This document shows, in pieces, positions 1-64,000 of a stretch of DNA of 64,000 nt. Where the stretch lies: IMG/VR virus record IMGVR_UViG_3300034062_004313, positions 64,001 to 128,000 of that record; one strand, 5' to 3'. The DNA is from a virus. Both the position numbers and the translations under genes were made by a program. Under the pieces are notes generated by a model. The model did not search any database. It saw only the letters and a program-made list of their open reading frames with translations, and was not told the DNA's origin. How positions within the stretch are numbered: position 1 is the stretch's first letter; every line of letters starts with the position of its first letter.

Positions 1-190
1 CAATTTCTTTTTCATTTTTCCAAGCAGGATGAATATCATTCAAATTACCTTCTAACAATTCATTTCTTTGAGAACGAAGTTCCTGCTGAAACTTTTCAGC
101 CCTACGAGTTTGTGAAATACTTAATTGATTTGCTTTACAGCTAAATACTTTTGTACCGAAATTTTGATAAATTTTTGATGGAATTTGCAT
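1..190 (-). CDS. hypothetical protein, truncated by window start
   Basis: ATG at 190 (MQIPSKIYQNFG...), open to position 1, just downstream of ORF 196..1080. Confidence 0.6.
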   Translation of the reverse strand, partial: MQIPSKIYQNFGTKVFSCKANQLSISQTRRAEKFQQELRSQRNELLEGNLNDIHPAWKNEKEI

Positions 191-195
191 AAAAT

Positions 196-1080
196 TTAAT
201 TTAATTTATTTAAAACTTTGTTAATTGTTTCTAAAGATACACTCCAACGATGACTACTTGTTACATCTTTAGCTCCACATCCTAATACAACATCAGCTTT
301 AGAATGCTCTGCTACAATCTTTGCAGATTTCCAAAAATCATTAAAAAATACATGTCCATCAATAATTGTTGCTCCATTTGCTATGATTATTTCATATTTG
401 CTGTTGTCAAGCATTATCTTGTCATCTTCATAAACAGGTTCGAACCACAAGTCTAACACTCCTGCTTCTGTTAATTTTTCAATGTAATATTCATTAGGAT
501 TATTTATCATTATTTCAGCAAATGATTTGTCCTTATTCCAATTTACATTTACATTTACTATATTTTCACAAGCAATTCTGTATTGAGTCTTAACTAACTT
601 ATAACCAATAATTTTTTTCATGTTTATTTCTTTTAATACGTATTTTTTGAATTGTTCCATTGTGATTTTAACATATTCTTTATCTATATTTTTACTATGA
701 GAATGATATCTTTTATCTGAATCATAAGCATTATCTGGATAAGATATGAAATAATCACTATGGTCTTTTGTCCAATTCTTAATAATTTCTAAATTTTCTT
801 CTGTTTCAGGACATACATACCATTTTTCAGGTAATACATATCCATTTACACATTCATTCCAATGTTCTAATGTGATTATAGTAGGATTATTATTAAATCT
901 CATTATATCATAATCTGAATTAGTACCACCCCATTTAGTATTTCCGTCATATCCATAATAATATAAATAATCACAACCTCTCCAAAGTGAATCATATTCA
1001 TCAGATAACCACTCTATATATTTTTTCCATAAAGGATTTTCTTCATTTTGTTGTATTACAAAGTATTTAGGTAGTTCCAT
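196..1080 (-). CDS. hypothetical protein with repeated LPEKW-type modules
   Basis: 294-aa ORF; modules LPKYF.../LPEKW...ITMEQFKKYVL resemble ORF 2690..3838. Confidence 0.75.
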   Translation of the reverse strand: MELPKYFVIQQNEENPLWKKYIEWLSDEYDSLWRGCDYLYYYGYDGNTKWGGTNSDYDIMRFNNNPTIITLEHWNECVNGYVLPEKWYVCPETEENLEIIKNWTKDHSDYFISYPDNAYDSDKRYHSHSKNIDKEYVKITMEQFKKYVLKEINMKKIIGYKLVKTQYRIACENIVNVNVNWNKDKSFAEIMINNPNEYYIEKLTEAGVLDLWFEPVYEDDKIMLDNSKYEIIIANGATIIDGHVFFNDFWKSAKIVAEHSKADVVLGCGAKDVTSSHRWSVSLETINKVLNKLN

Positions 1081-1357
1081 AATTTAAATTTAATTGTATG
1101 CTTTTAATTTGTTTATTTAACTGAACCATTTTCCATCTACGTACTGATATTTGAAGCTTATTAATATAATTATATAATCCATCAAAATCTTTCGATTGTC
1201 CTACGTAATACCAAGTGTTCTTAATAAGTTTTCTATATGGTTCTTTAATATAATTTGCTAAAGCATATTCCTTTGGTAATGGAAAGGTAGCTCTATAATG
1301 AGATAATTTACCATTATCGTAAAGAATTGTCTGAATACATTTTGTTTGTACTGTCAT
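1067..1357 (-). CDS. hypothetical protein
   Basis: 96-aa ORF overlapping neighbours in the minus-strand array. Confidence 0.6.
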   Translation of the reverse strand: MTVQTKCIQTILYDNGKLSHYRATFPLPKEYALANYIKEPYRKLIKNTWYYVGQSKDFDGLYNYINKLQISVRRWKMVQLNKQIKSIQLNLNYGTT

Positions 1358-1776
1358 AACTTTTTGTGGATTAAAATAATTTCACATTTTTGTTTAAGTT
1401 CTCTTAACAAATCAACTTCCATATCTAATAAAGGAAGTATAGTGTGATTTGTAATATACAAATAGATGTAAATATGCTTGGCTTTTCGAATACGAATGTC
1501 ATATACACCAGATGTTTTTAAATAATCTTTATATTTCTTATTTAAATAATCTTTTATATAGTGATTAAAATACCACTCTTCTTCATTAAACCATTTTAAA
1601 AATTTATCTTTCCATTCTTCAATATATTCTTCATATGTATCACATTTAGACTTTCTAAACATAAATGGTATATAAAAGAATATCATTGAGAATTTTAACG
1701 GTTCGTATTTCTGCTTTATACATAATATAATGTTAAATGTTATGTATAAAATCAATATTATTTTTAAAAATGTCAT
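1354..1776 (-). CDS. hypothetical protein with N-terminal hydrophobic segment
   Basis: 140-aa ORF; ATGA overlap with next gene. Confidence 0.6.
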   Translation of the reverse strand: MTFLKIILILYITFNIILCIKQKYEPLKFSMIFFYIPFMFRKSKCDTYEEYIEEWKDKFLKWFNEEEWYFNHYIKDYLNKKYKDYLKTSGVYDIRIRKAKHIYIYLYITNHTILPLLDMEVDLLRELKQKCEIILIHKKL

Positions 1777-1864
1777 AAAATAGTTTTAGTGGAAATGTAA
1801 AGAGAGTAGGATATTTCACCTACTCTCCAATTTAATTATTTTGAAAGCATAGCTTCCAATTCTT

Positions 1865-2224
1865 TCATAGCCATTCTTTTAATATACTAATACGTTTGTT
1901 AATAAGTTCAATTACTTCATCTTTTGATTCTGCATAATATGGAGCTTTAAACCAAAAAGGTATCTGCGGATTGTCTATATTTCCCTGACTATCACAAACT
2001 TTAAAGTCATTTATTAAATCTTGTATAGTATAATTTTTTTCAAAACCTTCCATCATTTTACAAACTCCAAAATCAGCATTATGAACTCGTAGTATCTCTT
2101 TAATATCAAAAAGATTCTCTTCAAATTTAATAAGTTTTAAAACTTTCAAATACTTATTAATTGTTATTTTAGCAAATTTCTTATACTTCTTTCTTGTGAA
2201 GTATAAATTAATTTTCGAGTACAT
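1865..2224 (-). CDS. hypothetical protein
   Basis: 119-aa ORF; stop/start overlap with 2224..2610. Confidence 0.65.
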   Translation of the reverse strand: MYSKINLYFTRKKYKKFAKITINKYLKVLKLIKFEENLFDIKEILRVHNADFGVCKMMEGFEKNYTIQDLINDFKVCDSQGNIDNPQIPFWFKAPYYAESKDEVIELINKRISILKEWL

Positions 2225-2610
2225 TATATACGAGATTTTAAAGTTAATAATTCTTTTTGAATACGTTTGGTATCAGATTCTGTTAAAGGAATATCATTAC
2301 CTGTAGTTACTGCTGTTAATTTAGCAGTTCCTTTTTCTGTTTTAAATCCAGATTTTAACTGATTTTCTAAACGGTTGATTACTTTAACTCTACGTTGAAT
2401 TGTTCTCTTATCTTTAGGATAGTTAATTACTGCTTGAACCTTAACATCACTCTTAACTCTTTTGCTTTCTTCAAGCTTATTAAGCCAATTAACTGTTTCT
2501 TGCAATCGTGTAGATTGTGCAGATGAACCGCCTGTTTGAGCTTTTCGAGCTTGGTTACGTGTTAAACCACCCCTTGCATCTCTAATTTTTTGCCTATTGC
2601 TATGTGCCAT
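2224..2610 (-). CDS. basic hypothetical protein
   Basis: 128-aa Arg/Lys-rich ORF with A-rich upstream initiation region. Confidence 0.7.
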   Translation of the reverse strand: MAHSNRQKIRDARGGLTRNQARKAQTGGSSAQSTRLQETVNWLNKLEESKRVKSDVKVQAVINYPKDKRTIQRRVKVINRLENQLKSGFKTEKGTAKLTAVTTGNDIPLTESDTKRIQKELLTLKSRI

Positions 2611-2689
2611 TTTATTTGTTTTACGTCCATTGTAATATTACAACTTCTTTCGTTAAAAATGGGTGGAGTATATACTCCACCTTTATCTT

Positions 2690-3838
2690 TCAATATGAAA
2701 TTACTTCTGTTATGTAATCAATATAATTATCAGCACTGAATATTATAAACTTACCCTTTTGTTCAAATGTGCTATAAAGAGAATGTGGTCCATCTTTTTG
2801 AAATCCACCAACATTTATAAAATGTGGAGTTTTAAAGAAAACAATATTAAATTCTTCATTCATATCTATATCCTTTGAAGAATTACAATGTGAACCTGTA
2901 TACTTTATTTTAACTACACTTCCTGTTTTTAATTTATCATAATCAATAATAGATTTATTATATTCTTCAATTTCTTCGGGAGTAGCAAGTCTAAAACAAT
3001 TAGAATAATTGATGTAACCAATTATACAAAAACCATCATTTAACTTTAAATATTTTTCATCTTGTTCTATTTTATACACTTGTCCTACAATAGGTGAACA
3101 CATATTCGGTTTTTTAATGCAATATAGATAATCACCTATTTTAAATTTAAAATTATTTCTCTCTCCAAATATCTCATCTAAAAGAATACATTGGTCTTTA
3201 TTTGCTACTTCATATCCAGCATCAAGTTCTTGTTGAGTGAATGTAATGTTCTGAAATACATCTACTCTACTTAAATATTCTGCTACCTTCTTCTTCCATC
3301 CACAACTATTACTTATACTTGCATGGATACGAATAACATCTTGTATAGGAACTGTTAATTTTTGCATTGTTTCTTTTTTTAATGTTAAATATTTATTTCT
3401 GAATTGTTTTATTGAAATTTCTTTATATCCCGGTTGTATTTTATTGTAACAATAATCTTCTGTATGACTAACAGGGGGAAAATGAGCATATAAACCTAAA
3501 TCTTCATTCCAATTTCCACTATTATTTCCTATTAATTCTATTATGTAATCTGCTACTTCTTGAAGATGTATAACACACAATTTTTCAGGAAATACTTCTA
3601 TACCACAATATTCAAGGAATATATCTTTATCCCATGTTTCAAATATAGTTCTATTATAATCTGATTTCATATAAGTAAATGATAATAATTTATCACGTTC
3701 ATTATAATTATTTACTAAATACTCCCGATTTGTTTTATTTATATCTTTATATTCTTCTTCAAATCCATTTTCAAGAAGAACATCTCTAATTTCATTATAT
3801 TGCTCCTTAGAGCATTTCATAGCGATTGGTTTTATCAT
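2690..3838 (-). CDS. modular hypothetical protein
   Basis: 382-aa ORF; FPEKL...ISIKQFRNKYL module and FRLATPEEI motif. Confidence 0.8.
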   Translation of the reverse strand: MIKPIAMKCSKEQYNEIRDVLLENGFEEEYKDINKTNREYLVNNYNERDKLLSFTYMKSDYNRTIFETWDKDIFLEYCGIEVFPEKLCVIHLQEVADYIIELIGNNSGNWNEDLGLYAHFPPVSHTEDYCYNKIQPGYKEISIKQFRNKYLTLKKETMQKLTVPIQDVIRIHASISNSCGWKKKVAEYLSRVDVFQNITFTQQELDAGYEVANKDQCILLDEIFGERNNFKFKIGDYLYCIKKPNMCSPIVGQVYKIEQDEKYLKLNDGFCIIGYINYSNCFRLATPEEIEEYNKSIIDYDKLKTGSVVKIKYTGSHCNSSKDIDMNEEFNIVFFKTPHFINVGGFQKDGPHSLYSTFEQKGKFIIFSADNYIDYITEVISY

Positions 3839-4110
3839 CTTATTTGTACTTTTGGTATGTCATTAATATCTTTACAAATTATAGGCTCTGCAAATTCTCT
3901 TTTAATTTGATAACCTATTTCTCTGAAAAGTGGTATAAATTCTGTCATAGCACATGTTGTTGCCATTTCTAAAGAATTATACCCTAATGTTCTATGACCT
4001 GCATTGTAATAGTAATCACTAAAATTTAAATCAGCAATATCTAAAAGATATACAATAGGGTGATATGTTTTTCTATCTTCAAGATATATTATTTTAAATA
4101 ATGCTTTCAT
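3835..4110 (-). CDS. hypothetical protein
   Basis: 91-aa ORF with ATGA overlaps on both sides. Confidence 0.65.
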   Translation of the reverse strand: MKALFKIIYLEDRKTYHPIVYLLDIADLNFSDYYYNAGHRTLGYNSLEMATTCAMTEFIPLFREIGYQIKREFAEPIICKDINDIPKVQIR

Positions 4111-4454
4111 AATTGTTTTGTGTTTTCTATTTCAAATACGGATTCAAGAAACCATTCTTTATTAAGACTATCGGGAAGTGTTATTATATATCCCTTTTCA
4201 ACATCTTCTGATTCTTCTGGTTCTTTATAGAACATTGTGAATTCAATTTCACATGGGTCATCACCATTATCAAGAAGATTTAAGAAGTCTACTATACGTT
4301 CTTCAGGAATAAATACTTTCTTTCTTAATGATAAGAGTAATTCATCTACAGTTGGACCCACTTTATCATATTTCTTAGATTTTTCCCAATCTTTTTTAAT
4401 CTTTTTTGGATTAGTTTCATCTAAGTATTTCTCTAATTCTTCAAACATGTTCAT
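4107..4454 (-). CDS. hypothetical protein
   Basis: 115-aa acidic ORF in tightly packed array. Confidence 0.65.
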   Translation of the reverse strand: MNMFEELEKYLDETNPKKIKKDWEKSKKYDKVGPTVDELLLSLRKKVFIPEERIVDFLNLLDNGDDPCEIEFTMFYKEPEESEDVEKGYIITLPDSLNKEWFLESVFEIENTKQL

Positions 4455-4656
4455 TTAAATCAAGTTTAACTTTTTCCATTAGTAATATGATTTCTTTCAT
4501 TTCATCTATTGTAATATCAAAGAAATTTTCATCTTCATAATTAAATATAACTCCAATTGGAGTTTTCTCTATATCTCCTAATATTACATCTTTAGATTTA
4601 GAATAAACATAATAACGCTCAAGAAAGTCATTATAATAAAAAGGTTTTAATTCCAT
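4441..4656 (-). CDS. hypothetical protein
   Basis: 71-aa ORF in array. Confidence 0.6.
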   Translation of the reverse strand: MELKPFYYNDFLERYYVYSKSKDVILGDIEKTPIGVIFNYEDENFFDITIDEMKEIILLMEKVKLDLNEHV

Positions 4657-4668
4657 AATAATATTGTT

Positions 4669-4953
4669 TCATAATGGTAAAACTTTAATTTTATCCCATT
4701 CATCAATGATAACTGGTCTTAGTAAAGGGTGCAATGCTCTCATATATTTTAAATGAGGAGGTGTTATTAATTCTTCTGGAGTTGGTTGAGTTTCCCACCT
4801 TTTAATTTCTTCTAAAGAAGCAGGTGTTATGTTCTCTTTTACCATACGTTTAAGTGTATGATATCCAGTACATTGTTTATCTTCTGATAAACGAGGTTCG
4901 TAAAGCCCATCACAATATTTGTGACAGAATTCATTAAATGTTTTCGGTTTCAT
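4669..4953 (-). CDS. hypothetical protein
   Basis: 94-aa ORF in array. Confidence 0.6.
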   Translation of the reverse strand: MKPKTFNEFCHKYCDGLYEPRLSEDKQCTGYHTLKRMVKENITPASLEEIKRWETQPTPEELITPPHLKYMRALHPLLRPVIIDEWDKIKVLPL

Positions 4954-5239
4954 TGTAATGTTTTGAGATTTTTAATACATTTATGAAACATTCCATAGCT
5001 TCTATGTTATTTTGATTAAAATTTTCATAGGATTTAATAACTTGTTGTTTGTCATTTATTAAAACCAAGTCACTAATATTTTCCCCTTTAACTACAAAAA
5101 CCATGTGATTTTCAAGCTTTGGTAAATTAACTTTTTGTTGATTCTCCAAAATCATTTTGAAATAAGGGTCAACATACCACATAGTCACTCCATTATTAAA
5201 ATCTGGTTTTGTATTTTCGAAATCTATAAGTTTCCACAT
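4934..5239 (-). CDS. hypothetical protein
   Basis: 101-aa ORF in array. Confidence 0.65.
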   Translation of the reverse strand: MWKLIDFENTKPDFNNGVTMWYVDPYFKMILENQQKVNLPKLENHMVFVVKGENISDLVLINDKQQVIKSYENFNQNNIEAMECFINVLKISKHYNETENI

Positions 5240-5415
5240 AACGTAGTTTTATGAAAGAACAGGTACTAAGTCATAAGACTGTTCCCCGTTCCACCAATGA
5301 TTTAAAATAATATTAATAATACGGTTATCATACCTATTAAAACCTTTACAACATCTTGTTCTGTAAAGACTTTTAATAATTTTCCTGTCGGTGATACAAA
5401 ATAGGTCATAAATAA

Positions 5416-5727
5416 TTATTTATAAATAAATAAAAACATCCATGCTCCTAATAGTAATAACCAAGGAGATAATATAGTTATAATTGATTTTTCATACTTA
5501 TTTCTATATTCATCTTTAATATCAGTAATATAACTATGTACAAAACAATGTACAAAAAACGCTATACCAGTATATTGATACCAAGTTAATTTTGGAAAAT
5601 CAGGAAATATTGGTAATATATACCAATCTGCAATAATAGTTGTTACATAACCCCATGAAAATGCTCCGTATATTACAAATACGAAAACAATAAAAGCTGC
5701 CGCTATAAATTTTAATAAGTCTTTCAT
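5416..5727 (-). CDS. membrane protein
   Basis: about three hydrophobic segments; ATG at 5727 (MKDLLKF) after an AT-rich initiation region preferred over GTG at 5772. Confidence 0.7.
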   Translation of the reverse strand: MKDLLKFIAAAFIVFVFVIYGAFSWGYVTTIIADWYILPIFPDFPKLTWYQYTGIAFFVHCFVHSYITDIKDEYRNKYEKSIITILSPWLLLLGAWMFLFIYK

Positions 5728-5784
5728 AAAAATTAATTGAAGGTGGAAAATATGCCACGTTTTTAGTACCACAAAACAGTGCTT

Positions 5785-5820
5785 AAAAGTGTAACCTTTT
5801 GGTGGGTTGGTTACTACCCC
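5785..5820 (-). repeat. pseudoknot-like RNA motif, copy 1
   Basis: minus strand GGGGTAGTAACCAACCCACCAAAAGGTTACACTTTT; second copy at 16394..16429 with compensatory changes. Confidence 0.55.
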
Positions 5821-5832
5821 AAGAATTAATAG

Positions 5833-5904
5833 CTATTTCTTTTTTAAAGCATTTTTAATTTGCTCTAAAGTATAGCATCTTATACCATTAATCCAGAAAT
5901 ACAT
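5833..5904 (-). CDS. 23-aa small ORF (MYFWINGIRCYTLEQIKNALKKK)
   Basis: translated by hand; A-rich upstream region. Confidence 0.45.
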   Translation of the reverse strand: MYFWINGIRCYTLEQIKNALKKK

Positions 5905-6252
5905 ATGTTTTATTTTATTGTACCCAAACGGAAGTCATATTTGGCTCAATATCACAAGCAAGCTTTCTGAAATATTCAAGATTAAACTTACCATTAGGAT
6001 AAGTGTTCTTTGCAGTTTGTTGCACTTGCACTTTTCGTAGAAGGGAATGCTTATTATTAGCATTGCCATAGATAAATAGTGTTACCATAACATTTGTTTT
6101 ATTGATGAAAAATTATTTAAATAACCAAATAAAAGGAATATGACGCAAATTATACACACTAAAAGAATCAGATTTTCTAGCTTTCCAAATATATCCTATA
6201 ATATCTATAACTGTTAAAAGGATAATAATTAAACCAATTGATATGTTCATAA

Positions 6253-6453
6253 TTATTTAATTAAAATAGGACACCACATGGGAATTTGAATTTTACTTTC
6301 TTCATGCCACTCTACAGCACCTTGTATTTTTTTATTTTCTTTGGTACATATCCAATCATCCATTCTATCCCAACCATCTGTACTATATCGATTAGCTGTT
6401 TCAAAATATGGACATTGTTTGCATGATTTAACTTCTATTGATATTTTAGCCAT
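6253..6453 (-). CDS. small Cys-rich hypothetical protein
   Basis: CxxCPYF...WIC...IPxWCP pattern. Confidence 0.7.
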   Translation of the reverse strand: MAKISIEVKSCKQCPYFETANRYSTDGWDRMDDWICTKENKKIQGAVEWHEESKIQIPMWCPILIK

Positions 6454-6463
6454 AAAATTGATT

Positions 6464-6928
6464 TTATTGATTAATTAATTTATGGTCTTCATAATAACCA
6501 TTACCACTAAGTATTCTTTCGAAGAGTTCTTTATTAGGTTCTGGTAGTTGTATAAGGGTGATATATTCTTCAGTACCTTCAGGTTTTGTTTTAATCTCCA
6601 TATTTGAGAGTACACTCTTGTATTCCCAAATTAATGCTTCAATAGGACTTAGATTTTCAGGTTTACCTATTTGCCATACAATTTCTCTATGAAGATTTTC
6701 CATGAAATGTTGTAATCTATCAGGTAGACATATATTCATAATTTCGAACATGTCATTAGCAACATAGATTAATGTATCATTGGTTGCTAATTCATAATCC
6801 CATCCACAACGTATAGCCCATATTCTTTTTAAACCTTCAAAGAAATTTACATCATTAGGTCTTTTATACCATCCCTTACAGTACAGAACTATATGTCCTT
6901 GTATTGGTTCCAATAATATTGGTTTCAT
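6464..6928 (-). CDS. hypothetical protein
   Basis: 154-aa ORF. Confidence 0.7.
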   Translation of the reverse strand: MKPILLEPIQGHIVLYCKGWYKRPNDVNFFEGLKRIWAIRCGWDYELATNDTLIYVANDMFEIMNICLPDRLQHFMENLHREIVWQIGKPENLSPIEALIWEYKSVLSNMEIKTKPEGTEEYITLIQLPEPNKELFERILSGNGYYEDHKLINQ

Positions 6929-6936
6929 AAAAATTT

Positions 6937-7305
6937 TTAAAGATTTTGCTCAATCCAATTCTCTCTTACTGTATAATGACAATCGGGTTTACTTTGTCCA
7001 TGTATCCATGCCTGTGTCATAAGATTATGTACTTCTTTTTTAGTATACATTTTATCAGAAGATTTATTCAATTCTTCAACAATATGTTCCTTAGCTTTAT
7101 TAAGATAATATGCTCTTTCATGATATTCAAATATACCATCATCCTTTGGATAAGCAGCATAAACAGTATTACCAAAACATTCTGCTCTAAAGTAACCATG
7201 TCTAAGTCTTAAATAACCAACTTCCATATCATTAAGAAATACATCGTATTGTTCAGGACAGGCTCCACATGTTTGAACTAGTTCTAATTCATTTGTTGTT
7301 ATCAT
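6937..7305 (-). CDS. hypothetical phage protein
   Basis: TCGACPEQYD...VGYLRLRHG motif; C-terminal module shared with 7315..8022. Confidence 0.75.
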   Translation of the reverse strand: MITTNELELVQTCGACPEQYDVFLNDMEVGYLRLRHGYFRAECFGNTVYAAYPKDDGIFEYHERAYYLNKAKEHIVEELNKSSDKMYTKKEVHNLMTQAWIHGQSKPDCHYTVRENWIEQNL

Positions 7306-7314
7306 AAAATTGTT

Positions 7315-8022
7315 TTAAAGATTCTCTTTACAAAACTCAATTACTTCATATTCAGGAGTATATCCTTTCGATTGCATAGCATTACGAATAAGATTTATTA
7401 CTTCTTCTCTTGTCCAACTATCTTTAATTGGTCTTATAGTAATGGTATTATCCTTAGCTACTTTAAGTATGTGATAAATATCTTTATGCGCCCAATATCT
7501 TATCCATATTTTACCTATAGGTGGAGTTATATCAAAATTTCTTTCTCCTGTTTGTTCACAATACCAATGCTCTTCAAAAGTTTTTTCTTCATATTCAACC
7601 ATCACTTCTTTTATTATATTACTTTTATTATATTCAGTAATATATTTTTCAATGAATGATTTAGATGGTTGTGGTAAATGGTCATAATGTGGACTATTCA
7701 TTTGCATTGGATGAATATTCAGAATATCTGTTGTAGCTATTACTTTTTTAGCTAATCCACTTAATCTTCTTGATTCTGATATTCTGTTGTTAGAATTAAA
7801 TAGTTCAAAAGAACCATCTGTCCAACACATAATATAAGGTAATATTTCACCATCTTTTATTGGTTCATCACTAAGGAAATAAAGATGTTGATGAGTCCAT
7901 GAACCATCAGGAACTTTTTCTTTCCAAATAGGTCGGTCTCCTATATAAAACAGCCTCGAACCTTTTGCAATAACTCCTTCTTTTTCTGTAGGTAAAAGAA
8001 TAACCTTTGTTTGTTTTAACAT
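7315..8022 (-). CDS. hypothetical phage protein
   Basis: 235-aa ORF; QHLYFLSDE...KVIATTD...WTREEV motifs. Confidence 0.75.
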   Translation of the reverse strand: MLKQTKVILLPTEKEGVIAKGSRLFYIGDRPIWKEKVPDGSWTHQHLYFLSDEPIKDGEILPYIMCWTDGSFELFNSNNRISESRRLSGLAKKVIATTDILNIHPMQMNSPHYDHLPQPSKSFIEKYITEYNKSNIIKEVMVEYEEKTFEEHWYCEQTGERNFDITPPIGKIWIRYWAHKDIYHILKVAKDNTITIRPIKDSWTREEVINLIRNAMQSKGYTPEYEVIEFCKENL

Positions 8023-8049
8023 AACATAGTTTTTAGTTTTAACAATATT

Positions 8050-8520
8050 GAAGATTTATCAAATCTCCTGCACAATGTTGTCAGAGGTGAATCCTTGATG
8101 TAAAAGGAGAACTGCTACTTAAAGCTTCATTCACAATTACCACATAACAACTACTTATTTATATTGCTACAAATAAGGCATATTTCTTATAGCTGATTAG
8201 ATTTATCATTATTCATGGCCACATGGGTAGCGTGGTAGGTAGGTATCCCTGTATTCAGTCAGATATTATTCCCCCTTGTTGTCTAATACTTCATATCGCG
8301 TTTAGCTTATGCTGCCACTCTAAACTTTCGTTTAGCCCTTTCGGGACATTCTGTACTTAGATTATATACTCCAATCATCCTCCGGTCCTAACAGTTATAT
8401 CTAGTATAACATACATTAGCGGGATAGTATTTTCCAGAATGCTTTATATTCTCTACCAAATAACTTGCAAGATAGAACTACGAATTTGCAACTTCTGTTA
8501 TTTGTATTTATTTGGTATGA
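8050..8520 (-). ncRNA. candidate large structured non-coding RNA
   Basis: ORF-free, relatively GC-rich gap; adjacent GAAA tetraloop hairpins on the minus strand at 8320-8345; stems 8347-53/8435-41 and 8454-63/8508-17. Confidence 0.5.
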
Positions 8521-8775
8521 ATTAATTAATTAAATGAGGACCATCTGTTATAGTTCTGGTTCCTCCTTCTGATATCATACTTATAGCCTCCCTTAAACTT
8601 TGGGCTATAACTGTACAAGTGATTTGTTCACCATTTGTACTAATAACTTGCGCTGTGTATTTCATAAAATAGATTAAAAAGATAGAAGGTGCTCACTCAT
8701 TGAGCTTTCCCTTCCACCAAATTATTTAATTATTCCAATGTGATATTTACAACAAAAATATAAAAAGATTTATCA

Positions 8776-8994
8776 TTAGTAATCATTTGCAGACCAAGCA
8801 TAATCAGACCATTCGTCTCCGCTTGTTCCTTGTGGTTTTAATGAAGGAGATTCGATGTTTGTTTTTCTTTTCTTAACTTGTACTTTATACTTACTTGCTT
8901 CCTTGCTATGACAAATCATAAATTTACCATTATTCTTATCAGCAAAATTTCTTGCTTTTTGTTCATTATGAAATCTGATTGTTACTGTTCCCAT
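8776..8994 (-). CDS. hypothetical protein
   Basis: ORF from ATG (MGTVTIRF). Confidence 0.55.
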   Translation of the reverse strand: MGTVTIRFHNEQKARNFADKNNGKFMICHSKEASKYKVQVKKRKTNIESPSLKPQGTSGDEWSDYAWSANDY

Positions 8995-9050
8995 ATTATA
9001 AATGTTTAAGAACAAGTACTAAGTATTACTACCGTTCCCTGTTCTACCAA

Positions 9051-9287
9051 TTATTTACATCCAAAATCTTCTGCATCATATTCAGCTTCTAAATCATCCA
9101 TATCATCATTAAACAAATTAGCCATATCTCCAGCTAATTCAATATTATGTGAGCATGATTTAGGAAGTCTTTTTGTTTGAAGAATAATCATTTTGAGCGT
9201 ATTTCTTAAATGTTCTATAGACATTTCATCTATGTCAATAGATTTACCATTTTTCATTGTCCAATATACTGTCATAATGTTACCCAT
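9051..9287 (-). CDS. hypothetical protein
   Basis: WTMKNG..I.IDEMS.EHLRNTL motif. Confidence 0.65.
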   Translation of the reverse strand: MGNIMTVYWTMKNGKSIDIDEMSIEHLRNTLKMIILQTKRLPKSCSHNIELAGDMANLFNDDMDDLEAEYDAEDFGCK

Positions 9288-9712
9288 TTATGTTGTTCAT
9301 TCTCATATTCTTTAATCTCACTTATCCATTCACCATATACAGTATCAGGTTCCCAAACCACTTTATCACCCAATAATTCTTTTAACCATACCATAGGTAC
9401 AGCTACAGAGATTTGGTCTAATGCTATCTCATATATATCCACATTAAACACTTTATTAACAGCAGTGGAGTTTGAACTCCATTCACCACCATGACCCGGA
9501 CGATGTTTTACATTATGTGTAAGAAAACCAAATGTATGAACTGGTATTCCTTCAGGATGTTCATATTTTGTTAATCTATAAATACCACCATCTTCATCTT
9601 TAGTAATAGTTTCTTTATTATCCAACCATTTAGGATTTAAAGAATTATTACCATCACCAGAATACAAATATATATTCCAATGTTGATTAAAATAACAGAA
9701 TTTTATTTGCAT
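9272..9712 (-). CDS. hypothetical protein
   Basis: 146-aa ORF. Confidence 0.7.
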   Translation of the reverse strand: MQIKFCYFNQHWNIYLYSGDGNNSLNPKWLDNKETITKDEDGGIYRLTKYEHPEGIPVHTFGFLTHNVKHRPGHGGEWSSNSTAVNKVFNVDIYEIALDQISVAVPMVWLKELLGDKVVWEPDTVYGEWISEIKEYENEQHKWVTL

Positions 9713-9725
9713 ATGAATTATTTAA

Positions 9726-9962
9726 TTATTCTAAAATATTTTTCCAACAAGTTTCTCTCCAATCAGGCCAAGTTTCTTCACATTCAGGTTGATGGTCTTC
9801 TAATGTAGAACCAAAAAAACCATTTTTCCAAGCATTGCTGACTAATTTATCAGCTTCACTTTGTTTTTGAACGTGATAAACTTGCCATACCAGTCCACCT
9901 TCATGATTTCGTATCATTAAGGTTTTTGGATAAATGTTATCATTTGTTATGTCTGTGTACAT
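9726..9962 (-). CDS. hypothetical protein
   Basis: 78-aa ORF in array. Confidence 0.65.
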   Translation of the reverse strand: MYTDITNDNIYPKTLMIRNHEGGLVWQVYHVQKQSEADKLVSNAWKNGFFGSTLEDHQPECEETWPDWRETCWKNILE

Positions 9963-9972
9963 AAAATAAGTT

Positions 9973-10326
9973 TTAAAGTGATTGTGATTTTTTCTTGTAA
10001 CATTTCATAGCATAGTTATAAAACTCAATATCCGAATCAGCAACAACTAAACCACAAAATCTTCTACCATTACTCCATCTAAAGAATGTGCAGGGTTTAT
10101 CAAAGCATATACATGAATATATACCATCTCCTAATTTATCAGATAACCAACGTTCATCTATTTCTTCAGGGGTTAATTCTGATTTCAATAAAGAAAATAT
10201 GTCATATCCATTCTTTTCTTCTAATTCACCATGAAGATAACACCATGATGCTCTTACAACATCTTCGTATTTAGCACCACGATATTCACCATCAATATTT
10301 TCTGGTATTATTGTTAATGTTCTCAT
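9973..10326 (-). CDS. hypothetical protein
   Basis: 117-aa ORF with ATGA overlap. Confidence 0.65.
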   Translation of the reverse strand: MRTLTIIPENIDGEYRGAKYEDVVRASWCYLHGELEEKNGYDIFSLLKSELTPEEIDERWLSDKLGDGIYSCICFDKPCTFFRWSNGRRFCGLVVADSDIEFYNYAMKCYKKKSQSL

Positions 10327-10538
10327 AATTTTTTAGCTTTTCTTTTTGCATTACGCTCATTAATAGCCCACACTTCAACACCATCAATTTTGAATTTCTT
10401 TAAACCATTAGGTATAATATCCTTTGGTTGTGGTTCAGGTGCTGGGCGATGTTTTGGTTTTTCTCCTGCAAACACTTGTTCAGCACCAAACATAGCAGAC
10501 ATCATATATAATCCTAAGAGTGATTTCATTGATTTCAT
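10323..10538 (-). CDS. hypothetical protein
   Basis: 71-aa ORF; IPNGLKKF...VWAINERNAKRK motif. Confidence 0.65.
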   Translation of the reverse strand: MKSMKSLLGLYMMSAMFGAEQVFAGEKPKHRPAPEPQPKDIIPNGLKKFKIDGVEVWAINERNAKRKAKKL

Positions 10539-10597
10539 AAAATTAGTTTAAGAGCTTAGGTTCAAGGTATTTCTACCTCTCCCCTAAACTCAAGATT

Positions 10598-11263
10598 TTA
10601 AATAATATTAATATCATACATTCTTTGAAAGCCTGTAGGCATTATCATACGATAAGCTCCATTTGTTTCAATTACATCTCCAACACAGGTTGACCTTATA
10701 CCAAGAGCTTCATATTCAAGACTAAAGTCATTTTGTGCTTTTTTGAAAGCATCATCTAAAGAATTAGCATATACATTAGCCACTTCTTTGAACCGAATAT
10801 CTAATTGACAAAATGTATTTAATTCTGAATTTGCAGGATGATATACACGATACTTTTGAAGTGATGTTATAGGTTCTTTTTCATCATACACTCTTTCATC
10901 TTCATAATTATCCATTTCTTCATCTAACATGTCCTGAAATAAATCATCTAAGCTTTCATCTACATCATCATAATATTCACTTAACATATTCCCTTCAATG
11001 CACATTTCCACTTCATCAAGAATAAAGTCAATGAAATGATATGTAAAAGAACTATCTTTAAGCTCTTTAAGAAAGTTGTAATGTTTCTGGAATTTCTCAA
11101 CATCTTCTTCATGTGTACTTGAATTAAAGCACATGTTCTGAATTGTCACCTGTACTGAAACCAACAAATGACTAATAGCTCCATTTGCTTCTCTATAAGC
11201 AGAAATAATAGGAATAAGCTTATTAAGAGTGTTCTTAATAGCTTGTAATGTTTCTTTTTTCAT
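10598..11263 (-). CDS. protein with possible C-terminal YodL-like domain
   Basis: RSTCVGDVI resembles the YodL RS(L/M)SVGDV motif; acidic central linker. Confidence 0.55.
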   Translation of the reverse strand: MKKETLQAIKNTLNKLIPIISAYREANGAISHLLVSVQVTIQNMCFNSSTHEEDVEKFQKHYNFLKELKDSSFTYHFIDFILDEVEMCIEGNMLSEYYDDVDESLDDLFQDMLDEEMDNYEDERVYDEKEPITSLQKYRVYHPANSELNTFCQLDIRFKEVANVYANSLDDAFKKAQNDFSLEYEALGIRSTCVGDVIETNGAYRMIMPTGFQRMYDINII

Positions 11264-11295
11264 AAGTTTTATTTGAGTTTAATAAAAGATTATAT

Positions 11296-11326
11296 TTGGA
11301 ATATTGAGTTTATTTATGTATATTTG
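11296..11326 (+). promoter_or_regulatory. Bacteroidota primary sigma promoter
   Basis: TTTG...TATATTTG matching the -33 TTTG / -7 TAnnTTTG consensus, upstream of 11344. Confidence 0.65.
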
Positions 11327-11343
11327 TATAAATTAAACTCAAT

Positions 11344-11949
11344 ATGATATATTTTATAGGAAACAAAGAACAAGATATAGTTAAGATAGGAAAAACTAAA
11401 AATGTTGAAAATAGACTTTGGGAAATAAATACTCACTGTCCTTATAAATGTGAGTTATTCTTAACTATAGATGGAAAAGAAGCTATTGAAAAAACAATAC
11501 ATGAAATGTTTAATCAATTTAAAATGAACGGTGAATGGTTTCAATTTTCAACTGAAATTCAAGATTTTATAAATAATCCAAAAGAAATAGTATTAAATCC
11601 TTTGTTTAAAGATTTTAATATAAATACTTCATATTATAATAATGAAGACTTAAAAATCGTTGAAGATTTATACAAATTGAAAAAATCCAATATTGAAATC
11701 TCTGAAATAACAGGATTAACTATACATCAAGTTAGAAGAATTATAAGAAATAATCAACTTGCTAGAAAATATAGAGAATATAAAGGAACAACTATTGTTA
11801 GTTCAGAACAAGACTTTCAAAGAAATAAGCGTAAAAAGTATAGAACTCTTTATAAAAAAGGGATAATTACTAAAGAAGTATTATTAGAAGAACTTGCAAA
11901 ATATCCAACTAAACGTAATTGTCCCAAAAATACAATTGAATATACCTAA
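11344..11949 (+). CDS. GIY-YIG superfamily nuclease (T5orf172/MUG113-like) with C-terminal HTH; probable homing endonuclease
   Basis: IYFI...VKIGKT..VENRL...E...H..F......GEWF; HTH-like SNIEISEITGLTIHQVRRI. Confidence 0.8.
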   Translation: MIYFIGNKEQDIVKIGKTKNVENRLWEINTHCPYKCELFLTIDGKEAIEKTIHEMFNQFKMNGEWFQFSTEIQDFINNPKEIVLNPLFKDFNINTSYYNNEDLKIVEDLYKLKKSNIEISEITGLTIHQVRRIIRNNQLARKYREYKGTTIVSSEQDFQRNKRKKYRTLYKKGIITKEVLLEELAKYPTKRNCPKNTIEYT

Positions 11950-11954
11950 ACCTA

Positions 11955-12037
11955 ATAAATAGAGAGTAATGTCAAGCAATGAACAAAAGTTCGGCAACGC
12001 TTTTCATAAGTATAAACTAACATTACTCTCTATTTAT
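11955..12037. repeat. 18-bp perfect inverted repeat between convergent genes
   Basis: ATAAATAGAGAGTAATGT (11955-72) / ACATTACTCTCTATTTAT (12020-37). Confidence 0.8.
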
Positions 12038-12066
12038 CAGACCTAATCCTATTACGGATTATGCAC

Positions 12067-12402
12067 TCAATCTTTAAAATAATCTTTTACTAAATCTCTA
12101 CCTGAATAATCTTGTCTTGAACAAGCATCATCTAAAATGTCATTTGGGCAATTTTCACAAAGCTTAGAAACAAGCTCCATATTCTTGTTACACAAATCTG
12201 ACCACAATACATACAAGTTTGTTCCCTTTAAAGAAGGAACCTGTTCCAACTTAATAGCAATTGGAATACTGTATTTTAAGTTTTCAGGAGAGAACAATTC
12301 CATAAGAAATGTCATTGCAACTGGATTTCCTTTTGCATAATTCATAATCATACCAATCATAATAATAATTTTTGAGTTTGACATCATTAATGTTTCGTCC
12401 AA
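12067..12402 (-). CDS. hypothetical phage protein (true start probably downstream)
   Basis: GNP.A..FL...GT.LYVLWSDLC motif. Confidence 0.6.
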   Translation of the reverse strand: MDETLMMSNSKIIIMIGMIMNYAKGNPVAMTFLMELFSPENLKYSIPIAIKLEQVPSLKGTNLYVLWSDLCNKNMELVSKLCENCPNDILDDACSRQDYSGRDLVKDYFKD

Positions 12403-12557
12403 GTCTGGTCACAAACTGATTTTATACTCTTCTTGGCTGAGTTTATAGTCTTGTCTAATGGAACATTAAAGACTTAAACAAGGCTGCTAATCCATCAATA
12501 ATATATGCATTACTGTCATAGTTATTAATATAGCACTTACAGCACCTTGTTGATTAA

Positions 12558-12794
12558 CTAAAGACCTAAATAATCCAATTGTTCTTGAGTAACTCCTGTT
12601 GCTTTAGCATATTCAGCTAAAGTTATTTCTTCACAAGAAATGATAGGACATGTCTCTACAATAGGAAATTCATCTTCTGCAATTGGGTCATAATACCAAT
12701 CTATATTAACATCAATAGATGTTAAATTAGGTGTAGTAGAATAATGAATAAAAGGCATTCCATGCTCTTCATGTATATATTTAAAGAATTGCAT
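12558..12794 (-). CDS. hypothetical protein
   Basis: ORF from ATG (MQFFKY). Confidence 0.55.
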   Translation of the reverse strand: MQFFKYIHEEHGMPFIHYSTTPNLTSIDVNIDWYYDPIAEDEFPIVETCPIISCEEITLAEYAKATGVTQEQLDYLGL

Positions 12795-13343
12795 AATAAG
12801 TGTGATGCTGATTAGACAACATCGATTTATTAACAAATTAATAAAATTCTCTAACCTTATTACAGGAATTACAGAGAATACCATTACGGATGTGGAATGA
12901 CAACTATTGCCAATCCCACTCTTGCAGTCCTTCTAAGGTGGTTACACCAATAGAAGTAATAATCAAAGCAGTATGTTTCATGCTTTTATTATTTAGTAAT
13001 GAAGAAATCTCCCTGTTAACGTACAGAGAATAAAACGTTATTTACCTTTGAAGTCTTCATCAAAACTACTATCAAATAAACATCCTAATGCAACACATAT
13101 TACTATTGTTCCCAACACACAATAAGCAGGATGTTGAGCCACTTCTCTGAAGCTGCCACCAAATAATCATGCAATAGCAGGAACAATCGAATACAAGAAA
13201 CAGTAGCATATAACGTATACCACTGTAAGAACCATAAAACGGATTAACTTTTCCATAACAGATAAATATTTAAAGAATGAATAAACATAGAAAAGCATAT
13301 ACACAAGTCCTTGACAGGAGAGTGTATATGCCCTGTGAATAAA

Positions 13344-13733
13344 TTACAACGGAAACTTAAACTTAAACCAACCAAAGGACTTAGCTCTAATAAAACATTG
13401 AGCTATACTAATATGTTCACAAGATTCATCTCTGAAACCTGTAATATGATTATCAACACCTTGTTCAGGTTTTATAGTAGTATAACCAACTTTTCGAACA
13501 TATCCACCACCATGTTTCTGTTCTACAATAAATGTAGTACCAACAGGAGATGTGAGAATATTAAAGAGATTCTTACTCTGAAAAGAATAAGTGTGGTCTT
13601 TAACATAATCAGAATTACTTAAAGAACGCTCTTCAATAGGACAATTATAATCTACATGAATAGAATAATACTTATCAATAACCTTATTGGCTTGATTAGC
13701 ACTAAGCTGAATACAGGAAATGAACTTTTCCAT
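13344..13733 (-). CDS. hypothetical protein
   Basis: ORF from ATG (MEKFISC). Confidence 0.6.
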   Translation of the reverse strand: MEKFISCIQLSANQANKVIDKYYSIHVDYNCPIEERSLSNSDYVKDHTYSFQSKNLFNILTSPVGTTFIVEQKHGGGYVRKVGYTTIKPEQGVDNHITGFRDESCEHISIAQCFIRAKSFGWFKFKFPL

Positions 13734-13921
13734 TTTAAATATTTTATTGTTTTCTGTTTCGATGCTCAATTACATCATCATCAGCAAAGAGAATACTCTT
13801 TGGACAGATTAGCATATACTGCGGTTTCAACATGGGAATATGATGTCAAAATGATATTGTTTTGATATCAAATGAGTGATTCTATACCCTATTTGTACTC
13901 ATGTCAGTGCAAATTTGTACT

Positions 13922-13937
13922 TGTTTCACGTGGAACA
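13922..13937. promoter_or_regulatory. parS site (ParB-binding centromere-like sequence)
   Basis: TGTTTCACGTGGAACA matches the bacterial parS consensus TGTTNCACGTGAAACA on the other strand; intergenic. Confidence 0.75.
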
Positions 13938-14023
13938 TTATATAATATCTACATGTATTAATACACTATTTATTAGATATTATCTAATTCAATTTAAAAT
14001 ATGCCGAGAAAATACAAAACCAA

Positions 14024-14068
14024 TTTGATATTATTCAACAATTGTTCATATTATTGAATAATATCAAA
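14024..14068. repeat. 15-bp inverted repeat
   Basis: TTTGATATTATTCAA / TTGAATAATATCAAA. Confidence 0.7.
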
Positions 14069-14104
14069 ATTAAGCTCTTTTTATGGGTGGATTTGGGCTG
14101 ATTT

Positions 14105-14134
14105 AAAAAAGGACAGGGATAAATATCCCCGTCC
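14105..14134 (-). terminator. intrinsic terminator after 14158..14670
   Basis: GGACGGGGAT...ATCCCTGTCC stem followed by T6 on the minus strand. Confidence 0.6.
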
Positions 14135-14157
14135 GTTATTCTTCAATCATCATCCCA

Positions 14158-14670
14158 TTAAGGAGTCGGAACTGCATTCTCCTGCAATTCAGCAGTGGCA
14201 GTCACTTTCTTTTCCTTCTTTTCAGGAGTTACACCAGCCAAAGCTTGTGTCAAAGCAGTGATACCGGCAAGGTATTGGTCAGCCCTTTGCTTTTGAAGGT
14301 TACGTCCACGGCCTTTAAATGGGACATTTGTCAGCCACACATTAGGTGAGCGTGTCATTTTGCCAGCAGAATCGAACTGTGGTTTTGCCACATCGAACTT
14401 CATAGCACCTTCATACTTGCCTGTGGCATCATCATAACCCTTCAGGAATTCTTCAAATTCATCTTCACTGATGCGTACTTCTGTACTTTTTACCGGAATC
14501 CTTACGCCTGTAGGAGAAATATAATTCTCACTTGTAGCTTCCACCTCTTCACTGAGGATAAGAATTACGGTGTCTGCATTTACACCTGATTGAGTGTCAA
14601 TAGTTTCCACTTCAATTGTGGTCTTCCTCATACGGGACAAACCTGCTAATAGCTCATGTTTAATAGCCAT
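14158..14670 (-). CDS. hypothetical protein
   Basis: 170-aa ORF with visibly higher GC than neighbours. Confidence 0.75.
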   Translation of the reverse strand: MAIKHELLAGLSRMRKTTIEVETIDTQSGVNADTVILILSEEVEATSENYISPTGVRIPVKSTEVRISEDEFEEFLKGYDDATGKYEGAMKFDVAKPQFDSAGKMTRSPNVWLTNVPFKGRGRNLQKQRADQYLAGITALTQALAGVTPEKKEKKVTATAELQENAVPTP

Positions 14671-14807
14671 AATGTTTACTTTTTGTTTAATTAATAAAAA
14701 ATCTATGTATCATCTAATATGTAGCCTTGCTTGTTTGGTTTAAAAAAATAACACAAACCCGCAAAGAGCTTGTGTTATTTGTAAGTGAATACATTAGTGT
14801 TGTAGTA

Positions 14808-15215
14808 TTATCTGTTTTCTAAATTGGCTTCAATTTCTTTTTTAAACTCAACTTTATCCAATTCCATCTGAATCCTGTCTTCTGGAGTTATTACACCATC
14901 AAATATATCTGGATATTTACGGCAGATTCTTTGAGCAACCTTCCCATCAATCATCATTTTTAACCATTTCTGGTAATTGGATTCAAAACCAAGAATGATG
15001 TAAACATACCCTTTGATATCCTTTCTGAATGGGTCAGGTCTGTTATAATGGTCATCAAGATTGAGATAATTCATTTTAACATCATAATTCTTGAGCCTTA
15101 TTTCAACTCCTTGAACATAGCAGTCAGAAACTTCATCAAAGAAGAATACATTATCAATTACTTCTTTGTTCTGGAATATGAGCTTCATAAACTCATTTAA
15201 TGCATAACTAGTCAT
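14808..15215 (-). CDS. hypothetical protein
   Basis: 135-aa ORF. Confidence 0.7.
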   Translation of the reverse strand: MTSYALNEFMKLIFQNKEVIDNVFFFDEVSDCYVQGVEIRLKNYDVKMNYLNLDDHYNRPDPFRKDIKGYVYIILGFESNYQKWLKMMIDGKVAQRICRKYPDIFDGVITPEDRIQMELDKVEFKKEIEANLENR

Positions 15216-15250
15216 AATATAACAAGGATAGTAAGATATCAGCTTTTATT

Positions 15251-15550
15251 TTATAACCAACGATAATATTGAGTGTTCCCATTCATTCCAAAGTACTGAT
15301 TATCAGTAGTGTGTTCAGCTTTTACACCAAATGCAATCCAAGTTCTGTAATAGTCATCATCAGACATATTAAGAGACTTCTTTACACTGATATCAAATCC
15401 CATAAGCTTATTTATCATGGTTTGATAGTTAAACTCTGAAACATATACTTCTTTTGGAAAATTAGGATGATGTTCAGTATTAACATCAATAGTCAATTTG
15501 ATACATTCCTTTTTAGGTTCAAAATACTTGCTTTCTGTTGTGTACAGCAT
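15251..15550 (-). CDS. hypothetical protein
   Basis: 99-aa ORF. Confidence 0.65.
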   Translation of the reverse strand: MLYTTESKYFEPKKECIKLTIDVNTEHHPNFPKEVYVSEFNYQTMINKLMGFDISVKKSLNMSDDDYYRTWIAFGVKAEHTTDNQYFGMNGNTQYYRWL

Positions 15551-15603
15551 AAAAGATAATTTGTGGGAGAGAGTTCATCACCCTCTCCCGATTAGAAAAT
15601 GGG

Positions 15604-16299
15604 TTACTTAACAGCATAAGGATTAAAATCACCAAATACTTCCTTGTACTTTGCATCAGAAAGAATACCATGAGCTTTACGAGCTTCATTCTTGAGAGCA
15701 TTCTCTGCAACACCAAGAATCTGTAAACTCCTGCGTGAAATGGCTACAACCTTCACATGTTCAGCAAGCCAAACAGTACCATCCCAATTCTTCTTAGCCT
15801 GATAAGCATCAATCATACACTTATCAAGACTCAGTTCAATTGCCTTTGTTTGTTCACCACCAGCAGTTTCACAATCCAAATCCAACTCTGTAGCACTAAC
15901 CAAATCACTCTGAGCAATCTCAAGAGGAATCTTGATAGTATCCACAGTGACAGAGAACTTCTCGGATATTTTCTTCCCCTGAACATTCATCCTTATCTGG
16001 TAAGTGCTATCAATGGTGATAGGTTCGAACAGCTTGAAGATGATGTTCACCTTCTTTTCACCATCAGGCTTTGTGTTATGCAACTCTCCCACCTTAGCAA
16101 AATCACCAGCAAGCACAGCTTCTGCAAGCTCCTTAGTGTGAGCAGCCTTGTCCTTACCAAGTTCATAGACTTCTTGGTCATAGAACCAACCCTTGTAGGA
16201 ACGACCAAATGTTCCGTTATCATGGTCAATGCTAGACTTAGCACTTACATTTTCCAGAGCAGTCTGGAAGCTTTTCAAATTCAAAAGACTCGTTTTCAT
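15604..16299 (-). CDS. hypothetical protein
   Basis: 231-aa ORF with higher GC codon usage. Confidence 0.75.
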   Translation of the reverse strand: MKTSLLNLKSFQTALENVSAKSSIDHDNGTFGRSYKGWFYDQEVYELGKDKAAHTKELAEAVLAGDFAKVGELHNTKPDGEKKVNIIFKLFEPITIDSTYQIRMNVQGKKISEKFSVTVDTIKIPLEIAQSDLVSATELDLDCETAGGEQTKAIELSLDKCMIDAYQAKKNWDGTVWLAEHVKVVAISRRSLQILGVAENALKNEARKAHGILSDAKYKEVFGDFNPYAVK

Positions 16300-16393
16300 A
16301 AAATTGATTGAAGAATGATTCCCTTATTCTTTATTCTCTACTTGGGATTGAAAGAGATAACAGCATTTCTTTAGTCCTTAGAATAGCTGTCCT

Positions 16394-16429
16394 AAAACTG
16401 TCACCTTTTGGCAGGTTGATGACTACCTC
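16394..16429 (-). repeat. pseudoknot-like RNA motif, copy 2
   Basis: minus strand GAGGTAGTCATCAACCTGCCAAAAGGTGACAGTTTT. Confidence 0.55.
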
Positions 16430-16441
16430 TAATTAAGAAGA

Positions 16442-16666
16442 TTAATGTAATTTCAACTGTTTTGCAGAGAAATATACCCCTTCTTGTTTAACAACATCCC
16501 AATAAATGAGATGATTTAGACAATTAGTAGTCCAAATTTGGGTATTGAACTGACCGTAGTCAGATACTCCACCTCTTTCATGGAGTATTTTAGAATCATT
16601 ACTAACTCTTGCAGATTTAACTGCATTACCTGTCAATGTTCCAAAGAACGTTGTTCTAATTGTCAT
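16442..16666 (-). CDS. hypothetical protein, first gene of the leftward block
   Basis: 74-aa ORF. Confidence 0.6.
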   Translation of the reverse strand: MTIRTTFFGTLTGNAVKSARVSNDSKILHERGGVSDYGQFNTQIWTTNCLNHLIYWDVVKQEGVYFSAKQLKLH

Positions 16667-16933
16667 AATATGTCGTTGCCTGAATAGACAGGTTCAACTG
16701 ACCCTTATTGTGATGGATATAAACATATTATTTTGACTTTTCTTTGTAATACAATTTTTACATTATTAATAGAATGAACATAGGGGTAGACCCGGTTTCA
16801 CTTTCTTAACAAGGCATCATTTATCTTACTGTTCTCCAGCTTCACACATAAAACTGATAGGGGGTGTACACACACTTCTTATGTATTCCTATATGTTAAC
16901 ACCTTCTTAAAAAAATTATAAAAAATAGAAAAA

Positions 16934-16965
16934 TTTGGAGTTATTAACTTTTTAAGTTATTTTTG
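16934..16965 (+). promoter_or_regulatory. Bacteroidota sigma promoter starting the rightward block
   Basis: TTTG-N20-TATTTTTG ending 4 nt before the ATG at 16970. Confidence 0.65.
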
Positions 16966-16969
16966 TCCC

Positions 16970-17587
16970 ATGTCTCAATTAAATGCCAACACTCCTTATA
17001 TATATTGTTATATAAGGAAAGAAATTACGGGATTAGAGAATGATATGGAGGGGTATATCTTTGGAGTGAAGTCTCAATTGAATTATCCTCTCCTTTTTCA
17101 TTTTCAGTCTTCTATAGGAGCTATATTTTGGAATATTCCTATAAGTGGTTTTGTGCATAATTTGGAATATGAAGATTTGGATTTATCTATTCTCGAAACT
17201 TGGGATTGCCAAAGTAATGCTATATCTGTTTTATGTTTTAAGTTTCTTCAGCATAAGAGAGTGGATGTATTTTGTAGAGATGGTATATGGAGGAGTGGAA
17301 TTTATCACTTCACTATAGATGATTACGAAACGGATGTTAATGAAATAAATGTGGGTTATTCTCAAGATATGGATAGTAAGTGTTTTCACTTTATAGAACT
17401 TGATAATGGAAGATTTTGTGTGCATCCTAATAATATATTACGTTGGCATAATGCTGATTTTATTCATCCCTACGATAAAGAAAACCCTCCAAAAATAAAG
17501 TTGAATAATCCCAGAGTTAGTTCTGAAGATGTAGATTTATCATTTGCTAAAAGTGCTTATTATTTAAAATATGAAAGAACCAAATAG
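16970..17587 (+). CDS. hypothetical phage protein
   Basis: GAIFWNIPISGF...WDC...YHFTID...HFIELDNG.F...PNN. Confidence 0.75.
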   Translation: MSQLNANTPYIYCYIRKEITGLENDMEGYIFGVKSQLNYPLLFHFQSSIGAIFWNIPISGFVHNLEYEDLDLSILETWDCQSNAISVLCFKFLQHKRVDVFCRDGIWRSGIYHFTIDDYETDVNEINVGYSQDMDSKCFHFIELDNGRFCVHPNNILRWHNADFIHPYDKENPPKIKLNNPRVSSEDVDLSFAKSAYYLKYERTK

Positions 17588-19319
17588 AGTACGTAAGAAT
17601 CCTATACAATATAATATACAGTTAGATGAAGAGCAAAAGGCTGGTAAAGCTATAATTCTTCAATATCCTATTACATTAATTACTGGTCAGGCTGGATGTT
17701 TAGGATTAGACACAGAAGTATTAATGTATAATGGAACTTTTAAAAAAGTTCAAGATATTGTTGTAGGTGACCAATTAATGGGACCAGATTCTAAGCCTAG
17801 AAATGTATTATCTTTATGTAGAGGCATAGACCAAATGTATTGGATTAGACAAAATAGAGGAATTGATTATAGAGTTAATAGTAATCATATACTATCATTA
17901 ATAAGAGTTCAAACTGCAAAATATCCAAGAATTGCAGTTGATGGTGTAAGAAAACAAGATTTTTCAAGACCTCCTATTCATCCTAAAAAGGAAACAGTTA
18001 CAAATATAGAAGTTAATAGATATTTTGATTTGGGTTCTAAAAAACAATATATGGGATATATTTCAAATTGTCTTTTCTTTGAAGAAAAGAATTTATCAAT
18101 TGACCCATATTATTTAGGACTTTGGTTAGGAGATGGAAGTAAAAATTGTATAAGAGAAATTACAGCAGCAGATTCTGAAATAATAAATTATTTAATTGAC
18201 AAAGGAGCAAGAGCTAAATTAAATAGTAAATATGCATGGTTATTACCAATAAATTTAGAAACAGTTGAGTCTTTTAAAGATTTATTTTCAATTACAAATT
18301 CTTCAAAATTACCTGAAAAATTTATACCTAATGATTATTTGTTTAACTCAAAAGAAAATAGATTAAAATTGTTAGCTGGTTTATTAGATAGTGATGGACA
18401 TTATATAAAAGATGGAAAATATTATGAAATAATAGTAAAAAATAAAAGATTAGCAGATAATATAACATTTCTATGTAGAAGTCTTGGTTATAAAACTAAT
18501 CAAAGAGACAAGAAAGCTAGTATGAAAAGAGATGATGGTACTATATATAAATGTATTGTTCAAAGAATATCTATAATGACAGAAGATATTATACCTGTTA
18601 TTATAGATAGAAAAAAGAATGAAATTGGTTCTGATTTTAAAAATAGAAAATACACAGGATTCAAAATAGAAAAAGATATTATTGATAATTACTATGGGTT
18701 TACACTTGATGAAGATAATCTTTTTTTATTAAAGGACTTAACCGTTACTCATAATTCAGGTAAAAGTTTAGTTGCTCTACAGACTGGATTGGATTTTGTT
18801 AATAGTAAGATGGGTAAGATGGTATTAACACGTTCTTTAGTAGAGGTTGGAGATGAATCAATGGGTTATTTACCCGGAGATGCTAAAGAAAAGTTAAGTC
18901 CTTATTTAGAAGCAGCAATGGAGAATCTTGAGAAATGTATGTCAAGACAAGAGATTTTAAAGCTTGTTAATGATAATAGGATTGTTGCTGGTCCTGTAAA
19001 CTTCATGAGAGGTAAGACTGTAGAGGATGTGCTTATTGTAGAAGAGGGACAAAATCTTACTATAGGACAGATGTTAGCAGTTTTAACAAGAACTGGTAAG
19101 GAGGGTAAGATTATTATTACTGGTGACTTGGCTCAAAAGGATAGAAGAAAGGAAAGAAGTTATGGAGCATTGGACTTAGCAATTGATTTAGCTAAGGACT
19201 TACCTGAATATATAGGATGGGTAAAACTTAATGGTCAGCATAGACATGATGTGGTTAGTAAGATAAATGACTTAATTTATTCTGATAAATATAAAAATAG
19301 GGTATTCCCTGAAAACTAA
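17571..19319 (+). CDS. phoH: PhoH-family ATPase interrupted by an intein
   Basis: Walker A GQAG/SGKS; MGYLPGD..EK..PY, FMRGKT, IVEEGQN, IITGDLAQKD, RH motifs. Confidence 0.9.
   Translation: MKEPNRVRKNPIQYNIQLDEEQKAGKAIILQYPITLITGQAGCLGLDTEVLMYNGTFKKVQDIVVGDQLMGPDSKPRNVLSLCRGIDQMYWIRQNRGIDYRVNSNHILSLIRVQTAKYPRIAVDGVRKQDFSRPPIHPKKETVTNIEVNRYFDLGSKKQYMGYISNCLFFEEKNLSIDPYYLGLWLGDGSKNCIREITAADSEIINYLIDKGARAKLNSKYAWLLPINLETVESFKDLFSITNSSKLPEKFIPNDYLFNSKENRLKLLAGLLDSDGHYIKDGKYYEIIVKNKRLADNITFLCRSLGYKTNQRDKKASMKRDDGTIYKCIVQRISIMTEDIIPVIIDRKKNEIGSDFKNRKYTGFKIEKDIIDNYYGFTLDEDNLFLLKDLTVTHNSGKSLVALQTGLDFVNSKMGKMVLTRSLVEVGDESMGYLPGDAKEKLSPYLEAAMENLEKCMSRQEILKLVNDNRIVAGPVNFMRGKTVEDVLIVEEGQNLTIGQMLAVLTRTGKEGKIIITGDLAQKDRRKERSYGALDLAIDLAKDLPEYIGWVKLNGQHRHDVVSKINDLIYSDKYKNRVFPEN
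17697..18755 (+). mobile_element. intein with LAGLIDADG homing endonuclease (353 aa)
   Basis: starts CLGLDTEVLM, ends VTHN before Ser; YYLGLWLGDG and LLAGLLDSDG motifs. Confidence 0.92.
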
Positions 19320-19540
19320 TGGAAAATAAAAGCTTAGTAGATAAAATGAAACCCTTACAGATATTATATAATCTGGATAAGGCTGGTGTAAATGTGGAGA
19401 ACTTACATATCAGTACATTTACTAAACCTTTAGAAGAATCTGTAGAACAATGGTTGGGTAGAATATTTGATAATAATAAAGAAGTATTTGGAGAATACAC
19501 AAAAGAAGATTTTATAAATAATGCATTATATGGACGGTAG
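19319..19540 (+). CDS. hypothetical protein
   Basis: 73-aa ORF coupled to phoH. Confidence 0.6.
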   Translation: MENKSLVDKMKPLQILYNLDKAGVNVENLHISTFTKPLEESVEQWLGRIFDNNKEVFGEYTKEDFINNALYGR

Positions 19541-19844
19541 AACATTTATTGACAATTTAGAAGATATCCCTTTAAGGGATGATATTAAAAGTATGTCTTT
19601 AAAAAGTCAGAAAAATCTTGAAAATTGGATTGATACTTTAACAAATTCTATATTTCCAAAAGAATGTATAGATACCCCAATGTTAAAATTTAAAGATGTA
19701 AATGATGGAGATGGTTTCAAGATAGAATATATTAATCCAAGAACTCAAGAAAAACAAGAAATTTTAGATAGAGAGAGAGGTATATTTTCTTATACAGAAT
19801 ATTTAACTGAAAATCAGAATAATAAACCTATATTTGCACAATAA
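19521..19844 (+). CDS. hypothetical protein
   Basis: 107-aa ORF. Confidence 0.6.
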   Translation: MHYMDGRTFIDNLEDIPLRDDIKSMSLKSQKNLENWIDTLTNSIFPKECIDTPMLKFKDVNDGDGFKIEYINPRTQEKQEILDRERGIFSYTEYLTENQNNKPIFAQ

Positions 19845-19899
19845 AGTTAATCGCTTTATCAAGCATAATCAGGTTTATTATGGAAAATAAAAGAAAAAT

Positions 19900-20439
19900 A
19901 TGGAAAAACTTATAGCAACGATATATTGTCTTGATAAAGAAGATACTATAACTTATGGAGAACTTATGAAAGATAAACTTGGAAAAGATATTGTTATTCC
20001 AAAAAGATTAGCAAGTTTAAAACTTCGTAAAAATAAATTAATTCAAGAAGATTATATGCATAAAGATTATATAGCTGGAATTGACCCATACTTAGATGAT
20101 AATAGTGTTCATTTTTATCAAAGGGAAGGAGATATGGATAATCTTCCTGAATCTACTATTACATATTCCAATACATCTCCAGAAGAATTAACAGAAATAT
20201 TTATGAAACAACCTATTCAGTTACAACAATATGTAACTATAGAAGAGGCTATAAAGAAGTTAACAGAAGAATTATCACAGGATGAAGAACATTATATAGC
20301 TTGGAAAGCTGCTATTGCTATGTCTTTTAAAGATGAAGTGTATAGATTAAGACCTGTTACTAATAGATGGAATAGTGACATTGTTCATAAAATTGCTAAT
20401 AAAGCAGCAGATAACTTTTTAAAACAATTAATAGGATGA
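19900..20439 (+). CDS. hypothetical protein
   Basis: 179-aa ORF; YIAWKAAIAMSFKDE...IANKAADNFL motif. Confidence 0.7.
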   Translation: MEKLIATIYCLDKEDTITYGELMKDKLGKDIVIPKRLASLKLRKNKLIQEDYMHKDYIAGIDPYLDDNSVHFYQREGDMDNLPESTITYSNTSPEELTEIFMKQPIQLQQYVTIEEAIKKLTEELSQDEEHYIAWKAAIAMSFKDEVYRLRPVTNRWNSDIVHKIANKAADNFLKQLIG

Positions 20440-20696
20440 ATACCAAAGATTTAATATTATATAATGATAATCTTCTACCTAGTCAAAAAATAGAATTTCT
20501 TATATCTGGTAAAATACCAAAAATGGCAGATTATATGGAAGTAGCAGAAAGGGTTTATTATCATGTAAATCCTGAAACTAAAATGGATGTTCCTAATTCT
20601 GCTTATATTACTACAGAAAAATGGTATCATGAATGGTGTAGAGATACTGAAACTGATTTGGATTTATTTAAATGGATACTTAAAAATAAAAAATAA
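20436..20696 (+). CDS. hypothetical protein
   Basis: 86-aa ORF with ATGA overlap. Confidence 0.6.
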   Translation: MNTKDLILYNDNLLPSQKIEFLISGKIPKMADYMEVAERVYYHVNPETKMDVPNSAYITTEKWYHEWCRDTETDLDLFKWILKNKK

Positions 20697-20699
20697 ACA

Positions 20700-21227
20700 A
20701 TGAAAACAAAAATTTTTGAAGCTTTAGGACAAGCTTCTATGTGTTGGTCTGAAATTCCAAACGGAGTATTTGATTCTTCTAAAGTATTAGAAGTAGGTAA
20801 TGAACTACTAAAAAGTGTTTATACTACAGAAGGAGTACAAGAAATAATAAATGATTTAGATGGTTCTGAAATAGAACTTATTAATGATAAGTGGCATAGT
20901 TTCAAAGAACTTTATGAATTCAGGAAGATGTATAATGCTGCTTTGTTCAATGAATGGGCTAATCATACTTGGGTTAGAAAAATACAAGGGGATACTGTAA
21001 CAGGTATAAAATTTAGTGTCCATAAGTCATGGAAGCATTATGATGGAGAACTTTGTTTTGGTGGAGGATGGTTTATAGTTAGTGCTATGTTACCTACAGG
21101 ATTGATTTCCAATCATTATGAAGCTAAAGATTGGGATATGTTTAAGATTCCTGAAGTTGAGAAAGCTCTTTTCGAGTATGATGGACATACAGGACAAGAT
21201 GTATTGAATCGTTTAAAACAATTATAA
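20700..21227 (+). CDS. WDGH-like domain phage protein
   Basis: HSF.ELY..R...VHKSW.H.DG...GWFIV...LPTG.ISNHY...YDGHT. Confidence 0.7.
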   Translation: MKTKIFEALGQASMCWSEIPNGVFDSSKVLEVGNELLKSVYTTEGVQEIINDLDGSEIELINDKWHSFKELYEFRKMYNAALFNEWANHTWVRKIQGDTVTGIKFSVHKSWKHYDGELCFGGGWFIVSAMLPTGLISNHYEAKDWDMFKIPEVEKALFEYDGHTGQDVLNRLKQL

Positions 21228-21427
21228 TGATAATAACAATAGATAGAAATAATGAAGAAAGGCAATGTCCTATCATAACAATTGATACTAGAAAGTGTTA
21301 TTCCGAATATGCTGTTAGAAATTGTCTTGAATTAGCATTAGAATTAGAGGGTTACTCTGAACAGGATATTGATAGAGTATTTAATTTACAAAGAGATTTA
21401 GTTTGTAAACAAGAAGACTTAACTTAA
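21227..21427 (+). CDS. hypothetical protein
   Basis: 66-aa coupled ORF. Confidence 0.55.
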   Translation: MIITIDRNNEERQCPIITIDTRKCYSEYAVRNCLELALELEGYSEQDIDRVFNLQRDLVCKQEDLT

Positions 21428-21437
21428 AATTATAAAT

Positions 21438-21650
21438 ATGAAAAATAAAGAATTGTACGGATATATTTTTTCCTATAATTGTTTTACAGATAGATGGATG
21501 GCAACAAATAGAGATAATTATTTTAAGCTCTGGAATGAAGGTTTAAAAGAAGAGGTTCTTGAAAGTAGAAGTATAAATTCTCTTCAGGAGTTGATTATTA
21601 AGGGTAAAGGAGATTTAAGAACAATTTTAAAATTAAAGGAGGCTATATGA
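21438..21650 (+). CDS. hypothetical protein
   Basis: 70-aa ORF. Confidence 0.6.
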   Translation: MKNKELYGYIFSYNCFTDRWMATNRDNYFKLWNEGLKEEVLESRSINSLQELIIKGKGDLRTILKLKEAI

Positions 21651-22042
21651 CATATTTTGAAAACTTCTTTAGATTTCCAAGTGTGGAAGCTGATATGGAA
21701 AACGAATGGGTAAAGAAAGCAAGTGCTGAAAGCATGAGTAAAGAACAAGAATTTAATGTAGATTATGTTATTTCCATGACTGAAATTAGTTCAGATAATG
21801 AAGTGATGTCTATATCAGAAGGATGGTATCCTAATGAATATAGCTTTAATGATGTAAAACAAACACATAAATTTCCATGTACAAGGGTGAACTTTTCAAT
21901 TGAAGGAGACTTTCTTGTTAACTGGCCTTTAAAAGAATTTAAAGTTAAGTGGCAAAAATTTCAAGATAGTCTTCCACAATTAGAAGTGATAGAGTTAAAT
22001 GAAGAAGAAGCAAAAGATTTAATTAACAAATACAAAAAATAA
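21647..22042 (+). CDS. hypothetical protein
   Basis: 131-aa coupled ORF. Confidence 0.7.
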   Translation: MTYFENFFRFPSVEADMENEWVKKASAESMSKEQEFNVDYVISMTEISSDNEVMSISEGWYPNEYSFNDVKQTHKFPCTRVNFSIEGDFLVNWPLKEFKVKWQKFQDSLPQLEVIELNEEEAKDLINKYKK

Positions 22043-22314
22043 TGAAAAATCAACTTAATGGAGCTACCATTCAAAAGCAACAACAAGAATATGCTACAAA
22101 GAAAGAGATGTTAGCAGAAGTGGAAAGATATGAACTTGCTGCTAGAAAGTTTAAAGCAGAGTATGAAATGATGGAATATGCTATGAAAGCACATGAACTA
22201 AAGCCTACCTATAGAGAATTTGCACAAAAAATTATGCAAGAAGCTCAGGAAGCAATGGCTAAAATGCAGGAGAATCCAGATATTACTGTTGAGGAGGAAC
22301 AACAAGATGCTTAA
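22042..22314 (+). CDS. coiled-coil hypothetical protein
   Basis: 90-aa helical ORF. Confidence 0.65.
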   Translation: MKNQLNGATIQKQQQEYATKKEMLAEVERYELAARKFKAEYEMMEYAMKAHELKPTYREFAQKIMQEAQEAMAKMQENPDITVEEEQQDA

Positions 22315-22687
22315 AGGAAATGGAAAGATGTATAATGATAAGTATAATGCTCCAGATACATATACAGATATGGATGGGCAAAGTAAAAACTTCACTCACA
22401 TCAATTACAGTAAAAAATCAAAAATGTCTTTCCAAATGAAAGAAGAGCAAGATTTACAAGAGCTTTTAAAAGCAGACAAATTACGTATACAAGAAGAAAT
22501 ATTAAATCTTCCAGCAAGCATGTTTCCTATGGAATTTCAGGACTTTATTATAAGAGATATTCCAAATGAAAAGATTATATGGAATGAATCTATGATAAGA
22601 GATGAAGGTACACCTTTTACAACACTCCTTTCTTTAAAAACACTAACTTCTAATAGGTTAGAACACTATGGTCCAAAAGCATACTAA
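22307..22687 (+). CDS. hypothetical protein
   Basis: ATG at 22307 (MLKGNG) overlapping the previous stop. Confidence 0.65.
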   Translation: MLKGNGKMYNDKYNAPDTYTDMDGQSKNFTHINYSKKSKMSFQMKEEQDLQELLKADKLRIQEEILNLPASMFPMEFQDFIIRDIPNEKIIWNESMIRDEGTPFTTLLSLKTLTSNRLEHYGPKAY

Positions 22688-22734
22688 AAATAATTTTGGA
22701 AATTTAAACTTTTTTCGTTATTTTATATAAAACC

Positions 22735-23121
22735 ATGTACTTAATAATTCAAGAGCAAAAACCACATGTACTCAAAGACAAATATTCTGTCTTAAAGGTT
22801 TATCTATATTTACAAATGCTGAAAAAAGGACATGCTCCTTTGGATAATGATATTGACATACTATGTGAATTATTCTTTGCTGGAGGTTATTGTGGTATAA
22901 AGGAAAAGAAATGGTTTTATAAAACAGTGATAGACAAGAAGTTACGTAATTCTGAACAGAGTATAAGTAATAAACTAACCGAATTCTTTGAAAAGAAGGG
23001 ATATATATTTAGGACTGATAGAAATTGTGTAGAGCTTAATTACGATTTCTTCCCAAAAGAAGGGATAGTAGGAGATGTAGAAGGAATTGGTTTATCTTTA
23101 AAGGTGGCACATGCAAGCTGA
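22735..23121 (+). CDS. hypothetical protein, possibly winged-helix DNA-binding
   Basis: 128-aa ORF after a promoter-like TTTG element. Confidence 0.6.
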   Translation: MYLIIQEQKPHVLKDKYSVLKVYLYLQMLKKGHAPLDNDIDILCELFFAGGYCGIKEKKWFYKTVIDKKLRNSEQSISNKLTEFFEKKGYIFRTDRNCVELNYDFFPKEGIVGDVEGIGLSLKVAHAS

Positions 23122-23515
23122 TATAAAAACAATCTGTAAGAAATTATCAAAAGAAAAGAATATAGATTACAATCTATTAAAGGCTGTGGGTGATACAGTA
23201 TTTAAAGAAACTAAAAAAGTTCTTAATAATCCTCCCAATCTTATTATTAACTTAAAAGGTTTAGGAAGGTGGTATTTAAGAAAGCAACAGATGGAAAGGA
23301 AAATAGAATACCTTGAAGATTACTATAAGTATGAATCTGGTGTTCTACCTGAACCATTGGGTAAGTATTGGGAAAATAAAGAAGTAAAGGAAAAGCTTGA
23401 AGCCTTACTACCTGTTTATGAGAAATATTTAAATAGAAAACAAGAAGTAAGAGATTTAAGAGTGGAACTTGGATTTACAAAAATCATAGAATTAACAGAT
23501 GATGAAGAGGATTAA
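23111..23515 (+). CDS. IHF/HU-like DNA-binding protein
   Basis: I.KKLSKE..I...L...V.D.VF......L.......INLKGLGRW pattern; upstream of terminase. Confidence 0.6.
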   Translation: MQADIKTICKKLSKEKNIDYNLLKAVGDTVFKETKKVLNNPPNLIINLKGLGRWYLRKQQMERKIEYLEDYYKYESGVLPEPLGKYWENKEVKEKLEALLPVYEKYLNRKQEVRDLRVELGFTKIIELTDDEED

Positions 23516-23864
23516 ACACTATATAAAACTGCTTTGTTCAAGAAAGTATTGGACTTGGAGTAATTTTAAAGGAGTTGTACAAGCCTATTTTCGTAAGACT
23601 AAATATGAATATATGGGATATAAAGTTCCGAAGCATATTCATGAACAATATATGTGGAGAGAGATTAAAGCTAAGAAGTGTATAGATAATATAACATGCT
23701 TAAACTGTGATTGTTACATTAAAGAAAGAATCCTTGAAGATAGAGGATGCTCTATAATGGAAGGTAAGGGAAACCTTGTAGGTAAACAAGAACCTTGTTA
23801 TCCAGATTTAATGAAAAGAGAAGTATGGAACAATTATAAAACTAATAATAAAATAAAAATATGA
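23499..23864 (+). CDS. Cys-rich hypothetical protein
   Basis: C....TC..CDC...C...CYP.LM...W motif. Confidence 0.7.
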   Translation: MMKRIKHYIKLLCSRKYWTWSNFKGVVQAYFRKTKYEYMGYKVPKHIHEQYMWREIKAKKCIDNITCLNCDCYIKERILEDRGCSIMEGKGNLVGKQEPCYPDLMKREVWNNYKTNNKIKI

Positions 23865-24154
23865 TATTAAACTTACCAACCAAAATAGATTTTGGTCAAA
23901 TGAAATTTGGTAGCTCTTATAGTAGAGATTACATAATTAAAAACACTACAAATCAAGGGATTAATATTACTGATTTTTCTAAAAGCTGTAGTTGTGTACA
24001 AGCTTCTTTAAAAGTGAGTCACCTATCTCCAAATGAATCCACTACTATAAATGTCACTGTAACTCCGGGTTCTACAGGATTATTCAGTAGAAGTATGGCA
24101 TTTAAAATAAATGGGCAATCATATACAGTAACATTAACAGGACATGCAAGTTAA
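23861..24154 (+). CDS. DUF1573-like Ig-fold protein
   Basis: DFG...IKN....I.I....SCSC......L.P.E...I.VT pattern. Confidence 0.7.
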   Translation: MILNLPTKIDFGQMKFGSSYSRDYIIKNTTNQGINITDFSKSCSCVQASLKVSHLSPNESTTINVTVTPGSTGLFSRSMAFKINGQSYTVTLTGHAS

Positions 24155-24917
24155 ATTTATAGAGAGTACCCATCAATATTTAAGTGATAAAGGAGAGCTT
24201 ACATCTGTTTCAAAATTCGTAAAAGGTTTTGAAGTTGAGAAAGATTGGAAAAAGATTGCTGAAAAGAATGTAAGGAACCTAAAGAAATATAAAGGTATAA
24301 TAAAAACTGTAGACCAAGTTCTTAAAGAATGGGAAAATAAAAGAAATCTTGGAAGTGCTGCTGGTACAATATTACATGAAATAAAAGAGAAGCAAAGAAT
24401 AGAATCATGCTCTAATATTAAACATTCTGGATTTAAAGGAGAAGATGGTGGAAAGGTGAGCTTTGATTTATCTTTATTAGAAGATGGTTATATTTATCCT
24501 GAACTTATGTTATATGATTTTGATTATATGGTTTGTGGTCAAAGTGATGAAGTAGAAATTCTTGATAGAAAGATTAATATCATAGACTATAAATCAGATA
24601 AGAGTATAGATTTTAAAGCCTATCAAACAGAATGGACAGAACCTGAATATCTATTACCACCTTTAAATCACTTACAAAATTGTAATGGTAACCTATATGC
24701 TCTAAAGATGTCCTTATATATGTATATGGCATGGAAACAATGCAGAGGAAAGTTTAAACCCGGCAAGATAATACTCAAATGGTGTCCTATAGAACGTGAT
24801 GAAGATGGTATACCTATATTATATGATGGAATACCAAAAATAATAAAAGAACAGGATATAGAACTTCCATATATGAAACAGGAAGTGTTAAAAATGCTAG
24901 AATGCTACCAAAAATAA
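24144..24917 (+). CDS. PD-(D/E)xK (Cas4-like) nuclease
   Basis: GTILHE...PE...CGQSD...IIDYKS...Y.LKMSLY. Confidence 0.8.
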   Translation: MQVKFIESTHQYLSDKGELTSVSKFVKGFEVEKDWKKIAEKNVRNLKKYKGIIKTVDQVLKEWENKRNLGSAAGTILHEIKEKQRIESCSNIKHSGFKGEDGGKVSFDLSLLEDGYIYPELMLYDFDYMVCGQSDEVEILDRKINIIDYKSDKSIDFKAYQTEWTEPEYLLPPLNHLQNCNGNLYALKMSLYMYMAWKQCRGKFKPGKIILKWCPIERDEDGIPILYDGIPKIIKEQDIELPYMKQEVLKMLECYQK

Positions 24918-25423
24918 TTGATTATGATACGGATACTAAGCAAATACAATTAACCGAAAATGCTTATGTCATTCCTGAATTAAGAAATCTTATAGATAAA
25001 TATCCAGATAATTATGTACCATATGTTACATACGTATATTTAATGTGTGGATATAATAGCCCTTATATTAATTTACCAGATTCTGAAAGACAGGAGCAGG
25101 TAATATTTGATGTTCAAGAATTATTCACAGACTTTGACCCCTTCGAACCATTATTAGAAAAGGCGGTGGAAAAACTGAGTGACTTATATAAAAGTCCAAT
25201 TATGAAATTAGCTGAAGAGCTTGGTAATGAAGTGGATAGATTCAGAAAGATTCTAAAAACTGAAGCTATTGTAACTGGACCAGAAGGTAATTTCAGAGAA
25301 AGAATGGCTCTCTTAGAGAAAATTGATAAGATATCAAGTTCTTATGCAAAGGTAAAAGAACAAGCAAAAAAAGAAATGGATGATGATGGTATACGTGGTG
25401 ACCATGAAATAGGTATGTACTAA
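24902..25423 (+). CDS. putative terminase small subunit
   Basis: helical 173-aa protein directly upstream of TerL; positional inference only. Confidence 0.45.
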   Translation: MLPKIIDYDTDTKQIQLTENAYVIPELRNLIDKYPDNYVPYVTYVYLMCGYNSPYINLPDSERQEQVIFDVQELFTDFDPFEPLLEKAVEKLSDLYKSPIMKLAEELGNEVDRFRKILKTEAIVTGPEGNFRERMALLEKIDKISSSYAKVKEQAKKEMDDDGIRGDHEIGMY

Positions 25424-27723
25424 TGTTTTTTAAATTCCCCTTAAAAATACCAAGATGGAAATCTTCTACTAATGAGTGGGATTACCAAATTTTTGATAAT
25501 AAACAATCCTTTATAGATTATATGTGGAAGCAATTTAAACTTCCCGGAGAATATAATTTAAGAGAAGATATTAACTTAAAGATACAAGAAGAGGGTATTA
25601 AATATACCAAAACTGCTAATCCAGAAACATTTCAAGGTGGTCGTTACCACAATTATGTCAAGGGTAGCATACATTATAAGAATTGGCACACTGCTCAAAA
25701 AGAGAAGGTTTTATGTGGAGTGATATATGATGACTTTTATATCCCCCCTTATTATCATTGGTATCTAAACTTTTGCCCATTCTTTGATGACATAAAAATG
25801 TTATATAGATTTGGAGATGTGTGGGATACAGATTTATGGTATTTCCACTATCTCACTTTATGTCTATTACTAGGTAAGAATGTTTATGGTGTTAAGGGTA
25901 GACAGAAAGGATTTTCCTTGAAACATATGGCATTTCTATATTGGGGATATTGTTGGTTTGGAGGTGGTGTATATACTGTAGGAGCATATGATGAGAGTCT
26001 TGTTGATAAATCTTGGATATTCTTAGAGAGATATAGAAATCACATAAATAAATACACTCCTTGGAAAAGAGGACCAATTAAACCTAAATCCTTAGAATGG
26101 GAAGAACTTATTGAAACCAAGAAGGGTGGAACAGTTGGAGGTGGAGCAAAACTCTCTGGAGTTACATTCAAACAAAGTCCTACAAAAGATGTAGGGGGTG
26201 TTCAAACAATATTCAATTATGAAGAACCCGGAGTTAGCCCTACAATAACCCAAACATACTCTTTTATAAAACCTGCTATGAAAAAGGGGTCTGTAAAGAC
26301 TGGTATATTTGTAGCATGTGGTTCTGTAGGTAATCTTGAACAAGCAGAAGGATTAAGACAGATGGTATATAATCCTGCTTCTTATGATGGTCTTCCTGTT
26401 AAAAATATATGGGATGAAGATGCTGGACCAGATGACACTTGTGCCATATTTATATCAGAAGCATATTCTATGCTTGGTGAAGATTATCACTTTGATGATT
26501 ATGGTAAAGTGGTTGGTGGTTCTGGTAGACCATTCATTGATAATGCTGGTAATTCAGATATTAAATTATCATTAGAATGGATTGCTGAAAATGATAAACT
26601 TCTTCAAGTCTCTAAAAAGAGTGAAGAAGAAAAGCAAATTGATAGGTCTCAGAAATGTACAAGCTTAAAGCAAGCATTTGCTGAAAGAAAAATATCCTAC
26701 TTTCCTGTTGCCAAATTAAAAAGGAGACAAGAACAATTAAAAATATTAGAGAGTGAAGGAAAGTTAAAGCATCGTAAAGGGTTATTATATATTGATAATG
26801 ACGGTGTTATAAAACTTGATGAAAAGGATAAAGGAGAAGAACATGGTTATCCTATTAATCCAGCTTGGGAAGATAAAAGAGGATGTGTTACAATAATTCA
26901 TGATTGTGAACCAAATCCTGCTAAATATAGATATTTTGTTGGAGTGGATACAGTGGAAGCAGATGAAACAACTACATCTGATTCTATACAAACAGTTGAT
27001 GTATTTGAAGGACAAACCACTGTTAAGGATGAACATGGTAGAATATTAAGAATAGAAGGTGATAGACTTGTTGCTACTTATAGAGGTAGATTTAATCCTG
27101 TAGATGGTGGAAATGAACAAGCATGGCTCTTAATAAAAAAGTATAATGGTTACTGCTATCAAGAAAGGAGTAAGCCAAACTTTCAATCTTACATGAAGAG
27201 AAATGGTTGGGCTGAACAATATTTAGCTAAGGAATCAGAAGTGCAAATATTCAAAGATGTAAACTTCTATAAAGAAAAGCCTGATAGTGGATTATATGGA
27301 TTTACTATCACTTTAAATAATCAAATATGGGAAACCTTTAAGAAGATAGGAAGTGAATATCTTCATTCTGAATATGATAGGCAAACTATAACAACTGAAG
27401 AAGGGGATGAGAAATCAATAAAAATATATACAGGTATAGATAGAATTGAAGACTATTGGTTATTGGAAGAATTTATTCAATATGCAGAAGATAAATCTGG
27501 AAGACCTAAAAAGAATACAGATAGGTTAATTTCATTCTTTGCAGCTTTGATACTTTCGAAGGTGTTCCAAAATAGTCACAACTCTATAAGAATAGAACAT
27601 AGTCAAAAAGATGTACCTAAAAAGGTATATTCTCCGAAACCTGTAAATATGCTTGGTGGTGTGAGTAAAAAAACGTATAATAATACTAAAGGGGTCAGAA
27701 AAAGACCTATATCAATGATATAA
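25423..27723 (+). CDS. terL: terminase large subunit
   Basis: KGRQKGFS Walker A, YEEPG Walker B, GVD nuclease motif, C-terminal DRL; followed by portal. Confidence 0.9.
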   Translation: MFFKFPLKIPRWKSSTNEWDYQIFDNKQSFIDYMWKQFKLPGEYNLREDINLKIQEEGIKYTKTANPETFQGGRYHNYVKGSIHYKNWHTAQKEKVLCGVIYDDFYIPPYYHWYLNFCPFFDDIKMLYRFGDVWDTDLWYFHYLTLCLLLGKNVYGVKGRQKGFSLKHMAFLYWGYCWFGGGVYTVGAYDESLVDKSWIFLERYRNHINKYTPWKRGPIKPKSLEWEELIETKKGGTVGGGAKLSGVTFKQSPTKDVGGVQTIFNYEEPGVSPTITQTYSFIKPAMKKGSVKTGIFVACGSVGNLEQAEGLRQMVYNPASYDGLPVKNIWDEDAGPDDTCAIFISEAYSMLGEDYHFDDYGKVVGGSGRPFIDNAGNSDIKLSLEWIAENDKLLQVSKKSEEEKQIDRSQKCTSLKQAFAERKISYFPVAKLKRRQEQLKILESEGKLKHRKGLLYIDNDGVIKLDEKDKGEEHGYPINPAWEDKRGCVTIIHDCEPNPAKYRYFVGVDTVEADETTTSDSIQTVDVFEGQTTVKDEHGRILRIEGDRLVATYRGRFNPVDGGNEQAWLLIKKYNGYCYQERSKPNFQSYMKRNGWAEQYLAKESEVQIFKDVNFYKEKPDSGLYGFTITLNNQIWETFKKIGSEYLHSEYDRQTITTEEGDEKSIKIYTGIDRIEDYWLLEEFIQYAEDKSGRPKKNTDRLISFFAALILSKVFQNSHNSIRIEHSQKDVPKKVYSPKPVNMLGGVSKKTYNNTKGVRKRPISMI

Positions 27724-30500
27724 TGGCGCAAACTAAAATGATATGGAGCAGTGATTTGTATAAAGGATTTAAAACAAATTCTGCCCAACAACTAAAAATA
27801 GACGACCTTCTTCCTTTTAATTTCTTAGTGGAAAAAGAAAAAGGACCGGATTGGATAAGAGCTGTAGCAGATTTCTATGAAACTGCTGGATGGGTTAATG
27901 TAGAAAAGAAAGCTTACGGTATTCAAAGAAATTTTGATTTACGTTATTCAAAGCTGAATCCATCCGATTATATTGTTGGGCCATCTCACTATGATTATTA
28001 CTTAGCTGCTGGACTTGATGTTGCTATTGGAGAAACTTCTCCTATACAACAATTCTATCCATTAGTAGATAATATTGTAGACTTACTAAGAGGAGAATAT
28101 GTTAAGAGAGATAATAGTATGTTAATTGAAGTGATAGACCCATATTCTCAAAATGAACTATTTGAAAAGAAAGAGAAAGAATTTGAAGGAGTGATGATGA
28201 GTTATTTAGAAAAACAGATACAACTCAATCTTCAAAAATCAGGACTTGCTCCATCTCAAGACCAAAACTTAAATCAACAATACGAACAGAGTTATCAAGA
28301 TGCTATGAGACAACTTACAGAAGTTGAAATGGCATCTAAAAAATATAGAACCACAGGACAAAAGTGGGCTGAAAAGGTTTTAAAGGTACATGACCAAAGA
28401 TATAATTTACACGAATTAGAACCAGATGGTTTTGAAAGCTCTCTAATATCAGATAGATGTTTTTATCATATTGACTTATTAGAAGATGATTTTAAATTAG
28501 AACTTATAAATGTTAAGTGGTGTGATTATCACAAGGGACCAAATGTTAAATATGTTTCAGAAGGAGACTACTTTCTTTGGTTTGAATTTATGAGCAGTGG
28601 CCAAATTATAGATAAGTTTGGTACAAGAATGGAAGAAAAGGATATAGATAAGCTAAAAGAAGTTTATTTAAAAACCTCAAATCTTGTTGTACCCGATGGT
28701 CAAAGAGCTATACAAGGTGCTTATTATGACCATAGTAAACCTTGGAGTGAAGCTACAGATTTGAATCCTAATATGAACAATGCTTTATTAGGTAAAGAAC
28801 TTGCTTACTCCTACATGCGTTCTCCAAACTTTGACCACAATGAAGATGTGGATATACTAAATCCTGTTTGGGGAAGAAGAGTGACAGGTAAGCCACAAAT
28901 GTTTAGAGTGATGAGACTCTATTGGAAGAGTATGAGAAAGATTGGTTGGCTTACTAAAATAGATAGGTCAGGAGTTATGTCATATAATGATTGGGTAGAT
29001 GAACATTTTGTAGTGACAGAAGAACCTAAATATGACCACACTTTAATAAAAGAAAAGAAGAAGGATAATTTATTATATGGAGAACATATTGATTGGACAT
29101 GGGTTCCTCAATGGAGACATGTGATTAAAATTTCTCCAAATCAAAAGCATACATTCTGGATGAATTGGAATGAAACATTTGAAACCATATATATTGATGG
29201 AGCACCTGTTAAGTTTCAATTTAAAGGAGATAAAAGTCCATATGGATGTTTACCACCTGTTGAAGGTGCTGAATTTAGCTGGATGAATACTGGACCAGTT
29301 TCTTTAGTAGATAGACTTAAACCAAAGCAAATACTTTATAATATTTGCATGAATAAAGTACCTAAAAAGATATTGGAAGATTTTGGATTAAAACTCGGTG
29401 TACATAATTCTCTTGTTACAAATGGTTCTACATCTGTTCAATCTGAAGTTGACCCACTTATGGAATTTGAAGAAAGACTTAGAGAATCTCCAATATTTAA
29501 TTATAGTACAGATATGGATACATTGAGAGCTATAGGACAACCTCCTAGACCTGAATTGTATAACATGTCCACTGTACAAGATGCTCAAGCATATTTACAA
29601 TTGGCAACATTTGTTAAAGAGAGTGCTGGTGAAGATGTTGGTATAACAAGACAACGTACAGCTAAGATGCAAGCTTCTGAAACTGCTACAGGAATACAAC
29701 AAGCAATAAATTATTCTGAAACTCAAACAGAGAAATATTTTGAGAATTACAGTAATTTAATGACAAGAGTGAGACAGCGTATGTTAGATGCTGCTCAATT
29801 TTATAGCACATTTGTTCCTTCTTCAAGAGATATATATCTTAATGAATATGAAGAGAATGTATTTCTTGAAATGGATGGGATGCAAAATCTGCTTCCACAA
29901 TATTTAATAAAGGTGACTTCCAGACCAAATGTTAAGGAAGCCTTGAAACAAATTAAACAATTCCTATTCGAAGAAAATACTCTTCCTATAAAACCTTCTG
30001 ATAAGATACAAGCTTTCTTTAATAATAGTCAGGCAAGAATAATAGAACTTTTCAAAGAAGGTGAAGCAGAACAAGTTCTTAGAGAAGATAAACAAAGAGA
30101 ATTTGAACAATCTATGCAACAAGAAAAACTTGCTCAACAAGAAAGATTAGAACAAGATAAGAGAGAAAGAGAAGATAATAATAAAGAACTTGATAGAGAG
30201 AGCAATGAATATATTGCTTCTATAAGAGCATTGGGTGGAGTTCAAACTGATGCTAATGTAGACGGTACATTAGATGCTGCTCAAAATATGCAAATATTAA
30301 TGAAGCAAAAAGAGATGCAAAATAAAGCAATGCAACTTATAGATGAAAGACAATCCAAACGTCAAGAAGCTATAGAGACTAATCTACTTGAAAGAGAGAA
30401 GATTGCTGGTAAACTTGAAGAGACAAGAATGAAAACTGAAGCTCAGAAGTTTGTTGCAAAAGAAAACAAACAAAAGCATGAAGTAAAGAAAAGGAAATAG
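27723..30500 (+). CDS. portal protein
   Basis: 925 aa; LRGEY.KR, GITRQR, ETATG..QA...S..QTE motifs; coiled-coil C-terminus; synteny. Confidence 0.85.
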   Translation: MAQTKMIWSSDLYKGFKTNSAQQLKIDDLLPFNFLVEKEKGPDWIRAVADFYETAGWVNVEKKAYGIQRNFDLRYSKLNPSDYIVGPSHYDYYLAAGLDVAIGETSPIQQFYPLVDNIVDLLRGEYVKRDNSMLIEVIDPYSQNELFEKKEKEFEGVMMSYLEKQIQLNLQKSGLAPSQDQNLNQQYEQSYQDAMRQLTEVEMASKKYRTTGQKWAEKVLKVHDQRYNLHELEPDGFESSLISDRCFYHIDLLEDDFKLELINVKWCDYHKGPNVKYVSEGDYFLWFEFMSSGQIIDKFGTRMEEKDIDKLKEVYLKTSNLVVPDGQRAIQGAYYDHSKPWSEATDLNPNMNNALLGKELAYSYMRSPNFDHNEDVDILNPVWGRRVTGKPQMFRVMRLYWKSMRKIGWLTKIDRSGVMSYNDWVDEHFVVTEEPKYDHTLIKEKKKDNLLYGEHIDWTWVPQWRHVIKISPNQKHTFWMNWNETFETIYIDGAPVKFQFKGDKSPYGCLPPVEGAEFSWMNTGPVSLVDRLKPKQILYNICMNKVPKKILEDFGLKLGVHNSLVTNGSTSVQSEVDPLMEFEERLRESPIFNYSTDMDTLRAIGQPPRPELYNMSTVQDAQAYLQLATFVKESAGEDVGITRQRTAKMQASETATGIQQAINYSETQTEKYFENYSNLMTRVRQRMLDAAQFYSTFVPSSRDIYLNEYEENVFLEMDGMQNLLPQYLIKVTSRPNVKEALKQIKQFLFEENTLPIKPSDKIQAFFNNSQARIIELFKEGEAEQVLREDKQREFEQSMQQEKLAQQERLEQDKREREDNNKELDRESNEYIASIRALGGVQTDANVDGTLDAAQNMQILMKQKEMQNKAMQLIDERQSKRQEAIETNLLEREKIAGKLEETRMKTEAQKFVAKENKQKHEVKKRK

Positions 30501-30581
30501 TTATATTATCAAATTGAAATTTAACAATTTGGAAAAATAATTTAAAAAGTGTATTATATATTATAAAACAAAACCAATATT

Positions 30582-31727
30582 ATGCAAACAGAAAAAGCTG
30601 CATATGATGATTTCTTCGGATTGAATGATATTCCTACCGAAGATGTGATTATTCAGAAAGACAATAATTTTAGCACTACAGGAAATGGAGATTTTGATAT
30701 TCTAAATCCATTAGAAAAAAAAGAAGAAGTTATTGTAGAAAAGAAAGAACAGAATCAAGAAGAAGTTGATATTCTTGAAAGTGATAAAAAAGAAGAAAAA
30801 GAACAAGAAGATATTACAAATATTGTAAACTTCTTTCAAGAAAGGGTTAAGAAGGGAATATTTTCGAATCTTGTTGATGAAGAAGGAAATGATGTAACGC
30901 TATCTAAAGTTGAAGATATTGATAGTTTCTTAGAAGCAAACTTTAATTACAGAGTAGAAAAGGAAAAAGAAACTCTTGAAACAACTTGGTACGAAACAAA
31001 AAGTCCAGCATGGAAAGCAGTTGCTCAATATGCTGATTACGTTCAAGACCCAACACAACTTATTCCATTCCTTCAAGGTGTTAATAACATAATGAACATT
31101 TCTGAAGTGGATGAAACCACAATAGAAGGAGCAGAAAGCATTGTAAGATTTAAAATGCAAGCTTCTGGAGATGATGAAGAAACTATAGAAGAACAGATTA
31201 AGATTCTTAAAGATTCAGATAAAATTGTTGATATAGCAAAAAGATATAAACCTGCATTAGTTCAGAGTGAAACTCAAAGACTCTCACAAATGCAAGAAAA
31301 AGCTAAAAAGGACCAAGACCAATATATTGAATCCGTTAGAGCCTATGAAAAGTTAGCTATAGAAAATATTGAAAAGCCTTTATTTGGAGAGAAATTAAAT
31401 CAAGAAGAGAAAGCAATTATATATGATATGATTGCTATCCCAAATCAAGAACTAGGTGGATACGCTATATTTTCAGCAATAGATGATTTGTATGAAAAGC
31501 AAGACATGGAAACCCTTAGAGAAATAGCTCTTCTAATAGCAAATAAACAAAAATTCTACACTTATGCTTCAAAAGCTGCAACAGTTAAAACAGCAGCAGA
31601 TTTGCAAAGAAAGCTTAGAGTACAATTAGAAAGTGATAAAAAAAGTTCATCGAAAGATGACCCTGAAATAACAAATGTAAAAGCCCCTACATATAAACAA
31701 CAAGGCAAGCCGAGATTCGGATTTTAA
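30582..31727 (+). CDS. acidic helical protein between portal and capsid (putative scaffold)
   Basis: position and composition. Confidence 0.55.
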   Translation: MQTEKAAYDDFFGLNDIPTEDVIIQKDNNFSTTGNGDFDILNPLEKKEEVIVEKKEQNQEEVDILESDKKEEKEQEDITNIVNFFQERVKKGIFSNLVDEEGNDVTLSKVEDIDSFLEANFNYRVEKEKETLETTWYETKSPAWKAVAQYADYVQDPTQLIPFLQGVNNIMNISEVDETTIEGAESIVRFKMQASGDDEETIEEQIKILKDSDKIVDIAKRYKPALVQSETQRLSQMQEKAKKDQDQYIESVRAYEKLAIENIEKPLFGEKLNQEEKAIIYDMIAIPNQELGGYAIFSAIDDLYEKQDMETLREIALLIANKQKFYTYASKAATVKTAADLQRKLRVQLESDKKSSSKDDPEITNVKAPTYKQQGKPRFGF

Positions 31728-31740
31728 AAATTGAAATAAA

Positions 31741-33444
31741 ATGATAAACAACAAAGTAGGACTTGGGAGTTTAGGTCATCCCGGTATTTTTATCGGTCAG
31801 ACACGAGTGAAGGGTTTGACAAATCACCTAGATATCCCTTATGTAACAGCACTCGAAGGTGCTCAAACCGACAAATTAGACTTTGGTGTGCTTGATTTGT
31901 GGGCACTTAAACAAAGAACTGATTCCCCACTTCTATCTTTAGCAGTGGAAAACGCTCAGATTATCTATACTGATGCGGATTATTACACATTCGAACTTCC
32001 AAGTGCAGCAGAAGGAGTTACAAGACTTATTTCTGGTGGATTGGATAGAGACAAATTTGGTATGGATGGAGAAGAAATTCCATTCATTGTATCAAGGAGA
32101 GATTTATCTCCGGGTGCTATGTTCAAATTTGACTTAACTTCTCCTGTAATGTTCAAAGTGGTAAATAGAATTCCTGAACAAGTAGGTGAACATTATAGAG
32201 TGTGGGCAAGTCTTGTTACAAATGCTCAAGTTCCATATGTAACTAAAGCGGAATTTATTCCTCAAAGGCAAATTATAAAACTTGCTGATACAAGAGGATT
32301 GGATTTCTCTGCTCATGAATCAACTTGGGGTGTATCAGGTGTTCCTTCATTAATGAAGTTTAAGAACTACTTGACAAATGTAAAACTTCAACAAGCTTAT
32401 AGAGTTACTGAAGGTGCTGTAGAAATGTTAAATCACGAAACAAGATTTGACTCTGCACAACTTAAAGGAATGGAGAACATGCTTTTGAAATTCTACTCTG
32501 TAAGAGGTATTGCTGATAACAAAGTGATTAATATGAATACTGCTGCTCCTCAAGATAGAGAGCGTTATATGCAGCAAATTCAAGATTCAAGAGTTAAAGG
32601 ATTGGGTCATAGTGCTATGGTTTCTTTCTTAGATAACGTAGCTATTAATCTTATGCTTCAACAAAATAACAATCTTGGTATATGGGGTCCAGCAGCTAAT
32701 AGTTTAGTAGATGGATATGACAGTACAAGATTGGCTCCGGGTGTATGGTTCCAATTAGACCAAGCTGGTTACAAAACTACTTATGACATTGGTACTTTTG
32801 ACTTAAATGTTCTTGGAGATGCTATTAAGGACTACGAATTTGGAAAGGTTGAAATGAGAGAATCTGTTTCTACTAATGTATATGTAATTAGAACTGGTAG
32901 AGGTGGACAAGAGATTATATTTGATGCTTTCTTAAAAGCTGGATTCGATATTCCTGCTCAAGTTCAAAATACTGACCACGGATTCCTAAGAGGTGATGCA
33001 AATAATCTTGTACATAGAGCAGCAAGAATAGTAGAGTTCCAATTGAAAACTATTGGTATACTAAGAGTAGAATGGGAACCCGGTTTTGACCCTGTAACAG
33101 CAGATGAAATTGTAAACCCAATCTTAGCAAGTGGTTACAGACTTTCTTCTTACACTATGTTGATTGAAGATTATAACACTTCAGGTGATAATATTGCAAT
33201 CATTAGAAAGAAAAGCAATAGTAAAATCTCTATGAGAGTTACTAATGGTACTGCTTGTCACCCTATATTCAGTGGTTCTACAAGTATAGCTGGACAAAAT
33301 GTTATGTATCATAATGCTGATGATGATTTGAATGGTTACAAAGTTAAGTTTAGTGGTACTGCTGACACTATGATAGTGAAAGACCCTACAAAACTTTTGA
33401 AGTTAGTTCCGAACAACCCTAAATTAGGTCGCGCAAATTTATGA
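31741..33444 (+). CDS. major capsid protein
   Basis: 567 aa; crAss-like synteny; TGRGG motif and C-terminal VKDPTK. Confidence 0.8.
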   Translation: MINNKVGLGSLGHPGIFIGQTRVKGLTNHLDIPYVTALEGAQTDKLDFGVLDLWALKQRTDSPLLSLAVENAQIIYTDADYYTFELPSAAEGVTRLISGGLDRDKFGMDGEEIPFIVSRRDLSPGAMFKFDLTSPVMFKVVNRIPEQVGEHYRVWASLVTNAQVPYVTKAEFIPQRQIIKLADTRGLDFSAHESTWGVSGVPSLMKFKNYLTNVKLQQAYRVTEGAVEMLNHETRFDSAQLKGMENMLLKFYSVRGIADNKVINMNTAAPQDRERYMQQIQDSRVKGLGHSAMVSFLDNVAINLMLQQNNNLGIWGPAANSLVDGYDSTRLAPGVWFQLDQAGYKTTYDIGTFDLNVLGDAIKDYEFGKVEMRESVSTNVYVIRTGRGGQEIIFDAFLKAGFDIPAQVQNTDHGFLRGDANNLVHRAARIVEFQLKTIGILRVEWEPGFDPVTADEIVNPILASGYRLSSYTMLIEDYNTSGDNIAIIRKKSNSKISMRVTNGTACHPIFSGSTSIAGQNVMYHNADDDLNGYKVKFSGTADTMIVKDPTKLLKLVPNNPKLGRANL

Positions 33445-33590
33445 TTTCTTTAATTCGGATTCTTTGGTACTTTAAAAGAATTCAATAAAATACAAAGGAG
33501 AGCCGTAACTCTCCAATGGTCTCAAAGAAGAACCTCCTCGTGGTGAGACTGGATAATCAACTAATTCTTCAATAATATAAAACCAAATAT

Positions 33591-34583
33591 ATGAACGTAA
33601 GATTTCAAATCAAATCAACTTCTCCAAAAGCGGAGAAAGAAGGAAAGGAGATATTAAATTTCTCTGGTGAAGCTCAAAATTACAGAAGAAAAGCAACGAG
33701 AGTTTCGGAAGCTGTAGGTTATAAACCTGATGGTTCACCAAAAATTAAATTCAAAACAGGACTTGACCCTGAAAGAGTTAAATTCTATTGGTGGTTTAAA
33801 GAAGAAGAAAGAGAAGAAGTTAAGAAGCAATTGGAAGAATCTCTACCTGACATAGAAATGAGATTTCATGGAAAGGAAGTTATTCATGATGAAAATAAGT
33901 CGTTTTGGAAAGACCAAAAAGAATTTTATCAAATTGCTCTAACATTAGATACTGCAAATTTGTTCTTTGATACTAAAAATCCAGACCATGCAGTTTTATA
34001 TTTTAGCATAATTGGTGGTGCATTTATTGACACTATTGCTCCTACAAAGGATTTAGCAATTGAAAAAAGGATTCCTCACTATATAGTTCTTGAAAAAGAT
34101 GCAACTGATGAAGAATTCGTAGATGTTAATGAAAAACTAAAAGCTTCCGCTAACTTGTATAAGCTTATGGAAGAAGGAAGTGAAGATGCTTTATTTATAT
34201 TGTGTTGGACTGCTCTTTATAATACGAAAGGATTTGGTAGCATTTTAAAAAGTATGCCAAAGAGTGATAAAGCCACTTATCTGAACATGTTTATCGAAGG
34301 TGAACTTGTAGATAAGAAAAAGAAAACATGTGCTAAGATATTTAATCAATATGTTGATAGATGGTCAAGTCCTCAATTAAGAGAAAAGTTGTATGCAGAA
34401 GCTTATATTAAAGCTGGAGAACAATATGCTCTTGTTGTTACAAATGATAAAAAGTATGAAACTACATGGGGTACATCTTTAGGAAATACTATTGATGAAG
34501 CCGTAGAAAAAATAACACAGAAAAAGTTCGCAAAAGACTTAGACCAACTTATGACAGAAGTTGAGAAAAAATGGGTAGCATGA
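33591..34583 (+). CDS. conserved structural-module protein after the capsid gene
   Basis: synteny; FKTGLD...SFW motifs. Confidence 0.6.
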   Translation: MNVRFQIKSTSPKAEKEGKEILNFSGEAQNYRRKATRVSEAVGYKPDGSPKIKFKTGLDPERVKFYWWFKEEEREEVKKQLEESLPDIEMRFHGKEVIHDENKSFWKDQKEFYQIALTLDTANLFFDTKNPDHAVLYFSIIGGAFIDTIAPTKDLAIEKRIPHYIVLEKDATDEEFVDVNEKLKASANLYKLMEEGSEDALFILCWTALYNTKGFGSILKSMPKSDKATYLNMFIEGELVDKKKKTCAKIFNQYVDRWSSPQLREKLYAEAYIKAGEQYALVVTNDKKYETTWGTSLGNTIDEAVEKITQKKFAKDLDQLMTEVEKKWVA

Positions 34584-35233
34584 CAATAGCAGATTTCTCT
34601 TTAAAGATAGACCTAAGATTAAATAAAGGAGCTTCAAATGATTATGATGCTATATGGTCTGATGTAAAAGAAGAAGCTGCAAATAAAGGAGTGACGGATT
34701 TTGTAAGAAGACAAGTAAAAGGTAAGAATCAAACACAGGAAGGTGACGAAGAAACAACAGCTAAAGTGGATGATTTACAAGTGTTACTTAAACCCGAAGT
34801 TCTTAAAGTTACTAAAAAGAATGGATTCTTTGAAACAGAAAAACTCCCACAGGATTATTTATATTATAAACGTCTCACTCCAAATGTTAAAAAAGGGGAA
34901 TGTGATTCCTTAGATATAAAATCATATTTTTCAGAAGAAGCAAATGTAGATGATTTAAGACATGTTCCATCTTTTGATTTTGAAGAAACATTTCACACTT
35001 TAGCAGGTAACAAATTTAAGATATATTTTGATGACTTTGACGTTTTAAAAGCGTCTTTAATTTATTATAGAAAGCCTAAAAAGCTAAACTTCAAAAAACT
35101 TAATGACATATTAGAATTTAAAGATGATATATGTGAAATGATAGTGGATGAAACAGTAAAGATAATAGCTTCCGATATTGAAAGCATAAATCAAAAGAAT
35201 TTAGCTCAAGAACGAGTACAAATACAAGAATAA
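34571..35233 (+). CDS. putative tail ring / head-tail connector protein
   Basis: DDLQVL, LP.DY.YY, YYRKP motifs; synteny. Confidence 0.6.
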   Translation: MGSMTIADFSLKIDLRLNKGASNDYDAIWSDVKEEAANKGVTDFVRRQVKGKNQTQEGDEETTAKVDDLQVLLKPEVLKVTKKNGFFETEKLPQDYLYYKRLTPNVKKGECDSLDIKSYFSEEANVDDLRHVPSFDFEETFHTLAGNKFKIYFDDFDVLKASLIYYRKPKKLNFKKLNDILEFKDDICEMIVDETVKIIASDIESINQKNLAQERVQIQE

Positions 35234-35261
35234 ATTAGTTAACAAGTAAACAAACAAACAA

Positions 35262-37457
35262 ATGGAAAATTTTTCATTCCACGTTCCCTTCTACGTTGTA
35301 AACGGAGGAATTGCTACAAGCGGTCATTCTGCTGATTTAACTCCCGGTAAAGTGGGACTATTTGATAGGCAAACATTTAGTGTTGCTACATCAAGTGGTA
35401 ATGGTAAGGAGTTTTTTCTTGCTCAAGGTAGAATTGGTGGACTTGATTGGTATGGTAACAAAGTAAAAGAGAGTCACAAATCTCCATTCTTCATGGGTAA
35501 GGATGTAGTAGATATGTATAAAGTGACCCCTAAGAGAATCCAAAATGAAGAGTGGGTTCTTGGATATAATGGTGCTGCTTCTTCTAAAGGATTGGTTTAT
35601 GAAAAAGATAAACCTGTAAGATTCAAGTTTGAATTTAATGGAGAACCTGCTTATAGATTCTTTGGAGGTCCTAAAACTTATGTAGTTTCACACACACCTG
35701 ATAAAGATTGTTCGACTCTTTGTGATGGAGGTTGTGATGATTTAACATCTGACCCTAAAGCAGAAACTATGAAATTGATTGATAAAATCAATAATCATAC
35801 AGAACTTAGTAAATTTGGAGTTACAGCAAAACTTAAAGCAAGTGATTATATTGCTGCTACTGCTAACATGGAAAAGTTCAGATTGAACGTATGTGATGCT
35901 GGTGATAGTGTAGCTCTTCAACAAGTACAATCTCAATATCCTGCACTTAATGTAGTAAGAGTTGCAAGAACAGGAAATACATCAACTTATGAAGTGTGTG
36001 TAGTTTCTACTGAAGGAGATGATACTCCTGCTGCATTCACTCAAAGTGCTTCTGTAAGCATGGCAGTATGTGGAAGTTGTAGTTCATTAACAGGTTCAGT
36101 TGATGCTCCTGCTCAAGATTGGTATCTTATTGAAAGACCATTAGCTGGTACTGAAAGTTTGATAGATGATAATGCTAAACTTGCATATGCTCAAACTGTA
36201 GCTGCTACTTATTTTGGTAAGAGTTTTAATTCAACTAATGATATTAATGCTACTACTGAAACTATTACTAAAACCGCACATGGGTTTTCTATAGGTCAAG
36301 CTGTTGTATTTTCAGGAACTGCTCCTACAGGATTAACTAATGGTATTACATACTATATAATTACTGCTGGATTTACTGTTAATGCATTTAGAGTAGCTTT
36401 AACAAGAGAGGGGTCTGCTGTAAATTTAACTGCTGCTGTTGGTACAGGTGTTGTAACTCCTGCTCCTGTACAATTCTTAGCTAATACTGGTGCAACTGCT
36501 CTTATTAAAGTACCTGTTCCTTATGGTACAACTGTTACTGCATTGCTTTCTGACGTAGTTACATTCTCTCATACTCAAGAAGCTATGTGTGAATTTACTG
36601 CTCCAAGTTCAATTGCTTGGGTTGCTGCTGGTACTGGTATAAGGTCTACAAGAACTATGAAAATTAGTGGTATAGTAAGACCCGATTGTAATGCAAATGG
36701 AGATAGAATTGCTGATATTACAGATATAGTTTCTGGTGTTAAAGGTGTATATGGCACTCCTATAAAAATTGCTGGTACAGCTTGTGCTGATGATTATACT
36801 GTTACTCAATATAGTGATGACTGCTTGGAAGAAGGATGCCTTACATCTAATGTAACATTCACTTATGCTGAACTTCCTGCTTTTGAAGGTAGAAGTTGGG
36901 AACTTGTTCCTGCAAGTAATGTTGCTGGAGAAGGAGCTAAATACGGTATAGTTGTTACTGCTGGATATTTGGATATTCAATTTGGTAACTGTAGCTTTGA
37001 CCCAACTGATTACTATGAAGTAATGCCTGTTAAAATGGAAATTAGTTTGCTTACAGAAGATGGTACTGCTTGTGATTTTAGCACATTACCAACTATCACT
37101 CAAACTAGGTATGGTCAAATTTCAAGAGCTTCCGGTGAATATGTTATTAGAGAAGCAACTTCTAAACTTGATGCTTATCAAAAAGATACTGACCAATTCA
37201 GCCTTAATCCAAGGATGAGAGAAGCTTTCGACATGAACATTTTACAACAAGTTGAAAGAAGTGCATTCTACAATCTGTATTATGTTACTTACTACGCTTC
37301 ATATGGTAAAACAAATAGAAAGGGTGAACAAGAGAAATTTACAACAATCTTTGCTGTAAAAGAAACTGACCCAATTGCTGCTACTTTAGAATCTCAAATT
37401 TTGAGCGTTCTTACAGCTAAATCTGCTGATAAAGTAACATTAAGAGTAATTGATTAA
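35262..37457 (+). CDS. abundant virion protein (auxiliary capsid protein candidate)
   Basis: 731 aa, beta-rich, followed by a strong terminator. Confidence 0.55.
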   Translation: MENFSFHVPFYVVNGGIATSGHSADLTPGKVGLFDRQTFSVATSSGNGKEFFLAQGRIGGLDWYGNKVKESHKSPFFMGKDVVDMYKVTPKRIQNEEWVLGYNGAASSKGLVYEKDKPVRFKFEFNGEPAYRFFGGPKTYVVSHTPDKDCSTLCDGGCDDLTSDPKAETMKLIDKINNHTELSKFGVTAKLKASDYIAATANMEKFRLNVCDAGDSVALQQVQSQYPALNVVRVARTGNTSTYEVCVVSTEGDDTPAAFTQSASVSMAVCGSCSSLTGSVDAPAQDWYLIERPLAGTESLIDDNAKLAYAQTVAATYFGKSFNSTNDINATTETITKTAHGFSIGQAVVFSGTAPTGLTNGITYYIITAGFTVNAFRVALTREGSAVNLTAAVGTGVVTPAPVQFLANTGATALIKVPVPYGTTVTALLSDVVTFSHTQEAMCEFTAPSSIAWVAAGTGIRSTRTMKISGIVRPDCNANGDRIADITDIVSGVKGVYGTPIKIAGTACADDYTVTQYSDDCLEEGCLTSNVTFTYAELPAFEGRSWELVPASNVAGEGAKYGIVVTAGYLDIQFGNCSFDPTDYYEVMPVKMEISLLTEDGTACDFSTLPTITQTRYGQISRASGEYVIREATSKLDAYQKDTDQFSLNPRMREAFDMNILQQVERSAFYNLYYVTYYASYGKTNRKGEQEKFTTIFAVKETDPIAATLESQILSVLTAKSADKVTLRVID

Positions 37458-37474
37458 TAACCCTTAATAATAAT

Positions 37475-37511
37475 AAAAGGTGGTAGGCAGTAAAAGTCTG
37501 CCACCTTTTTT
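37475..37511 (+). terminator. intrinsic terminator
   Basis: AAAAGGTGGTAGGC-AGTAAAA-GTCTGCCACC-T6. Confidence 0.85.
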
Positions 37512-37554
37512 CATAATAACTTTTTTAGTATAAATAAATAGAATATATTATACT

Positions 37555-38079
37555 GTGAATCCAGAATATGTTATAGAAATTACAAAAGACTTTAATCCTA
37601 AGATTATAGAGATTAAGGATTTTTCTATTTATCCAAGTGAACCTGAAAATCTTTTATTGGAAATTTTATCACCAACTAAGAACAAATGGGTAACTTATAA
37701 TATAGTAAAGAATAAAGGTTTTATAGCAAATTCTGTAAATCTTAAACTTAGTTCTACATTACAAAATCTTCCTGATGGTGTATATGAGATAAAGATTTCT
37801 CAAAAGCCAAATTTTGCTACTCATAATCTATTTTATTACTTTCATACTAAAACTCTTGAAAGTACTTATTATAAGAATCTTAATGAATTATATTCAGAAA
37901 GGTGTGAAATAACAAAAAGAGAATTTGAAGAGAATAGATATAAACTCCTTATGATAGATATGGATATTGCAGCTATAAAATATATGACTGAAATAAATCA
38001 TGATAAGGATAAGGCTAAAGAAATTTATGAAAAAGTAAAAGAAGATTTGAAAAGTTATGAAAAATCCTGTGGATGTTAA
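37555..38079 (+). CDS. virion protein (tail hub candidate)
   Basis: LPDGVYEI motif; ends in CGC. Confidence 0.55.
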   Translation: MNPEYVIEITKDFNPKIIEIKDFSIYPSEPENLLLEILSPTKNKWVTYNIVKNKGFIANSVNLKLSSTLQNLPDGVYEIKISQKPNFATHNLFYYFHTKTLESTYYKNLNELYSERCEITKREFEENRYKLLMIDMDIAAIKYMTEINHDKDKAKEIYEKVKEDLKSYEKSCGC

Positions 38080-38227
38080 ATCAAAATATGCTGAATGGTT
38101 CTATCTAAATGCCTTAGAAAATTTATATTTTGTTAAGACAGGAATAGATAAGAAGGATTTAACAAAAAGAATTGATGATTTTTTAAAATTTAAGCTTAAT
38201 AAATATAATGATTCCTGTACAACTTGA
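38057..38227 (+). CDS. 56-aa small ORF (MKNPVDVKSKYAEWFY...)
   Basis: translated by hand; bridges the gap, overlapping both neighbours. Confidence 0.45.
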   Translation: MKNPVDVKSKYAEWFYLNALENLYFVKTGIDKKDLTKRIDDFLKFKLNKYNDSCTT

Positions 38228-39467
38228 AGATAATCCAAACTGCATACACACTCCTGCATCATGTGTAGAGTGGACATATGGTTCTATTCCTTACTTAGGA
38301 ATATGCAATGGAGATATGTTACCTAAAATAATTTGGGAGATTGTAAATAAATTACAAGAAATTGCTGGAGCAGATTTATCTTCATTCGATATAGATACAC
38401 TTTTAGATATTTGTAACCAAAAAGCTCCATTAGAAAAGAATCTAACGTCTATATTAGAATTACTAAAAAATAATCAAGTTTGTTTAAAGAATTATATAGA
38501 TACTTTAAATGAAACTCTTCAAGAATTATCGCAAGCTCAATCTATTAATGTAAATTTAAAATGTTTAGCTGATTTTGATAACTTTGGTAACCAATTAAGT
38601 GTAACAAGAGAAACTTTAGACCAATTAGTAATTGATAAACTTTGTAATCATGAAACAAGGATTACAACAGTGGAAGGAAAGGTTACTTCTTTACAGAGTC
38701 AGATTAATGATATATCAGTTAATCCTATTGTTTCAGAACCTGAATTTGCTACATGTGTAGATGCTACTGTAAAACCTACATCTGGACAAGTTGTATCTAT
38801 TGCTACAGAAGTTTGTGACATAAGAACAAAACTTGGTCCAAATACAACAACTTCTAATCTAACTACTGGAAGTTTTGGAAATAAAGGAAGTTATTGGAAT
38901 ACTTCATTGTTAAATGCTGCATTTGGAGCAACTTCTGGATGGATACCATCTCCTTTGAATGAAGTGGAGTATCAAAGAAACATGTATATAATTCTTGCTA
39001 ACTTTCAAACAAGGATTAATGAAATAGAAACAAATTGTTGTGCTCCTACATGTGATAAGATTATGATTGGATTTAGTGTAGTGGTAGAAGATGCTGAAAC
39101 TGGAGATTATGTAGTTAGGTTTAGACCTTCTGATGGAACAAGTCTATTTGGTTTTGTAAGCACAGGTTCTCAAATAACATTTACAGGTACTCTTTTAATT
39201 GGTGGTATTACGGCTACGGCAGGACCATTCCCTATAGATATAAATGAAACAGATTGGGATGATAATGTTTATAATCTTTCTTCTTTCGATTTAAGTAAAC
39301 CTATAACTGTTAATCTTACACCTATTATGATTAAGAATGGTTTAACATGTCAAAAATGTATTTCTCAAGTAATTAGTTTAAATATGGGTTGTGCAGTATG
39401 TGAATTAACAGCAAGTGGTGATAAAGGTGATGCTGGAACAATAACAATAACTTATCAATACGAATAA
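38208..39467 (+). CDS. Cys-rich tail fibre/hub-like protein
   Basis: coiled coil plus beta-rich C-terminus. Confidence 0.6.
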   Translation: MIPVQLEDNPNCIHTPASCVEWTYGSIPYLGICNGDMLPKIIWEIVNKLQEIAGADLSSFDIDTLLDICNQKAPLEKNLTSILELLKNNQVCLKNYIDTLNETLQELSQAQSINVNLKCLADFDNFGNQLSVTRETLDQLVIDKLCNHETRITTVEGKVTSLQSQINDISVNPIVSEPEFATCVDATVKPTSGQVVSIATEVCDIRTKLGPNTTTSNLTTGSFGNKGSYWNTSLLNAAFGATSGWIPSPLNEVEYQRNMYIILANFQTRINEIETNCCAPTCDKIMIGFSVVVEDAETGDYVVRFRPSDGTSLFGFVSTGSQITFTGTLLIGGITATAGPFPIDINETDWDDNVYNLSSFDLSKPITVNLTPIMIKNGLTCQKCISQVISLNMGCAVCELTASGDKGDAGTITITYQYE

Positions 39468-39468
39468 T

Positions 39469-39969
39469 ATGCCAATAGCAACAATAACACTTAATGCAGG
39501 TGAAACATTTTGGGTTCCAAAAACAGCAACATTACTTTCTGTAGATGCTACAGATGGACTTGTTTTACAAGGAAGTGATTGCATTAGCACTACTGTTCCT
39601 GCAAGGATATGTATGACTTTCACATGGATAACTGATGAAGATGATAATACTGAACATCCTTGGGATAATGGTACTTTACTGAAAAGTATTAATAATGGAA
39701 CTACTACATATCTATTTACTGCTGCAACATCTGCTAAGTCTGGAACATTAGGAAGTCTACAAACAGCATTCCCATATCAATCTTTAATAGAGTTTGTAGA
39801 TTATGATGAACAAGCTCACGAAACTAAAAGAATTGGACATGTATTAAAAGTGAGTGTTCCAGCATCTTTCATAGAATTGTATTTAGAATTTACAGTTCCT
39901 CATACAAGTAGTACAACAACATCATTATTTGCAAAAGGAGTTATAGTAGATTGTGAACCAATCGTTTAA
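39469..39969 (+). CDS. virion protein (fibre-associated candidate)
   Basis: 166 aa, Thr-rich. Confidence 0.55.
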   Translation: MPIATITLNAGETFWVPKTATLLSVDATDGLVLQGSDCISTTVPARICMTFTWITDEDDNTEHPWDNGTLLKSINNGTTTYLFTAATSAKSGTLGSLQTAFPYQSLIEFVDYDEQAHETKRIGHVLKVSVPASFIELYLEFTVPHTSSTTTSLFAKGVIVDCEPIV

Positions 39970-39987
39970 AAATTAAAATAAAAAATT

Positions 39988-41133
39988 ATGGCTTGTAGTC
40001 CTTATAATCCTTGTCACACACCAACTTGTGACACATGTAATACAGTAAATCCTTGTTATGACAATTGTGGTTGTTTAAATCCAACTACATTTGATTGTAT
40101 AACAAATTTCAAAAAAGCATATAACAATATCCCTTTAGAAATAAATGCTACAGGGCAAGATATGCTTGATAATCTTGATGAAACAGTAGCTGAAATAGAA
40201 AGTAATCTATATAAAGTAAAGGTGGATGATAGTGATACTTGTCCTGATACACTCTTAGATAAGATTACAGCAGGTAGCAATATTACAGTATCTGTAGCAG
40301 GAAGTGGATGTAATAGAAAACTTACTATAACAGCAGGGAATGGTATAACAACTGCTCCTGATATATATGCTAAAGTTTCATCTAATGACACTACATCTGA
40401 TTATCTTGGTAATAAATTTGTAGATGGTACATATGTTAAGAAATCTGTAAATAGTCCCGGTGGAAATGAAACAATTGATTTTGACATTACAATAGCTGAT
40501 TTAATCTCTACTGATAGTGGAAACCAATTAGGACAAGGAGTAGATGGTAAATTAAAAACTTTGTTCTCTGCACCTGATGGTTCTGAAACTAAAATTAACC
40601 CTGTTGCAAATTCTGGAATTACCCTAACTGGTACAGGTACTAATGGTGACCCTTATCTTATAGGAACTAATGGAGCATTATTTGCTGTTCAACCATATAC
40701 AGATGGTGTATGGAGAACATTAACCTTTAACAATGGTAGCAATGCTAATGTGACACTTAATTCTCAATCTGTTAAATATCGTATGAGATACGATGGTTCT
40801 GTAGAGTTTAAAGGAAGCTTAAATTATAGTGTAACATTCAATGTAGCAAGTACTAATAAGATAGCTATAACAGCAGCTAACATCACTACAGGAGGCTCAA
40901 CAAACCTTCCTTCAACAGCCTTTGATAGGGTTGCTAATCTAAGACATTATATGACGTTCAGTAGCCCTAATACAATAAGTGCTACACCAAAATTAACAGG
41001 TTATAATGTAAACATATTAGCTGCTGCTTTAAATAGTCCAGCACCAATTCAAATAGAATTTATGAATGACACTGCTGAAACTAAAAATATAGTAGTAACA
41101 ATGGATGGAGCAATATATCATCCTAATATTTAA
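39988..41133 (+). CDS. Cys-rich N-terminus fibre-like protein
   Basis: repeated KV...DT..D.L..K...G..I modules. Confidence 0.6.
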   Translation: MACSPYNPCHTPTCDTCNTVNPCYDNCGCLNPTTFDCITNFKKAYNNIPLEINATGQDMLDNLDETVAEIESNLYKVKVDDSDTCPDTLLDKITAGSNITVSVAGSGCNRKLTITAGNGITTAPDIYAKVSSNDTTSDYLGNKFVDGTYVKKSVNSPGGNETIDFDITIADLISTDSGNQLGQGVDGKLKTLFSAPDGSETKINPVANSGITLTGTGTNGDPYLIGTNGALFAVQPYTDGVWRTLTFNNGSNANVTLNSQSVKYRMRYDGSVEFKGSLNYSVTFNVASTNKIAITAANITTGGSTNLPSTAFDRVANLRHYMTFSSPNTISATPKLTGYNVNILAAALNSPAPIQIEFMNDTAETKNIVVTMDGAIYHPNI

Positions 41134-41183
41134 GAATTTAGAAAGAACGTAGCTTTTTTTGGTTTTTGCTGCATATGTTTTTC

Positions 41184-41206
41184 GGAGCCGTTCTCGGCTC
41201 TTTTTT
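41184..41206 (+). terminator. intrinsic terminator
   Basis: GAGCCG-TTCT-CGGCTC-T6. Confidence 0.8.
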
Positions 41207-41241
41207 CTTTTTATTAACATTTTAAATTGTAATTTTGTATT

Positions 41242-41496
41242 ATGATAATAACAGATAACATATTCTATTTAGATAATGGAGTAGAAAGACAAATAAATGT
41301 ATTTAACGAAAGTGACCCACACTATAGATGTTTTGAATCAGATGGACAGAAACAAATAATCTTTGGAAGAAGTTCATTTGTAAAAACTGAAAATGGAGAA
41401 GTAGATTTCTTCTCTTTAAGCAAAGAAGAAAAAGATAAATTCTGTAATAACACTAATTTTATAAAAACTTATAAAAAATATGATATACATAGGTAA
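41242..41496 (+). CDS. hypothetical protein
   Basis: 84-aa ORF 4 nt after TAATTTTG. Confidence 0.6.
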   Translation: MIITDNIFYLDNGVERQINVFNESDPHYRCFESDGQKQIIFGRSSFVKTENGEVDFFSLSKEEKDKFCNNTNFIKTYKKYDIHR

Positions 41497-41543
41497 AGAA
41501 TTAAGATGTTGGAAACACGTTAACAATGAATTAACACAACATA

Positions 41544-41575
41544 TTTGATTATATAAAATTATTACACTATATTAC
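41544..41575 (+). promoter_or_regulatory. probable promoter of tRNA operon 1
   Basis: TTTG-N20-TATATTAC (degenerate -7 element). Confidence 0.5.
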
Positions 41576-41584
41576 AATATAATT

Positions 41585-41665
41585 ATGAAATACGTAGTAA
41601 CACATACAACATGTCCACAGTGGTTTACACCGACAATATCGGGAGGGGCTTTGTATGTATACTAA
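41585..41665 (+). CDS. attenuator leader peptide 1 (MKYVVTHTTCPQWFTPTISGGALYVY)
   Basis: codons 6-17 are only Thr/His/Cys/Pro/Gln/Trp/Phe, the tRNAs of operon 1; 3' end pairs with the terminator arm. Confidence 0.88.
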   Translation: MKYVVTHTTCPQWFTPTISGGALYVY

Positions 41666-41687
41666 GAAATAGCTGTGTAGTAACATC

Positions 41688-41715
41688 AACCCTCTGAGAA
41701 ATCGGAGGGTTTTTT
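41688..41715 (+). terminator. attenuator terminator 1
   Basis: AACCCTCTGA-GAAA-TCGGAGGGTT plus T tract just before tRNA-Pro; 41678-97 can instead pair with 41639-64. Confidence 0.9.
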
Positions 41716-41719
41716 ATTT

Positions 41720-41813
41720 CTAGTTGTGGACGAGAGGTTTATGTCATTAGTCTTGGAAACTAATATCTGCACACAGATGGTGTGGGTCAAGGGTTCGACT
41801 CCCTTCAACTAGA
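41720..41813 (+). tRNA. tRNA-Pro(UGG) with long variable arm
   Basis: acceptor CTAGTTG/CAACTAG, A73; anticodon arm TTAGT-CTTGGAA-ACTAA; T loop TTCGACT. Confidence 0.8.
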
Positions 41814-41823
41814 CTTTTAATTT

Positions 41824-41896
41824 GCCTTACGAAGCTTTTATGGATGAAGTGTACTCTTGTAAAGTACGGAACTGGACTCGATTTCCAGCTAAGGCT
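41824..41896 (+). tRNA. tRNA-Thr(UGU)
   Basis: GCCTTA/TAAGGC acceptor; GTACT-CTTGTAA-AGTAC. Confidence 0.8.
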
Positions 41897-41902
41897 CAAA
41901 TT

Positions 41903-41975
41903 GGAGAAGAAGCTAACTTGGTAGAAGCGTTAGACTGAAAATCTAAAGGAGTTGGTCCGAAACCAACCTTCTCCG
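41903..41975 (+). tRNA. tRNA-Phe(GAA)
   Basis: GGAGAAG/CTTCTCC; TTAGA-CTGAAAA-TCTAA. Confidence 0.85.
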
Positions 41976-41977
41976 CT

Positions 41978-42052
41978 AAATACTTAATGAAACAATAAAG
42001 GAACAAAGGGGTCCGGGTAGAAATACGTTAGCGCCCATTGATTTAAGTATTT
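41978..42052 (+). ncRNA. unknown ~75-nt structured RNA within tRNA operon 1
   Basis: closing stem AAATACTTAA/TTAAGTATTT; GC-rich core with GTA-GAAA-TAC tetraloop. Confidence 0.45.
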
Positions 42053-42057
42053 TTTAT

Positions 42058-42129
42058 TCCTATGTGGTGTAATGTAACATCCACGCCTTTGAAGCGTTGA
42101 GATTGGTGGTTCAAGTCCATCTATAGGAA
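42058..42129 (+). tRNA. tRNA-Gln(UUG)
   Basis: TCCTATG/TATAGGA; ACGC-CTTTGAA-GCGT; T arm GGTGG-TTCAAGT-CCATC. Confidence 0.82.
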
Positions 42130-42131
42130 CT

Positions 42132-42206
42132 GTCTAAGTGTTCTGACTGGATTCAGATGAATGACTGTGAATTATTCAAAAAGGGTTCGAATCCCACTTA
42201 GACCCA
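42132..42206 (+). tRNA. tRNA-His(GUG)
   Basis: GTCTAAG/CTTAGAC; AATGA-CTGTGAA-TTATT; C discriminator; T-stem register imperfect. Confidence 0.78.
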
Positions 42207-42210
42207 ATAT

Positions 42211-42283
42211 ATAGGTACTCATGGCTGGCGTGATAAACAATCTCCAAAATTGTGATTTGTTGAATCGTTCTCAACTACCTATG
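42211..42283 (+). tRNA. tRNA-Trp(CCA), divergent
   Basis: ATAGGTA/TACCTAT, G73; ACAAT-CTCCAAA-ATTGT; atypical T loop ATCGTTC. Confidence 0.7.
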
Positions 42284-42339
42284 CTTTATAGGTCTATATA
42301 CCTATATTTATAGATTATAGGTTTTAAAGGCTATAATTT

Positions 42340-42415
42340 GTCCAGATACCTAATATTGATTTTGGGATAGGTCTGCAACACCTATTAAATATCGGTTTGA
42401 TTCCGATTCTGGACT
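42340..42415 (+). tRNA. tRNA-Cys(GCA)
   Basis: GTCCAGA/TCTGGAC, U73; TAGGT-CTGCAAC-ACCTA. Confidence 0.82.
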
Positions 42416-42429
42416 CTATTAAAAATAAA

Positions 42430-42461
42430 TTTTTTTATTTGAAAAAGATTTCGTATATTTG
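42430..42461 (+). promoter_or_regulatory. promoter of tRNA operon 2
   Basis: -7 element TATATTTG (42454-61) in the same TTTCGTATATTTGC context as the operon 3 promoter. Confidence 0.7.
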
Positions 42462-42486
42462 CTGTATAAATAATAAACATTCAACA

Positions 42487-42567
42487 ATGCAACTTATAAA
42501 TATGATAGTGGATAACGGTATTGGAGCAAACGAGAAGTTTGGCTTCAGGTATTCTATTGTCGTATAA
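42487..42567 (+). CDS. attenuator leader peptide 2 (MQLINMIVDNGIGANEKFGFRYSIVV)
   Basis: codons 4-17 are only Ile/Asn/Met/Val/Asp/Gly/Ala/Glu/Lys, the tRNAs of operon 2. Confidence 0.88.
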   Translation: MQLINMIVDNGIGANEKFGFRYSIVV

Positions 42568-42588
42568 TTACTTACTAACCCGATAAAG

Positions 42589-42619
42589 AATCCTGAGGCC
42601 CATCGCTTCGGGATTTTTT
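42589..42619 (+). terminator. attenuator terminator 2
   Basis: AATCCTGAGGC-CCATC-GCTTCGGGATT plus T tract; 42581-600 can instead pair with 42541-62. Confidence 0.9.
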
Positions 42620-42623
42620 GTTT

Positions 42624-42698
42624 AATCTCGTAGCAAAATGTGGCTTTGCTTCAGCCTTTTAAGCTGACTAAAAATGGGTTCGACTCCCATCGGGATTA
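42624..42698 (+). tRNA. tRNA-Lys(UUU)
   Basis: AATCTCG/CGGGATT; TCAGC-CTTTTAA-GCTGA. Confidence 0.88.
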
Positions 42699-42704
42699 CT
42701 AAAT

Positions 42705-42777
42705 GGCTCTTTAGCTCAGTGGTAGAGCTTCGTTTTTACATGACGAGAAAGCACTTGTCCGATTCAAGTAAGAGCTA
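42705..42777 (+). tRNA. tRNA-Val(UAC)
   Basis: GGCTCTT/AAGAGCT; canonical D arm; TCGTT-TTTACAT-GACGA. Confidence 0.82.
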
Positions 42778-42778
42778 C

Positions 42779-43108
42779 ATGAAATATATATTAGGAATAC
42801 TGTTCTTATTAATTATAGGAACAGCAACAAAAACAGGAATTGCAAGTTATTATCATAACAAGTTTCAAGGAAGGAAAACTGCTAGTGGTGAATTATATGA
42901 TAAACATAAATTAACAGCAGCTTCTAATCAATATAAACTTGGTGATAGTGTAAGAGTAACAAATACTAAGAATGGTAAAAGTGTAAATGTTACAGTAAAT
43001 GACCGTATGGCTAATAATGGAAGACTAATTGATTTAAGTAGAAGTGCTGCTGATAGTCTTGGTTTTATTAAGGATGGTTTAGTTGTAGTTAAAGTTAGTA
43101 TATTATAA
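42779..43108 (+). CDS. rlpA: RlpA-like double-psi beta-barrel protein (lytic transglycosylase family)
   Basis: hydrophobic N-terminus; GIASYY...GRKTASGE.YD...LTAA...VRVTN..NGKSV.V.VNDR...R.IDLS..AA..LG; start moved to ATG 42779 because the longer ORF overlaps tRNAs. Confidence 0.85.
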   Translation: MKYILGILFLLIIGTATKTGIASYYHNKFQGRKTASGELYDKHKLTAASNQYKLGDSVRVTNTKNGKSVNVTVNDRMANNGRLIDLSRSAADSLGFIKDGLVVVKVSIL

Positions 43109-43113
43109 ATATC

Positions 43114-43187
43114 TGTTTTGTAGCTCAGTGGCCTAGAGCGTGAAGCTGTTAACTTCAGGGTCGTGGGTTCGAATCCCATCAGGACAG
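43114..43187 (+). tRNA. tRNA-Asn(GUU)
   Basis: TGTTTTG/CAGGACA, G73; TGAAG-CTGTTAA-CTTCA. Confidence 0.92.
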
Positions 43188-43192
43188 CATAT

Positions 43193-43277
43193 TGTGGGAT
43201 GGTGTAATTGGTAACACGCAAGGCTCATAACCTTGAGACAGAAAATGCTAGCAAGGGTTCGAATCCCTTTCCCGCAA
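43193..43277 (+). tRNA. tRNA-Met(CAU) with extended variable region
   Basis: TGTGGGA/TCCCGCA; CAAGG-CTCATAA-CCTTG. Confidence 0.82.
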
Positions 43278-43282
43278 CACAA

Positions 43283-43355
43283 GCAGTATAGGCAGATTGG
43301 CTTATGCACCTCACTTCCAATGAGGACATGGTGGGTTCGATTCCTACATGCTGCA
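43283..43355 (+). tRNA. tRNA-Gly(UCC)
   Basis: GCAGTAT/ATGCTGC; CCTCA-CTTCCAA-TGAGG. Confidence 0.88.
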
Positions 43356-43402
43356 CAAAAATTATATTATGAAAAATTCTTTAAAAGAAGGTGAAGAGAT
43401 AT

Positions 43403-43475
43403 ACTCTCATCTTCTAGTTGGTCAGGATAACACACTTTCAATGTGTTGACACGGGTTCAAGCCCCGTTGGGAGTG
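43403..43475 (+). tRNA. tRNA-Glu(UUC)
   Basis: ACTCTCA/TGGGAGT; ACACA-CTTTCAA-TGTGT. Confidence 0.88.
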
Positions 43476-43485
43476 CTTTAAAAAT

Positions 43486-43559
43486 GGTAGATGGGTCTGC
43501 TGGATGAAGATGTCGGTCTGTCGAACCGAAGATGATGGGTTTGAATCCCATATCTACCG
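43486..43559 (+). tRNA. tRNA-Asp(GUC)
   Basis: GGTAGAT/ATCTACC, G73; TCGGT-CTGTCGA-ACCGA. Confidence 0.85.
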
Positions 43560-43564
43560 CATTA

Positions 43565-43639
43565 GGACTTGTAGCCAAGTTGGTAAAGGCCCTTGACTCA
43601 TAATCAAGAGATGCAATGGTTCGAGACCATTCAAGTCCA
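43565..43639 (+). tRNA. tRNA with CAU anticodon, probably Ile2 (lysidine); Met not excluded
   Basis: GGACTTG/CAAGTCC Ile-like acceptor; CTTGA-CTCATAA-TCAAG; leader 2 has two ATA codons. Confidence 0.75.
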
Positions 43640-43644
43640 CATAT

Positions 43645-43716
43645 AGGAATATAGTAGAAGGGTTATCACAATTGACTGATACTCAATTAATATAGGTTCG
43701 AATCCTATTGTTCCTA
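43645..43716 (+). tRNA. tRNA-Ile(GAU)
   Basis: AGGAATA/TGTTCCT; ATTGA-CTGATAC-TCAAT. Confidence 0.85.
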
Positions 43717-43721
43717 CATTT

Positions 43722-43794
43722 GGGGATAAAGCTCTAGCGGATGAGCATCTGCCTTGCACGTAGAAGGTTACGATTTCGAGTGTCGTTATCTCCA
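43722..43794 (+). tRNA. tRNA-Ala(UGC)
   Basis: GGGGATA/TATCTCC with G3:U70; TCTGC-CTTGCAC-GTAGA. Confidence 0.88.
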
Positions 43795-43818
43795 CATAGG
43801 GGTTCGGAAAATAATTAG

Positions 43819-43854
43819 CTACATCTCTTTATTAATAAGGGTTGTAGCTTTTTT
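43819..43854 (+). terminator. terminator ending tRNA operon 2
   Basis: AGCTACA.CTCTT...AAGGG.TGTAGCT plus T tract. Confidence 0.75.
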
Positions 43855-43930
43855 ATTGTCTCAAATATTGTAATAATTTGCGACATAATTTATTTTTTGT
43901 CAGGTTATAACCTTTCTTTATCTTTGTTTT

Positions 43931-44098
43931 ATGAATTGGCATATACTACCTGTAAATGATATAGAATATCATGAAGAATCTACCACTTGTAAGTGTGAAC
44001 CACAAGTAGAATTTATAGAAGGAGATATGCTAATTATACAAAACTCTTTTGATGGTAGAGAAGGAGTTGAATGGGTAAATGAAATTTTAAATAAATAA
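43931..44098 (+). CDS. 55-aa hypothetical protein (MNWHILPVNDIEYHEESTTCKCEPQ...SFDGRE...)
   Basis: translated by hand; H..H..CxC pattern; TATCTTTG element 4 nt upstream. Confidence 0.65.
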   Translation: MNWHILPVNDIEYHEESTTCKCEPQVEFIEGDMLIIQNSFDGREGVEWVNEILNK

Positions 44099-44130
44099 TT
44101 TGGAAAATTCAAAATAATTTCGTATATTTG
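44099..44130 (+). promoter_or_regulatory. promoter of tRNA operon 3
   Basis: TTTG-N20-TATATTTG, full Bacteroidota consensus. Confidence 0.8.
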
Positions 44131-44134
44131 CTTT

Positions 44135-44203
44135 ATGAAAACATTATCACTATATAGTTCCTCAAGTTATCTCTTATTAAGAGACAGGGATTGTATTGTG
44201 TAA
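44135..44203 (+). CDS. attenuator leader peptide 3 (MKTLSLYSSSSYLLLRDRDCIV)
   Basis: codons 4-15 are only Leu/Ser/Tyr, the tRNAs of operon 3. Confidence 0.88.
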   Translation: MKTLSLYSSSSYLLLRDRDCIV

Positions 44204-44231
44204 ATAGCTATAAGCTTTTAGCTCCCCTAAC

Positions 44232-44263
44232 AATCCCTTGTCTTTCCAGATGAGGGATTTTTT
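44232..44263 (+). terminator. attenuator terminator 3
   Basis: AATCCCTTGTCT-TTCC-AGATGAGGGATT plus T tract; 44230-43 can instead pair with 44182-94. Confidence 0.9.
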
Positions 44264-44266
44264 ATT

Positions 44267-44339
44267 GGCTCTATGACGTAATCGGCAACCGTCTTGGCTT
44301 TAGACCCCAAGTTTTCCAGTTCGAATCTGGATAGAGCTA
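44267..44339 (+). tRNA. tRNA-Leu(UAG) lacking a long variable arm
   Basis: GGCTCTA/TAGAGCT, A73; TTGG(C)-TTTAGAC-(C)CCAA. Confidence 0.75.
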
Positions 44340-44394
44340 CAAATTAGCAGCCCTCTATGGATAATTCTATTGACGAATAGAATATGGGCAAAAT

Positions 44395-44477
44395 ATTCCT
44401 GTGGTGAAATGGTGAGACACGGCAGACTTAAAATCTGCTACGGAGAAACGTTGCTGGTTCGAATCCAGTCAGGAATA
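44395..44477 (+). tRNA. tRNA-Leu(UAA)
   Basis: ATTCCTG/CAGGAAT; GCAGA-CTTAAAA-TCTGC; variable arm present. Confidence 0.9.
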
Positions 44478-44480
44478 CTT

Positions 44481-44565
44481 AGCAGAATGTCAGAGTGGTT
44501 TATTGTGATAGTCTTGAAAACTATTGGGTGTAAAAGCTCCTTGGGTTCGAATCCCAATTTTGCTG
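44481..44565 (+). tRNA. tRNA-Ser(UGA)
   Basis: AGCAGAA/TTTTGCT, G73; ATAGT-CTTGAAA-ACTAT; variable arm. Confidence 0.88.
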
Positions 44566-44569
44566 CAAT

Positions 44570-44658
44570 AGAAGATTGTGTGAGTGGCTTAAACAACCAG
44601 TTTGCTAAACTGGCGAGGGATTAAAACACCTCCATTGGTTCAAATCCAATATCTTCTG
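44570..44658 (+). tRNA. tRNA-Ser(GCU)
   Basis: AGAAGAT/ATCTTCT, G73; CCAGT-TTGCTAA-ACTGG; variable arm. Confidence 0.9.
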
Positions 44659-44663
44659 CATAT

Positions 44664-44756
44664 TGTGTTGTAACGGCAGTAGACTGTAAATCTACTCTGC
44701 ATAACAAATTGTCGTACTGGTCTCGCAGTAAGAAGGTTCGAATCCTTTCAACACAA
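44664..44756 (+). tRNA. tRNA-Tyr(GUA) without a D arm, with enlarged variable region
   Basis: TGTGTTG/CAACACA, A73; GTAGA-CTGTAAA-TCTAC; canonical T arm; only 8 nt between acceptor and anticodon stems. Confidence 0.7.
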
Positions 44757-44782
44757 CATTAACTTATTATTAACTATAGACA

Positions 44783-44814
44783 TTTGACTATATAAAGTAA
44801 ATAGTCTATTTTTG
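44783..44814 (+). promoter_or_regulatory. Bacteroidota sigma promoter for a small RNA
   Basis: TTTG-N20-TATTTTTG with a GACTAT/ATAGTC inverted repeat. Confidence 0.7.
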
Positions 44815-44818
44815 TATT

Positions 44819-44956
44819 GTACAAATTCCCAACCGTCATAGGAGATTTGTATTTAATTAACAATAACTATATATTCGATTGATGTAACTTTGTTCTTAGG
44901 AACGCAACTTGACGGTTGGGACCCCTTGTACTTAATTGTATGAGGGGATTTTTTTT
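44819..44956 (+). ncRNA. candidate ~140-nt small RNA with its own promoter and terminator
   Basis: 12-bp stem TCCCAACCGTCA (44827-38) / TGACGGTTGGGA (44910-21); terminator CCCCTTGTAC...GTATGAGGGG-A-T8. Confidence 0.6.
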
Positions 44957-45054
44957 GCAGACATCCGAGGTTTTTCTTTCCTTCTTTTACGTCCTCCACA
45001 AAAATAAAAGAGTGTCATTAAGATAGTATAGTATATTACACTTGGTATATTATA

Positions 45055-45290
45055 TGATAGGATGTAGAAAAATCAGCAATGTCTAAGGTGACAACTGGAC
45101 CTGAACGAAATTATCAGCAAAAACTACATTCCTCCGTGAAAAATAAAATCATCTTATAGCTGATAATTATTTGTAGATGATTGGCAGGACATGGGAATCT
45201 TAGGTTGACAATATGTTTATAGGAGTATGTGTTAACTATAAATACATTATCCCAACAGGGGAAGACCTTGTTCAGGATAGACCCCCTTAT
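45055..45290 (+). ncRNA. candidate multi-stem structured RNA
   Basis: no credible ORF; stems 45109-18/45159-68, 45100-06/45270-76, 45147-54/45175-82, 45060-67/45124-32. Confidence 0.4.
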
Positions 45291-45316
45291 GTAAATTAAC
45301 AATAAAATGTAAAACT

Positions 45317-45622
45317 ATGAAAAACCACAAAATGACATCATATCAATTCATGATGTTAATGCAAGAATTACCAAATCCAATGTATTATGCTAGAAATGGA
45401 GCTAATGTAGGATTTAGAGTAAAAGTAGGATATTTAAAGAAGTCCATTGATAATACTCCTACAATATTAATAAATCCTAATTCTCAACCTATGAAGATGG
45501 CAGAAGTTGAACAGGTAGAATTTGAATTAGTTCCGAACAATACTATTTGGTATTGGCAACCTGTAGAACCAATTACTATAATAACATTAGATAAGAAAGA
45601 GTACATTAAAAATTGGGAATAA
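45317..45622 (+). CDS. hypothetical protein
   Basis: 101-aa ORF. Confidence 0.65.
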   Translation: MKNHKMTSYQFMMLMQELPNPMYYARNGANVGFRVKVGYLKKSIDNTPTILINPNSQPMKMAEVEQVEFELVPNNTIWYWQPVEPITIITLDKKEYIKNWE

Positions 45623-45930
45623 TGAATATAATAAAATGGTATAAAAGAGTATTTAGAATTCTTACTATAGAAGAATGTAAAGAATTAGGATTAGTACATT
45701 CTCATAATATATATGGTGATAGTATTAATCATTTAAATTGTAGAAGTATTTGGAAAGATGAAAAGGATAGAACATATAGGTGTGAAAGTTTAATACCTAC
45801 TATAGGAGTACTAGATTTATGGATTTTAAAAATGAAAAATCAAGATAAAGTACAACCAATAACTCAAGAAGAATATAATAAAATAAGAGATGAAGAATTT
45901 GAAAGGCTCAAGACTTTATATTCGCCTTAA
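45613..45930 (+). CDS. hypothetical protein
   Basis: NIYGD.INHLNCRSIW motif. Confidence 0.65.
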   Translation: MGIMNIIKWYKRVFRILTIEECKELGLVHSHNIYGDSINHLNCRSIWKDEKDRTYRCESLIPTIGVLDLWILKMKNQDKVQPITQEEYNKIRDEEFERLKTLYSP

Positions 45931-45967
45931 CAAATAATAGTGTAATTTTGGCTTCTAAATAAAAATC

Positions 45968-46288
45968 ATGAAAGTATTAACAGAAGGACATTATTATGAA
46001 CTAGAACATTTTGAAAAAGATGAATCGGGTAGTTCAGAAAGTTTACAATTTATCGAAAAGGTTCCAAAAGGTGAAGGGAAAGTACAAGATTTAGTAACAG
46101 TAAATAATGGAACTACAAATGAAGAAGTTCTTAAAGTTCTAATAAATAGAATGAACTATTTACAAGCAAAATTTCCATGTAGAGAAAATGCTATTGTAAT
46201 TACAAAACTTGAAGAAAGTCTAATGTGGTTAGAAAAAAGAACTGTTGATAGAATAGCTAGAAATGTAGAAGGTAAACAATTAAAATAA
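45968..46288 (+). CDS. Tad1-like anti-defence sponge protein
   Basis: NGTTNEEVL.VLI.R...LQ..FPCRENA..ITKLEE.LMWL..R..DR..RNVEG resembles the recalled Tad1 C-terminal signature. Confidence 0.7.
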   Translation: MKVLTEGHYYELEHFEKDESGSSESLQFIEKVPKGEGKVQDLVTVNNGTTNEEVLKVLINRMNYLQAKFPCRENAIVITKLEESLMWLEKRTVDRIARNVEGKQLK

Positions 46289-46296
46289 AATAAACT

Positions 46297-46512
46297 ATGA
46301 AAAAACAATTATTTACGTATGCTGTATTATTCCATCAGCATGAAGAGAAAGAGGGAAAATTGGAATACAAAGAAACACTTATTCTTGTAGAACCAAAAGT
46401 GATTTTAGCAAAGAATAGTAATGAAGTAGCATTCAAAGCTACAAGAGACGTACCAGAACAATATGCAGGATTTTCAGAAAATGTAGAAATTATAGTACGC
46501 CCTTTTAAATAG
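46297..46512 (+). CDS. small hypothetical protein ending IIVRPFK
   Basis: 71-aa ORF; possible frameshift extension. Confidence 0.7.
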   Translation: MKKQLFTYAVLFHQHEEKEGKLEYKETLILVEPKVILAKNSNEVAFKATRDVPEQYAGFSENVEIIVRPFK

Positions 46513-46711
46513 CTCCCCCTTAATGTGGGATAGTGGGAGCAAAGGAGTATGGGAACAATTAGTAGACCCACCTAAATATAAAAGTACTTTCCAAAATTAT
46601 ATGGGTACAACTACAAATTTAGTAGGACAAGCAATAAACACTTTGACAACAGGAACATCAATATCATATAACATGGCAGATGCAATGTCATTCACAAATT
46701 AAAATCAAATT

Positions 46712-46876
46712 ATGAAAACACTAACAAATCTATTTACAAGCAACCCATCTTACATGAAATGGGGTAATGAAAGAATTGCAAAAAGAACAGGGCTGAAACC
46801 AAAAACAGTAGAGAAATTCAAAAAGAATCCCTTGTATAAGATAATGAAAACCCAATATCTTAACGAGATTAATTAG
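46712..46876 (+). CDS. 54-aa basic HTH-like protein (MKTLTNLFTSNPSYMKWGNERIAKRTG...)
   Basis: translated by hand; resembles the N-terminus of 47019..48335 (NP..L..G..K..LA.RLG). Confidence 0.55.
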   Translation: MKTLTNLFTSNPSYMKWGNERIAKRTGLKPKTVEKFKKNPLYKIMKTQYLNEIN

Positions 46877-46926
46877 GAAATGTCGCAAAAAAGGCGTATA
46901 TTGTTATGATATGCGCTTTTTTATTT

Positions 46927-46998
46927 GGCTCCTTAGTTAAATGGATATAACCGCAGAATTCTAATCTGCATTTGGGAGTTCGATTCTCTCAGGGGCTA
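46927..46998 (+). tRNA. tRNA-Arg(UCU)
   Basis: GGCTCCT/AGGGGCT; GCAGA-ATTCTAA-TCTGC. Confidence 0.88.
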
Positions 46999-47018
46999 CG
47001 AAATCTTAAAAATAAATT

Positions 47019-48335
47019 ATGATTATAACACAAACAATGCAAAAGTTTATTGACAATCCGAAGATGTTAGAGAGTGGATATTGCTCAAAAGCAAAATTAG
47101 CTCAAAGACTTGGAACAACAATAGACGATATTACAGAATCAAGGTTTAAAGTGAAACAAATGATGTCTTCATTAGACCATGCTCAAGAGTTCTTTAAAGA
47201 ATTAAAATCAGAAATTGTTAATGAACATACTACAAGAGTAGATAATGAAAAGGGTACTATAACATCGGATGTAGAAACTACATTTGAACCCAAGAATGAT
47301 ATTGAATTAGCTGAATTACATAAGATTGATTTAACAAAATACAAAATAAGTACATATTGGTCTAAACTAAAGAGCAATGGTAAATTCACTTCATCTGTAT
47401 TAGCTACATTAAGAAATATTGATAAGGATATTCCTAAACAAAAAGAATCATTAATAGAAGAAATAGATGAATATTTTGGTAGTAAAAAAGCTATTGAAAA
47501 TTATAGATTCTTCACAAGAGAAATTGATAAGGATAGAAAAACTGCTAAAAATACAGATGGTCAACTATTAGAAATATCCATTCCTGATTTACACATTGGT
47601 AAAATGTCTCATAGAGAAGAAACAGGGGAAGATTATGATTTAAAAATTGCATCTGCAAGATATAAGAATGCTATAACTCAACTATTAAAAACAGCCAATT
47701 TAGATAATGTATCTGATATATTACTACCCATTGGTAATGACTTGTTCAATGTAGATAATCAGTTCTCAACTACTACAGGTGGTACACCACAGGATTGTGA
47801 TAGTAGGTTCCACAAGATGGTAGGAGCAGCAAAAGAACTCCTTATAAATACAATAACAGGGTTAAGTGCATTTGCAAGAGTACATGTTCTTATAGTACCA
47901 GGCAATCATGATGAAGTTACAACATTTATGTTAGGTGAAATATTAGAAGCATGGTTTCATAATGATAGTAACATAACTGTAAATAATACAGCAAAACTTA
48001 GAAAATACTTCCAATTTGGAAAGAATTCTTTCCTTTATACTCATGGAGACAAAGAAAAACATGGGGATTTAGGATTGATATTTGCTACAGAAGAACCTAG
48101 ACTTTGGGCTGATACTAAATACAGATTTGTAAAACTTGGTCATCTTCACAAGCAAAAGAAAATAGAATATATAACAACAGACACACTTCAAGGGTTCCAA
48201 ATAGAAATACTTCCATCACTAAGTTCTGCTGATAAGTGGCATTATGGAAAAGGTTTCTTAGGAGCAAAGCAAGCAAAAGCCTATCTCTATGATAAAGAAC
48301 TTGGGGAAATTGCACAGTATACACACACTGTTTAA
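47019..48335 (+). CDS. calcineurin-like metallophosphoesterase with N-terminal extension
   Basis: PDLH, GND, PGNHD, THGD, GHLH motifs. Confidence 0.85.
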   Translation: MIITQTMQKFIDNPKMLESGYCSKAKLAQRLGTTIDDITESRFKVKQMMSSLDHAQEFFKELKSEIVNEHTTRVDNEKGTITSDVETTFEPKNDIELAELHKIDLTKYKISTYWSKLKSNGKFTSSVLATLRNIDKDIPKQKESLIEEIDEYFGSKKAIENYRFFTREIDKDRKTAKNTDGQLLEISIPDLHIGKMSHREETGEDYDLKIASARYKNAITQLLKTANLDNVSDILLPIGNDLFNVDNQFSTTTGGTPQDCDSRFHKMVGAAKELLINTITGLSAFARVHVLIVPGNHDEVTTFMLGEILEAWFHNDSNITVNNTAKLRKYFQFGKNSFLYTHGDKEKHGDLGLIFATEEPRLWADTKYRFVKLGHLHKQKKIEYITTDTLQGFQIEILPSLSSADKWHYGKGFLGAKQAKAYLYDKELGEIAQYTHTV

Positions 48336-48340
48336 TAAAG

Positions 48341-48361
48341 AGTCCCGTAAAGGGACTTTTT
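48341..48361 (+). terminator. intrinsic terminator
   Basis: AGTCCC-GTAAA-GGGACT plus T tract. Confidence 0.75.
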
Positions 48362-48405
48362 AATTTAAAAGATTATTTGTAACTTATAAAATTTTTTAGT
48401 ATATT

Positions 48406-48942
48406 ATGGTGAGAACTGGTATAATATCAAGTCCAAAAGGACCACGTTTTGTTAAGACAGAATACATGTATCAAATATTCTCTGATGACCTTTATAACAC
48501 ATTTATAAAAGATTATCCAGAATATAAGAACATTAGTAAAGATGAATTTAAGAGAATATGGATAAATATATTAGCTCCAGAAATAAGAAAGGAATCTATA
48601 AAAAATCCATTGGGTTTAAAGCTTCCATTTTATAATGGAGAATTAAAACTTCAATGGCTTCCATATAGAATGAAAGCTCCTGAGAGAAAGCATAAAAAGG
48701 AAACAGGTGAAGATATTCCTATAATATACTTAAATACTCAAAACAAGATAGGAAAGGTAAAATGGGAAAGAAGAAATGCTGTAAGATATAATAGGTGGTT
48801 ACAATTCTACGCATTTGAACCACATAGAGAAATGGAAAAAATGGCTAAAAAAAGAATAGATGAATCAAATGACATAAGAGTTTCCAGAGTGACATTAGGA
48901 GGAGCAAAATATGGTCTTGCACCTTTAAATAAGAAAATATGA
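48406..48942 (+). CDS. IHF/HU-like tail-module protein
   Basis: GLKLPF..GEL motif; synteny before tail ring genes. Confidence 0.5.
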   Translation: MVRTGIISSPKGPRFVKTEYMYQIFSDDLYNTFIKDYPEYKNISKDEFKRIWINILAPEIRKESIKNPLGLKLPFYNGELKLQWLPYRMKAPERKHKKETGEDIPIIYLNTQNKIGKVKWERRNAVRYNRWLQFYAFEPHREMEKMAKKRIDESNDIRVSRVTLGGAKYGLAPLNKKI

Positions 48943-49613
48943 TTACTAAAAGACAAGCTATATTACAACTTCGAAAGAAGATACAAGAACAACATGCAGA
49001 TACAGGGTACACTAATCAGTTCCTGTATCTTTCTATTTTAGAACAAGCCAAATGGATTGTAAAGAGAGAGATACGTTCTGGAAGAGTATATAAAAATATG
49101 GACTTATTTAAACCTTTAAAATGTAAGAGAGTTGTAGAAAGTTCTATTATAGAGAATAGTTGCCCAATAAAAATACCATGTAACATTTGGAGAACAGATA
49201 AAAAACTTCCCGATACTTGGCAAGATGATTATGGACCAGTTATTAAATATGCAATGTCTGTAGATGACAGCACAAGATGGCATCTTATATCTAAGGAAGA
49301 ATGGATTAATAAACAGTCTTCTCCATATTTCAAACTTGACAAGACTAAGTACATGATATATTCTGATGGATACCTTTGGTTTCCAAGAGAAAATCCAAAA
49401 AGGATAAATATATATGGATATTGGATAGATGACCCCTTATTATATTCAGAATGTGGAGATAAACCACAATGTATTAAATATCTGGACACTCCCTTATATA
49501 TACCAGATTGGACGGAGGCAGAGATAATAAATAAAGCATTTGAGATACTTATAAAGGGTACAAAACAAATTCCTTTAGATGAAGACATAAATAAATCAGA
49601 AAATCGTAAATAA
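48939..49613 (+). CDS. putative tail ring protein
   Basis: synteny; DGYLW motif. Confidence 0.55.
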   Translation: MITKRQAILQLRKKIQEQHADTGYTNQFLYLSILEQAKWIVKREIRSGRVYKNMDLFKPLKCKRVVESSIIENSCPIKIPCNIWRTDKKLPDTWQDDYGPVIKYAMSVDDSTRWHLISKEEWINKQSSPYFKLDKTKYMIYSDGYLWFPRENPKRINIYGYWIDDPLLYSECGDKPQCIKYLDTPLYIPDWTEAEIINKAFEILIKGTKQIPLDEDINKSENRK

Positions 49614-50461
49614 TGAACAATAAAATTATAGATTATATACCATATTCTGAATTGATGTCTCTTGTAAAACAAGAGATTAAATCATATGATAGTCAAGGAT
49701 ATATAAATGATGGAGACCTTATTCCAACGGTGATGTATTGCAATGAAAAGCTTGGAATACATATACATGAAGTTAAACAGGCTATAATTGAAATAAAGAA
49801 CAATAAAGGAGATTTACCTAAAGATTTCCATAAAGTGTTTTACATGGCTGCTTTATCTATGACTAATACTACAGTAACAAATTGGACAAATCCTTGGGAC
49901 AATAGTAAAGACAGAACAGTAACCTATGATGCAGATTTTAAAAGAGGATGTATAGGATGTGAAGATAATGTTACAGTGATATATAAGAAATCAGGAGTTG
50001 ACATAACACAATCTTATTATAATTGGCAAGATTTAAAATTAAGCAATGGTCAATATGCTTATATAGGATGTCCAAATATTAATAGTAAGTCGAAGAATCA
50101 AGTGGATATTGATATAGAGAATGGAGAGATTACAACAGGATTTAGAACTGGAGAAATATATATGATGTATGTAGCAAATATGCTAAGTGAAGAAGGTGAG
50201 ATACTTATCCCTTTCCATCCACTTATAACTCCTTGGTATGTATGGAGTTGTGTAGACCAAGTTATTAAATCCATGATATTTGATACAGATGAAGATTTGA
50301 ATAAGTTAAAAATGCAAAGAGAATTAGCACAGGATGAAAAGGATAAATCATGGATAACATCTTATAATTTTGCAAATACAAAAGAGTTTATGGCTTGGCA
50401 ACAAGACCAAAAGAAGCAACAACTTTCTTGGTGGAAGAGATGGTTTAGAATTATTCAATAA
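49613..50461 (+). CDS. tail tubular / ring protein
   Basis: GDLP.DF...TGF.TG.IY..Y......EG...IP; directly upstream of the stabilisation protein. Confidence 0.65.
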   Translation: MNNKIIDYIPYSELMSLVKQEIKSYDSQGYINDGDLIPTVMYCNEKLGIHIHEVKQAIIEIKNNKGDLPKDFHKVFYMAALSMTNTTVTNWTNPWDNSKDRTVTYDADFKRGCIGCEDNVTVIYKKSGVDITQSYYNWQDLKLSNGQYAYIGCPNINSKSKNQVDIDIENGEITTGFRTGEIYMMYVANMLSEEGEILIPFHPLITPWYVWSCVDQVIKSMIFDTDEDLNKLKMQRELAQDEKDKSWITSYNFANTKEFMAWQQDQKKQQLSWWKRWFRIIQ

Positions 50462-53400
50462 TGGAGTTACAAAATTTACGAAATCAAGATGTAAAGGTTA
50501 CATCAAGTGCTAAGATGATAAAAGACTTGAACGAAAGTTATTTCGGACAAGATGTTTATTATCAAGCAAGAAATATGTGTACCATATCTCATGATGGTAA
50601 TAGAGGAACTATTCAAACTGAACCTGCAAACAAGTTCTTATTTGAAGCTCCATATAAAATTATAAATATAACACCCTTACCAGAAGAGAATCAATATCTT
50701 GTATTTAGTACTGATAATACAAATTCAGAGATAGGGATATATAATGGTGTTTATTCAAAGATTACAGATAATAAATGTCTTAATTTTAACTATAATTTTC
50801 CTATAAAAGCTGTTGTAAAAAAGGATTTTAATAAGGATGTTGTTATTACCTTTACAGATAAATATAATCCTGTAAGAAGAGCTACATTAAAAGAGTTAAA
50901 AACATTAACAAGTTGTGATGATATTCTTCTTTGGAAGAAAATTACAATTCCAAGTATAAATATAGATAAGGGTAATTTCGGAAACCTTCCAAATGGAGCT
51001 TATTCTGTACTATTAAATTATACTATAGATAAAAAAAAATATAGTGATTATTATCTTTGTAAGGATAAAATTCATTTATTTAATAAAGTTGATAATAGTA
51101 GTTCTTTAGAAATTGAAATAGGTAACCTTGATAAAGAATTTATAGAATATGAACTTATATTAATATCAAATCCAAATGGTGTAAAAACTGCTTATAGACA
51201 AGGATATTACAGTACAAATCAAAATAAAATTATAATATCTGATTTAGGTGTAGAACAAATACAACTTTCTGATTTAGTTATAAAGAATAGAACTTGGCAA
51301 AAAGCAGGTATAATAAGTTCGAATAGTAACTATCTTATATTAGCAGATTTAGTGCAAAGGAAGGAATTGAATTATCAATTAAAAGCTATGAATATCAAAG
51401 CTGAATATGTTGTAACTCAAGTTCCATACGATTATTATAAAAATGAAGGAAAGGATTTTGGATATTATAGAGATGAAAGGTATTCATTTGATATAGAAGG
51501 ATTATATAATACTGGAGAAACAACAGCTTCATATCATATAGCTGGCCCAAAACCCAAACCTTGGGACATATCTCAAGCATCTGGTTCTGATGTATTTGAA
51601 TATGAAGATTCATTTAAAGAATGTGATAAACCTGATGTAGTATATAACTATCAAGTGTATAATACAGCAGGTGATATGATACCTGTTCAAGAAGAGTTTA
51701 AGTGTAATAGAAGAGTTATAGGATATGGAGATATGGGTTTTTGGCAATCTACAGAACGTCTTAATGAAAATAAAGAACTTTTCGGAGAAGATGCTGGTAA
51801 AAATCAAAGACATTTTATGTTTCCAAATGAAGAGAAGGTTCCAAGATTCTCAATTATAAATGGTAGAACATATATTAATATATTGGGTATTAGATTTAAA
51901 AATATCCCTTCTTTTGAAGACTCTGATATAATAGGATATAGAATATTAAGAAGAGATAGAGAAGGAAACAGAAGCGTTATAGCAAGAGGAATGCTTCATA
52001 ACACAAGAAGTTATTTTGATAATCAAAATCAACAAGAAGTTTATTATTCTAACTACCCTTTCAATGACCTATCTCCTGACACATATCATTCAGAGACTCA
52101 AACAGTATTCAAGAATAAAAGAGAGTCTAAATTTAAAGCACCTACTAAATATTATAAAGACAAGTTCAACTTCTACACTCCACACGCTTATTTCTTTGAG
52201 AAATATCGTATGGGACCAGAATTTAGAATTGAGAGTGAAGAATATGGACAAGTTAATGGTAAGTTTGAAAAAGTATATAATCATCCGAGAGCAATATTAT
52301 TAAATCAAACAGCATTCTGGATAGCTTCCGCTGTAGGATTTATAGAGAGTACATTAGTATTATTAGGAAGTAGTAATTTAGAGACAAGTAATAATGCAAA
52401 CTTAGGAATAGGTGGTGGAATACAAGCAGATGCTAAGACAATATATAATATAAAAACATTTGATGACTTATTAAGAGTAGACCCTATAGCATTAGGTATT
52501 GAAATTGCTTCACAAATAACAAACCCTATAGGGCAAGCTAAGTTAATTCCTATAATTAGAAATATACTAACCTTATTAGCAAGTGCTGCTATAAAGCTTC
52601 CATATTCATTATTAAAAGGGATTGAAACTGCTGATATATTAATAGAGAGTATAGAAAAGTTTAGTAGACCAATAGATTATGCATATCAATATAATAGTTC
52701 TGTTTTATATAATCAACAAGCAAAGATACAAGATGGTAATAAAAGAAGATATGCTATAGATACACCGTTCTATTTATCTTCTGCTCTTCATACTGTAAAT
52801 GACAAGATATATAATAATGCATTCAGAGAGAATAGTGTATTCATAGAATTTAATAAAGAACTTAAAGACCCATCTAAAAAAGATGATAGTAGAAATACAA
52901 TAAGTGGTTTTAATCTTTGTGATAAGGATATTAAATCATTTCAAGCTCAAAGTTCTTCATATTATACAACTTCTAGGATATTTAATCCAAATCAATATGG
53001 ACAAATTGGTTCAGCATTACCCATCTTAATTTCTGAAGTTATTTCTAATTATGAAGAAACTCCTGTATTATTTGGTGGAGATTGTGTTATAGCTCGTTTT
53101 CAAATCCAGAAGAGACATAAGTTCTTTTCTCAAGATTTAGCAGCTAATACCTTTCCAGATAAAACAGAGTATGATTATAGACTTTATAGGAATATAGCAT
53201 ATCCAAGATTTTGGATAGACACTACTAAATTTAGCTTTGCTGGTATATTAACAAGAAATATTGTAAATGAATCTACATTTACAAGAACTACTACATCAAA
53301 GTATAATCTTGATTGTAGAGACACAGGAGGAAATCCATATGTTGTAGATAATGCTTATTTCTACACTTCTGCAAATGGAGTAATGGATTTCTTTTGTGAA

Positions 53401-54984
53401 GTGGATTATAACATATCATTCAGAGAAGATACTCAATATCCTCATTATTCAGAAGATAATACAAATATATCATTAATATTCAGAGCAGATAACTTAAAAT
53501 ATCCAGAAGAATTTAAACTCAATAGAGCCTTTAAAGATTTATATAGTAAAGAATATTTCAATCAACAATTAAGACTTGATTTTTCAGAAGATGCCTCTTT
53601 CCCTGTAAATCAAGAAAATAGTGTAATATATTCACTCCCTTCTTTTAACTTGCAAAGTATAGATAATTGGAGATACTTTCTTCCAAATAACTTCTTTTCA
53701 TTCAGAGAAAGTGATTTTGGTATATTAACAGGAATACATAAACTTGACCAAGATAGGCTCATATTCTTAATGTCCAGAAGTTCTCCATATATTTCTATGG
53801 GAAGAGACTTCTTAGAATTAGAACAGAGTGGTAGAAAGATTACAATAGGAGATGGTGGACTTTTTGCTCAAGACCCAAGAGAAATTATGCCCACTGATAA
53901 TAACTATGGTTCTACAAAATCTCCATATGCATTCTCAAATACCCATATGGGTAGATATTATGTATCAGCAGACCAAGGAAGAATATTCTCATTCACAGAA
54001 GGTATAGATGATATAACAAGACAAGGACTTGACCAATGGACTAATTTTTACATGCCATTCCAATTAAAGGTGTGGTTTCCAAATTATACACTTGGAGAAA
54101 ATCCTTTAATATCATATGGATATTACACAATATTTGATAGTTCTTTAGGAATTGTATATGTTACAAAAAGAGATTTTGTTCCAAAACATGAATATAAAGA
54201 TAAAATAACATGCGTAGATAACAAGTTTTATTTTGATGGATTGGAAATAGATTTACACTCAATATATTTTAAAGACATATCATGGACTCTATCATACTCA
54301 CCCGAAGAAAAAGGATTTGTTTCCTATCATGATTGGCATCCTGATTATGTAGTGCAAACTGATAATCACTTCTTAACAGTGAAAGATAATACAGTGTGGG
54401 AACATAATAATAGAACTGATTTATTTTGTAACTATTACGATAAAGATTATCCATATGAAATAGAACCTATATTCAAATCTAATGAAACAGAGATTATTAA
54501 TTCAATAGAATATAAAGGAGAACATTATAAATATAAACCTAATCAGATTGATAAATTTCATGTTCTAAATGAAAACTTTGATACACTTATTGTAAGCAAT
54601 TCTGAACAGATATCCCCGATGTTATATTTGAAACTACAGAACTCATTGAAGGATAGAGTATTATATCAAGACGGTGTAAGAAAAGGAGAAGGTTATGAAA
54701 TTCTATTTACTAAAGAACAGCAGGAATATAGAATAAATCAATTTTGGGACTCTGTAAAAGACAGAGGAGAATTTACAAATGCAGAATATCACTTGTGGCA
54801 TAATGATGAAAGTGGGTATAAAAAGGTGATAAATCCTGTAGCTGTGGATTTGAATAAACCCATTATACAAAGAAAGAAATTCAGACATGATTGGGTGAAA
54901 TTCTTCTTTGCAAAATCTGTTGTAGGGGCTGTAAAGCATATAACAAAACTGTTCAAAATTAAAAAAACAATTTCCATACGATGA
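50461..54984 (+). CDS. tail stabilisation (muzzle) protein
   Basis: 1507 aa; GYYRDE.YSF, FGGD, SWTLSY.....FVSYHDW.P motifs. Confidence 0.75.
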   Translation: MELQNLRNQDVKVTSSAKMIKDLNESYFGQDVYYQARNMCTISHDGNRGTIQTEPANKFLFEAPYKIINITPLPEENQYLVFSTDNTNSEIGIYNGVYSKITDNKCLNFNYNFPIKAVVKKDFNKDVVITFTDKYNPVRRATLKELKTLTSCDDILLWKKITIPSINIDKGNFGNLPNGAYSVLLNYTIDKKKYSDYYLCKDKIHLFNKVDNSSSLEIEIGNLDKEFIEYELILISNPNGVKTAYRQGYYSTNQNKIIISDLGVEQIQLSDLVIKNRTWQKAGIISSNSNYLILADLVQRKELNYQLKAMNIKAEYVVTQVPYDYYKNEGKDFGYYRDERYSFDIEGLYNTGETTASYHIAGPKPKPWDISQASGSDVFEYEDSFKECDKPDVVYNYQVYNTAGDMIPVQEEFKCNRRVIGYGDMGFWQSTERLNENKELFGEDAGKNQRHFMFPNEEKVPRFSIINGRTYINILGIRFKNIPSFEDSDIIGYRILRRDREGNRSVIARGMLHNTRSYFDNQNQQEVYYSNYPFNDLSPDTYHSETQTVFKNKRESKFKAPTKYYKDKFNFYTPHAYFFEKYRMGPEFRIESEEYGQVNGKFEKVYNHPRAILLNQTAFWIASAVGFIESTLVLLGSSNLETSNNANLGIGGGIQADAKTIYNIKTFDDLLRVDPIALGIEIASQITNPIGQAKLIPIIRNILTLLASAAIKLPYSLLKGIETADILIESIEKFSRPIDYAYQYNSSVLYNQQAKIQDGNKRRYAIDTPFYLSSALHTVNDKIYNNAFRENSVFIEFNKELKDPSKKDDSRNTISGFNLCDKDIKSFQAQSSSYYTTSRIFNPNQYGQIGSALPILISEVISNYEETPVLFGGDCVIARFQIQKRHKFFSQDLAANTFPDKTEYDYRLYRNIAYPRFWIDTTKFSFAGILTRNIVNESTFTRTTTSKYNLDCRDTGGNPYVVDNAYFYTSANGVMDFFCEVDYNISFREDTQYPHYSEDNTNISLIFRADNLKYPEEFKLNRAFKDLYSKEYFNQQLRLDFSEDASFPVNQENSVIYSLPSFNLQSIDNWRYFLPNNFFSFRESDFGILTGIHKLDQDRLIFLMSRSSPYISMGRDFLELEQSGRKITIGDGGLFAQDPREIMPTDNNYGSTKSPYAFSNTHMGRYYVSADQGRIFSFTEGIDDITRQGLDQWTNFYMPFQLKVWFPNYTLGENPLISYGYYTIFDSSLGIVYVTKRDFVPKHEYKDKITCVDNKFYFDGLEIDLHSIYFKDISWTLSYSPEEKGFVSYHDWHPDYVVQTDNHFLTVKDNTVWEHNNRTDLFCNYYDKDYPYEIEPIFKSNETEIINSIEYKGEHYKYKPNQIDKFHVLNENFDTLIVSNSEQISPMLYLKLQNSLKDRVLYQDGVRKGEGYEILFTKEQQEYRINQFWDSVKDRGEFTNAEYHLWHNDESGYKKVINPVAVDLNKPIIQRKKFRHDWVKFFFAKSVVGAVKHITKLFKIKKTISIR

Positions 54985-56156
54985 AATACGGACAATCTAA
55001 ATGGTGCTACAAATGTGGCGGTGCTAAAATGAATATCGGAGGAGAATCTAAAGACCAGCCTATAAATAATACTTCTACAACTCCTGATAAATTTTTATCA
55101 GCAATACGAAATAGAGAAGGTATATATGGTACAAAAGAAGGAGGTTCTTTTCTTAGAACATGGATGGATACAGATGATGGTAAACAGATATTTAAACAAA
55201 TGGGTGTAACTCCTGTATATGGTCCTGCTAATAGTATATTAGGTTGGGGAAAAGGTGATTTCTTTTTAACAAATCCAGATGATAACTCAAGAGCAAATGT
55301 AAATAAAGCGGATTTGGATATGATAAATAATCCAAAAGAGTTAAAAAAATATCTTTTAATGAGAGGTTTTAAACCTGTTAATTCAGAAGGAGAACTTTCT
55401 ATATTTAAAAAAGGAGGAGGATTTGGTTCTGTAAAACAATATAGAAATCTTGACCAACTTCCATTCTTTCAAGGGGGAGGACAATTACCTATAATGCAAA
55501 AGGCTGGGTATAGTCCATATTACACAGGACAACAATATAATGATATACCTTTACCACAAGAGGAAGTAGATAAACAAAGAAGAGCTTTAGAAATGAAATC
55601 AGATTGGGAAACATTCAATCCTAATATGGTTTATGAAAATAGAAATGGTTTAGGAAATGTACAAAGTCCTCAAGCAGACTCTGATTATCAAGTTCAACAA
55701 TCTTTTGATAAATCCACTCAAAATTTATTAGGCAAGGGCAGAAGATTTGATGATAATGCAAATTTAAAAAATCGTAGATTTAATGCTATGGGAATTGGAA
55801 ACATGATTAATTATGGAATAGCAGGTTTTGCTGGAATGGCAGATAGAAATATGCAACAACAATATGTTAGCAGAATGCAAAATAATCCTTTAAGTGGAAT
55901 ACTTCCTTTCAATGACATGCGTTCTGATAATGTAGAATATGGGTATAACACAATGCAAAAAGGTGGAATTGCAAATGCTGTTTATATAGGAGAAAATCCA
56001 TTTTTAGATTTATTTAAAAACGGAGGAATGATAAAAAGGAAAGATGGAAGCTATTCTAAAAGAGGTCTTTGGGATAATATTCGTGCTAACAAAGGAAGTG
56101 GTAAAAAACCTACTAAAGAAATGATAGAACAAGAAAGAAAAATTAAAAACAAATAA
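54981..56156 (+). CDS. virion cargo / ejection protein candidate
   Basis: low complexity; repeated [MF]xxGG motifs. Confidence 0.6.
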   Translation: MKYGQSKWCYKCGGAKMNIGGESKDQPINNTSTTPDKFLSAIRNREGIYGTKEGGSFLRTWMDTDDGKQIFKQMGVTPVYGPANSILGWGKGDFFLTNPDDNSRANVNKADLDMINNPKELKKYLLMRGFKPVNSEGELSIFKKGGGFGSVKQYRNLDQLPFFQGGGQLPIMQKAGYSPYYTGQQYNDIPLPQEEVDKQRRALEMKSDWETFNPNMVYENRNGLGNVQSPQADSDYQVQQSFDKSTQNLLGKGRRFDDNANLKNRRFNAMGIGNMINYGIAGFAGMADRNMQQQYVSRMQNNPLSGILPFNDMRSDNVEYGYNTMQKGGIANAVYIGENPFLDLFKNGGMIKRKDGSYSKRGLWDNIRANKGSGKKPTKEMIEQERKIKNK

Positions 56157-56157
56157 T

Positions 56158-56418
56158 ATGTATTTTTATCAACAAGGTGGAATGGTTCCCGAAGAAGCCA
56201 TGATGGAACAAGAAGAACAAGGTAATCCAGAAGAACAGATTGCAATGCAAATAATGGAAGCTTTCCAACAATTAAGTCCAGAAATGCAAATGCAACTTAT
56301 GGAAGCAATGGCTCAAATGGTACAACAAGGGCAACAACAAGAAGCCCCAATGCAACAAGAAAGTATTCCTATGCAAAAATATGGTGGAAAGAAAAAAGGT
56401 GGTAATCCCTATAAGTAA
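56158..56418 (+). CDS. small Gln/Met-rich virion protein candidate
   Basis: YQQGG ... KYGG ... GGNPYK. Confidence 0.6.
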   Translation: MYFYQQGGMVPEEAMMEQEEQGNPEEQIAMQIMEAFQQLSPEMQMQLMEAMAQMVQQGQQQEAPMQQESIPMQKYGGKKKGGNPYK

Positions 56419-56423
56419 TTAAT

Positions 56424-59400
56424 ATGGCAAGAAGAAACTCTGGAACAAGATTTATATTTGGTATAGATACTAAACCTATGAAGTTTAAAGGATTCAAATC
56501 ATCTGGAAATCCTTTCAGAGGAGCTATACTTATGCAAGAAGGTGGTATTAAATCTGATACTATATCTTGTTCTAATTGTGGATGGAGTTGGAAAAAGTCC
56601 GAAGGTGGTAATGATGCTACTACATGTCATAAATGTGGTAATGTTAATTCTATGCAAGATGGTGGAAGTAAAAAACCTTCTTTAGAAGAAGTTTGGAAAC
56701 TTTCTCAAAATGCTACACCTATTATTCCTAAACCTGCCCCTGCTAAACCTTTCAAACAAGTTAAAATAGGTCCAACTACTCAGGATAAAACAGATGCTTT
56801 AAGATTGCAAATGGAAGAAGAAGAAAAACAAAGAAGTATCCAAGCTGCTATAGAATCTGCAAGAAATAATAAAATTGGTACTGCTCCTATTAGAACTTCT
56901 TACGAACAAGCTCAAATTGATAAACAAGTAAAAGCTGCACAAGAAAAAGCACTTGATGGTAATTTTAATTATAAAAAAGGAGATGATGGATTTTATGTAC
57001 CAAATTACGGAAGTACAGGTGCTAAATTTGCAGCAGTTTCTGAAAAAGCTTCAGACAGATTATTAGAACCTGCTTTTTATGCTGGTAATATTGCAGGAGC
57101 ACCTTCTTTATTAAGACACACTCCACAATTTCTTAATTTAATGGGACGAGAATTAGGAAGAGTAGGAAATAAAATTGGTAGAGTTATTGATAATGTTAAT
57201 TTACCTTCTATAAATACCTTACAAGTAGATGTAGGTAGAACTTTATTAAATAATAAGTCTTGGAAAGATAAAATGTTAAAAGGTATAGATGAAGGAAATC
57301 AATGGTCAAAAGAATGGTTTTCACATCCTATAACTAAAGAAAGATATAATAATTTTTTATATAGAGGAAATCCTTATTTAACAGAAAAAGCAGCTTTAGA
57401 AAATTCTAACATTGGAGACGTATTTGGTAATATAGATGTTTCTAAACATGATTATATAAAAGGTATTAATTTAGATAAATCTTTTGCTGCTAAAAATCAT
57501 GCTACTGTAGCAAGAAATAATTATGATAAATTATTAGAAGAAGGTAAATTAACAAAAGGTGTAACAGAATTACTTGACCCAAGTAGAAATACTTTGGGTA
57601 GATATAGTTATTCACCAAATGATGCTAAACTTGATATACTTCATCCAAGTTTTTTAACTAAAGGTTTTAAACCTAAAGAGACAACAATACATGAAAATAT
57701 ACATATGTTAACAAGAGGTGATAAGGCTATGTTACCAGAATCTAAAAAATTATTAAAATCTCCTTTTAAACACGTTGATGATAAATACGATAAATATTTA
57801 ACGGAACCTACAGAAATACATGCAAGAATAGGAGAAATAAGAAGTAATTTTAATTTAACTCCAGATGCAGTAATTTATGACGAATTAGTAGATGATATAA
57901 TAAAACAAGGATTAAAAGGTAAAACTTCTGTAGATAAACAATTTTTTAAGCTTATAAAAGATAAAGAAGCATTTAAAAATGTTTTACAAAATGTTCCTGT
58001 AACAACTGGGGTAATATTAGGAGCAGGAGCATTACAACAAAAACAAAAAGGTGGACCTATAGTAGACCCAATGGGACAATATAATCATCCCGGAAAGGAA
58101 ACTATTATTCCAACACAAGATGGTAGAATAACAATGAAAAATATTCCATATCCTATAATAGGAATTGATGAAACTGGACAAACTCAATTTATGCGCCCGA
58201 ATGGAGAATATCAATTCAGAGGAAAGAGAGTTCATGAAATTCCTTTAATGCAACAAGGTGGGTCAATAGTTGACTTCCTAGTATCTCAAGGAAAAGACCA
58301 CAGAATGTCAGCAAGAAAAAAGATTGCTGAAGATATAGGAATTCAAAACTATTCTGGTACTGCTGAACAAAACTTAAAAATGCTTTTAGCACTTAGAGGA
58401 AATCAAAATACACAATCCACAAATAAAAATACAAAAGTAGTAAATCTGAATATTCCTGAATATTTTGGAGGAGCACCTAAGACAACAGTAATTAATCCTA
58501 AAGGTAAAGGAGTACTATTAAATGTTCCACAAAATCTTATTTATAATGAACCTAAAAAAGAAACAGTAAAAGAGAAAAAAATAGTACAATTTCCAAAACA
58601 AAGATTTATACAATCACCGTCTTCAAATATTATTGCTGATTCTCCTGAATCAAGGAAAATGAATATTATGAAACAGGATAGTAAAGATTTAGGAATAAAT
58701 GATTTTGCAAAAAAGTATAAACAATTAATTAAAGCATCAGAACCAGGATTACTTAATTTAGGAGTAAATTATATAGCAAGGCAGTATCAAAAAATGTTTG
58801 GTGATGATGAAAAAGCTATTTCGAGAATAGAACAACCTAAAAATAATATAAAAATAGATACTACTAATAATCAAAATAACATTAAAAATGTAATTCCTTT
58901 TATTCCACCAATTATTACAGGAGACACTCTTTGGGATTCAAAAGAAAGAGGTACTTATCATATTCCAGAAGTAATTGATTTAAATAGAGTAAAGTTAGGA
59001 GCAAGAAATAGAGGAGAAAATACTCCTGTAGAATCAGATGGATTTATATTTGGTGCTTTTGGAAGACCGGGTTCGGATGAATCTAAAGGATATACTAAAG
59101 TAAGAAATTTAGATAATGATGTATTTGATGATAAAGTATACATAGGGATAGATGATAATGGTGACTTTAAATTAGATTATGGTAAAAATATTAGAGGTAA
59201 AAAACTTAAAGGATATCAAGTAAACCTAGATACGGTTAAGTCTTTTGCATGGGAAGGAAATAATGTTAAACAACAAAGAGACAATGGTAATGCAGGTTCT
59301 AATGTACCTATATATACTAGACCTGATGGAACAGAAGGAACAGTTAATTTATTAATGCCTAGGAATAATAAAAATAGAGAAGATGTTTTTAGTACTATTT

Positions 59401-60491
59401 CTGGAGGTAGAGTTGTTGTTAGTACACCAGATTTGAAAAGACAATTTATGTTATCAGGTTCTGTTAGAACTATTAGTGAACAATTAGAAAAGTTTAAAAA
59501 AGATAACAATGTAGACCATGTACTTTTAACACATGTTGATAATGGTTCTTATTCAAGAGGGTATAGAAATAGTAGCGGACTTATAAGTAACTATGGATGG
59601 AGTGAACATGATGCTCGTAATAATACAGGTGGAGCAGGATTTTATTTAAAAGGAAAGGGATATCAAAAAGGAGGATTAATTAATCCTTATAAAATGAAAC
59701 AAGGTGGACTTTCTATGCAAGATGCTTATAAGTTCTTATTTGATGATGAAGAAGAAACTACAGATGTAGAAAATATAACAGCACCTTCAGATAAAGAACT
59801 TGAAGAGCAATACGCATTAGGGGAAAAAAATGCGGCAAAGAAATATGGAAGACAATTAAGAGCCATGAAGAATAATCAAGCTGCTATGCAATTGATTAAT
59901 GATAATGGAGAACTTAGTTTTGATAATTATATTTCTCCAAAACAAGGTTCAAATCCATATAAATCACAATCTTCATCTACAAGCAATTTAAAAGGAACAA
60001 CATTAGAAAGAGCAAAACAAGCTGTAGATTATTTACAAACACAACATGGATTACCAAAACACGTAGCAGCAGGTATAGCTGGAAATGCTGTTCAAGAATC
60101 AAGCTTTAGCGACTCTGTAATATCAGGAAATAGAAAAGGTGATAATGGACAATCATTCGGATTATTTCAGTGGTATAAAGATAGAAATAAAGGATTCTTT
60201 AATTGGGCTAAACAAAACAATAAAAATCCTTATGATTATAAAACTCAATTAGACTATGGTGTAATTGAAGCAAAGCAAAGAGGTGATTTACAACATGTTT
60301 TAAATACAACAAATGCTGCTCAAGCTGCAAATGTTTGGAGAGATAGATTTGAAAAACCTGCTGTAAAGGATGGAAACAGAGCTTACTTTGCAAATGAATT
60401 AATGAAGTATAAAGTTGGTGGTGAATATGATGTAGACACACAGACACTATTAGAATTGAGAAGACAAGGATATAAATATAAAATCATTTAA
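56424..60491 (+). CDS. multidomain virion cargo protein: Zn ribbon, zincin-like HExxH, C-terminal phage tail lysozyme
   Basis: CSNC..CHKC; HENIH..EIHAR; AAGIAGNAVQES..GD.G.SFGLFQW..QLDY..FEKP. Confidence 0.75.
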   Translation: MARRNSGTRFIFGIDTKPMKFKGFKSSGNPFRGAILMQEGGIKSDTISCSNCGWSWKKSEGGNDATTCHKCGNVNSMQDGGSKKPSLEEVWKLSQNATPIIPKPAPAKPFKQVKIGPTTQDKTDALRLQMEEEEKQRSIQAAIESARNNKIGTAPIRTSYEQAQIDKQVKAAQEKALDGNFNYKKGDDGFYVPNYGSTGAKFAAVSEKASDRLLEPAFYAGNIAGAPSLLRHTPQFLNLMGRELGRVGNKIGRVIDNVNLPSINTLQVDVGRTLLNNKSWKDKMLKGIDEGNQWSKEWFSHPITKERYNNFLYRGNPYLTEKAALENSNIGDVFGNIDVSKHDYIKGINLDKSFAAKNHATVARNNYDKLLEEGKLTKGVTELLDPSRNTLGRYSYSPNDAKLDILHPSFLTKGFKPKETTIHENIHMLTRGDKAMLPESKKLLKSPFKHVDDKYDKYLTEPTEIHARIGEIRSNFNLTPDAVIYDELVDDIIKQGLKGKTSVDKQFFKLIKDKEAFKNVLQNVPVTTGVILGAGALQQKQKGGPIVDPMGQYNHPGKETIIPTQDGRITMKNIPYPIIGIDETGQTQFMRPNGEYQFRGKRVHEIPLMQQGGSIVDFLVSQGKDHRMSARKKIAEDIGIQNYSGTAEQNLKMLLALRGNQNTQSTNKNTKVVNLNIPEYFGGAPKTTVINPKGKGVLLNVPQNLIYNEPKKETVKEKKIVQFPKQRFIQSPSSNIIADSPESRKMNIMKQDSKDLGINDFAKKYKQLIKASEPGLLNLGVNYIARQYQKMFGDDEKAISRIEQPKNNIKIDTTNNQNNIKNVIPFIPPIITGDTLWDSKERGTYHIPEVIDLNRVKLGARNRGENTPVESDGFIFGAFGRPGSDESKGYTKVRNLDNDVFDDKVYIGIDDNGDFKLDYGKNIRGKKLKGYQVNLDTVKSFAWEGNNVKQQRDNGNAGSNVPIYTRPDGTEGTVNLLMPRNNKNREDVFSTISGGRVVVSTPDLKRQFMLSGSVRTISEQLEKFKKDNNVDHVLLTHVDNGSYSRGYRNSSGLISNYGWSEHDARNNTGGAGFYLKGKGYQKGGLINPYKMKQGGLSMQDAYKFLFDDEEETTDVENITAPSDKELEEQYALGEKNAAKKYGRQLRAMKNNQAAMQLINDNGELSFDNYISPKQGSNPYKSQSSSTSNLKGTTLERAKQAVDYLQTQHGLPKHVAAGIAGNAVQESSFSDSVISGNRKGDNGQSFGLFQWYKDRNKGFFNWAKQNNKNPYDYKTQLDYGVIEAKQRGDLQHVLNTTNAAQAANVWRDRFEKPAVKDGNRAYFANELMKYKVGGEYDVDTQTLLELRRQGYKYKII

Positions 60492-60492
60492 A

Positions 60493-62280
60493 ATGACAAG
60501 AATACAAATAGAAGGAATGAACTCTGTATATGAAGAACCAAAGATTTCTTCTACTATAAAAGAAAATCCCTACGCTGCAAATACGGAATTAGAAGGAAAG
60601 GGTAAAGGAAGAAAAGGTGAAGTTGTACTTCGTCCTGATGGTGTTGCTTTACATGATGTTGTAGGTAAGAGACACTATGCAGGTGGAGTAGAAACATGGC
60701 TTCCTGAAGGTTCTTTCGTATTCTCTGATTTTAAAGATTTGGCTTTCACTCAAAGAGACCATAAACTCTTCGAACTTAAAGAAGGTGGAACATATAGAAA
60801 AGGTGATAATACACCTGCTGAAGTGTTACGTAGAAATATAGATGTAAAACACTATAACAAAATGTCTAACACCTTAGAAGAAAAACATAAAGATGGTATA
60901 TCAAAAAATACAGCAGCATTAATGCTTGAAAAGTATCAAGAAAAACTTGGGCAAATAGCTTTACTTCAAGAGAGTAAGAAAGGATTTCCAGAAGGAGAAC
61001 CTGCATTCTCACAAGGTACAGCACCTGTATATGAAGGAGATTTAAAAGAAGATATTATGGAACAGAAACAATATATGAGAAGTGGTGGACAAGTTCTTCC
61101 TAAATATCAAGGTGGAGCAACTGTTCCTACATGGGGATATCAAAAACCAACTTCAAATGAAAAAAGATTAGAAGGTATTAATGGAAATTATATACAAGGA
61201 TTTCATGGAGAGAAAGTATGGGTTCCTTTTAATAAAACATCTGTTCCACAACAAACTCAAACAAGTTCAAATCAAACTACAGTTAATACTCAAAGACCAT
61301 TAAGTGGAGCAGCTCAAGATGAAGTAACAGGATTTGGAAGTAATCCACAATCTCCTACTAACCCTTATAAAGTTGAAACTCCTTCTTGGTGGCCGAAAGA
61401 GTCTTCTTCAAATTGTCCACCTAATCATTATTGGAATAGTGTAACAGGAAAATGCACACCAAATTCTGTAAAAAAAGAAGAACAAATAATTCCTTCAAAA
61501 GTGGAAGAAGGAATAAGTTCCCCTATAGAAATGCCTTGGCAATTCACACCTTGGCAGAAATATTCTATGGGACTTGGATTTAAGAACTATGCAGGAATAA
61601 ATAGACTTATGCCTATGCGTAGTCAAATAAATTCTCCCTTAGTAGAACTTGAACGTATGGTAGAACCAAGTTATCTTGGAGAACTTGCAGCAGGATTTAG
61701 AGGAAATCAAGTAATGAATCCATATTTAGCAGGAGTTAATAATGCTCAAATGTATGGACAAATGTTAAATGCTGATAGACAATCAAATGCTCAAAATATA
61801 AATCAAAATGTTCAAATAGGTAATCAACAAAACCTTATAAATAATCAAATTCAAAGACAAGATTTACAAACAAATATAGGAGCAGACCAACAATATTATA
61901 ATCAAGTACAACAATCTAAAGGAAACTTTGATAACATGCGTTCAACTGTAAGAGAACAAAATAGAGCAGAACTTATGGGTAATGTTCAAGGAAATGAACA
62001 ATTAGCTATGGCTATGGCAAGACTCGGTAAAGATAGACCATTCGATTACAATTTCAAAACAGGTCAAATATACCATACTGGAAGAGGAGATATAATGAGC
62101 GCAAATACCCAAACTGGACAAGATACAGTTGAAGTGATAGCAGAATCATTAATTAAAAAAGGAATGGCTATAGATAAAGCATATCAAACTGCAATAGGAA
62201 TTGCTAAAATAAAAAGCTTTAATTCTATTATTCCTCAATTTAAGCAAAAAACGGGTGGCTATAATCCCTATAGAAAATAA
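60493..62280 (+). CDS. virion cargo protein candidate
   Basis: ELEG..GE.V...G.RH..GGV...LP.GSFVFSD N-terminal domain; Gln/Asn-rich C-terminus. Confidence 0.65.
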   Translation: MTRIQIEGMNSVYEEPKISSTIKENPYAANTELEGKGKGRKGEVVLRPDGVALHDVVGKRHYAGGVETWLPEGSFVFSDFKDLAFTQRDHKLFELKEGGTYRKGDNTPAEVLRRNIDVKHYNKMSNTLEEKHKDGISKNTAALMLEKYQEKLGQIALLQESKKGFPEGEPAFSQGTAPVYEGDLKEDIMEQKQYMRSGGQVLPKYQGGATVPTWGYQKPTSNEKRLEGINGNYIQGFHGEKVWVPFNKTSVPQQTQTSSNQTTVNTQRPLSGAAQDEVTGFGSNPQSPTNPYKVETPSWWPKESSSNCPPNHYWNSVTGKCTPNSVKKEEQIIPSKVEEGISSPIEMPWQFTPWQKYSMGLGFKNYAGINRLMPMRSQINSPLVELERMVEPSYLGELAAGFRGNQVMNPYLAGVNNAQMYGQMLNADRQSNAQNINQNVQIGNQQNLINNQIQRQDLQTNIGADQQYYNQVQQSKGNFDNMRSTVREQNRAELMGNVQGNEQLAMAMARLGKDRPFDYNFKTGQIYHTGRGDIMSANTQTGQDTVEVIAESLIKKGMAIDKAYQTAIGIAKIKSFNSIIPQFKQKTGGYNPYRK

Positions 62281-62329
62281 TTTTAAAAATTATTACAAAA
62301 ACAATTAACATTAAATTAAATTTGCAAGA

Positions 62330-64000
62330 ATGACTGCATCATATTTACAGAATAACGACTATACAGCAATACAAATGAGGAGACCATATGTTCTCCAAAA
62401 TAATGATGTTGCTCAAACTGTAGCAACAATGAAGGGTGCTTGGGATGATGGTGCAAGAAGAGTAAAAGCTCAATATGAAAATGTTGCAGGATTACAATTA
62501 ATAACAGATGAAAATAAAAAGGTGACATCTGAATTTTTAAAGTCTTCAAGAGAGCAATTAAAAAAATTATCAACTCAAGATTTAGGAGATAGAAGTGTTC
62601 AAAATAATGGTATATCTATGATAAATCAATTTTTTGACCCTAATAATGGAAACTATCAAAATGTATTACAAGAATCAAATGTAGTAGGAATTTTAAATTC
62701 AGAAGATAGTAAAGCGGAGTCTTTTAGAACAAAGGATAATGGAATTGGATATAATATAAAATCTCATGAAAATATAAAATATCAAAAGTCAATATTATCA
62801 AAATTAAATAATAGTACAGCTTGGAAATCCGTAGCAAATGAGCTACAGTCTTATGTCCCTTATACGGATATTTCAAAAGAAATGATTCAAATAAAAAAAG
62901 CTGTAACAGAAAGAATAAAACAAGAATCATCTTTAGAAGGAGGAGATTGGTATATAAAAACTATAACAAGAGAAGGTATACCAGAACATGTCTTAAAAAA
63001 TGCAATAGAAGAAATGGGTTCTCCAGCTTTAAAAGCTCAATTAAGAGAAGAAGGAAGAAATACATTCTATAAAAAATTACTTTCTGACCATAATTCAGTT
63101 GATAATTATTATAGTCAATTAGGTAACTCTTTTTTTGACCAACAAGTTTCTGATATATCTGTTCAAAAAGCATTAGCTGAAAGAGAATTAGCACTACTAG
63201 ATAAAACAGACCCCAATTATAAAAATGCTTCCGATTACTACAATCAAACAATAAGTACAATAGACCAAACTAAAACAAATGTAGAACTGCAAAGAGAAAA
63301 ATATTTATCTACTCTTTCTGGACTTGGAAATATACAGAATGTATCATTATCCTTACAAAAATTGGACTTATTAAATGAACAAATGGGTATAAATTCATTA
63401 GCTAAAAACTTAGCATATGAAAATATAACACAGAATGAATTAAGTTCCAATCCTGCTAAGATAGCATTTGAAAACATGCAACAAGCAAGAATGAGACTTC
63501 AATTTGATATGACAAAGTTTGATGAAGAAAAAGAACAATTTAGAATGAAGTATGAGCAAGAAGAAAGAAAAATAGCTGCTGAAAATGAAACAGGTACTTC
63601 TGAAATGGGTTCTATATTTGGAGGAGGTGTTTATAACCAACCTGTTGCTTCTACTATGACTCCTAATGACTTGGAAAAAATAGGAAAGGAAGCAATAGAT
63701 GGAGCATTCTCAAATCTTAATAATGATGCAGAATTAACAGCATCTTTCTTAACTTCTGTATTAGGAGATAATGGTTCATTCTATTCAATACTTCAAAATA
63801 ATGTAAAGAATCAAGTTCCAATAAAAGAGTTATCTGGAGTTGAAGCAATGGGAATAACAGATAAACTGTCTGAATTTGTAAAACATTATGTAGCAGACCA
63901 AGATTTAAAATTTGGAGTTTTAAATATTCCAAAAGGAACTGATAAAGAAAGAATAAAGGTGTTATTATCAAACTTTACACCTTCTCAAATAAATCAATTT
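62330..64000 (+). CDS. large helical virion cargo protein, truncated by window end
   Basis: ATG at 62330 (MTASYLQNND...); absent from the ORF track, consistent with no stop inside the window. Confidence 0.7.
   Translation, partial: MTASYLQNNDYTAIQMRRPYVLQNNDVAQTVATMKGAWDDGARRVKAQYENVAGLQLITDENKKVTSEFLKSSREQLKKLSTQDLGDRSVQNNGISMINQFFDPNNGNYQNVLQESNVVGILNSEDSKAESFRTKDNGIGYNIKSHENIKYQKSILSKLNNSTAWKSVANELQSYVPYTDISKEMIQIKKAVTERIKQESSLEGGDWYIKTITREGIPEHVLKNAIEEMGSPALKAQLREEGRNTFYKKLLSDHNSVDNYYSQLGNSFFDQQVSDISVQKALAERELALLDKTDPNYKNASDYYNQTISTIDQTKTNVELQREKYLSTLSGLGNIQNVSLSLQKLDLLNEQMGINSLAKNLAYENITQNELSSNPAKIAFENMQQARMRLQFDMTKFDEEKEQFRMKYEQEERKIAAENETGTSEMGSIFGGGVYNQPVASTMTPNDLEKIGKEAIDGAFSNLNNDAELTASFLTSVLGDNGSFYSILQNNVKNQVPIKELSGVEAMGITDKLSEFVKHYVADQDLKFGVLNIPKGTDKERIKVLLSNFTPSQINQF

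What the first reader, a model, noticed from the sequence alone, without database searches (positions are those of the whole stretch)
41544..44756. Phage tRNA operons gated by codon-matched leader-peptide attenuators (tRNA supply on demand)
Seen in sequence: three tRNA operons share one layout: promoter, 22-26 aa leader ORF, intrinsic terminator, then tRNAs starting 3-4 nt after the U tract. In each, the last 7-9 leader codons are complementary to the 5' arm of the terminator, forming a mutually exclusive antiterminator. The 12-14 consecutive codons just upstream encode only amino acids whose tRNAs are in that operon, and all of them appear: THTTCPQWFTPT vs Pro/Thr/Phe/Gln/His/Trp/Cys; INMIVDNGIGANEK vs Lys/Val/Asn/Met/Gly/Glu/Asp/Ile2/Ile/Ala; LSLYSSSSYLLL vs Leu/Leu/Ser/Ser/Tyr. 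The three sets do not overlap and cover 19 amino acids. Established: this is the logic of trp/his/ilv/pheST ribosome-mediated attenuation, where a stalled ribosome frees the antiterminator strand. Inference: the phage monitors host decoding capacity and transcribes a tRNA set only when any of its codons stalls, for example after tRNA cleavage by anticodon nucleases or toxins, or starvation. The new tRNAs would then switch their own operon off. I know of no described case of leader-peptide attenuation controlling tRNA genes, or of one leader sensing 7-10 tRNAs, but I could not search the literature.
Basis: partly seen in the sequence, partly recalled or inferred. Interest (0 to 1): 0.98.

Follow-up and report, generated by a model that had tools for sequence, protein, structure and literature searches.

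The report
Leader-peptide attenuators gating phage tRNA genes
Each of three tRNA gene blocks in this 156-kb crAss-like phage sits behind a tiny translated "test" gene, written in the codons those tRNAs read and wired to a switchable transcription stop, so the phage probably makes a tRNA set only when ribosomes read its codons slowly; I found no paper describing such control of tRNA genes.

Summary
Three short ORFs (26, 26 and 22 codons) each lie between a Bacteroidota-type promoter and an intrinsic terminator that ends 3-9 nt before the first tRNA of a block. Runs of 12, 14 and 12 codons use only, and all of, the amino acids of the tRNAs behind them. Each leader ranks first of 1018 short ORFs in the genome for its own set.

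Folding with a ribosome mask gives the classic arrangement of protector, antiterminator and terminator.

Twelve related crAss-like genomes (neighbouring protein down to about 34% identical) keep the layout, giving 36 leaders in all. The cognate residues fill exactly the 11 codons where a stalled ribosome would free the antiterminator.

Leaders co-vary with tRNA content at the codon level. Eight of eleven leaders in front of a block with tRNA-Arg(ACG) carry Arg, always as CGY. All nine in front of tRNA-Arg(UCU) carry AGA. The clade holding this window moved tRNA-Arg(UCU) out of block 2 and lost that codon.

A cultured Cellulophaga phage shows the same design with a different amino-acid partition.

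No expression data could be obtained, so translation and regulated read-through are inferred. Eight literature searches found no description. This scan has reported the same design before on other DNA (phiCbK-like, jumbo and crAss-like phages).

The parts
41544..41575 (+). Promoter 1: TTTG, 20 nt, TATATTAC (imperfect Bacteroidota -33/-7 type). The ATG follows 9 nt after the -7 box.
   Evidence: Sequence and relaxed motif scan.
41585..41665 (+). Leader ORF 1 (26 codons). The sensing run is THTTCPQWFTPT (codons 6-17). The antiterminator strand (region 2) is at 41641-41648.
41688..41719 (+). Terminator 1: 10-bp stem with a GAAA loop (dG -15.2), then a T-rich tract.
41720..42416 (+). tRNA block 1: Pro(tgg), Thr(tgt), Phe(gaa), Gln(ttg), His(gtg), Trp(cca, degenerate T arm), Cys(gca).
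42454..42461 (+). Promoter 2 -7 box TATATTTG, with a TTTT -33-like element 20 nt upstream. The 5' UTR is about 20-25 nt.
42487..42567 (+). Leader ORF 2 (26 codons). The sensing run is INMIVDNGIGANEK (codons 4-17), with ATA, ATT and ATG all present. Region 2 is at 42541-42556.
42587..42623 (+). Terminator 2 (12-13 bp stem, dG -16.6) plus U tract.
42624..43795 (+). tRNA block 2: Lys(ttt), Val(tac), an RlpA/DPBB ORF (42779-43108), Asn(gtt), Met(cat), Gly(tcc), Glu(ttc), Asp(gtc), Met/Ile2(cat), Ile(gat), Ala(tgc).
43817..43858 (+). Hairpin plus U tract that closes block 2.
   Evidence: Read from the sequence.
44099..44130 (+). Promoter 3: TTTG, 20 nt, TATATTTG. The ATG follows 4 nt after the -7 box, so the mRNA is probably leaderless.
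44135..44203 (+). Leader ORF 3 (22 codons). The sensing run is LSLYSSSSYLLL, using TTA, CTA, CTC, TCA, TCC, AGT and TAT. Region 2 is at 44181-44193.
44232..44265 (+). Terminator 3 (12-bp stem, dG -14.0) plus U tract.
44267..44752 (+). tRNA block 3: Leu(tag), Leu(taa), Ser(tga), Ser(gct) and an atypical Tyr(gta).
44922..44956 (+). Hairpin plus U tract that closes block 3.
   Evidence: Read from the sequence.

Best explanation
These are three ribosome-mediated (leader-peptide) transcription attenuators, each controlling one block of phage tRNA genes.

Proposed mechanism:
1. Transcription starts at a Bacteroidota-type promoter directly in front of a short ORF. Leaders 1 and 3 are probably leaderless or nearly so.
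2. A ribosome loads at once and reads about 11-14 codons that are cognate only to the tRNAs encoded behind the terminator.
3. If all of these codons are decoded quickly, the ribosome reaches the 3' part of the ORF and covers region 2. The terminator (3:4) then forms and transcription stops before the tRNAs.
4. If the ribosome is not there at all, region 1 pairs with region 2 and the terminator also forms.
5. If the ribosome dwells on any codon of the run, or is slow over the run as a whole, it holds region 1 while region 2 stays free. Region 2 pairs with the 5' arm of the terminator and RNA polymerase reads into the tRNA block.
6. The new tRNAs speed decoding of the leader and shut the block off again. 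The loop is negative feedback on decoding capacity, per tRNA set.

Shown: the anatomy, its statistics, its conservation and its co-variation with tRNA content.
Inferred: translation of the leaders, regulated read-through, and the physiological trigger. Candidate triggers are a codon-usage mismatch between a 30% GC phage and its host, loss of host tRNAs during infection, or tRNA-targeting defences.
For: Composition and position
- Each leader is the best of 1018 short ORFs in the genome for its own tRNA set and lies directly upstream of that set.
- tRNAs start 3-9 nt after the terminator, so every transcript that reaches them must pass it. -7 boxes (TAnnTTTG) occur just upstream of leaders 2 and 3, and a relaxed TATATTAC box upstream of leader 1. 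None with a -33 partner lies between a terminator and its tRNAs.

Folding
- The minimum-energy folds show a 1:2 hairpin plus the terminator.
- With a ribosome masked on codons 4-13 (leader 2) or 1-11 (leader 3), the probability of the terminator falls from about 0.95 to 0-0.47. It returns to 0.9 or more once the ribosome moves on.
- On transcripts cut at the terminator loop, the 5' arm is sequestered for stalls up to codon 15 (leader 1), 14-15 (leader 2) and 11 (leader 3), and freed beyond.

Thirteen genomes, 36 leaders
- The fraction of residues belonging to the own block is 0.81-1.00 at codons -13 to -3 before region 2, and 0.14-0.61 elsewhere. [quoted passage not shown]
- Region 2 always starts at leader nt 44-63.
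- Own-leader against own-terminator duplexes average -12.7, -17.5 and -13.0 kcal/mol, against -9.4, -10.7 and -8.6 across genomes.
- 0 of 20,000 permutations reach the observed sum. Mean z against shuffled leaders is -3.2 to -4.4.

Co-variation with tRNA content
- All 8 Arg codons in leader 1 are CGC or CGT, where block 1 holds tRNA-Arg(acg). The CGY share of Arg codons in these phages is 0.195, so 8 of 8 has p = 2e-6 if the cases were independent.
- All 9 Arg codons in leader 2 are AGA, where block 2 holds tRNA-Arg(tct).
- In the clade window/L024/L025, tRNA-Arg(tct) sits outside block 2 and leader 2 has no Arg.
- In L028, L034 and L041 only tRNA-Cys remains. The leader has lost His, Trp and Phe and reads ...PCC(T/A)QC....

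An independent lineage
- Cellulophaga phage phi17:2_18 has the leader MKIQRLHLQELEQPIISGGTGV in front of Pro, Glu, Gln, His, Leu(tag), Leu(taa) and Arg(acg).
- The Lys codons in its second leader led me to an unannotated tRNA-Lys(ttt) in that block.
Against: - No transcript, Term-seq or ribosome-profiling evidence exists here.
- Leader 1 of the window shows no switch at equilibrium, where the terminator stays at 0.91 or more. It switches only in the co-transcriptional model, and its antiterminator is weak.
- Column-wise covariation counts on a MAFFT alignment of leader 2 were inconclusive. Only the covariation score of the terminator exceeded the shuffles (4 of 500). The antiterminator and the 1:2 helix did not.
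- Co-variation has exceptions. L025, L037 and L039 carry tRNA-Arg(acg) but no Arg codon in leader 1.
- The gains and losses are few evolutionary events, so the counts are not independent.
- Some cognate codons sit at the edge of the sensing range (Glu and Lys in leader 2, the last Leu codons in leader 3). Stalls there would be sensed weakly.
- Most tRNAs are represented by only one or two codons, which classical models predict gives low sensitivity to mild limitation.
- tRNA-Arg(tct) also sits right behind a terminator but has no leader, so the terminator-then-tRNA arrangement alone does not imply attenuation.
- Not all phage tRNA arrays have this design.
Confidence: 0.8

Rival explanations
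1. The switch senses amino-acid starvation rather than tRNA supply. The leaders would report charged-tRNA levels, as in trp and his, and the phage would tune tRNA output to the nutritional state of the host.
For: The mechanism cannot tell a missing tRNA from an uncharged one. The architecture is identical to amino-acid attenuators.
Against: - The match is at isoacceptor and codon level, not amino-acid level. Arg is CGY in leader 1 with tRNA-Arg(acg) and AGA in leader 2 with tRNA-Arg(tct). Both Leu boxes, both Ser boxes, and ATA alongside ATT are represented.
- By inference, making more tRNA does not relieve an amino-acid shortage, so the regulated product fits tRNA supply better.
Confidence: 0.08
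2. The terminators are constitutive and leaky. The hairpins would simply set a low fixed tRNA level or end a mini-transcript, and the short ORFs would have another role or none.
For: - tRNA-Arg(tct) at 46927 sits behind a terminator without any leader.
- Leader 1 shows no equilibrium switch.
- There are no expression data.
Against: This does not explain several results:
- why the ORF residues match the downstream tRNA set only within the 11 codons ahead of region 2;
- why region 2 tracks each genome's own terminator arm;
- why Arg codon type follows tRNA content;
- why an unrelated partition of amino acids in phi17:2 has a matching leader.
Confidence: 0.06
3. The codon run binds tRNA anticodons directly, without a ribosome, like a many-specifier T-box.
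For: The regulatory run is complementary, by definition, to the anticodons of the tRNAs behind it.
Against: - No T-box or other Rfam family matches the region.
- The run is always in frame with a conserved ATG and stop.
- Synonymous codons vary while the amino-acid set is kept.
- The enriched zone ends three codons before region 2, which is the reach of a ribosome footprint.
- By established knowledge, isolated codon-anticodon triplets do not bind stably without a scaffold.
Confidence: 0.02

Closest known systems
Multivalent leader-peptide attenuators of enterobacterial amino-acid operons (thrL: Thr and Ile; ilvL of ilvGMEDA: Ile, Val and Leu), and hisL, trpL, leuL, pheL (from my own knowledge and PMC1183508)
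   Same: A short translated ORF with regulatory codons. A protector (1:2), an antiterminator (2:3) and a terminator (3:4). A race between ribosome and RNA polymerase. A control region made almost only of regulatory codons.
   Different: The regulated genes are tRNAs, not biosynthetic enzymes. One leader samples 3 to 9 amino acids, mostly with one to five codons each, and does so at isoacceptor level. The element is viral. The product feeds back directly on the decoding step that is being sensed.
The pheM leader of the pheST operon (attenuation of an aminoacyl-tRNA synthetase; from my own knowledge)
   Same: Leader-peptide attenuation applied to a component of the translation apparatus rather than to a biosynthetic pathway.
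   Different: It senses one amino acid (Phe). The product is a protein, not the tRNA itself.
Leaderless polycysteine short ORFs of mycobacteria (bioRxiv 10.1101/834739)
   Same: A leaderless sensory short ORF at the 5' end of an operon. Ribosome stalling on cognate codons remodels the downstream RNA structure. Several loci form a ribosome-directed regulon.
   Different: Those control translation by unmasking a ribosome-binding site for cysteine metabolism genes. Here an intrinsic terminator ahead of tRNA genes is controlled.
T-box riboswitches
   Same: Both sense the state of a specific tRNA and decide between terminator and antiterminator.
   Different: A T-box binds uncharged tRNA directly through a specifier codon and the T-box sequence, without translation, and controls synthetase or amino-acid genes. 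No T-box match was found here.
Phage tRNA arrays as counter-defence or codon compensation (PMC10264068, PMC11555353, PMC12409363)
   Same: Phage-encoded tRNAs replace host tRNAs that are limiting or are cleaved by defence nucleases. This gives a rationale for sensing decoding capacity.
   Different: Going by their titles and abstracts, those papers deal with what phage tRNAs do. None turned up in my searches for attenuator control of tRNA genes, and I did not read their full text.

Membership tests
Ribosome-mediated (leader-peptide) transcription attenuator | A short ORF in the 5' leader, enriched in regulatory codons cognate to what the operon supplies. | tested here: met
   Runs of 12, 14 and 12 codons use only own-block amino acids. 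Each leader is top of 1018 ORFs. Own-block residues make up 0.81-1.00 of the control region across 36 leaders.
Ribosome-mediated (leader-peptide) transcription attenuator | An intrinsic terminator between the leader ORF and the first structural gene. | tested here: met
   GC-rich hairpins of -14 to -16.6 kcal/mol plus a U tract, ending 3-9 nt before the first tRNA.
Ribosome-mediated (leader-peptide) transcription attenuator | An antiterminator that excludes the terminator, and whose upstream strand a ribosome covers at the end of the ORF. | tested here: met
   Ribosome-mask folding. Region 2 lies at leader nt 44-63 in all 36 leaders. Own against cross-genome duplexes: 0 of 20,000 permutations. 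Weak for leader 1 of the window. Column-wise counts were inconclusive.
Ribosome-mediated (leader-peptide) transcription attenuator | A protector or pause hairpin (1:2) that pairs the regulatory codons with region 2. | tested here: inconclusive
   It is present in the minimum-energy folds of all three window leaders. On the alignment of leader 2, 74% of cells pair, which is not above the shuffles.
Ribosome-mediated (leader-peptide) transcription attenuator | The leader is translated, and read-through rises when cognate codons are read slowly. | not testable with these tools
Indirect support comes from the conserved ATG, frame and stop, with synonymous variation inside the amino-acid set.
Ribosome-mediated (leader-peptide) transcription attenuator | The regulated genes are amino-acid biosynthesis or aminoacylation genes (all described members, to my knowledge). 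| tested here: not met
   The regulated genes are 7, 10 and 5 tRNAs plus one RlpA-like ORF. This is the point of novelty.
T-box riboswitch | Stem I with a specifier loop, and the conserved T-box antiterminator sequence. | tested here: not met
   An Rfam scan of 41000-47500 at E up to 1 gives only tRNA hits and chance matches.

The most novel reading that the evidence does not exclude
Phages of several unrelated lineages keep their tRNA genes under homeostatic leader-peptide attenuation. The lineages are crAss-like phages of Bacteroidota, Cellulophaga Lightbulbvirus and, according to earlier notes of this scan that I did not check, phiCbK-like and jumbo phages. Each tRNA block carries a codon 'barcode' read by the ribosome at isoacceptor level. 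The virus would thus measure in real time which decoding capacities of the infected cell are failing, through codon mismatch, host shut-off or tRNA-cleaving defences, and replace just those tRNAs. This would be a previously undescribed class of regulation of tRNA genes and a built-in sensor of attack on the tRNA pool.
Probability: 0.7. Interest if true: 0.92.

Novelty: new variant of a known kind. Interest (0 to 1): 0.88.

Why it matters
Why phages carry tRNA genes has been debated for decades. The proposals are codon compensation, replacement of a degraded host pool, and escape from anticodon nucleases.

A sensor in front of the tRNA genes would say what the phage itself monitors: the decoding speed of specific codons, isoacceptor by isoacceptor. 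It would also make the question testable. The leaders are ready-made reporters of tRNA shortage.

It would extend ribosome-mediated attenuation from metabolism to the translation machinery's own RNAs. It would also be, as far as I could find, the first transcriptional feedback control described for tRNA genes through a leader peptide.

A cultured example exists (Cellulophaga phage phi17:2 on Cellulophaga baltica), so experiments are feasible now.

For annotation, the leaders predict tRNA content. An unannotated tRNA-Lys was found that way. They also flag spurious CDS calls inside tRNA arrays.

Tried and rejected
- **A fourth attenuator in front of tRNA-Arg(tct).** The mini-ORF MSQKRRILL (46880-46909) overlaps the terminator arm, but L024 and L025 have no ATG there. 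I rejected it as chance.
- **Close relatives by single-protein scans of IMG/VR**. Nothing was found. Exonuclease relatives at about 35% identity had no tRNA arrays.
- **GenBank phages by DNA**. Only tRNA-sized matches came back.
- **Column-wise covariation of the terminator, antiterminator and 1:2 helices** on a MAFFT alignment. The result was inconclusive because the helices shift register between clades. I replaced it with an alignment-free duplex test.
- **Generality in other cultured Bacteroidota phages.** Flavobacterium phage immuto and the crAss001-like PhiCrAssBcn22 have tRNA arrays without such leaders. The third tRNA group of phi17:2 (Ser, Ser, Asn, Trp, Phe) has no recognisable leader.
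- **Ser(gga) in block 2 of L026 against TCT codons in its leader.** The same TCT codons occur in relatives that lack that tRNA and lie inside region 2, so they are not evidence.

Full report
**Context**

The window is bases 64001-128000 of a 155,874-bp IMG/VR virus record rated complete, with about 30% GC. It encodes a terminase, a portal and an exonuclease. One protein (49613-50461) has a sub-threshold match to CrAss_Ring_1. The syntenic relatives carry CrAss_Ring_1 and CrAss_Ring_2 genes. It is therefore a large crAss-like phage, and the promoters it uses are of the Bacteroidota type.

**Observation**

ARAGORN finds 19 tRNAs at default settings. All lie on the + strand between 41720 and 46999, and there are none elsewhere in the genome. 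Thr and His appear at a relaxed threshold. Trp appears only at a still lower threshold, and Tyr is called by no program, but both align with the tRNA-Trp and tRNA-Tyr of relatives.

Each leader holds a run of 12, 14 or 12 codons that uses only, and all of, the amino acids of the block behind it. Against the other two blocks the longest runs are 1-3 residues. Among 1018 short ORFs of the whole genome each leader ranks first for its own set, by a wide margin. Chance is excluded.

**Anatomy and predicted switch**

The minimum-energy folds show a hairpin that pairs the regulatory codons (region 1) with the 3' part of the ORF (region 2), followed by the terminator (regions 3 and 4).

I masked a ribosome footprint at each codon in turn:
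- Leaders 2 and 3 switch cleanly at equilibrium. The terminator probability is about 0.95 with no ribosome or with a ribosome past the run. It is 0-0.47 with the ribosome on codons 4-13 (leader 2) or 1-11 (leader 3).
- Leader 1 does not switch at equilibrium, because its GAAA-capped terminator is too stable.
- On transcripts that end at the terminator loop, which is the situation when the decision is taken, the 5' arm is sequestered for stalls up to codon 15 and freed beyond. The same holds for the other two leaders.

The run of cognate codons thus ends where a stalled ribosome would begin to cover region 2.

Promoter motifs (TTTG, 19-21 nt, TAnnTTTG, or near matches) lie directly upstream of each leader. 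None lies between a terminator and its tRNAs, where there are only 3-9 nt. For leaders 1 and 3, here and in most relatives, the ATG follows the -7 box by 4-9 nt. This suggests leaderless or nearly leaderless mRNAs.

**Relatives**

Single-protein scans of IMG/VR and a DNA search of GenBank phages found no close relatives. The protein encoded just upstream (39988-41133) has 110 homologues in the large protein collection.

From their contigs, and from an alignment-based scan of IMG/VR, I obtained 18 further syntenic loci with DNA and usable downstream flank. Twelve of them gave leaders that I could curate.

Every relative that has tRNA blocks has a leader and terminator in front of the same three blocks. 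In a few, homing-endonuclease genes have been inserted. With the window this makes 36 leaders in 13 genomes.

**Positional signature**

I counted codons from the first codon of region 2. Region 2 was located without reference to composition, as the best duplex partner of the terminator's 5' arm.

The fraction of residues that belong to the own block is 0.81-1.00 from -13 to -3. It is 0.60 at -2, 0.40 at -1, and 0.14-0.61 everywhere else. This is the window from which a stall frees region 2. It matches the theoretical requirement for a control region made almost only of regulatory codons (PMC1183508).

**Antiterminator co-evolution**

Region 2 sequences differ between genomes: GGCTTCAGG, GGTCTAGAGG, GGCTCTGGG, TGCCTCAGGGTTCC, TGGCTCCGGG and TGCCTTGGGGC in leader 2. 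Each matches its own terminator arm.
- Own duplexes average -12.7, -17.5 and -13.0 kcal/mol, against -9.4, -10.7 and -8.6 across genomes.
- No permutation out of 20,000 reaches the observed sum for any of the three leader families.
- Own duplexes lie 3.2-4.4 sd below dinucleotide shuffles on average.
- Column-wise counts on a MAFFT alignment were inconclusive because of register shifts.

**Co-variation with tRNA content**

- Block 1 holds tRNA-Arg(acg) in eleven distinct genomes. In eight of them leader 1 has one Arg codon, always CGC or CGT, although CGY is only 19.5% of Arg codons in these phages. L025, L037 and L039 are exceptions with no Arg codon.
- Block 2 holds tRNA-Arg(tct) in nine genomes, and leader 2 has AGA in all nine.
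- In the window, L024 and L025, tRNA-Arg(tct) lies 2-3 kb downstream behind other genes, and leader 2 has no Arg codon.
- In L028, L034 and L041 only tRNA-Cys is left. The homologous leader has lost His, Trp and Phe and reads ...YEPCC(T/A)QC....

These are few events on the tree, so the counts overstate independence. They are nevertheless at codon level and in the predicted direction.

**An independent lineage**

Cellulophaga phage phi17:2_18 (KT962247) is cultured and belongs to a different genus. It has an unannotated leader, MKIQRLHLQELEQPIISGGTGV, 4 nt after a -7 box. A terminator follows, and then Pro(tgg), Glu, Gln, His, Leu(tag), Leu(taa) and Arg(acg). The leader codons include CGT, TTA and CTA.

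Its second leader (...TKTGITVIDKTKGARAY...) contains Lys codons although no tRNA-Lys was annotated in that block. ARAGORN then found tRNA-Lys(ttt) there. A different partition of amino acids with matching leaders is the strongest comparative argument.

The design is not universal. Flavobacterium phage immuto and the crAss001-like PhiCrAssBcn22 lack it.

**Codon choice**

Within the sensing windows, T-ending codons of four-fold boxes are almost absent: CCT 0 of 21, CTT 0 of 39, TCT 0 of 41 and GCT 1 of 10. Rare G- or C-ending codons are favoured (GAG, GTG, CCC, CTC, TCC). The mean synonymous frequency is 0.408 against 0.457 expected, with 0 of 5000 simulations as low. Shared ancestry inflates these counts. 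The trend fits the theoretical preference for rarely used regulatory codons (PMC1183508).

**Interpretation**

The best explanation is ribosome-mediated attenuation of tRNA transcription with negative feedback through the tRNAs themselves.

The codon-level match argues for sensing tRNA supply rather than amino acids, though the mechanism cannot distinguish a missing tRNA from an uncharged one.

The trigger is open. The phage carries a near-complete decoding set, mostly with U34 or G34 anticodons suited to its AT-rich codons. Tad1/Acb2-like and other small ORFs lie next to the blocks. tRNA-cleaving defences countered by phage tRNAs are documented (PMC10264068, PMC11555353, PMC12409363). None of this was tested here.

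**Literature and earlier notes**

Eight full-text searches found no paper on leader-peptide or attenuator control of tRNA genes, in phages or elsewhere.

Earlier AI notes of this scan report the same design in phiCbK-like Caulobacter phages, several jumbo phages and other crAss-like phages. I used them as leads only. My own checks were on this clade and on phi17:2.

**Verdict**

This is a new variant of a known mechanism, with high interest. Experimental proof of translation and of regulated read-through is still missing.

Noticed in passing
window 46880-46999: tRNA-Arg(tct) starts 3 nt after a hairpin plus U tract that ends a conserved 54-codon ORF (46712-46876). It has no leader ORF, and L024 and L025 are the same. 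How this tRNA is transcribed is unexplained; read-through of that terminator is one possibility. A mini-ORF MSQKRRILL overlapping the hairpin is not conserved.
   Followed up: partly
window 42779-43108: An RlpA-like DPBB (lytic transglycosylase fold) ORF with a signal-like N-terminus sits inside tRNA block 2 with no room for its own promoter. DPBB ORFs occupy the same place in L024, L025 and L029. It would be expressed only on read-through of attenuator 2.
   Followed up: partly
window 45968-46288: A 106-aa ORF has a sub-threshold Pfam match to the Acb2/Tad1 hairpin domain (24.2 bits, cut-off 27) and matches phrog_2428 (unknown function). It is a possible cyclic-nucleotide sponge next to the tRNA blocks.
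   Followed up: partly
window 41720-41814, 43193-43278, 42207-42284, 44664-44752: Several tRNAs are unusual. tRNA-Pro (95 nt) and one tRNA-Met (86 nt) carry long variable arms. tRNA-Trp has a degenerate T arm. The Tyr(gta) candidate lacks a normal D arm and has a variable region of about 35 nt.
   Followed up: partly
L025 16020-17044: Where relatives have tRNA-Leu(taa), L025 has a 288-codon ORF and a group I intron-like match (Rfam Intron_gpI, 41.5 bits, gathering score 50, E 8e-9). Leader 3 of L025 still contains TTA and TTG. This may be an intron-split tRNA-Leu(UAA).
   Followed up: partly
L024 11596-12273 and 13340-13858; L030, L031, L036 upstream of first tRNAs: HNH-type homing endonuclease genes are inserted inside the tRNA blocks, in some genomes between the attenuator terminator and the first tRNA.
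   Followed up: no
L027 17105; L035 15367: A tRNA with anticodon CTA (an amber suppressor, labelled Pyl by ARAGORN) lies between blocks 2 and 3 in two relatives. This suggests TAG recoding in those lineages. The window has none.
   Followed up: no
L045 (KT962247) 7098-7170, 8698-8781, 5838-5906: In Cellulophaga phage phi17:2_18, ARAGORN finds tRNA-Lys(ttt) and tRNA-Ser(tga), which the record does not annotate. The annotated CDS Phi17218_078 overlaps the tRNA-Ser. The leader ORF before tRNA-Pro is not annotated. The Ser, Ser, Asn, Trp, Phe group has no recognisable leader.
   Followed up: partly
window 44966-45316: About 350 nt after the block 3 terminator hold no plausible ORF on the + strand and no Rfam match. 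A long-range complement (44828-44838 with 44907-44917) flanks the terminator region.
   Followed up: no
L046 (OQ221557) 2990-3030: In crAss001-like PhiCrAssBcn22 the tRNA array starts behind a -7 box followed by a three-codon ORF, ATG ATT AGA AGA TAA. It lies just before tRNA-Gln and tRNA-Arg(tct), without a terminator.
   Followed up: no

Follow-up and report, generated by a model that had tools for sequence, protein, structure and literature searches.

A probable leader-peptide attenuator in front of the first tRNA operon of a crAss-like phage

We find a 26-codon open reading frame (ORF), followed closely by an intrinsic terminator, that probably serves (probability about 0.7, judged from sequence) as a ribosome-mediated leader-peptide transcription attenuator gating the first of three tRNA operons in a phage genome. 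The window analysed here is a stretch of 64,000 nucleotides, bases 64001–128000 of a virus record of 155,874 bp, rated complete by CheckV. Genes flanking the tRNA array, like their homologues in related contigs, carry crAss ring-protein domains; by these domains the phage, of ~156 kb, is crAss-like, and its host is a probable member of the Bacteroidota. All its tRNA genes lie on the + strand, between 41.7 and 47 kb of the window, and form three operons, the first of which (block 1) holds seven genes. The elements upstream of block 1 are as follows.

41184–41210, + strand: terminator of the preceding structural-gene operon, a 7-pair stem plus T run downstream of the gene at 39988–41133
41544–41575, + strand: putative Bacteroidota-type promoter, with TTTG at 41544–41547, a 20-nt spacer and the −7 box TATATTAC at 41568–41575
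41585–41665, + strand: leader ORF of 26 codons plus stop (ATG at 41585, stop at 41663–41665), a predicted translation
41595–41664, + strand: protector domain in the fold of the 135-nt leader (minimum free energy (MFE) −34.5 kcal/mol, z −2.65)
41600–41635, + strand: sensor run, codons 6–17, read from the sequence as THTTCPQWFTPT
41642–41662, + strand: candidate 5′ strand of the antiterminator (region 2), from the fold of 41636–41699 (−15.3 kcal/mol)
41688–41719, + strand: intrinsic terminator, with 5′ arm 41688–41697, loop GAAA, 3′ arm 41702–41711 and a T tract to 41719

Since the upstream structural operon has a terminator of its own, the leader unit can be treated as a separate transcription unit; in the two closest relatives (contigs L022 and L024) the structural gene upstream of the leader likewise ends in its own terminator. 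Between the structural gene and leader 1 the window holds an 84-codon ORF (41242–41496) without a PHROG match; L022 and L024 lack it, and their leader lies directly 3′ of the structural gene's terminator. The arrangement of TTTG, 20 nt and TATATTAC is close to the Bacteroidota −33/−7 promoter pattern; the same stretch (41544–41575) was also scored as a sigma-70-like site (TTGATT, 17 nt, TATATT). From the −7 box to the leader ATG there are 9 nt in the window. The box of the relatives reads TAnnTTTG with the ATG 4 nt downstream, a gap which suggests that the leader mRNA is leaderless or nearly so, and transcription would then start a few bases 5′ of the ATG at 41585.

The sensor run comprises twelve codons in succession for Thr, His, Cys, Pro, Gln, Trp and Phe only, all readable by the seven downstream anticodons with ordinary wobble. 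Its letters and coordinates are those given by the original prediction, which had also pointed to the single codons for Cys, Trp and His, and these are present in the sequence. These seven account for 22.6% of the residues in the phage's proteins, and an in-set run of 12 in a 25-codon ORF of the phage's composition has P about 2.5e-7. Elsewhere in the window the longest such run is 8 among 34 long ORFs and 6 among 420 short ORFs (six frames); for this measure the leader ORF at 41585–41665 is the best of the 420 short ORFs. The prediction had laid weight on all five Thr codons being ACA, the exact partner of a UGU anticodon. The codons are indeed ACA throughout, and ACA accounts for 52% of Thr codons in the phage, so that five of five alone gives P = 0.037; we therefore set aside exact codon–anticodon matching as a main argument. 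The phage L072, which has Thr(GGU) and uses ACC or ACT in three of its four Thr codons, was dropped as a single anecdote. Leader peptides found no match in Pfam or NCBIfam at E up to 1, and in an Rfam scan of 41000–47500, also at E up to 1, tRNA was the only family matched; the leader falls outside the curated leader families (Rfam Thr, His, Leu, Trp and Phe leaders; Pfam/NCBIfam leader peptides).

Downstream of the terminator lie the genes of block 1.

41720–41814, + strand: tRNA-Pro(UGG), 95 nt with a long extra arm (default ARAGORN; Rfam 52.9 bits)
41824–41897, + strand: tRNA-Thr(UGU), atypical (ARAGORN at 85% thresholds only)
41903–41976, + strand: tRNA-Phe(GAA) (default ARAGORN and Rfam)
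42058–42130, + strand: tRNA-Gln(UUG) (default ARAGORN and Rfam)
42132–42205, + strand: tRNA-His(GUG), atypical (Rfam 27.5 bits against a cut-off of 29; ARAGORN at 85% thresholds)
about 42207–42284, + strand: tRNA-Trp(CCA), atypical (ARAGORN at 70% thresholds or in mitochondrial mode only)
42340–42416, + strand: tRNA-Cys(GCA), the last gene of block 1 (default ARAGORN and Rfam)

Seven matching tRNAs had been predicted here. Default calls bear this out for Pro, Phe, Gln and Cys; the Thr, His and Trp genes are atypical and sub-threshold for default ARAGORN and Rfam, with weak or aberrant D arms. The His gene (42132–42205) folds as a cloverleaf, the Trp gene is kept in L022 and L024, where changes in its anticodon stem compensate one another, and block 1 of the relatives has Thr (anticodon UGU), His and Trp genes with normal scores. 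Block 1 would then encode seven tRNAs whose amino acids are precisely those of the sensor, with the tRNAs for Thr, His and Trp standing as atypical predictions. The extra arm of tRNA-Pro(UGG) has 9 pairs and resembles that of a class II tRNA; the homologues in L022 and L024 are 74–76 nt long. The T tract of the terminator ends one base 5′ of tRNA-Pro (41720), which leaves no space for a promoter, and a search inside block 1 for the strict-consensus promoter found none. Because the T tract touches tRNA-Pro and the block has no strict-consensus promoter within it, its tRNAs would have to be reached by read-through of the terminator.

Beyond tRNA-Cys(GCA) a second leader unit begins at 42487. This unit and a third repeat the plan of the first (promoter, mini-ORF in the amino acids of its block, terminator, tRNA block) with different amino-acid sets.

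42487–42567, + strand: sister leader 2, longest in-set run 14 against its own block
44135–44203, + strand: sister leader 3, longest in-set run 13 against its own block

For leader 1 the in-set run is 12 residues against block 1, 3 against block 2 and 2 against block 3. Across the three leaders the runs are 12, 14 and 13 against the own block and 1–3 against the others, and the three amino-acid sets together make up all 20 amino acids. Some Thr-His-Thr and Cys codons of the sensor double as strands of the protector helix, so RNA structure contributes to its composition.

Several other elements lie in or beside the arrays. Within tRNA block 2 is an RlpA-like lipoprotein gene (window 42779–43108; PHROG 7930, E = 1.7e-24), which together with the adjoining tRNA-Asn has 70% DNA identity to a stretch of Leptolyngbya phage Lbo-JY46. 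After tRNA-Tyr, window 44783–44955 holds a TTTG/TAnnTTTG consensus promoter (44783–44814) and a strong terminator (44922–44947 plus T run), separated by ~110 nt with no ATG ORF; this stretch may encode a small RNA. In two relatives (L040 8417–8975; L048 8388–8945) the unit-1 terminator is separated from tRNA-Pro by an inserted HNH endonuclease gene, which has a promoter of its own and adjoins an apparent truncated 5′ copy of a tRNA. An array tRNA of L045 (12367–12439) has the anticodon CUA, that of an amber suppressor, and is labelled Pyl by ARAGORN.

Starting from the downstream exonuclease and the flanking 381-aa protein, we traced homologues to contigs from NCBI, Logan, IMG/VR and JGI or ENA metagenomes, and these contigs are the relatives compared here. 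L022, L024, L040–L050 and L055–L073 contain homologous units, with array order and three-unit plan as in the window. An ORF of 25–31 codons is kept at the same position in 16 distinct relatives. Among 16 distinct unit-1 leaders, all from uncultured crAss-like phages, 198 of 224 codons at positions 4–17 (88%) fall in the set of the phage's own block 1, against 36% in the leader tail and an expectation of about 25%. Residue order is unlike between the window's clade and other clades; the amino-acid set is kept. Contigs that have the flanking gene and lack the tRNAs contained no such leader ORF. A search of IMG/VR with the back-translated sensor gave no match, and flanking proteins searched singly gave no relative. 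As comparison sets we rejected IMG/VR exonuclease relatives at 32–37% identity, which carry no arrays, and several closer exonuclease contigs, which end before the array or lack one; the terminator pattern, used as a search query, matched unrelated terminators only. The flanking 381-aa protein was found in no cultured phage, and the cultured crAss-like phage crAss001 has a tRNA array with no leader/terminator units. In several relatives a short ORF that encodes a Gly/Cys motif (GGCGCGGKK-like) and has a promoter of its own sits just 5′ of leader 1, and in L047 this motif forms the C-terminus of leader 2; the loci are L040 8166–8222, L048 8115–8159, L046 8082–8159 and L047 9911–10018.

Comparison of these phages suggests that leader changes follow the tRNA set in part. 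Most relatives have tRNA-Arg(ACG) as an eighth block-1 gene, and an Arg codon is part of the sensor in 10 of the 14 phages with this gene (CGY in nine of the ten, CGA in L058, to which L055 is identical here), in 0 of 2 phages without it (the window and L072) and in 0 of 3 that have tRNA-Cys alone. The exceptions, with tRNA-Arg(ACG) and no matching sensor codon, are L024, L046, L048 and L071. For 10/14 against 0/5 the Fisher P is about 0.01 with relatedness ignored, a result that is suggestive only, because the phages are related and the counts not independent. The three Cys-only phages have kept five Cys codons and lost the Thr, His, Trp and Phe codons.

The terminator is a strong one, of 10 pairs at 41688–41711 followed by TTTTTTATTT (T6AT3), at −14 to −16 kcal/mol. 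Folded without a ribosome, the 135-nt leader has an MFE structure of protector domain plus terminator, in which 41595–41599, 41602–41609, 41613–41616 and 41630–41633 pair with 41639–41642, 41646–41649, 41651–41658 and 41660–41664. These pairings of the sensor codons would tie up the antiterminator strand as long as no ribosome is on the RNA. A protector-like helix of ACACAUACA with UGUAUGU is part of the MFE structure of most relatives. The alternative pairing proposed at the outset, of 41639–41664 with 41678–41697, is seen when 41636–41699 is folded, with RNAfold placing the outer pairs slightly differently: a core of GGAGGG (41642–41647) with CCCUCU (41690–41695), flanked by 41652–41654 with 41683–41685 and by 41658–41662 with 41675–41679. 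Measured against shuffles, this antiterminator scores z = −0.86 and −1.06, no better than shuffled sequence, and the window and its two closest relatives give −1.06, −0.30 and −1.24; the core helix is retained in their consensus fold. Modelling also suggests that the 5′ arm tends to be paired in the shortened transcript even without a ribosome. More widely, terminator arms vary among the phages, and a strand in the 3′ part of each ORF complements the 5′ arm of its own terminator. Because a MAFFT alignment of twelve units was out of structural register, we replaced column-wise pair counts with alignment-free duplex tests, in which cognate duplexes averaged −15.35 kcal/mol and non-cognate ones −11.35 kcal/mol (permutation p = 5e-5). 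In tests against dinucleotide shuffles, z lies between −2.1 and −7.2 for the antiterminators of nine relatives. The window's own antiterminator is thus a candidate supported by position and homology, not by its own statistics.

We modelled the ribosome as a mask reaching from 15 nt before to 12 nt after the A-site codon, an assumed footprint. Under this mask the antiterminator forms while the A site is on any of codons 2–15 and is blocked from codon 17. The end of the sensor run coincides with this codon-17 limit of the modelled permissive window, and in 11 relatives the in-set run likewise stops where the modelled permissive window stops. A ribosome at the stop codon just leaves GGAGGG uncovered in the footprint model. 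The modelled geometry is that of a leader-peptide attenuator, in which a stall frees the antiterminator strand and advance covers it.

The ORF, its codon/tRNA match, the terminator and their conservation, together with co-variation with the tRNA set in part, are the observations on which the following scheme builds. The host-type promoter would start a transcript a few bases before the ATG at 41585, and a ribosome would be on the 26-codon ORF while RNA polymerase nears the terminator (41688–41719). Were the sensor codons (41600–41635) read fast, the ribosome would advance and cover 41639–41664, the terminator hairpin would form, and transcription would stop at ~41715, before tRNA-Pro. Slow reading of any sensor codon, its tRNA being scarce, uncharged or damaged, would stall the ribosome upstream, freeing strand 41642–41662 to pair with the terminator 5′ arm and letting polymerase continue into the seven tRNA genes. 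Within this scheme we infer the transcription start, ORF translation, this phage's antiterminator, transcription–translation coupling and the response itself; to our knowledge, such coupling has not been established in Bacteroidota. The leader has the sequence-level features expected of an attenuator, with the antiterminator as a candidate, in a conserved unit some of whose changes track the tRNA set, which supports the reading put forward by the original prediction.

Because the products are tRNAs that read the sensor codons, the circuit would be a negative feedback on tRNA supply, and block-1 tRNAs would probably be made only when ribosomes read the sensor codons slowly. We put at a little better than even the broader proposal that phages use such demand-driven feedback, with a composite leader peptide listing the decoding repertoire of each operon. 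Each tRNA block would then be transcribed only when ribosomes slow on its codons, as might happen if host tRNAs run short, are broken down in the course of infection or are cleaved by defence nucleases that target tRNA.

The same attenuator might instead report general amino-acid starvation, through uncharged tRNA, and not tRNA amount, tying tRNA transcription to the host's nutritional state rather than to supply feedback. Its anatomy would be identical, a stalled ribosome does not distinguish a missing from an uncharged tRNA, and the response of classical attenuators to tRNA charging (PMC1183508) counts for this reading; amino-acid starvation, however, is not relieved by more tRNA. Product feedback is the better fit both to the way the three leaders divide the 20 amino acids exactly by gene content and to the leader changes that follow tRNA gain and loss, and we consider a starvation sensor unlikely. 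A translated ORF that senses nothing is less likely again. Here the ORF would shield the RNA from Rho or nucleases, or the hairpin would be a 5′ processing signal of tRNA-Pro, with the tRNAs constitutive through partial read-through. The weak antiterminator of the window speaks for this, as does the hairpin's place in what becomes the tRNA-Pro 5′ leader, where its removal by RNase P is needed; but a generic shielding ORF has no reason to use its block's own amino acids or to change with block content, and there are relatives with strong, co-varying antiterminators.

A poorer prospect still is that the ORF codes for a functional micro-protein, such as a metal-binding peptide rich in Cys, and that the terminator simply closes this small gene. 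Leader peptides of L040–L048 are fairly conserved, with 4–6 Cys and some CxxC spacing, and the Cys-only phages retain CxxC...CxxC. Against this, Cys spacing varies among the phages and Pfam and NCBIfam give no matches; the window, L022 and L024 have one Cys and another residue order, yet keep the amino-acid set, and several Cys codons complement the Thr-His-Thr codons in the protector helix. Such a peptide would also leave unexplained a terminator abutting the first tRNA and the absence of the ORF where the tRNAs are absent. Finally, AT-rich DNA has many short ORFs (420 in the window), so one might lie by chance beside an ordinary terminator; the run probability of about 2.5e-7 and the 16 distinct conserved leaders with 88% in-set sensor codons make this chance negligible, and we regard coincidence as refuted by the comparative data.

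If attenuation by the leader peptide is correct, the virus measures decoding speed codon class by codon class, a single attenuation sensor integrates at least seven amino acids, and phages produce their tRNAs on demand. Phages may carry tRNAs for codon compensation or to replace host tRNAs lost to degradation or defence nucleases (PMC10264068, PMC11555353), and on-demand synthesis would bear directly on which of these applies. At about 135 nt the design is compact, and it could be used as a portable sensor of decoding capacity.

tRNA genes are usually regarded as controlled at promoters and by processing, and we know of no case of a leader peptide gating tRNA transcription. Full-text literature searches returned no paper in which tRNA genes, whether of phages or of anything else, are controlled by a leader peptide or attenuator, and a survey of bacterial attenuators (PMC2965389) does not mention tRNA genes. 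T-box riboswitches (RF00230) likewise use a terminator/antiterminator choice to read tRNA status upstream of translation-related genes; they bind one uncharged tRNA directly, without translation, by a specifier loop and T-box motif, whereas the phage element has an in-frame ORF with start and stop codons, and the RF00230 covariance model found no match in 41000–47500. In E. coli the pheST leader attenuator places a tRNA synthetase operon under leader-peptide control. It too governs a component of the decoding machinery, but is a cellular element with a protein-coding operon and a single amino acid. With the enterobacterial attenuators (thrL: Thr, Ile; ilvL: Ile, Val, Leu; trpL, hisL, pheL) the phage unit shares a control-codon ORF, a terminator ahead of the first gene and a control-codon protector helix, and its candidate antiterminator would give the terminator 5′ arm an alternative partner as in those systems; there, as in the proposed phage circuit, the product relieves the stall in negative feedback. 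It differs from them in an ORF that is nearly leaderless, in a probable Bacteroidota host and without a curated leader-family match, and in sensing seven amino acids together, mostly by one to three codons each. Genes regulated by this attenuator class encode amino-acid biosynthesis enzymes or aminoacyl-tRNA synthetases, and neither is found here: in place of biosynthetic enzymes there are seven tRNA genes. The mechanism, ribosome-mediated attenuation, would thus be a known one, and tRNA genes as its regulated product would be new.

Follow-up and report, generated by a model that had tools for sequence, protein, structure and literature searches.

The window is a 64,000-nucleotide stretch of a 155,874-bp phage genome. 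The region studied here contains an operon of ten tRNA genes preceded by a promoter, a short leader open reading frame (leader ORF 2) and a predicted set of alternative RNA structures (Table 1). The promoter core TTTCGTATATTTG holds the motif TAnnTTTG, which we take to be the -7 box of a Bacteroidota-type promoter. This 13-mer has two exact copies in the genome, one before leader 2 and one before leader 3, and the promoter core of leader 2 also precedes a gene in Lbo-JY46. Leader ORF 2 lies about 20 nt past the promoter box and 57 nt ahead of tRNA-Lys. ARAGORN and Rfam placed ten tRNAs within 42624-43795, including the two CAU tRNAs and the Ile(GAU) that an earlier note on this DNA had listed. 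The DPBB/RlpA-like ORF inside the operon is kept beside tRNA-Asn in Lbo-JY46 too; a search of viral contigs found no relatives of its protein.

Table 1. Features of leader 2 and the ten-tRNA operon, with positions in the window. RNA structures are predictions.
Feature	Position	Strand	Detail	Basis
Promoter core TTTCGTATATTTG	42449..42461	+	holds putative -7 box TAnnTTTG at 42454-42461	
Leader ORF 2	42487..42567	+	26 codons + TAA, peptide MQLINMIVDNGIGANEKFGFRYSIVV	sequence reading, ORF list
Putative sensor, codons 4-17	42496..42537	+	INMIVDNGIGANEK; all nine amino acids that the tRNAs of the operon carry, no others	
Protector (1:2) hairpin	42500..42565	+	42500-42512/42553-42565, inner hairpin 42521-42548	MFE and centroid folds
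Antiterminator (2:3)	42541..42600	+	42541-42562/42581-42600, -24.3 kcal/mol; spans entire terminator 5' arm	
Intrinsic terminator (3:4)	42589..42621	+	arms 42589-42599 and 42605-42615, then TTTTTT	
tRNA-Lys(UUU)	42624-42699	+		ARAGORN, Rfam
tRNA-Val(UAC)	42705-42778	+		ARAGORN, Rfam
DPBB/RlpA-like ORF	42779..43108	+	109 aa, inside tRNA operon	Pfam PF03330, E = 1.9e-17
tRNA-Asn(GUU)	43114-43188	+		ARAGORN, Rfam
CAU tRNA, Met (initiator-like or elongator)	43193-43278	+		ARAGORN, Rfam, acceptor stem
tRNA-Gly(UCC)	43283-43356	+		ARAGORN, Rfam
tRNA-Glu(UUC)	43403-43476	+		ARAGORN, Rfam
tRNA-Asp(GUC)	43486-43560	+		ARAGORN, Rfam
CAU tRNA, probably tRNA-Ile2	43565..43640	+		C4-G69, anticodon arm, UAU tRNA in relative's slot
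tRNA-Ile(GAU)	43645-43717	+		ARAGORN, Rfam
tRNA-Ala(UGC)	43722-43795	+		ARAGORN, Rfam
Terminator closing the operon	43818..43856	+	hairpin 43818-43850, then T-run	

The earlier note gave codons 4-17 of leader 2 as ATA AAT ATG ATA GTG GAT AAC GGT ATT GGA GCA AAC GAG AAG, which is exactly what we read, and called them a ten-tRNA sensor. The 14-codon run does specify every one of the nine amino acids served by this block and no other. Among one million peptides simulated at genome composition, an in-set run of at least 14 residues had P = 1.6e-3, and P = 1.0e-4 when all nine amino acids were also required. No run of 14 for set 2 was found among 1,452 genome ORFs of 18-45 aa, a sample that did not include leader 2 itself because the ORF finder began it at an upstream TTG. 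Leader 2 alone is statistically the weakest of the three leaders of this phage, since the set 2 amino acids make up 56% of residues in this genome. Leaders 1 and 3 each showed a run of 12 against their own tRNA blocks (P = 1e-7 and P = 2.5e-8, respectively), and leaders set against the wrong blocks of the same phage gave runs of only 1-3.

It could be argued that the short ORF is untranslated, that what lies between the two tRNA blocks is just an ordinary constitutive terminator or a processing structure, and that the codon match arose by chance. Translation of the leader is a prediction, and the nine-amino-acid set covers 56% of residues. Yet chance would have to account for low P values (about 1e-4 for leader 2 by itself, 1e-7 to 1e-8 for the other two leaders), for alternative helices that are in register with the reading frame, and for a match that turns up again, and changes with the tRNA block, across 13 leaders from four lineages, as described below. 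We regard this explanation as very improbable.

The leader 2 region gave a folding z of -5.4 compared with shuffled sequences, and its MFE structure consists of the protector and the terminator. In free-RNA folding, the protector hairpin ties up the antiterminator strand of the untranslated leader. The antiterminator pairing claimed earlier was recovered as a helix of 20 bp with two single-base bulges. The core helix of the terminator (42589-42615) has a predicted energy of -15 kcal/mol, and A-U pairs could lengthen it to 42582-42622. As modelled, leader 2 RNA is thus built like a classical leader-peptide attenuator, with four parts (protector, antiterminator, terminator and U-tract).

We then modelled the ribosome by folding only the RNA 3' of its footprint. 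With the A site at codons 2-15, 18 of the 18 nt of the terminator 5' arm were sequestered in silico, and none were when the footprint lay anywhere from codon 21 to the stop. The folding models therefore predict termination with no ribosome or with a ribosome at the stop codon, and an intact antiterminator with a stall at codons 2-15. Letting pairs span the ribosome in equilibrium folding produced unrealistic long-range helices, and that approach was dropped. For stalls at codons 2-12, the terminator was 3.5-14.5 kcal/mol more stable at equilibrium than the antiterminator fold. Because the terminator is favoured at equilibrium, readthrough must rest on the antiterminator forming first, cotranscriptionally. 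In classical attenuators the antiterminator likewise forms first during transcription.

Switch behaviour similar to that of leader 2 was found in most of the 13 leaders examined, with more complex profiles for L052_b2 and phi17_C. The earlier note had proposed a conserved ribosome-footprint geometry from leader 1 (41585-41665), which is likewise 26 aa long and whose antiterminator strand TCGGGAGGG starts from 41639, at codon 19, the same codon as in leader 2. These coincidences are real, but the geometry is conserved in a looser form only, for ORF length varies between 21 and 36 aa. The recurring traits are a sensor that ends at the last antiterminator-freeing position or 1-3 codons beyond it, and a spacing of 18-33 nt from the stop codon to the terminator. 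All 13 leaders consist of contiguous in-frame triplets that begin with ATG and close with a stop codon at a fixed spacing from the terminator.

This layout bears on whether the RNA could sense tRNAs directly, in the manner of a T-box, with codon-like triplets pairing with the anticodons of uncharged tRNAs and no translation involved. Such a device would also tie tRNA status to the choice between terminator and antiterminator ahead of translation-apparatus genes, as T-box elements do. However, a ribosome needs the ATG, the reading frame and the positioned stop seen in 13 of 13 leaders, whereas a T-box does not. T-box riboswitches are marked by a stem I that carries a specifier loop and by the conserved T-box sequence in the bulge of the antiterminator. 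No T-box or other Rfam match was found in 41000-47300 at E up to 1; we therefore rejected both a T-box and any known Rfam leader family as the identity of this element, and we find T-box-like sensing scarcely credible here.

Three further lineages were compared with this phage, namely Lbo-JY46 with an IMG/VR relative, Cellulophaga phi17:2, and a second IMG/VR group. The grouping of tRNAs differs among them, and the leaders follow it. In Lbo-JY46 and the IMG/VR contig L052, the homologous block also has Cys and Arg tRNAs, and the leaders IDIRNIDIVCAEGVNKC and VIDNIRNAEGCKKA include C and R. Their runs were 17 and 14 with their own sets versus 6 and 5 with the set of this phage. Where Cys and Arg tRNAs have been relocated to another block, Cys and Arg codons have been relocated in the leaders too. 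In Cellulophaga phi17:2, the leader QRLHLQELEQP precedes a Pro/Glu/Gln/His/Leu/Arg block, TKTGITVIDKTKGARA an Ala/Lys/Ile/Gly/Asp/Thr/Val/Arg block, and YNNSNWSFSY a Tyr/Ser/Asn/Trp/Phe block. In L043/L053, the leader TYTTYQPKQKPQ lies ahead of Pro/Gln/Tyr/Thr/Lys tRNAs. The 13 x 13 leader-by-block matrix for the four lineages is diagonal; the true assignment of leaders to blocks scored 35-38 in each of four phages, and wrong permutations scored at most 22. Among close relatives the peptide sequence of the leaders is not conserved and their composition is, a pattern more in line with a sensor than with a functional peptide.

No such leader or terminator accompanied the tRNA clusters of L002, L035 and L027, three unrelated phages that served as negative controls. 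In wider homologue searches, a pattern built from leader 1 and phi17:2 leader A matched only a phi17:2 relative, and a leader-tail pattern returned only the already known contig. A tRNA-Pro pattern hit 37 stretches, just four of them real tRNA-Pro matches; a tRNA-Leu pattern yielded one real relative, L050. Two metagenome scans for homologues found nothing.

The covariation also bears on what the leaders report. By the same mechanism, a leader could respond to any slowing of translation (amino-acid starvation, ribosome-targeting defence or host shut-off) and so time tRNA expression to a general signal. Many different codons, each present in one to three copies, would make a broad sensor of this kind, and the tuning of the sensors to phage anticodons is modest: 57 of 80 informative sensor codons matched versus 45.5 expected (z = 2.75), and strict wobble pairs none of the phage tRNAs with GGT, TCC or CTC. 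In sensor 2, GGT is the sole codon without a strict-wobble tRNA in the block, in keeping with the earlier caveat that Gly(UCC) could read it only through extended wobble. A general sensor, however, need not track its own block, yet in four lineages a change of block goes with a change of leader, and one genome has three different leaders. We consider a purely general signal unlikely.

The codon statistics, the alternative folds in register with a stalled ribosome, and the covariation of leaders with tRNA blocks led us to conclude that attenuator 2 is likely a translation-coupled transcription attenuator of the trp/his/ilv type, controlling a phage operon with ten tRNA genes and a single small ORF. 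From the sequence and the models, we infer that leader ORF 2 is translated, that ribosome stalling governs readthrough in vivo, and what the physiological trigger would be. In our model, transcription would start a few bases past the TATATTTG box, and the 26-codon leader would be translated while RNA polymerase advances, assuming coupling in the presumed Bacteroidota host. When codons 4-17 are decoded promptly, the ribosome at the end of the ORF would cover 42541-42562, the terminator (42589-42615) would form, and transcription would stop before tRNA-Lys. If any one of the nine amino-acid/tRNA species were limiting, the ribosome would stall in the sensor, 42541-42562 would pair with 42581-42600, no terminator would form, and the ten tRNAs would be transcribed. 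With no translation, the protector (42500-42512/42553-42565) would hold the antiterminator strand and transcription would terminate. The ten tRNAs are thus probably made only when ribosomes read the sensor codons slowly. The net effect would be negative feedback, with the tRNAs on while there is little capacity to decode their own codons and off once supply is restored. Supply might run low because the phage makes heavy use of codons such as ATA or because host tRNAs are lost in infection, or else through host anticodon nucleases. Because each tRNA has only one to three codons in sensor 2, leader 2 may have low sensitivity to a mild tRNA shortage.

Among known amino-acid attenuators, the ilvGMEDA leader senses Ile, Leu and Val and thrL senses Thr and Ile; trpL, hisL, leuL and pheL are further examples. 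The pheL leader attenuator belongs to this family of enterobacterial amino-acid operons (PMC3082878). Leader 2 resembles these leaders in having a short ORF rich in regulatory codons, a protector, an antiterminator and a terminator, with the stalled ribosome predicted to select the antiterminator, and single enterobacterial leaders may also sense more than one amino acid. Unlike them, it would control tRNAs rather than biosynthetic enzymes, and it samples nine amino acids one to three times each instead of containing runs of one to three amino acids. It is also phage-encoded, has a Bacteroidota-type promoter, shows no sequence similarity to them and matches no Rfam leader family. Leader-peptide attenuation at pheM controls pheST, the phenylalanyl-tRNA synthetase operon of E. 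coli. There too a decoding component is tuned to charged-tRNA supply, but pheM is chromosomal, controls a synthetase and senses one amino acid, whereas here the product would be the tRNA itself, with direct feedback on tRNA abundance. T-box riboswitches likewise let tRNA status choose between terminator and antiterminator ahead of translation-related genes; they bind one uncharged tRNA through a specifier codon and the T-box sequence with no ribosome, in contrast to the ORF layout found here.

For decades there has been debate over why phages should have tRNA genes, with codon compensation set against escape from tRNA-cleaving host defences. Phage tRNA clusters have been seen as a means of codon compensation or of countering host defences that target tRNAs (PMC10264068), and that work shares with ours large phage-encoded tRNA sets and a rationale for phages needing their own tRNAs. 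The phage tRNA cluster literature that we searched describes no cis-regulatory sensor ahead of tRNA genes, and our literature search turned up no description of attenuators preceding tRNA genes. A sensor in this position would show what the phage measures, namely slow decoding of the codons its tRNAs serve, and both ideas could be tested with one reporter. If our reading is correct, leader-peptide attenuation would extend from amino-acid biosynthesis genes to RNA gene targets, a single leader could sense nine or more amino acids instead of one to three, and the attenuation system would be viral rather than bacterial. More broadly, tRNA blocks of large phages might be supply-on-demand circuits. 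Each block would be gated by a checklist leader peptide, an OR gate that takes up to a dozen tRNA species as inputs and in part distinguishes single isoacceptors (AUA via Ile2 or a UAU tRNA), and loss of any one host tRNA through anticodon nucleases, host RNA decay or phage codon demand would turn on the replacement set. We find this generalization plausible, though we lean slightly against it; if true, it would be a sensor-coupled counter-defence and the first known attenuation control of tRNA genes.

The leader sequence would also predict which tRNAs share one transcription unit and help to name ambiguous tRNAs, such as CAU tRNAs decoding AUA. The CAU tRNA at 43565-43640 is, from its sequence features, probably tRNA-Ile2, an AUA decoder after lysidine modification, as proposed earlier. 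It has C4-G69, and its anticodon arm is like that of the GGTCC-type CAU tRNA of a Chitinophagaceae (Taibaiella) genome. It is not of the initiator type, since G1-C72 is paired and the anticodon stem (CUUGA/UCAAG) has no run of three G-C pairs. The acceptor-stem determinants for E. coli TilS are C4-G69 and C5-G68. Both the Taibaiella tRNA and E. coli ileX have C4 and C5; position 5:68 of the phage tRNA is U-A. By global identity to E. coli ileX, metT and three Taibaiella CAU tRNAs, Ile2 could not be told from Met (0.67 for ileX versus 0.70 for metT), and a BLAST of the CAU tRNAs against E. coli genomes gave no match. In L052, tRNA-Ile(UAU) fills the same slot in the order Asp-X-Ile(GAU)-Ala. 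ATA makes up 52% of the Ile codons of this phage, in keeping with a need for an AUA decoder. Among the sequence comparisons, the Ile2 assignment comes only from local features and from the UAU replacement of L052.

The earlier note went on to suggest that ATA, ATT and ATG are sensed separately, at the isoacceptor level. All three codons are present in sensor 2, and the 43565 tRNA is Ile2-like; the 43193 tRNA is ambiguous, with an acceptor stem that is initiator-like or elongator-like, and three of the four homologous leaders have no ATG in their sensors. Just 4 of the 14 codons of sensor 2 can discriminate isoacceptors, and GGT, one of these, fails to do so. Separate sensing of the three codons is thus weakly indicated. 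A phage-encoded TilS was rejected, as the genome of this phage has no TilS-like gene (PF01171); lysidine would then depend on the TilS of the host.

The ten tRNA genes of block 2 belong to a group of more than 20, all on the + strand at 41.5-47 kb of the window; the phage genome that includes the window is a single contig of 155,874 bp. The 13-mer TTTCGTATATTTG, which opens unit 2, occurs twice in this genome, before leader 2 and before leader 3, and nowhere else; it contains a TAnnTTTG box, the characteristic motif of Bacteroidota promoters. A DPBB/RlpA-like gene lies among the block 2 tRNAs. It adjoins tRNA-Asn in Leptolyngbya phage Lbo-JY46 too (L011 2341-2667), and its closest bacterial relatives are from Chitinophagaceae, with 55-62% identity.

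Features of the tRNA units and of two nearby elements (window coordinates)
Feature	Coordinates	Strand	Details
Leader 1	41585-41665		Sensor THTTCPQWFTPT; Pro, Thr, Phe, Gln, His, Trp-like, Cys tRNAs; run 12; P = 1e-7
Promoter core TTTCGTATATTTG	42449-42461	+	Opens unit 2
Leader 2 ORF	42487-42567	+	26 codons; ~20 nt 3' of promoter core
Hairpin and U-tract (terminator)	42589-42621	+	Between leader 2 and tRNAs
Ten tRNA genes (block 2)	42624-43795	+	Lys, Val, Asn, CAU, Gly, Glu, Asp, CAU, Ile(GAU), Ala
DPBB/RlpA-like ORF	42779-43108	+	Among block 2 tRNAs; Pfam PF03330
Second terminator	43818-43850	+	End of unit 2
Leader 3	44135-44203		Sensor LSLYSSSSYLLL; Leu, Leu, Ser, Ser, Tyr-like tRNAs; run 12; P = 2.5e-8
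Multi-branch RNA element	44783-44955	+	Separate promoter-like site TTTG-N-TAnnTTTG, then RNA
ORF MSQKRRILL and terminator hairpin	46881-46926	+	ORF of nine codons
tRNA-Arg(UCU)	46927-46999		Directly 3' of the hairpin holding MSQKRRILL codons

The sequence of leader 2 codons 4-17 (42496-42537) is identical to that in the earlier note and encodes INMIVDNGIGANEK, whose residues are all drawn from the amino acids of the block 2 tRNAs and include all nine of them. These nine make up 55.5% of residues in the long ORFs of the genome. With that composition, one million simulations of a 25-residue peptide gave P = 1.6e-3 for an in-set run of at least 14, and P = 1.0e-4 when all nine amino acids had to be present. 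Leaders 1 and 3 match their own blocks in the same way, and each of the three leaders scored against the other two blocks gave runs of merely 1-3. Several tRNAs of the cluster are odd (41720-41814, 42132-42285, 43193-43278 and 44663-44757). The Pro tRNA is 95 nt long, the His tRNA reaches just 27.5 bits in Rfam, the Trp-like gene (CCA anticodon, atypical T-loop) was overlooked by both tRNA finders, and the variable region of the Tyr-like gene measures ~35 nt.

Covariation of leaders and tRNA blocks across lineages is the strongest argument for reading these elements as attenuators. Three other lineages show the pattern as well, and regrouped tRNAs are accompanied by changed leaders. The tRNA groupings of Cellulophaga phage phi17:2 (L001) differ from those of this phage and its leaders track them: QRLHLQELEQP precedes Pro, Glu, Gln, His, Leu, Leu and Arg tRNAs; TKTGITVIDKTKGARA precedes Ala, Lys, Ile, Gly, CAU, Asp, Thr, Val, Arg and CAU tRNAs; and YNNSNWSFSY precedes Tyr, Ser, Ser, Asn, Trp, Phe and Cys tRNAs. 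Lbo-JY46, the nearest GenBank relative, and the IMG/VR contig L050/L052 have their blocks ordered as in this phage except in two respects: the block 2 homologue includes Cys and Arg(UCU) tRNAs, and the block 1 homologue includes Arg(ACG). Their block-2 leaders, IDIRNIDIVCAEGVNKC and VIDNIRNAEGCKKA, both contain C and R; their block-1 leaders, TRQHTQFWFPT and TRTHTQQFWFPTR, contain R and lack C. In the fourth lineage (IMG/VR sequences L043/L053), TYTTYQPKQKPQ precedes Pro, Gln, Tyr, Thr and Lys tRNAs. Scoring every leader against every block (13 x 13) gives a table with a prominent diagonal, and in four phages the true assignment scores 35-38, as compared to at most 22 for wrong permutations. 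The leader peptides of JY46 and L052, which are close relatives, differ in sequence and keep a composition within the set, which fits a sensor rather than a functional peptide. No leaders of this kind were found in the tRNA clusters of three unrelated phages.

The pairing of 42541-42562 with 42581-42600 proposed in the earlier note is real, with 20 bp, two bulges and -24.3 kcal/mol. The minimum-energy fold of untranslated leader 2 RNA (z = -5.4 vs 200 shuffles) consists of a protector helix (42500-42512/42553-42565), an inner hairpin and the terminator. We then folded only the RNA 3' of a ribosome mask that reached 18 nt 5' and 12 nt 3' from the first base of the A-site codon, ending before the terminator 3' arm is made. 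With A-site codons 2-15, 18 of the 18 terminator 5'-arm nucleotides were in the antiterminator; the number was 15 at codon 16, 12 at codon 17, and 0 from codon 21 to the stop. This suggests that the sensor codons occupy the stall window that leaves the antiterminator free, and a ribosome at the ORF end would destroy it. For most stall positions the terminator remains preferred under full equilibrium (codons 2-12: by 3.5 to 14.5 kcal/mol), so the switch must be kinetic, like classical attenuators. A kinetic switch of this layout is the trp/his/ilv design.

Most of the 13 leaders gave a similar switch-like profile, with the sensor ending at the last fully permissive position or 1-3 codons past it, and 18-33 nt separated the stop codon from the terminator. 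Profiles were more complex in two (L052_b2 and phi17_C), and L053_a was permissive for about three codons beyond the sensor end. Leaders 1 and 2 do share the proposed geometry, both having 26 aa and an antiterminator strand from codon 19, but the strict 26-aa geometry is not kept outside this genome.

At the level of sequence, the leader 2 element has every feature expected of a leader-peptide attenuator, and in silico it is well supported as a likely attenuator of the ten-tRNA block. It has no Rfam match, neither to T-box nor to amino-acid leader families. Unlike known attenuators, it is phage-borne, targets tRNA genes and covers nine amino acids with 14 codons. No account of tRNA genes controlled in this way turned up in full-text literature searches. 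Phage tRNAs have been discussed in terms of codon compensation and of evading anticodon nucleases (PMC10264068); the literature searched on them yielded no mention of a cis sensor.

The earlier note also claimed that ATA, ATT and ATG are sensed separately. With strict wobble rules, block 2 tRNAs can read 13 of the 14 sensor codons, provided that one CAU tRNA is Ile2; the exception is GGT, as had been cautioned. Of the 14, only the two Gly codons and the Val and Ala codons can discriminate isoacceptors. Over 13 leaders, 57 of 80 informative codons were strict-wobble partners, where codon usage predicts 45.5 (z = 2.75), so codon-level tuning exists but is modest; the misses in this phage fall in four-codon boxes with a U34 tRNA. 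Met is the sole block 2 amino acid absent from three of the four homologous sensors, suggesting that the ATG at codon 6 may not form part of the designed sensor. Separate sensing of the three codons is not established.

The CAU tRNA at 43565 is probably Ile2, as proposed. It has G1-C72, no initiator features, and C4-G69, and its anticodon arm (xxUGA-CUCAUAA-UCAxx) resembles the GGTCC-type CAU tRNA of Taibaiella, whose genome has exactly three CAU tRNA types; C4 and C5 are common to the GGTCC type and E. coli ileX. In the slot Asp-X-Ile(GAU)-Ala, L052 encodes a tRNA-Ile(UAU) (2270-2343) in place of the CAU tRNA of this phage and Lbo-JY46. ATA is the commonest Ile codon of the phage (52%) and is found in all four homologous sensors. 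These points favor Ile2. Two points count against it: Ile2 and Met cannot be told apart by global identity, and no TilS gene was found in the phage genome. The tRNA-Ile(UAU) of L052 is an alternative, TilS-independent reading of AUA. The other CAU tRNA (43193-43278) has U1-A72, an acceptor stem near both initiator and elongator Met tRNAs, only the second and third of the initiator anticodon-stem G-C pairs, and an elongator-type 11:24 pair. Its variable region carries ~16 extra bases.

In the IMG/VR sequence L045, an ORF with Cys-rich motifs (~2900-3213), resembling a transposon-associated TnpB-type gene, sits where close relatives (L043 1240-1391) have leader and terminator before tRNA-Pro. 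This arrangement could be a natural attenuator knock-out. Some leaders have their ATG 4-7 nt past the TAnnTTTG box (window 44123-44137; L001 2826-2840; L011 5378-5393 and 6107-6122), thus their mRNAs are probably leaderless or nearly so. A Bacteroidota-type promoter precedes each leader of Lbo-JY46, whose recorded host is Leptolyngbya, suggesting that the true host may be one of the Bacteroidota.

Two other elements lie nearby in the window. The multi-branch RNA has a closing helix of 12 bp (44827-44838/44909-44920) and leads directly into a terminator (44922-44947 and U8), with z = -4.7. It has no Rfam match and no tRNA downstream, and may be a riboswitch-like element or a small RNA. The AGG CGT codons of the MSQKRRILL ORF lie inside the 5' arm of a terminator hairpin. 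A ribosome stalled on these Arg codons would cover that arm, and the ORF and hairpin may form a minimal direct-occlusion attenuator of a single tRNA.

Follow-up and report, generated by a model that had tools for sequence, protein, structure and literature searches.

A predicted leader-peptide attenuator preceding a Leu/Ser/Tyr tRNA operon in a phage genome

The reasons why phages carry tRNA genes are debated: the genes have been proposed to compensate for codon usage, to replace host tRNAs that have been degraded or to evade defence systems that cleave tRNAs (PMC12409363). The locus described here, from a lake phage, bears on when such genes are transcribed. In the analyzed stretch of DNA (hereafter the window; 64,000 nucleotides, i.e. 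bases 64001-128000 of the 155,874-bp IMG/VR virus record IMGVR_UViG_3300034062_004313, with a CheckV completeness of 100%), a promoter, a 22-codon ORF and an intrinsic terminator, all predicted within positions 44099-44266, are followed by an operon of tRNA genes. The terminator stops 1 nt short of the start of the first of these genes, tRNA-Leu(UAG), at 44267. Its 7-nt T-rich tract reaches that gene and leaves no space for a second promoter, and therefore transcription of the tRNAs must cross the terminator. What would let RNA polymerase pass? The first-pass annotation of this DNA had proposed an attenuator sensing Leu, Ser and Tyr, and this proposal was examined by means of codon statistics, RNA folding and comparison with other phages.

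The Leu/Ser/Tyr unit and its tRNA operon

The G+C content of the window is 28.9%, and all of its tRNA genes detected by ARAGORN and Rfam are located in a single plus-strand array (41720-46999). The tail-ring protein of the phage gave a weak match to CrAss_Ring_1 (24.8 bits, under the cut-off), and homologues of its gene in relatives match CrAss_Ring_1 and CrAss_Ring_2; these matches make a crAss-like phage with a host from the Bacteroidota probable. Such a host agrees with the promoter type found in this phage. Within the array, the Leu/Ser/Tyr unit is the third of three units (units 1-3) in which a mini-ORF precedes tRNA genes, and its features are listed in Table 1. The terminator had gone unnamed in the first-pass annotation.

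Table 1. Positions, in the window, of the features of the Leu/Ser/Tyr unit (unit 3) and of the leader ORFs of its two sister units.
Feature	Position	Strand	Details
Promoter, Bacteroidota sigma-A type (predicted)	44099-44130	+	-33 element TTTG at 44099-44102, 20-nt spacer, -7 element TATATTTG at 44123-44130
Leader ORF	44135-44203	+	ATG at 44135, 22 codons, TAA at 44201-44203; encodes MKTLSLYSSSSYLLLRDRDCIV
Regulatory codon run	44144-44179	+	codons 4-15, i.e. 12 codons, exclusively Leu/Ser/Tyr
Segment 1	44152-44162	+	5' arm of the protector, within the codon run; partner 44186-44196; from the MFE structure of the full leader
Segment 2	44181-44196	+	codons 16-21, 3' end of the ORF; partner is segment 1 or segment 3
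Segment 3	44230-44244	+	3' arm of the antiterminator and 5' arm of the terminator
Intrinsic terminator (predicted)	44232-44266	+	12-bp hairpin at 44232-44259 followed by TTTTATT; terminator scan
tRNA-Leu(UAG)	44267-44340	+	74 nt, class I shape; ARAGORN and Rfam
tRNA-Leu(UAA)	44395-44478	+	ARAGORN and Rfam
tRNA-Ser(UGA)	44481-44566	+	ARAGORN and Rfam
tRNA-Ser(GCU)	44570-44659	+	ARAGORN and Rfam
Tyr(GUA)-like tRNA (putative)	44662-44756	+	fold with acceptor, anticodon and T arms; D region aberrant
Unit 1 leader ORF	41585-41665		run THTTCPQWFTPT; before Pro, Thr, Phe, Gln, His, Trp and Cys tRNAs
Unit 2 leader ORF	42487-42567		run INMIVDNGIGANEK; before Lys, Val, Asn, Met, Gly, Glu, Asp, Met, Ile and Ala tRNAs

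The downstream operon consists of tRNA genes only, and no biosynthesis or synthetase gene is present in it. The first-pass annotation had matched the leader codons to five tRNAs; four of these, both Leu and both Ser species, were called by the programs, while tRNA-Tyr(GUA) was recognized only as an aberrant gene that neither ARAGORN nor Rfam called, relaxed thresholds included. This gene has an 8-bp acceptor stem, an anticodon arm (GTAGA/CTGTAAA/TCTAC) and a T arm. It is 95% identical in one relative (L031, see below), with one compensatory acceptor pair (covariation), and the same position in L125 and L126 is occupied by ordinary tRNA-Tyr(gta) genes. On these grounds, it is accepted here as a putative Tyr(GUA)-like gene, with the caveat of its aberrant D region and of the missing program call.

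Two relatives from metagenomes, identified through neighbouring proteins, carry the same unit, so that only three sequence versions of it were compared: the window, L031 (Logan SRR23971560; approximately 87% nucleotide identity to the window; leader peptide MNNTSLYSSYLYLLSRDRDCIV) and the more distant L126 (JGI 3300050715; a neighbouring protein 60% identical; leader peptide MKNISLYSSYSYLLSRDRDCIV). In both relatives, an ORF of 22 codons and a terminator come after TTTG-N20-TATATTTG, and behind them are tRNAs for Leu(tag), Leu(taa), Ser and Tyr. The gene upstream of the unit differs in each contig (a 55-aa gene in the query phage, a 71-aa ORF in L031 and an RNaseH-like gene in L126), and this indicates that the leader module belongs to the tRNAs and travels with them. 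Other contigs were uninformative, as L025-L029 do not differ from the window anywhere in the leader (100% identity), L030 stops just before the ORF and L131 falls short of the leader.

The promoter is kept in L031 and L126 despite their different upstream genes. In the window, the motif TTTG-N19-21-TAnnTTTG has 8 matches (versus 2.46 expected), a number reached in none of 100 shuffled sequences, and the promoter core is seen again at unit 2 (42449-42463). As the first-pass annotation had stated, the ATG (44135) is placed 4 nt past the -7 box (44123-44130). In Flavobacterium psychrophilum, the sigma-A box TAnnTTTG is located at -12 to -5 (PMC9723704), and this position would put the predicted +1 of the query phage on the A of the ATG. 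In L031 and L126, the ATG lies 7 nt past the box, which implies a 3-nt leader there. Motif and spacing agree with this published geometry, the relatives carrying 3 extra nt before the ATG, and a leaderless mRNA of unit 3, starting at or next to the ATG, is plausible. Only about 4-6% of mRNAs are leaderless in the Bacteroidota studied: the share is 5.5% in F. psychrophilum (PMC9723704), and 3.7% of the mRNAs of Bacteroides thetaiotaomicron have a 5' UTR of under 10 nt.

Codon runs and tRNA sets in two phages

Codons 4-15 of the leader (44144-44179) read TTA TCA CTA TAT AGT TCC TCA AGT TAT CTC TTA TTA, exactly as first annotated, and the first five of them (codons 4-8) provide one cognate for each of the five downstream anticodons. 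Leu, Ser and Tyr together account for 25% of the codons in all six frames of the phage and 19% of those in its genes, and runs of at least 12 such codons occur twice in the six frames of the whole 155,874-bp genome: once in the leader of unit 3 and once as an antisense run (30155-30211). The codon run of unit 3 is not due to chance. The choice of codons also favours exact cognates of the phage anticodons, as the leader uses TCA and CTA, whereas TCT and CTT are commoner within those codon boxes in the phage genes. The run also contains TCC and CTC, which are non-standard cognates, and their reading by the phage tRNAs needs U34:C wobble.

The same correspondence was found for the two sister units. 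When the leaders of the three units were compared with the three tRNA sets, the resulting matrix was diagonal, with runs of 12, 14 and 12 codons for the leaders' own sets and of no more than 3 codons for foreign sets. The Thr, His and Trp tRNAs of unit 1 were detected solely at relaxed ARAGORN settings.

A blastn search against GenBank phages gave matches to tRNA genes only, and a tRNA match of this kind led to Cellulophaga phage phi38:1 (NC_021796.1), a cultured member of the Pervagoviridae with a genome of 72.5 kb. This phage belongs to a family unrelated to that of the query phage and groups its tRNAs differently, and its leaders show no sequence similarity to those of the query phage. Its genome contains three terminators, each adjoining the first gene of a tRNA cluster and each located, as in unit 3, behind a repeated promoter and a mini-ORF that spells the isotypes of the cluster. 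These are: (i) leader A, with the peptide MKTIMNIATDIRTKGVKLLGRSRVL, before Lys, Ile, Gly, Met, Asp, Thr, Val and Arg tRNAs, (ii) leader B, with the run YNNFSWYSNCSFSSYN, before Tyr, Ser, Ser, Asn, Trp, Phe and Cys tRNAs and (iii) leader C, with the run LLHQEPLEQLRLP, before Pro, Glu, Gln, His, Leu and Arg tRNAs. The runs of leaders B and C are the longest for their own tRNA sets in all six frames of the whole genome, and the matrix of leaders and tRNA sets is diagonal in this phage as well. Leaders B and C also share with unit 3 the position of the ATG, 4 nt past the -7 box. The leaders are unannotated in NC_021796.1, and the paper on phi38:1 infection, according to which the phage relies on the host RNA polymerase, makes no mention of leader elements (PMC5335546).

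The composition of the leaders follows the grouping of the tRNAs, which differs between the two phages, and the comparison resembles a natural swap experiment. It also bears on the remark in the first-pass annotation that the sensed amino acids are those of the bacterial class II tRNA families: this describes the operon of unit 3 but is not a principle, since its tRNA-Leu(UAG) has a class I shape and phi38:1 groups Tyr and Ser with Asn, Trp, Phe and Cys. In Flavobacterium phage immuto, a small ORF before Ser, Glu and Gln tRNAs has neither a cognate run nor a terminator, and the leader design is therefore not universal.

Folding of the leader in the query phage and its relatives

The leader of unit 3 can form three structures which share segments and are therefore mutually exclusive. 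These are: (i) the protector, composed of segments 1 and 2 (44152-62 with 44186-96; -16.1 kcal/mol), (ii) the antiterminator, composed of segments 2 and 3 (44181-44194 with 44230-44244; one bulged base; core of -21.6 kcal/mol), which reaches -32.2 kcal/mol when extended onto the 3' arm of the terminator (44169-44258) and (iii) the terminator, composed of segments 3 and 4 (44232-44259; 12 bp; -14.6 kcal/mol). The pairing of 44182-94 with 44230-43, which had been noticed at first sight of the sequence, is present and corresponds to the antiterminator. An initial three-segment reading with a default ON state was replaced by this four-segment reading after folding.

The influence of a ribosome on these structures was modelled by masking 28 nt around each A-site codon and calculating the probability of terminator pairs with ViennaRNA under equilibrium folding. 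Without a ribosome, the terminator probability for unit 3 of the query phage was 0.92. It fell to 0.00-0.03 with the A site at codons 3-12 and was 0.91-0.96 with the A site at codons 13-23 (23 being the stop codon), so that the range of codons giving antitermination in the model matches the position of the Leu/Ser/Tyr run. This range moved by at most 1 codon when the footprint size was varied. When the sequence upstream of segment 3 was replaced by dinucleotide shuffles, none of 150 gave any position with a terminator probability below 0.1.

Both relatives also switched in this model: L031 at codons 2-12, and L126 fully at codons 7-11 and partly at codons 3-6 and 12. The sole TTA codon of L126 falls outside its antitermination range. 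Leader A of phi38:1 switched too, while leaders B and C of that phage and unit 1 of the query phage did not, which points to a gap either in the model or in how generally the switch applies.

Two results concern the untranslated state. In the nascent RNA of unit 3, before segment 4 emerges, the antiterminator is preferred even without a ribosome, and in L031 without a ribosome the antiterminator is favoured at equilibrium (terminator probability of 0.15). From these folds, the default of an untranslated leader may be ON and not OFF, i.e. the untranslated state may be kinetically ON.

The differences between the three versions of the leader are informative about what is maintained. Codons 5-15 encode Leu, Ser or Tyr in all three. 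Within the run, the variable codons are 10 (TCA to TAT), 11 (AGT to TTA or TCG) and 15 (TTA to TCA); they differ by 1-3 bases, yet always specify one of the three amino acids. The change of codon 11 from AGT to TCG is a jump between the two Ser codon boxes. All three variable codons are located in or beside unpaired parts of the protector fold, and RNA pairing therefore fails to explain the constraint on their amino acids. No indels were found within the ORF in L031 and L126, whereas indels flank it on either side, close to the ATG and to the stop codon. Segment 2 is 100% conserved in both relatives, and in L126 both arms of the terminator are changed with an 11-bp hairpin retained.

Further searches yielded no additional versions of the unit. 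Neither the 438-aa, 381-aa and 55-aa neighbour proteins nor two conserved DNA words identified a syntenic relative in IMG/VR, JGI metagenome contigs searched with the DPBB protein returned bacterial RlpA loci only, without tRNA arrays, and a 21-mer of segment 2 had no match in genome contigs. Homologues of the 55-aa protein were found mostly in unrelated contexts, L031 alone being syntenic, and this marks the 55-aa gene as a mobile small gene.

Proposed mechanism, alternatives and known systems

The sequence features by which an attenuator is recognized are found in unit 3, i.e. a leader ORF, a matching codon run, a terminator before the genes and mutually exclusive structures within reach of a ribosome. 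In its target genes, unit 3 departs from the classical attenuators named below, all of which control genes for amino-acid biosynthesis or for synthetases. The sequence elements, the exclusivity of the structures, the conservation and the match between run and tRNAs are established directly or by computation. The explanation that fits them best is a ribosome-mediated attenuator of the trp/thr/ilv type, which would open the Leu/Ser/Tyr tRNA operon when decoding of the cognate codons is slow; a probability of about 0.78 is given to this reading. The first-pass proposal of a Leu/Ser/Tyr-sensing attenuator thus gains support from the run statistics, the exclusive structures, the mask model, the two relatives, the two sister units and phi38:1, all of which are sequence comparisons or models.

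We infer where transcription starts, that the ORF is translated, that ribosomes stall and in which direction control acts in vivo, and the proposed sequence of events is as follows. The host RNA polymerase, judging by the promoter geometry, would begin at the ATG (44135) or immediately beside it, and a ribosome would translate the 22-codon leader. If charged Leu, Ser or Tyr tRNA is scarce, the ribosome would stall in codons 4-12 and cover segment 1, leaving segment 2 free to pair with segment 3; the resulting antiterminator would block the terminator, and the polymerase would enter the genes for Leu(UAG), Leu(UAA), Ser(UGA), Ser(GCU) and the Tyr(GUA)-like tRNA. With fast decoding, the ribosome would reach codons 13-22 or the stop codon and cover segment 2, and segments 3 and 4 would then terminate transcription 1-7 nt before the first tRNA. 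The tRNA products would relieve the stall, which would make the loop self-limiting and provide tRNAs on demand.

Among the alternatives, the one that holds up best keeps the same apparatus and changes its meaning: the leader might report the general status of translation, amino-acid starvation or the early/late timing of infection, and not the tRNA pool. Stalling depends on charged tRNA, and hence on tRNA abundance, amino-acid supply and synthetase activity, which are inseparable from sequence, and since nascent RNA without a ribosome favours readthrough, any loss of translation would open the operon too. However, the regulated products are tRNAs, so that the response would correct a tRNA shortage only, and each of the three leaders is matched to its own subset of tRNAs and not to a common starvation signal. 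Such a meaning of the signal is considered unlikely.

It is very unlikely that the leader is a structured RNA switch that is read not by the ribosome but by another factor, such as a protein of the phage or host or, as in T-boxes, directly bound uncharged tRNA, with the ORF being incidental. Codons 5-9 and 12-22 are base-paired as well as coding, and thus nucleotide conservation alone is no proof of coding; the varying codons, however, are placed in unpaired loops and remain Leu/Ser/Tyr with up to three bases changed, and the frame is undisturbed by indels. Moreover, neither a T-box nor any other Rfam family was matched at E-values of up to 1 in the region 41500-47100, and a switch of this type leaves unexplained the agreement between amino acids and tRNA sets in six leaders of two phages.

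That an ordinary leaky terminator merely fixes the proportion between leader and tRNA transcripts or stops transcription coming from upstream, next to a meaningless mini-ORF that arose by chance, is highly improbable: AT-rich DNA does give many short ORFs and promoter-like sites, and the equilibrium model shows no switching for the leaders mentioned above (unit 1 of the query phage and leaders B and C of phi38:1), but the run is one of two of at least 12 codons genome-wide and is placed at the one site where it matches the downstream tRNAs, this match recurs in all three units of the query phage and in the three of phi38:1 across different groupings, the variable codons stay in the set with the frame conserved, and none of the 150 shuffles switches.

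If the attenuator reading is true, the opening of the operon on slow cognate decoding would show that the phage monitors decoding capacity. The question of why phages carry tRNAs would become testable, as readthrough of the attenuators would report which tRNAs are limiting during infection. It is somewhat probable that the design is a more general one, i.e. that Bacteroidota phages of at least two unrelated lineages gauge decoding codon by codon, with one multi-amino-acid leader per tRNA operon, and that each subset of tRNAs is transcribed only on demand. Such leaders would keep the translation apparatus in balance as a closed-loop homeostat and would respond automatically to host defences that cleave or deplete particular tRNAs.

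Among bacterial attenuators, the closest in design are the multivalent leaders of enterobacterial amino-acid operons, namely thrL (Thr/Ile) and the ilvGMEDA leader (Ile/Leu/Val), which belong with trpL, hisL and leuL. As predicted for unit 3, they have a short ORF with regulatory codons and a protector, an antiterminator and a terminator built from four segments, the position of the ribosome selects the structure, and the multivalent ones sense more than one amino acid. Unit 3 differs from them in that it would regulate tRNAs instead of enzymes, is carried by a phage of a Bacteroidota-type host, samples three amino acids and five anticodons and probably has neither a 5' UTR nor a Shine-Dalgarno sequence. 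In the pheST operon of Escherichia coli, the phenylalanyl-tRNA synthetase is controlled by attenuation through the pheM leader. This is likewise leader-peptide control of the decoding machinery and not of biosynthesis; however, it concerns a chromosomal synthetase gene and a single amino acid, whereas the target of unit 3 is a set of tRNA genes. The pheL leader, which belongs to the enterobacterial group named above, is reviewed in PMC3082878. T-box riboswitches share with unit 3 the sensing of tRNA charging through competition between an antiterminator and a terminator, but they bind uncharged tRNA directly and without translation, while the predicted sensor of unit 3 is a translated ORF.

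No published description of leader-peptide attenuation of tRNA genes or of phage tRNAs was found in a literature search with most subscription journals outside its coverage. The proposed mechanism is of the known multivalent attenuator type, and the tRNA-gene target, the phage carrier and the probable leaderless start are new. If the reading is true, attenuation through leader peptides would also cover RNA genes, occur in phages and extend to a phylum in which initiation is not led by Shine-Dalgarno sequences. In mycobacteria, leaderless polycysteine short ORFs are reported to act as Cys-responsive attenuators (bioRxiv 10.1101/834739). They resemble the predicted unit 3 leader as leaderless short ORFs rich in given codons that control downstream genes of an operon, and differ from it in the phylum, in sensing Cys only and in having protein-coding targets, the likeness drawn here being one of overall design. 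The design described here is also present in the cultured phage phi38:1, the host of which is Cellulophaga baltica, and experiments on it are therefore feasible now.

Codon-matched leaders in a cultured phage and in the sister units

Three codon-matched leaders with terminators were found in the cultured Cellulophaga phage phi38:1, one ahead of each of its three tRNA clusters. This trio has a 100% match in phi40:1 and is 99.6% identical in Calle_1-3. The GenBank entries at these positions are the hypothetical gp066 and gp070, with gp067 lying on the opposite strand at leader B; the phi38:1 leaders are unannotated or mis-annotated. Within the window, ribosome-masked folding, by which terminator probability is calculated codon by codon, gave switching at codons 9-12 for unit 2; for unit 1 it gave no switching, the terminator probability being at least 0.86 throughout.

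Features and their coordinates
Feature	Location	Remarks
phi38:1 leaders	L128 (phi38:1 sequence):1731-1866, 3192-3369, 4435-4586	NC_021796.1, about 35283-38138
Unit 1	window 41585-41719	sister of unit 3
Unit 2	window 42487-42623	sister of unit 3
RlpA-like DPBB protein gene	window 42779-43108	within tRNA operon 2
55-aa gene	window 43931-44098	promoter-to-start region 43896-43931
tRNA-Leu(UAG)	window 44267-44340
Tyr(GUA)-like tRNA	window 44662-44756
Candidate structured RNA	window 44783-44955	~135 nt; promoter 5', terminator at 3' end
~125-aa gene of related phages	L031:2641-3027, L125:411-788
106-aa protein gene	window 45968-46288

The tRNA genes of unit 3

The tRNA-Leu(UAG) following the Leu/Ser/Tyr leader of unit 3 is of class I shape: it measures 74 nt, its variable loop is short and position 73 is A. 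By contrast, its homologue in L126, a contig of a related phage, is 88 nt long. In the Tyr(GUA)-like tRNA no normal D arm is present and the variable region is 36 nt long; at its position a canonical tRNA-Tyr is present in L126 and in another related contig, L125. When a third, L031, was compared with the window, the leader and the Tyr gene were 86-95% identical, unlike the four Leu/Ser tRNA genes, which were without BLAST-detectable similarity.

A candidate structured RNA downstream of the Tyr-like tRNA

The RNA is closed by a long-range stem of 12 bp (44828-39 with 44911-22), and comparison of four phages revealed compensatory changes at 7 pairs. This candidate for a new structured RNA, either a non-coding RNA or a leader, showed neither a conserved ORF nor an Rfam match. 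In relatives (L031 and L125), an additional gene, whose product looks HNH-like as judged by eye alone, lies between tRNA-Tyr and the structured RNA.

Protein genes near or within the tRNA array

Homologues of the 55-aa protein occupy many unrelated phage contexts, and therefore its gene is regarded as a mobile small gene. Its predicted geometry is leaderless, as in unit 3: TATCTTTG, 4 nt, ATG. The RlpA-like gene (Pfam E 1.9e-17) starts 1 nt past tRNA-Val. The 106-aa protein, a possible anti-CBASS/Thoeris sponge, showed a weak match to the Acb2/Tad1 hairpin domain (24.2 bits, under the cut-off of 27).
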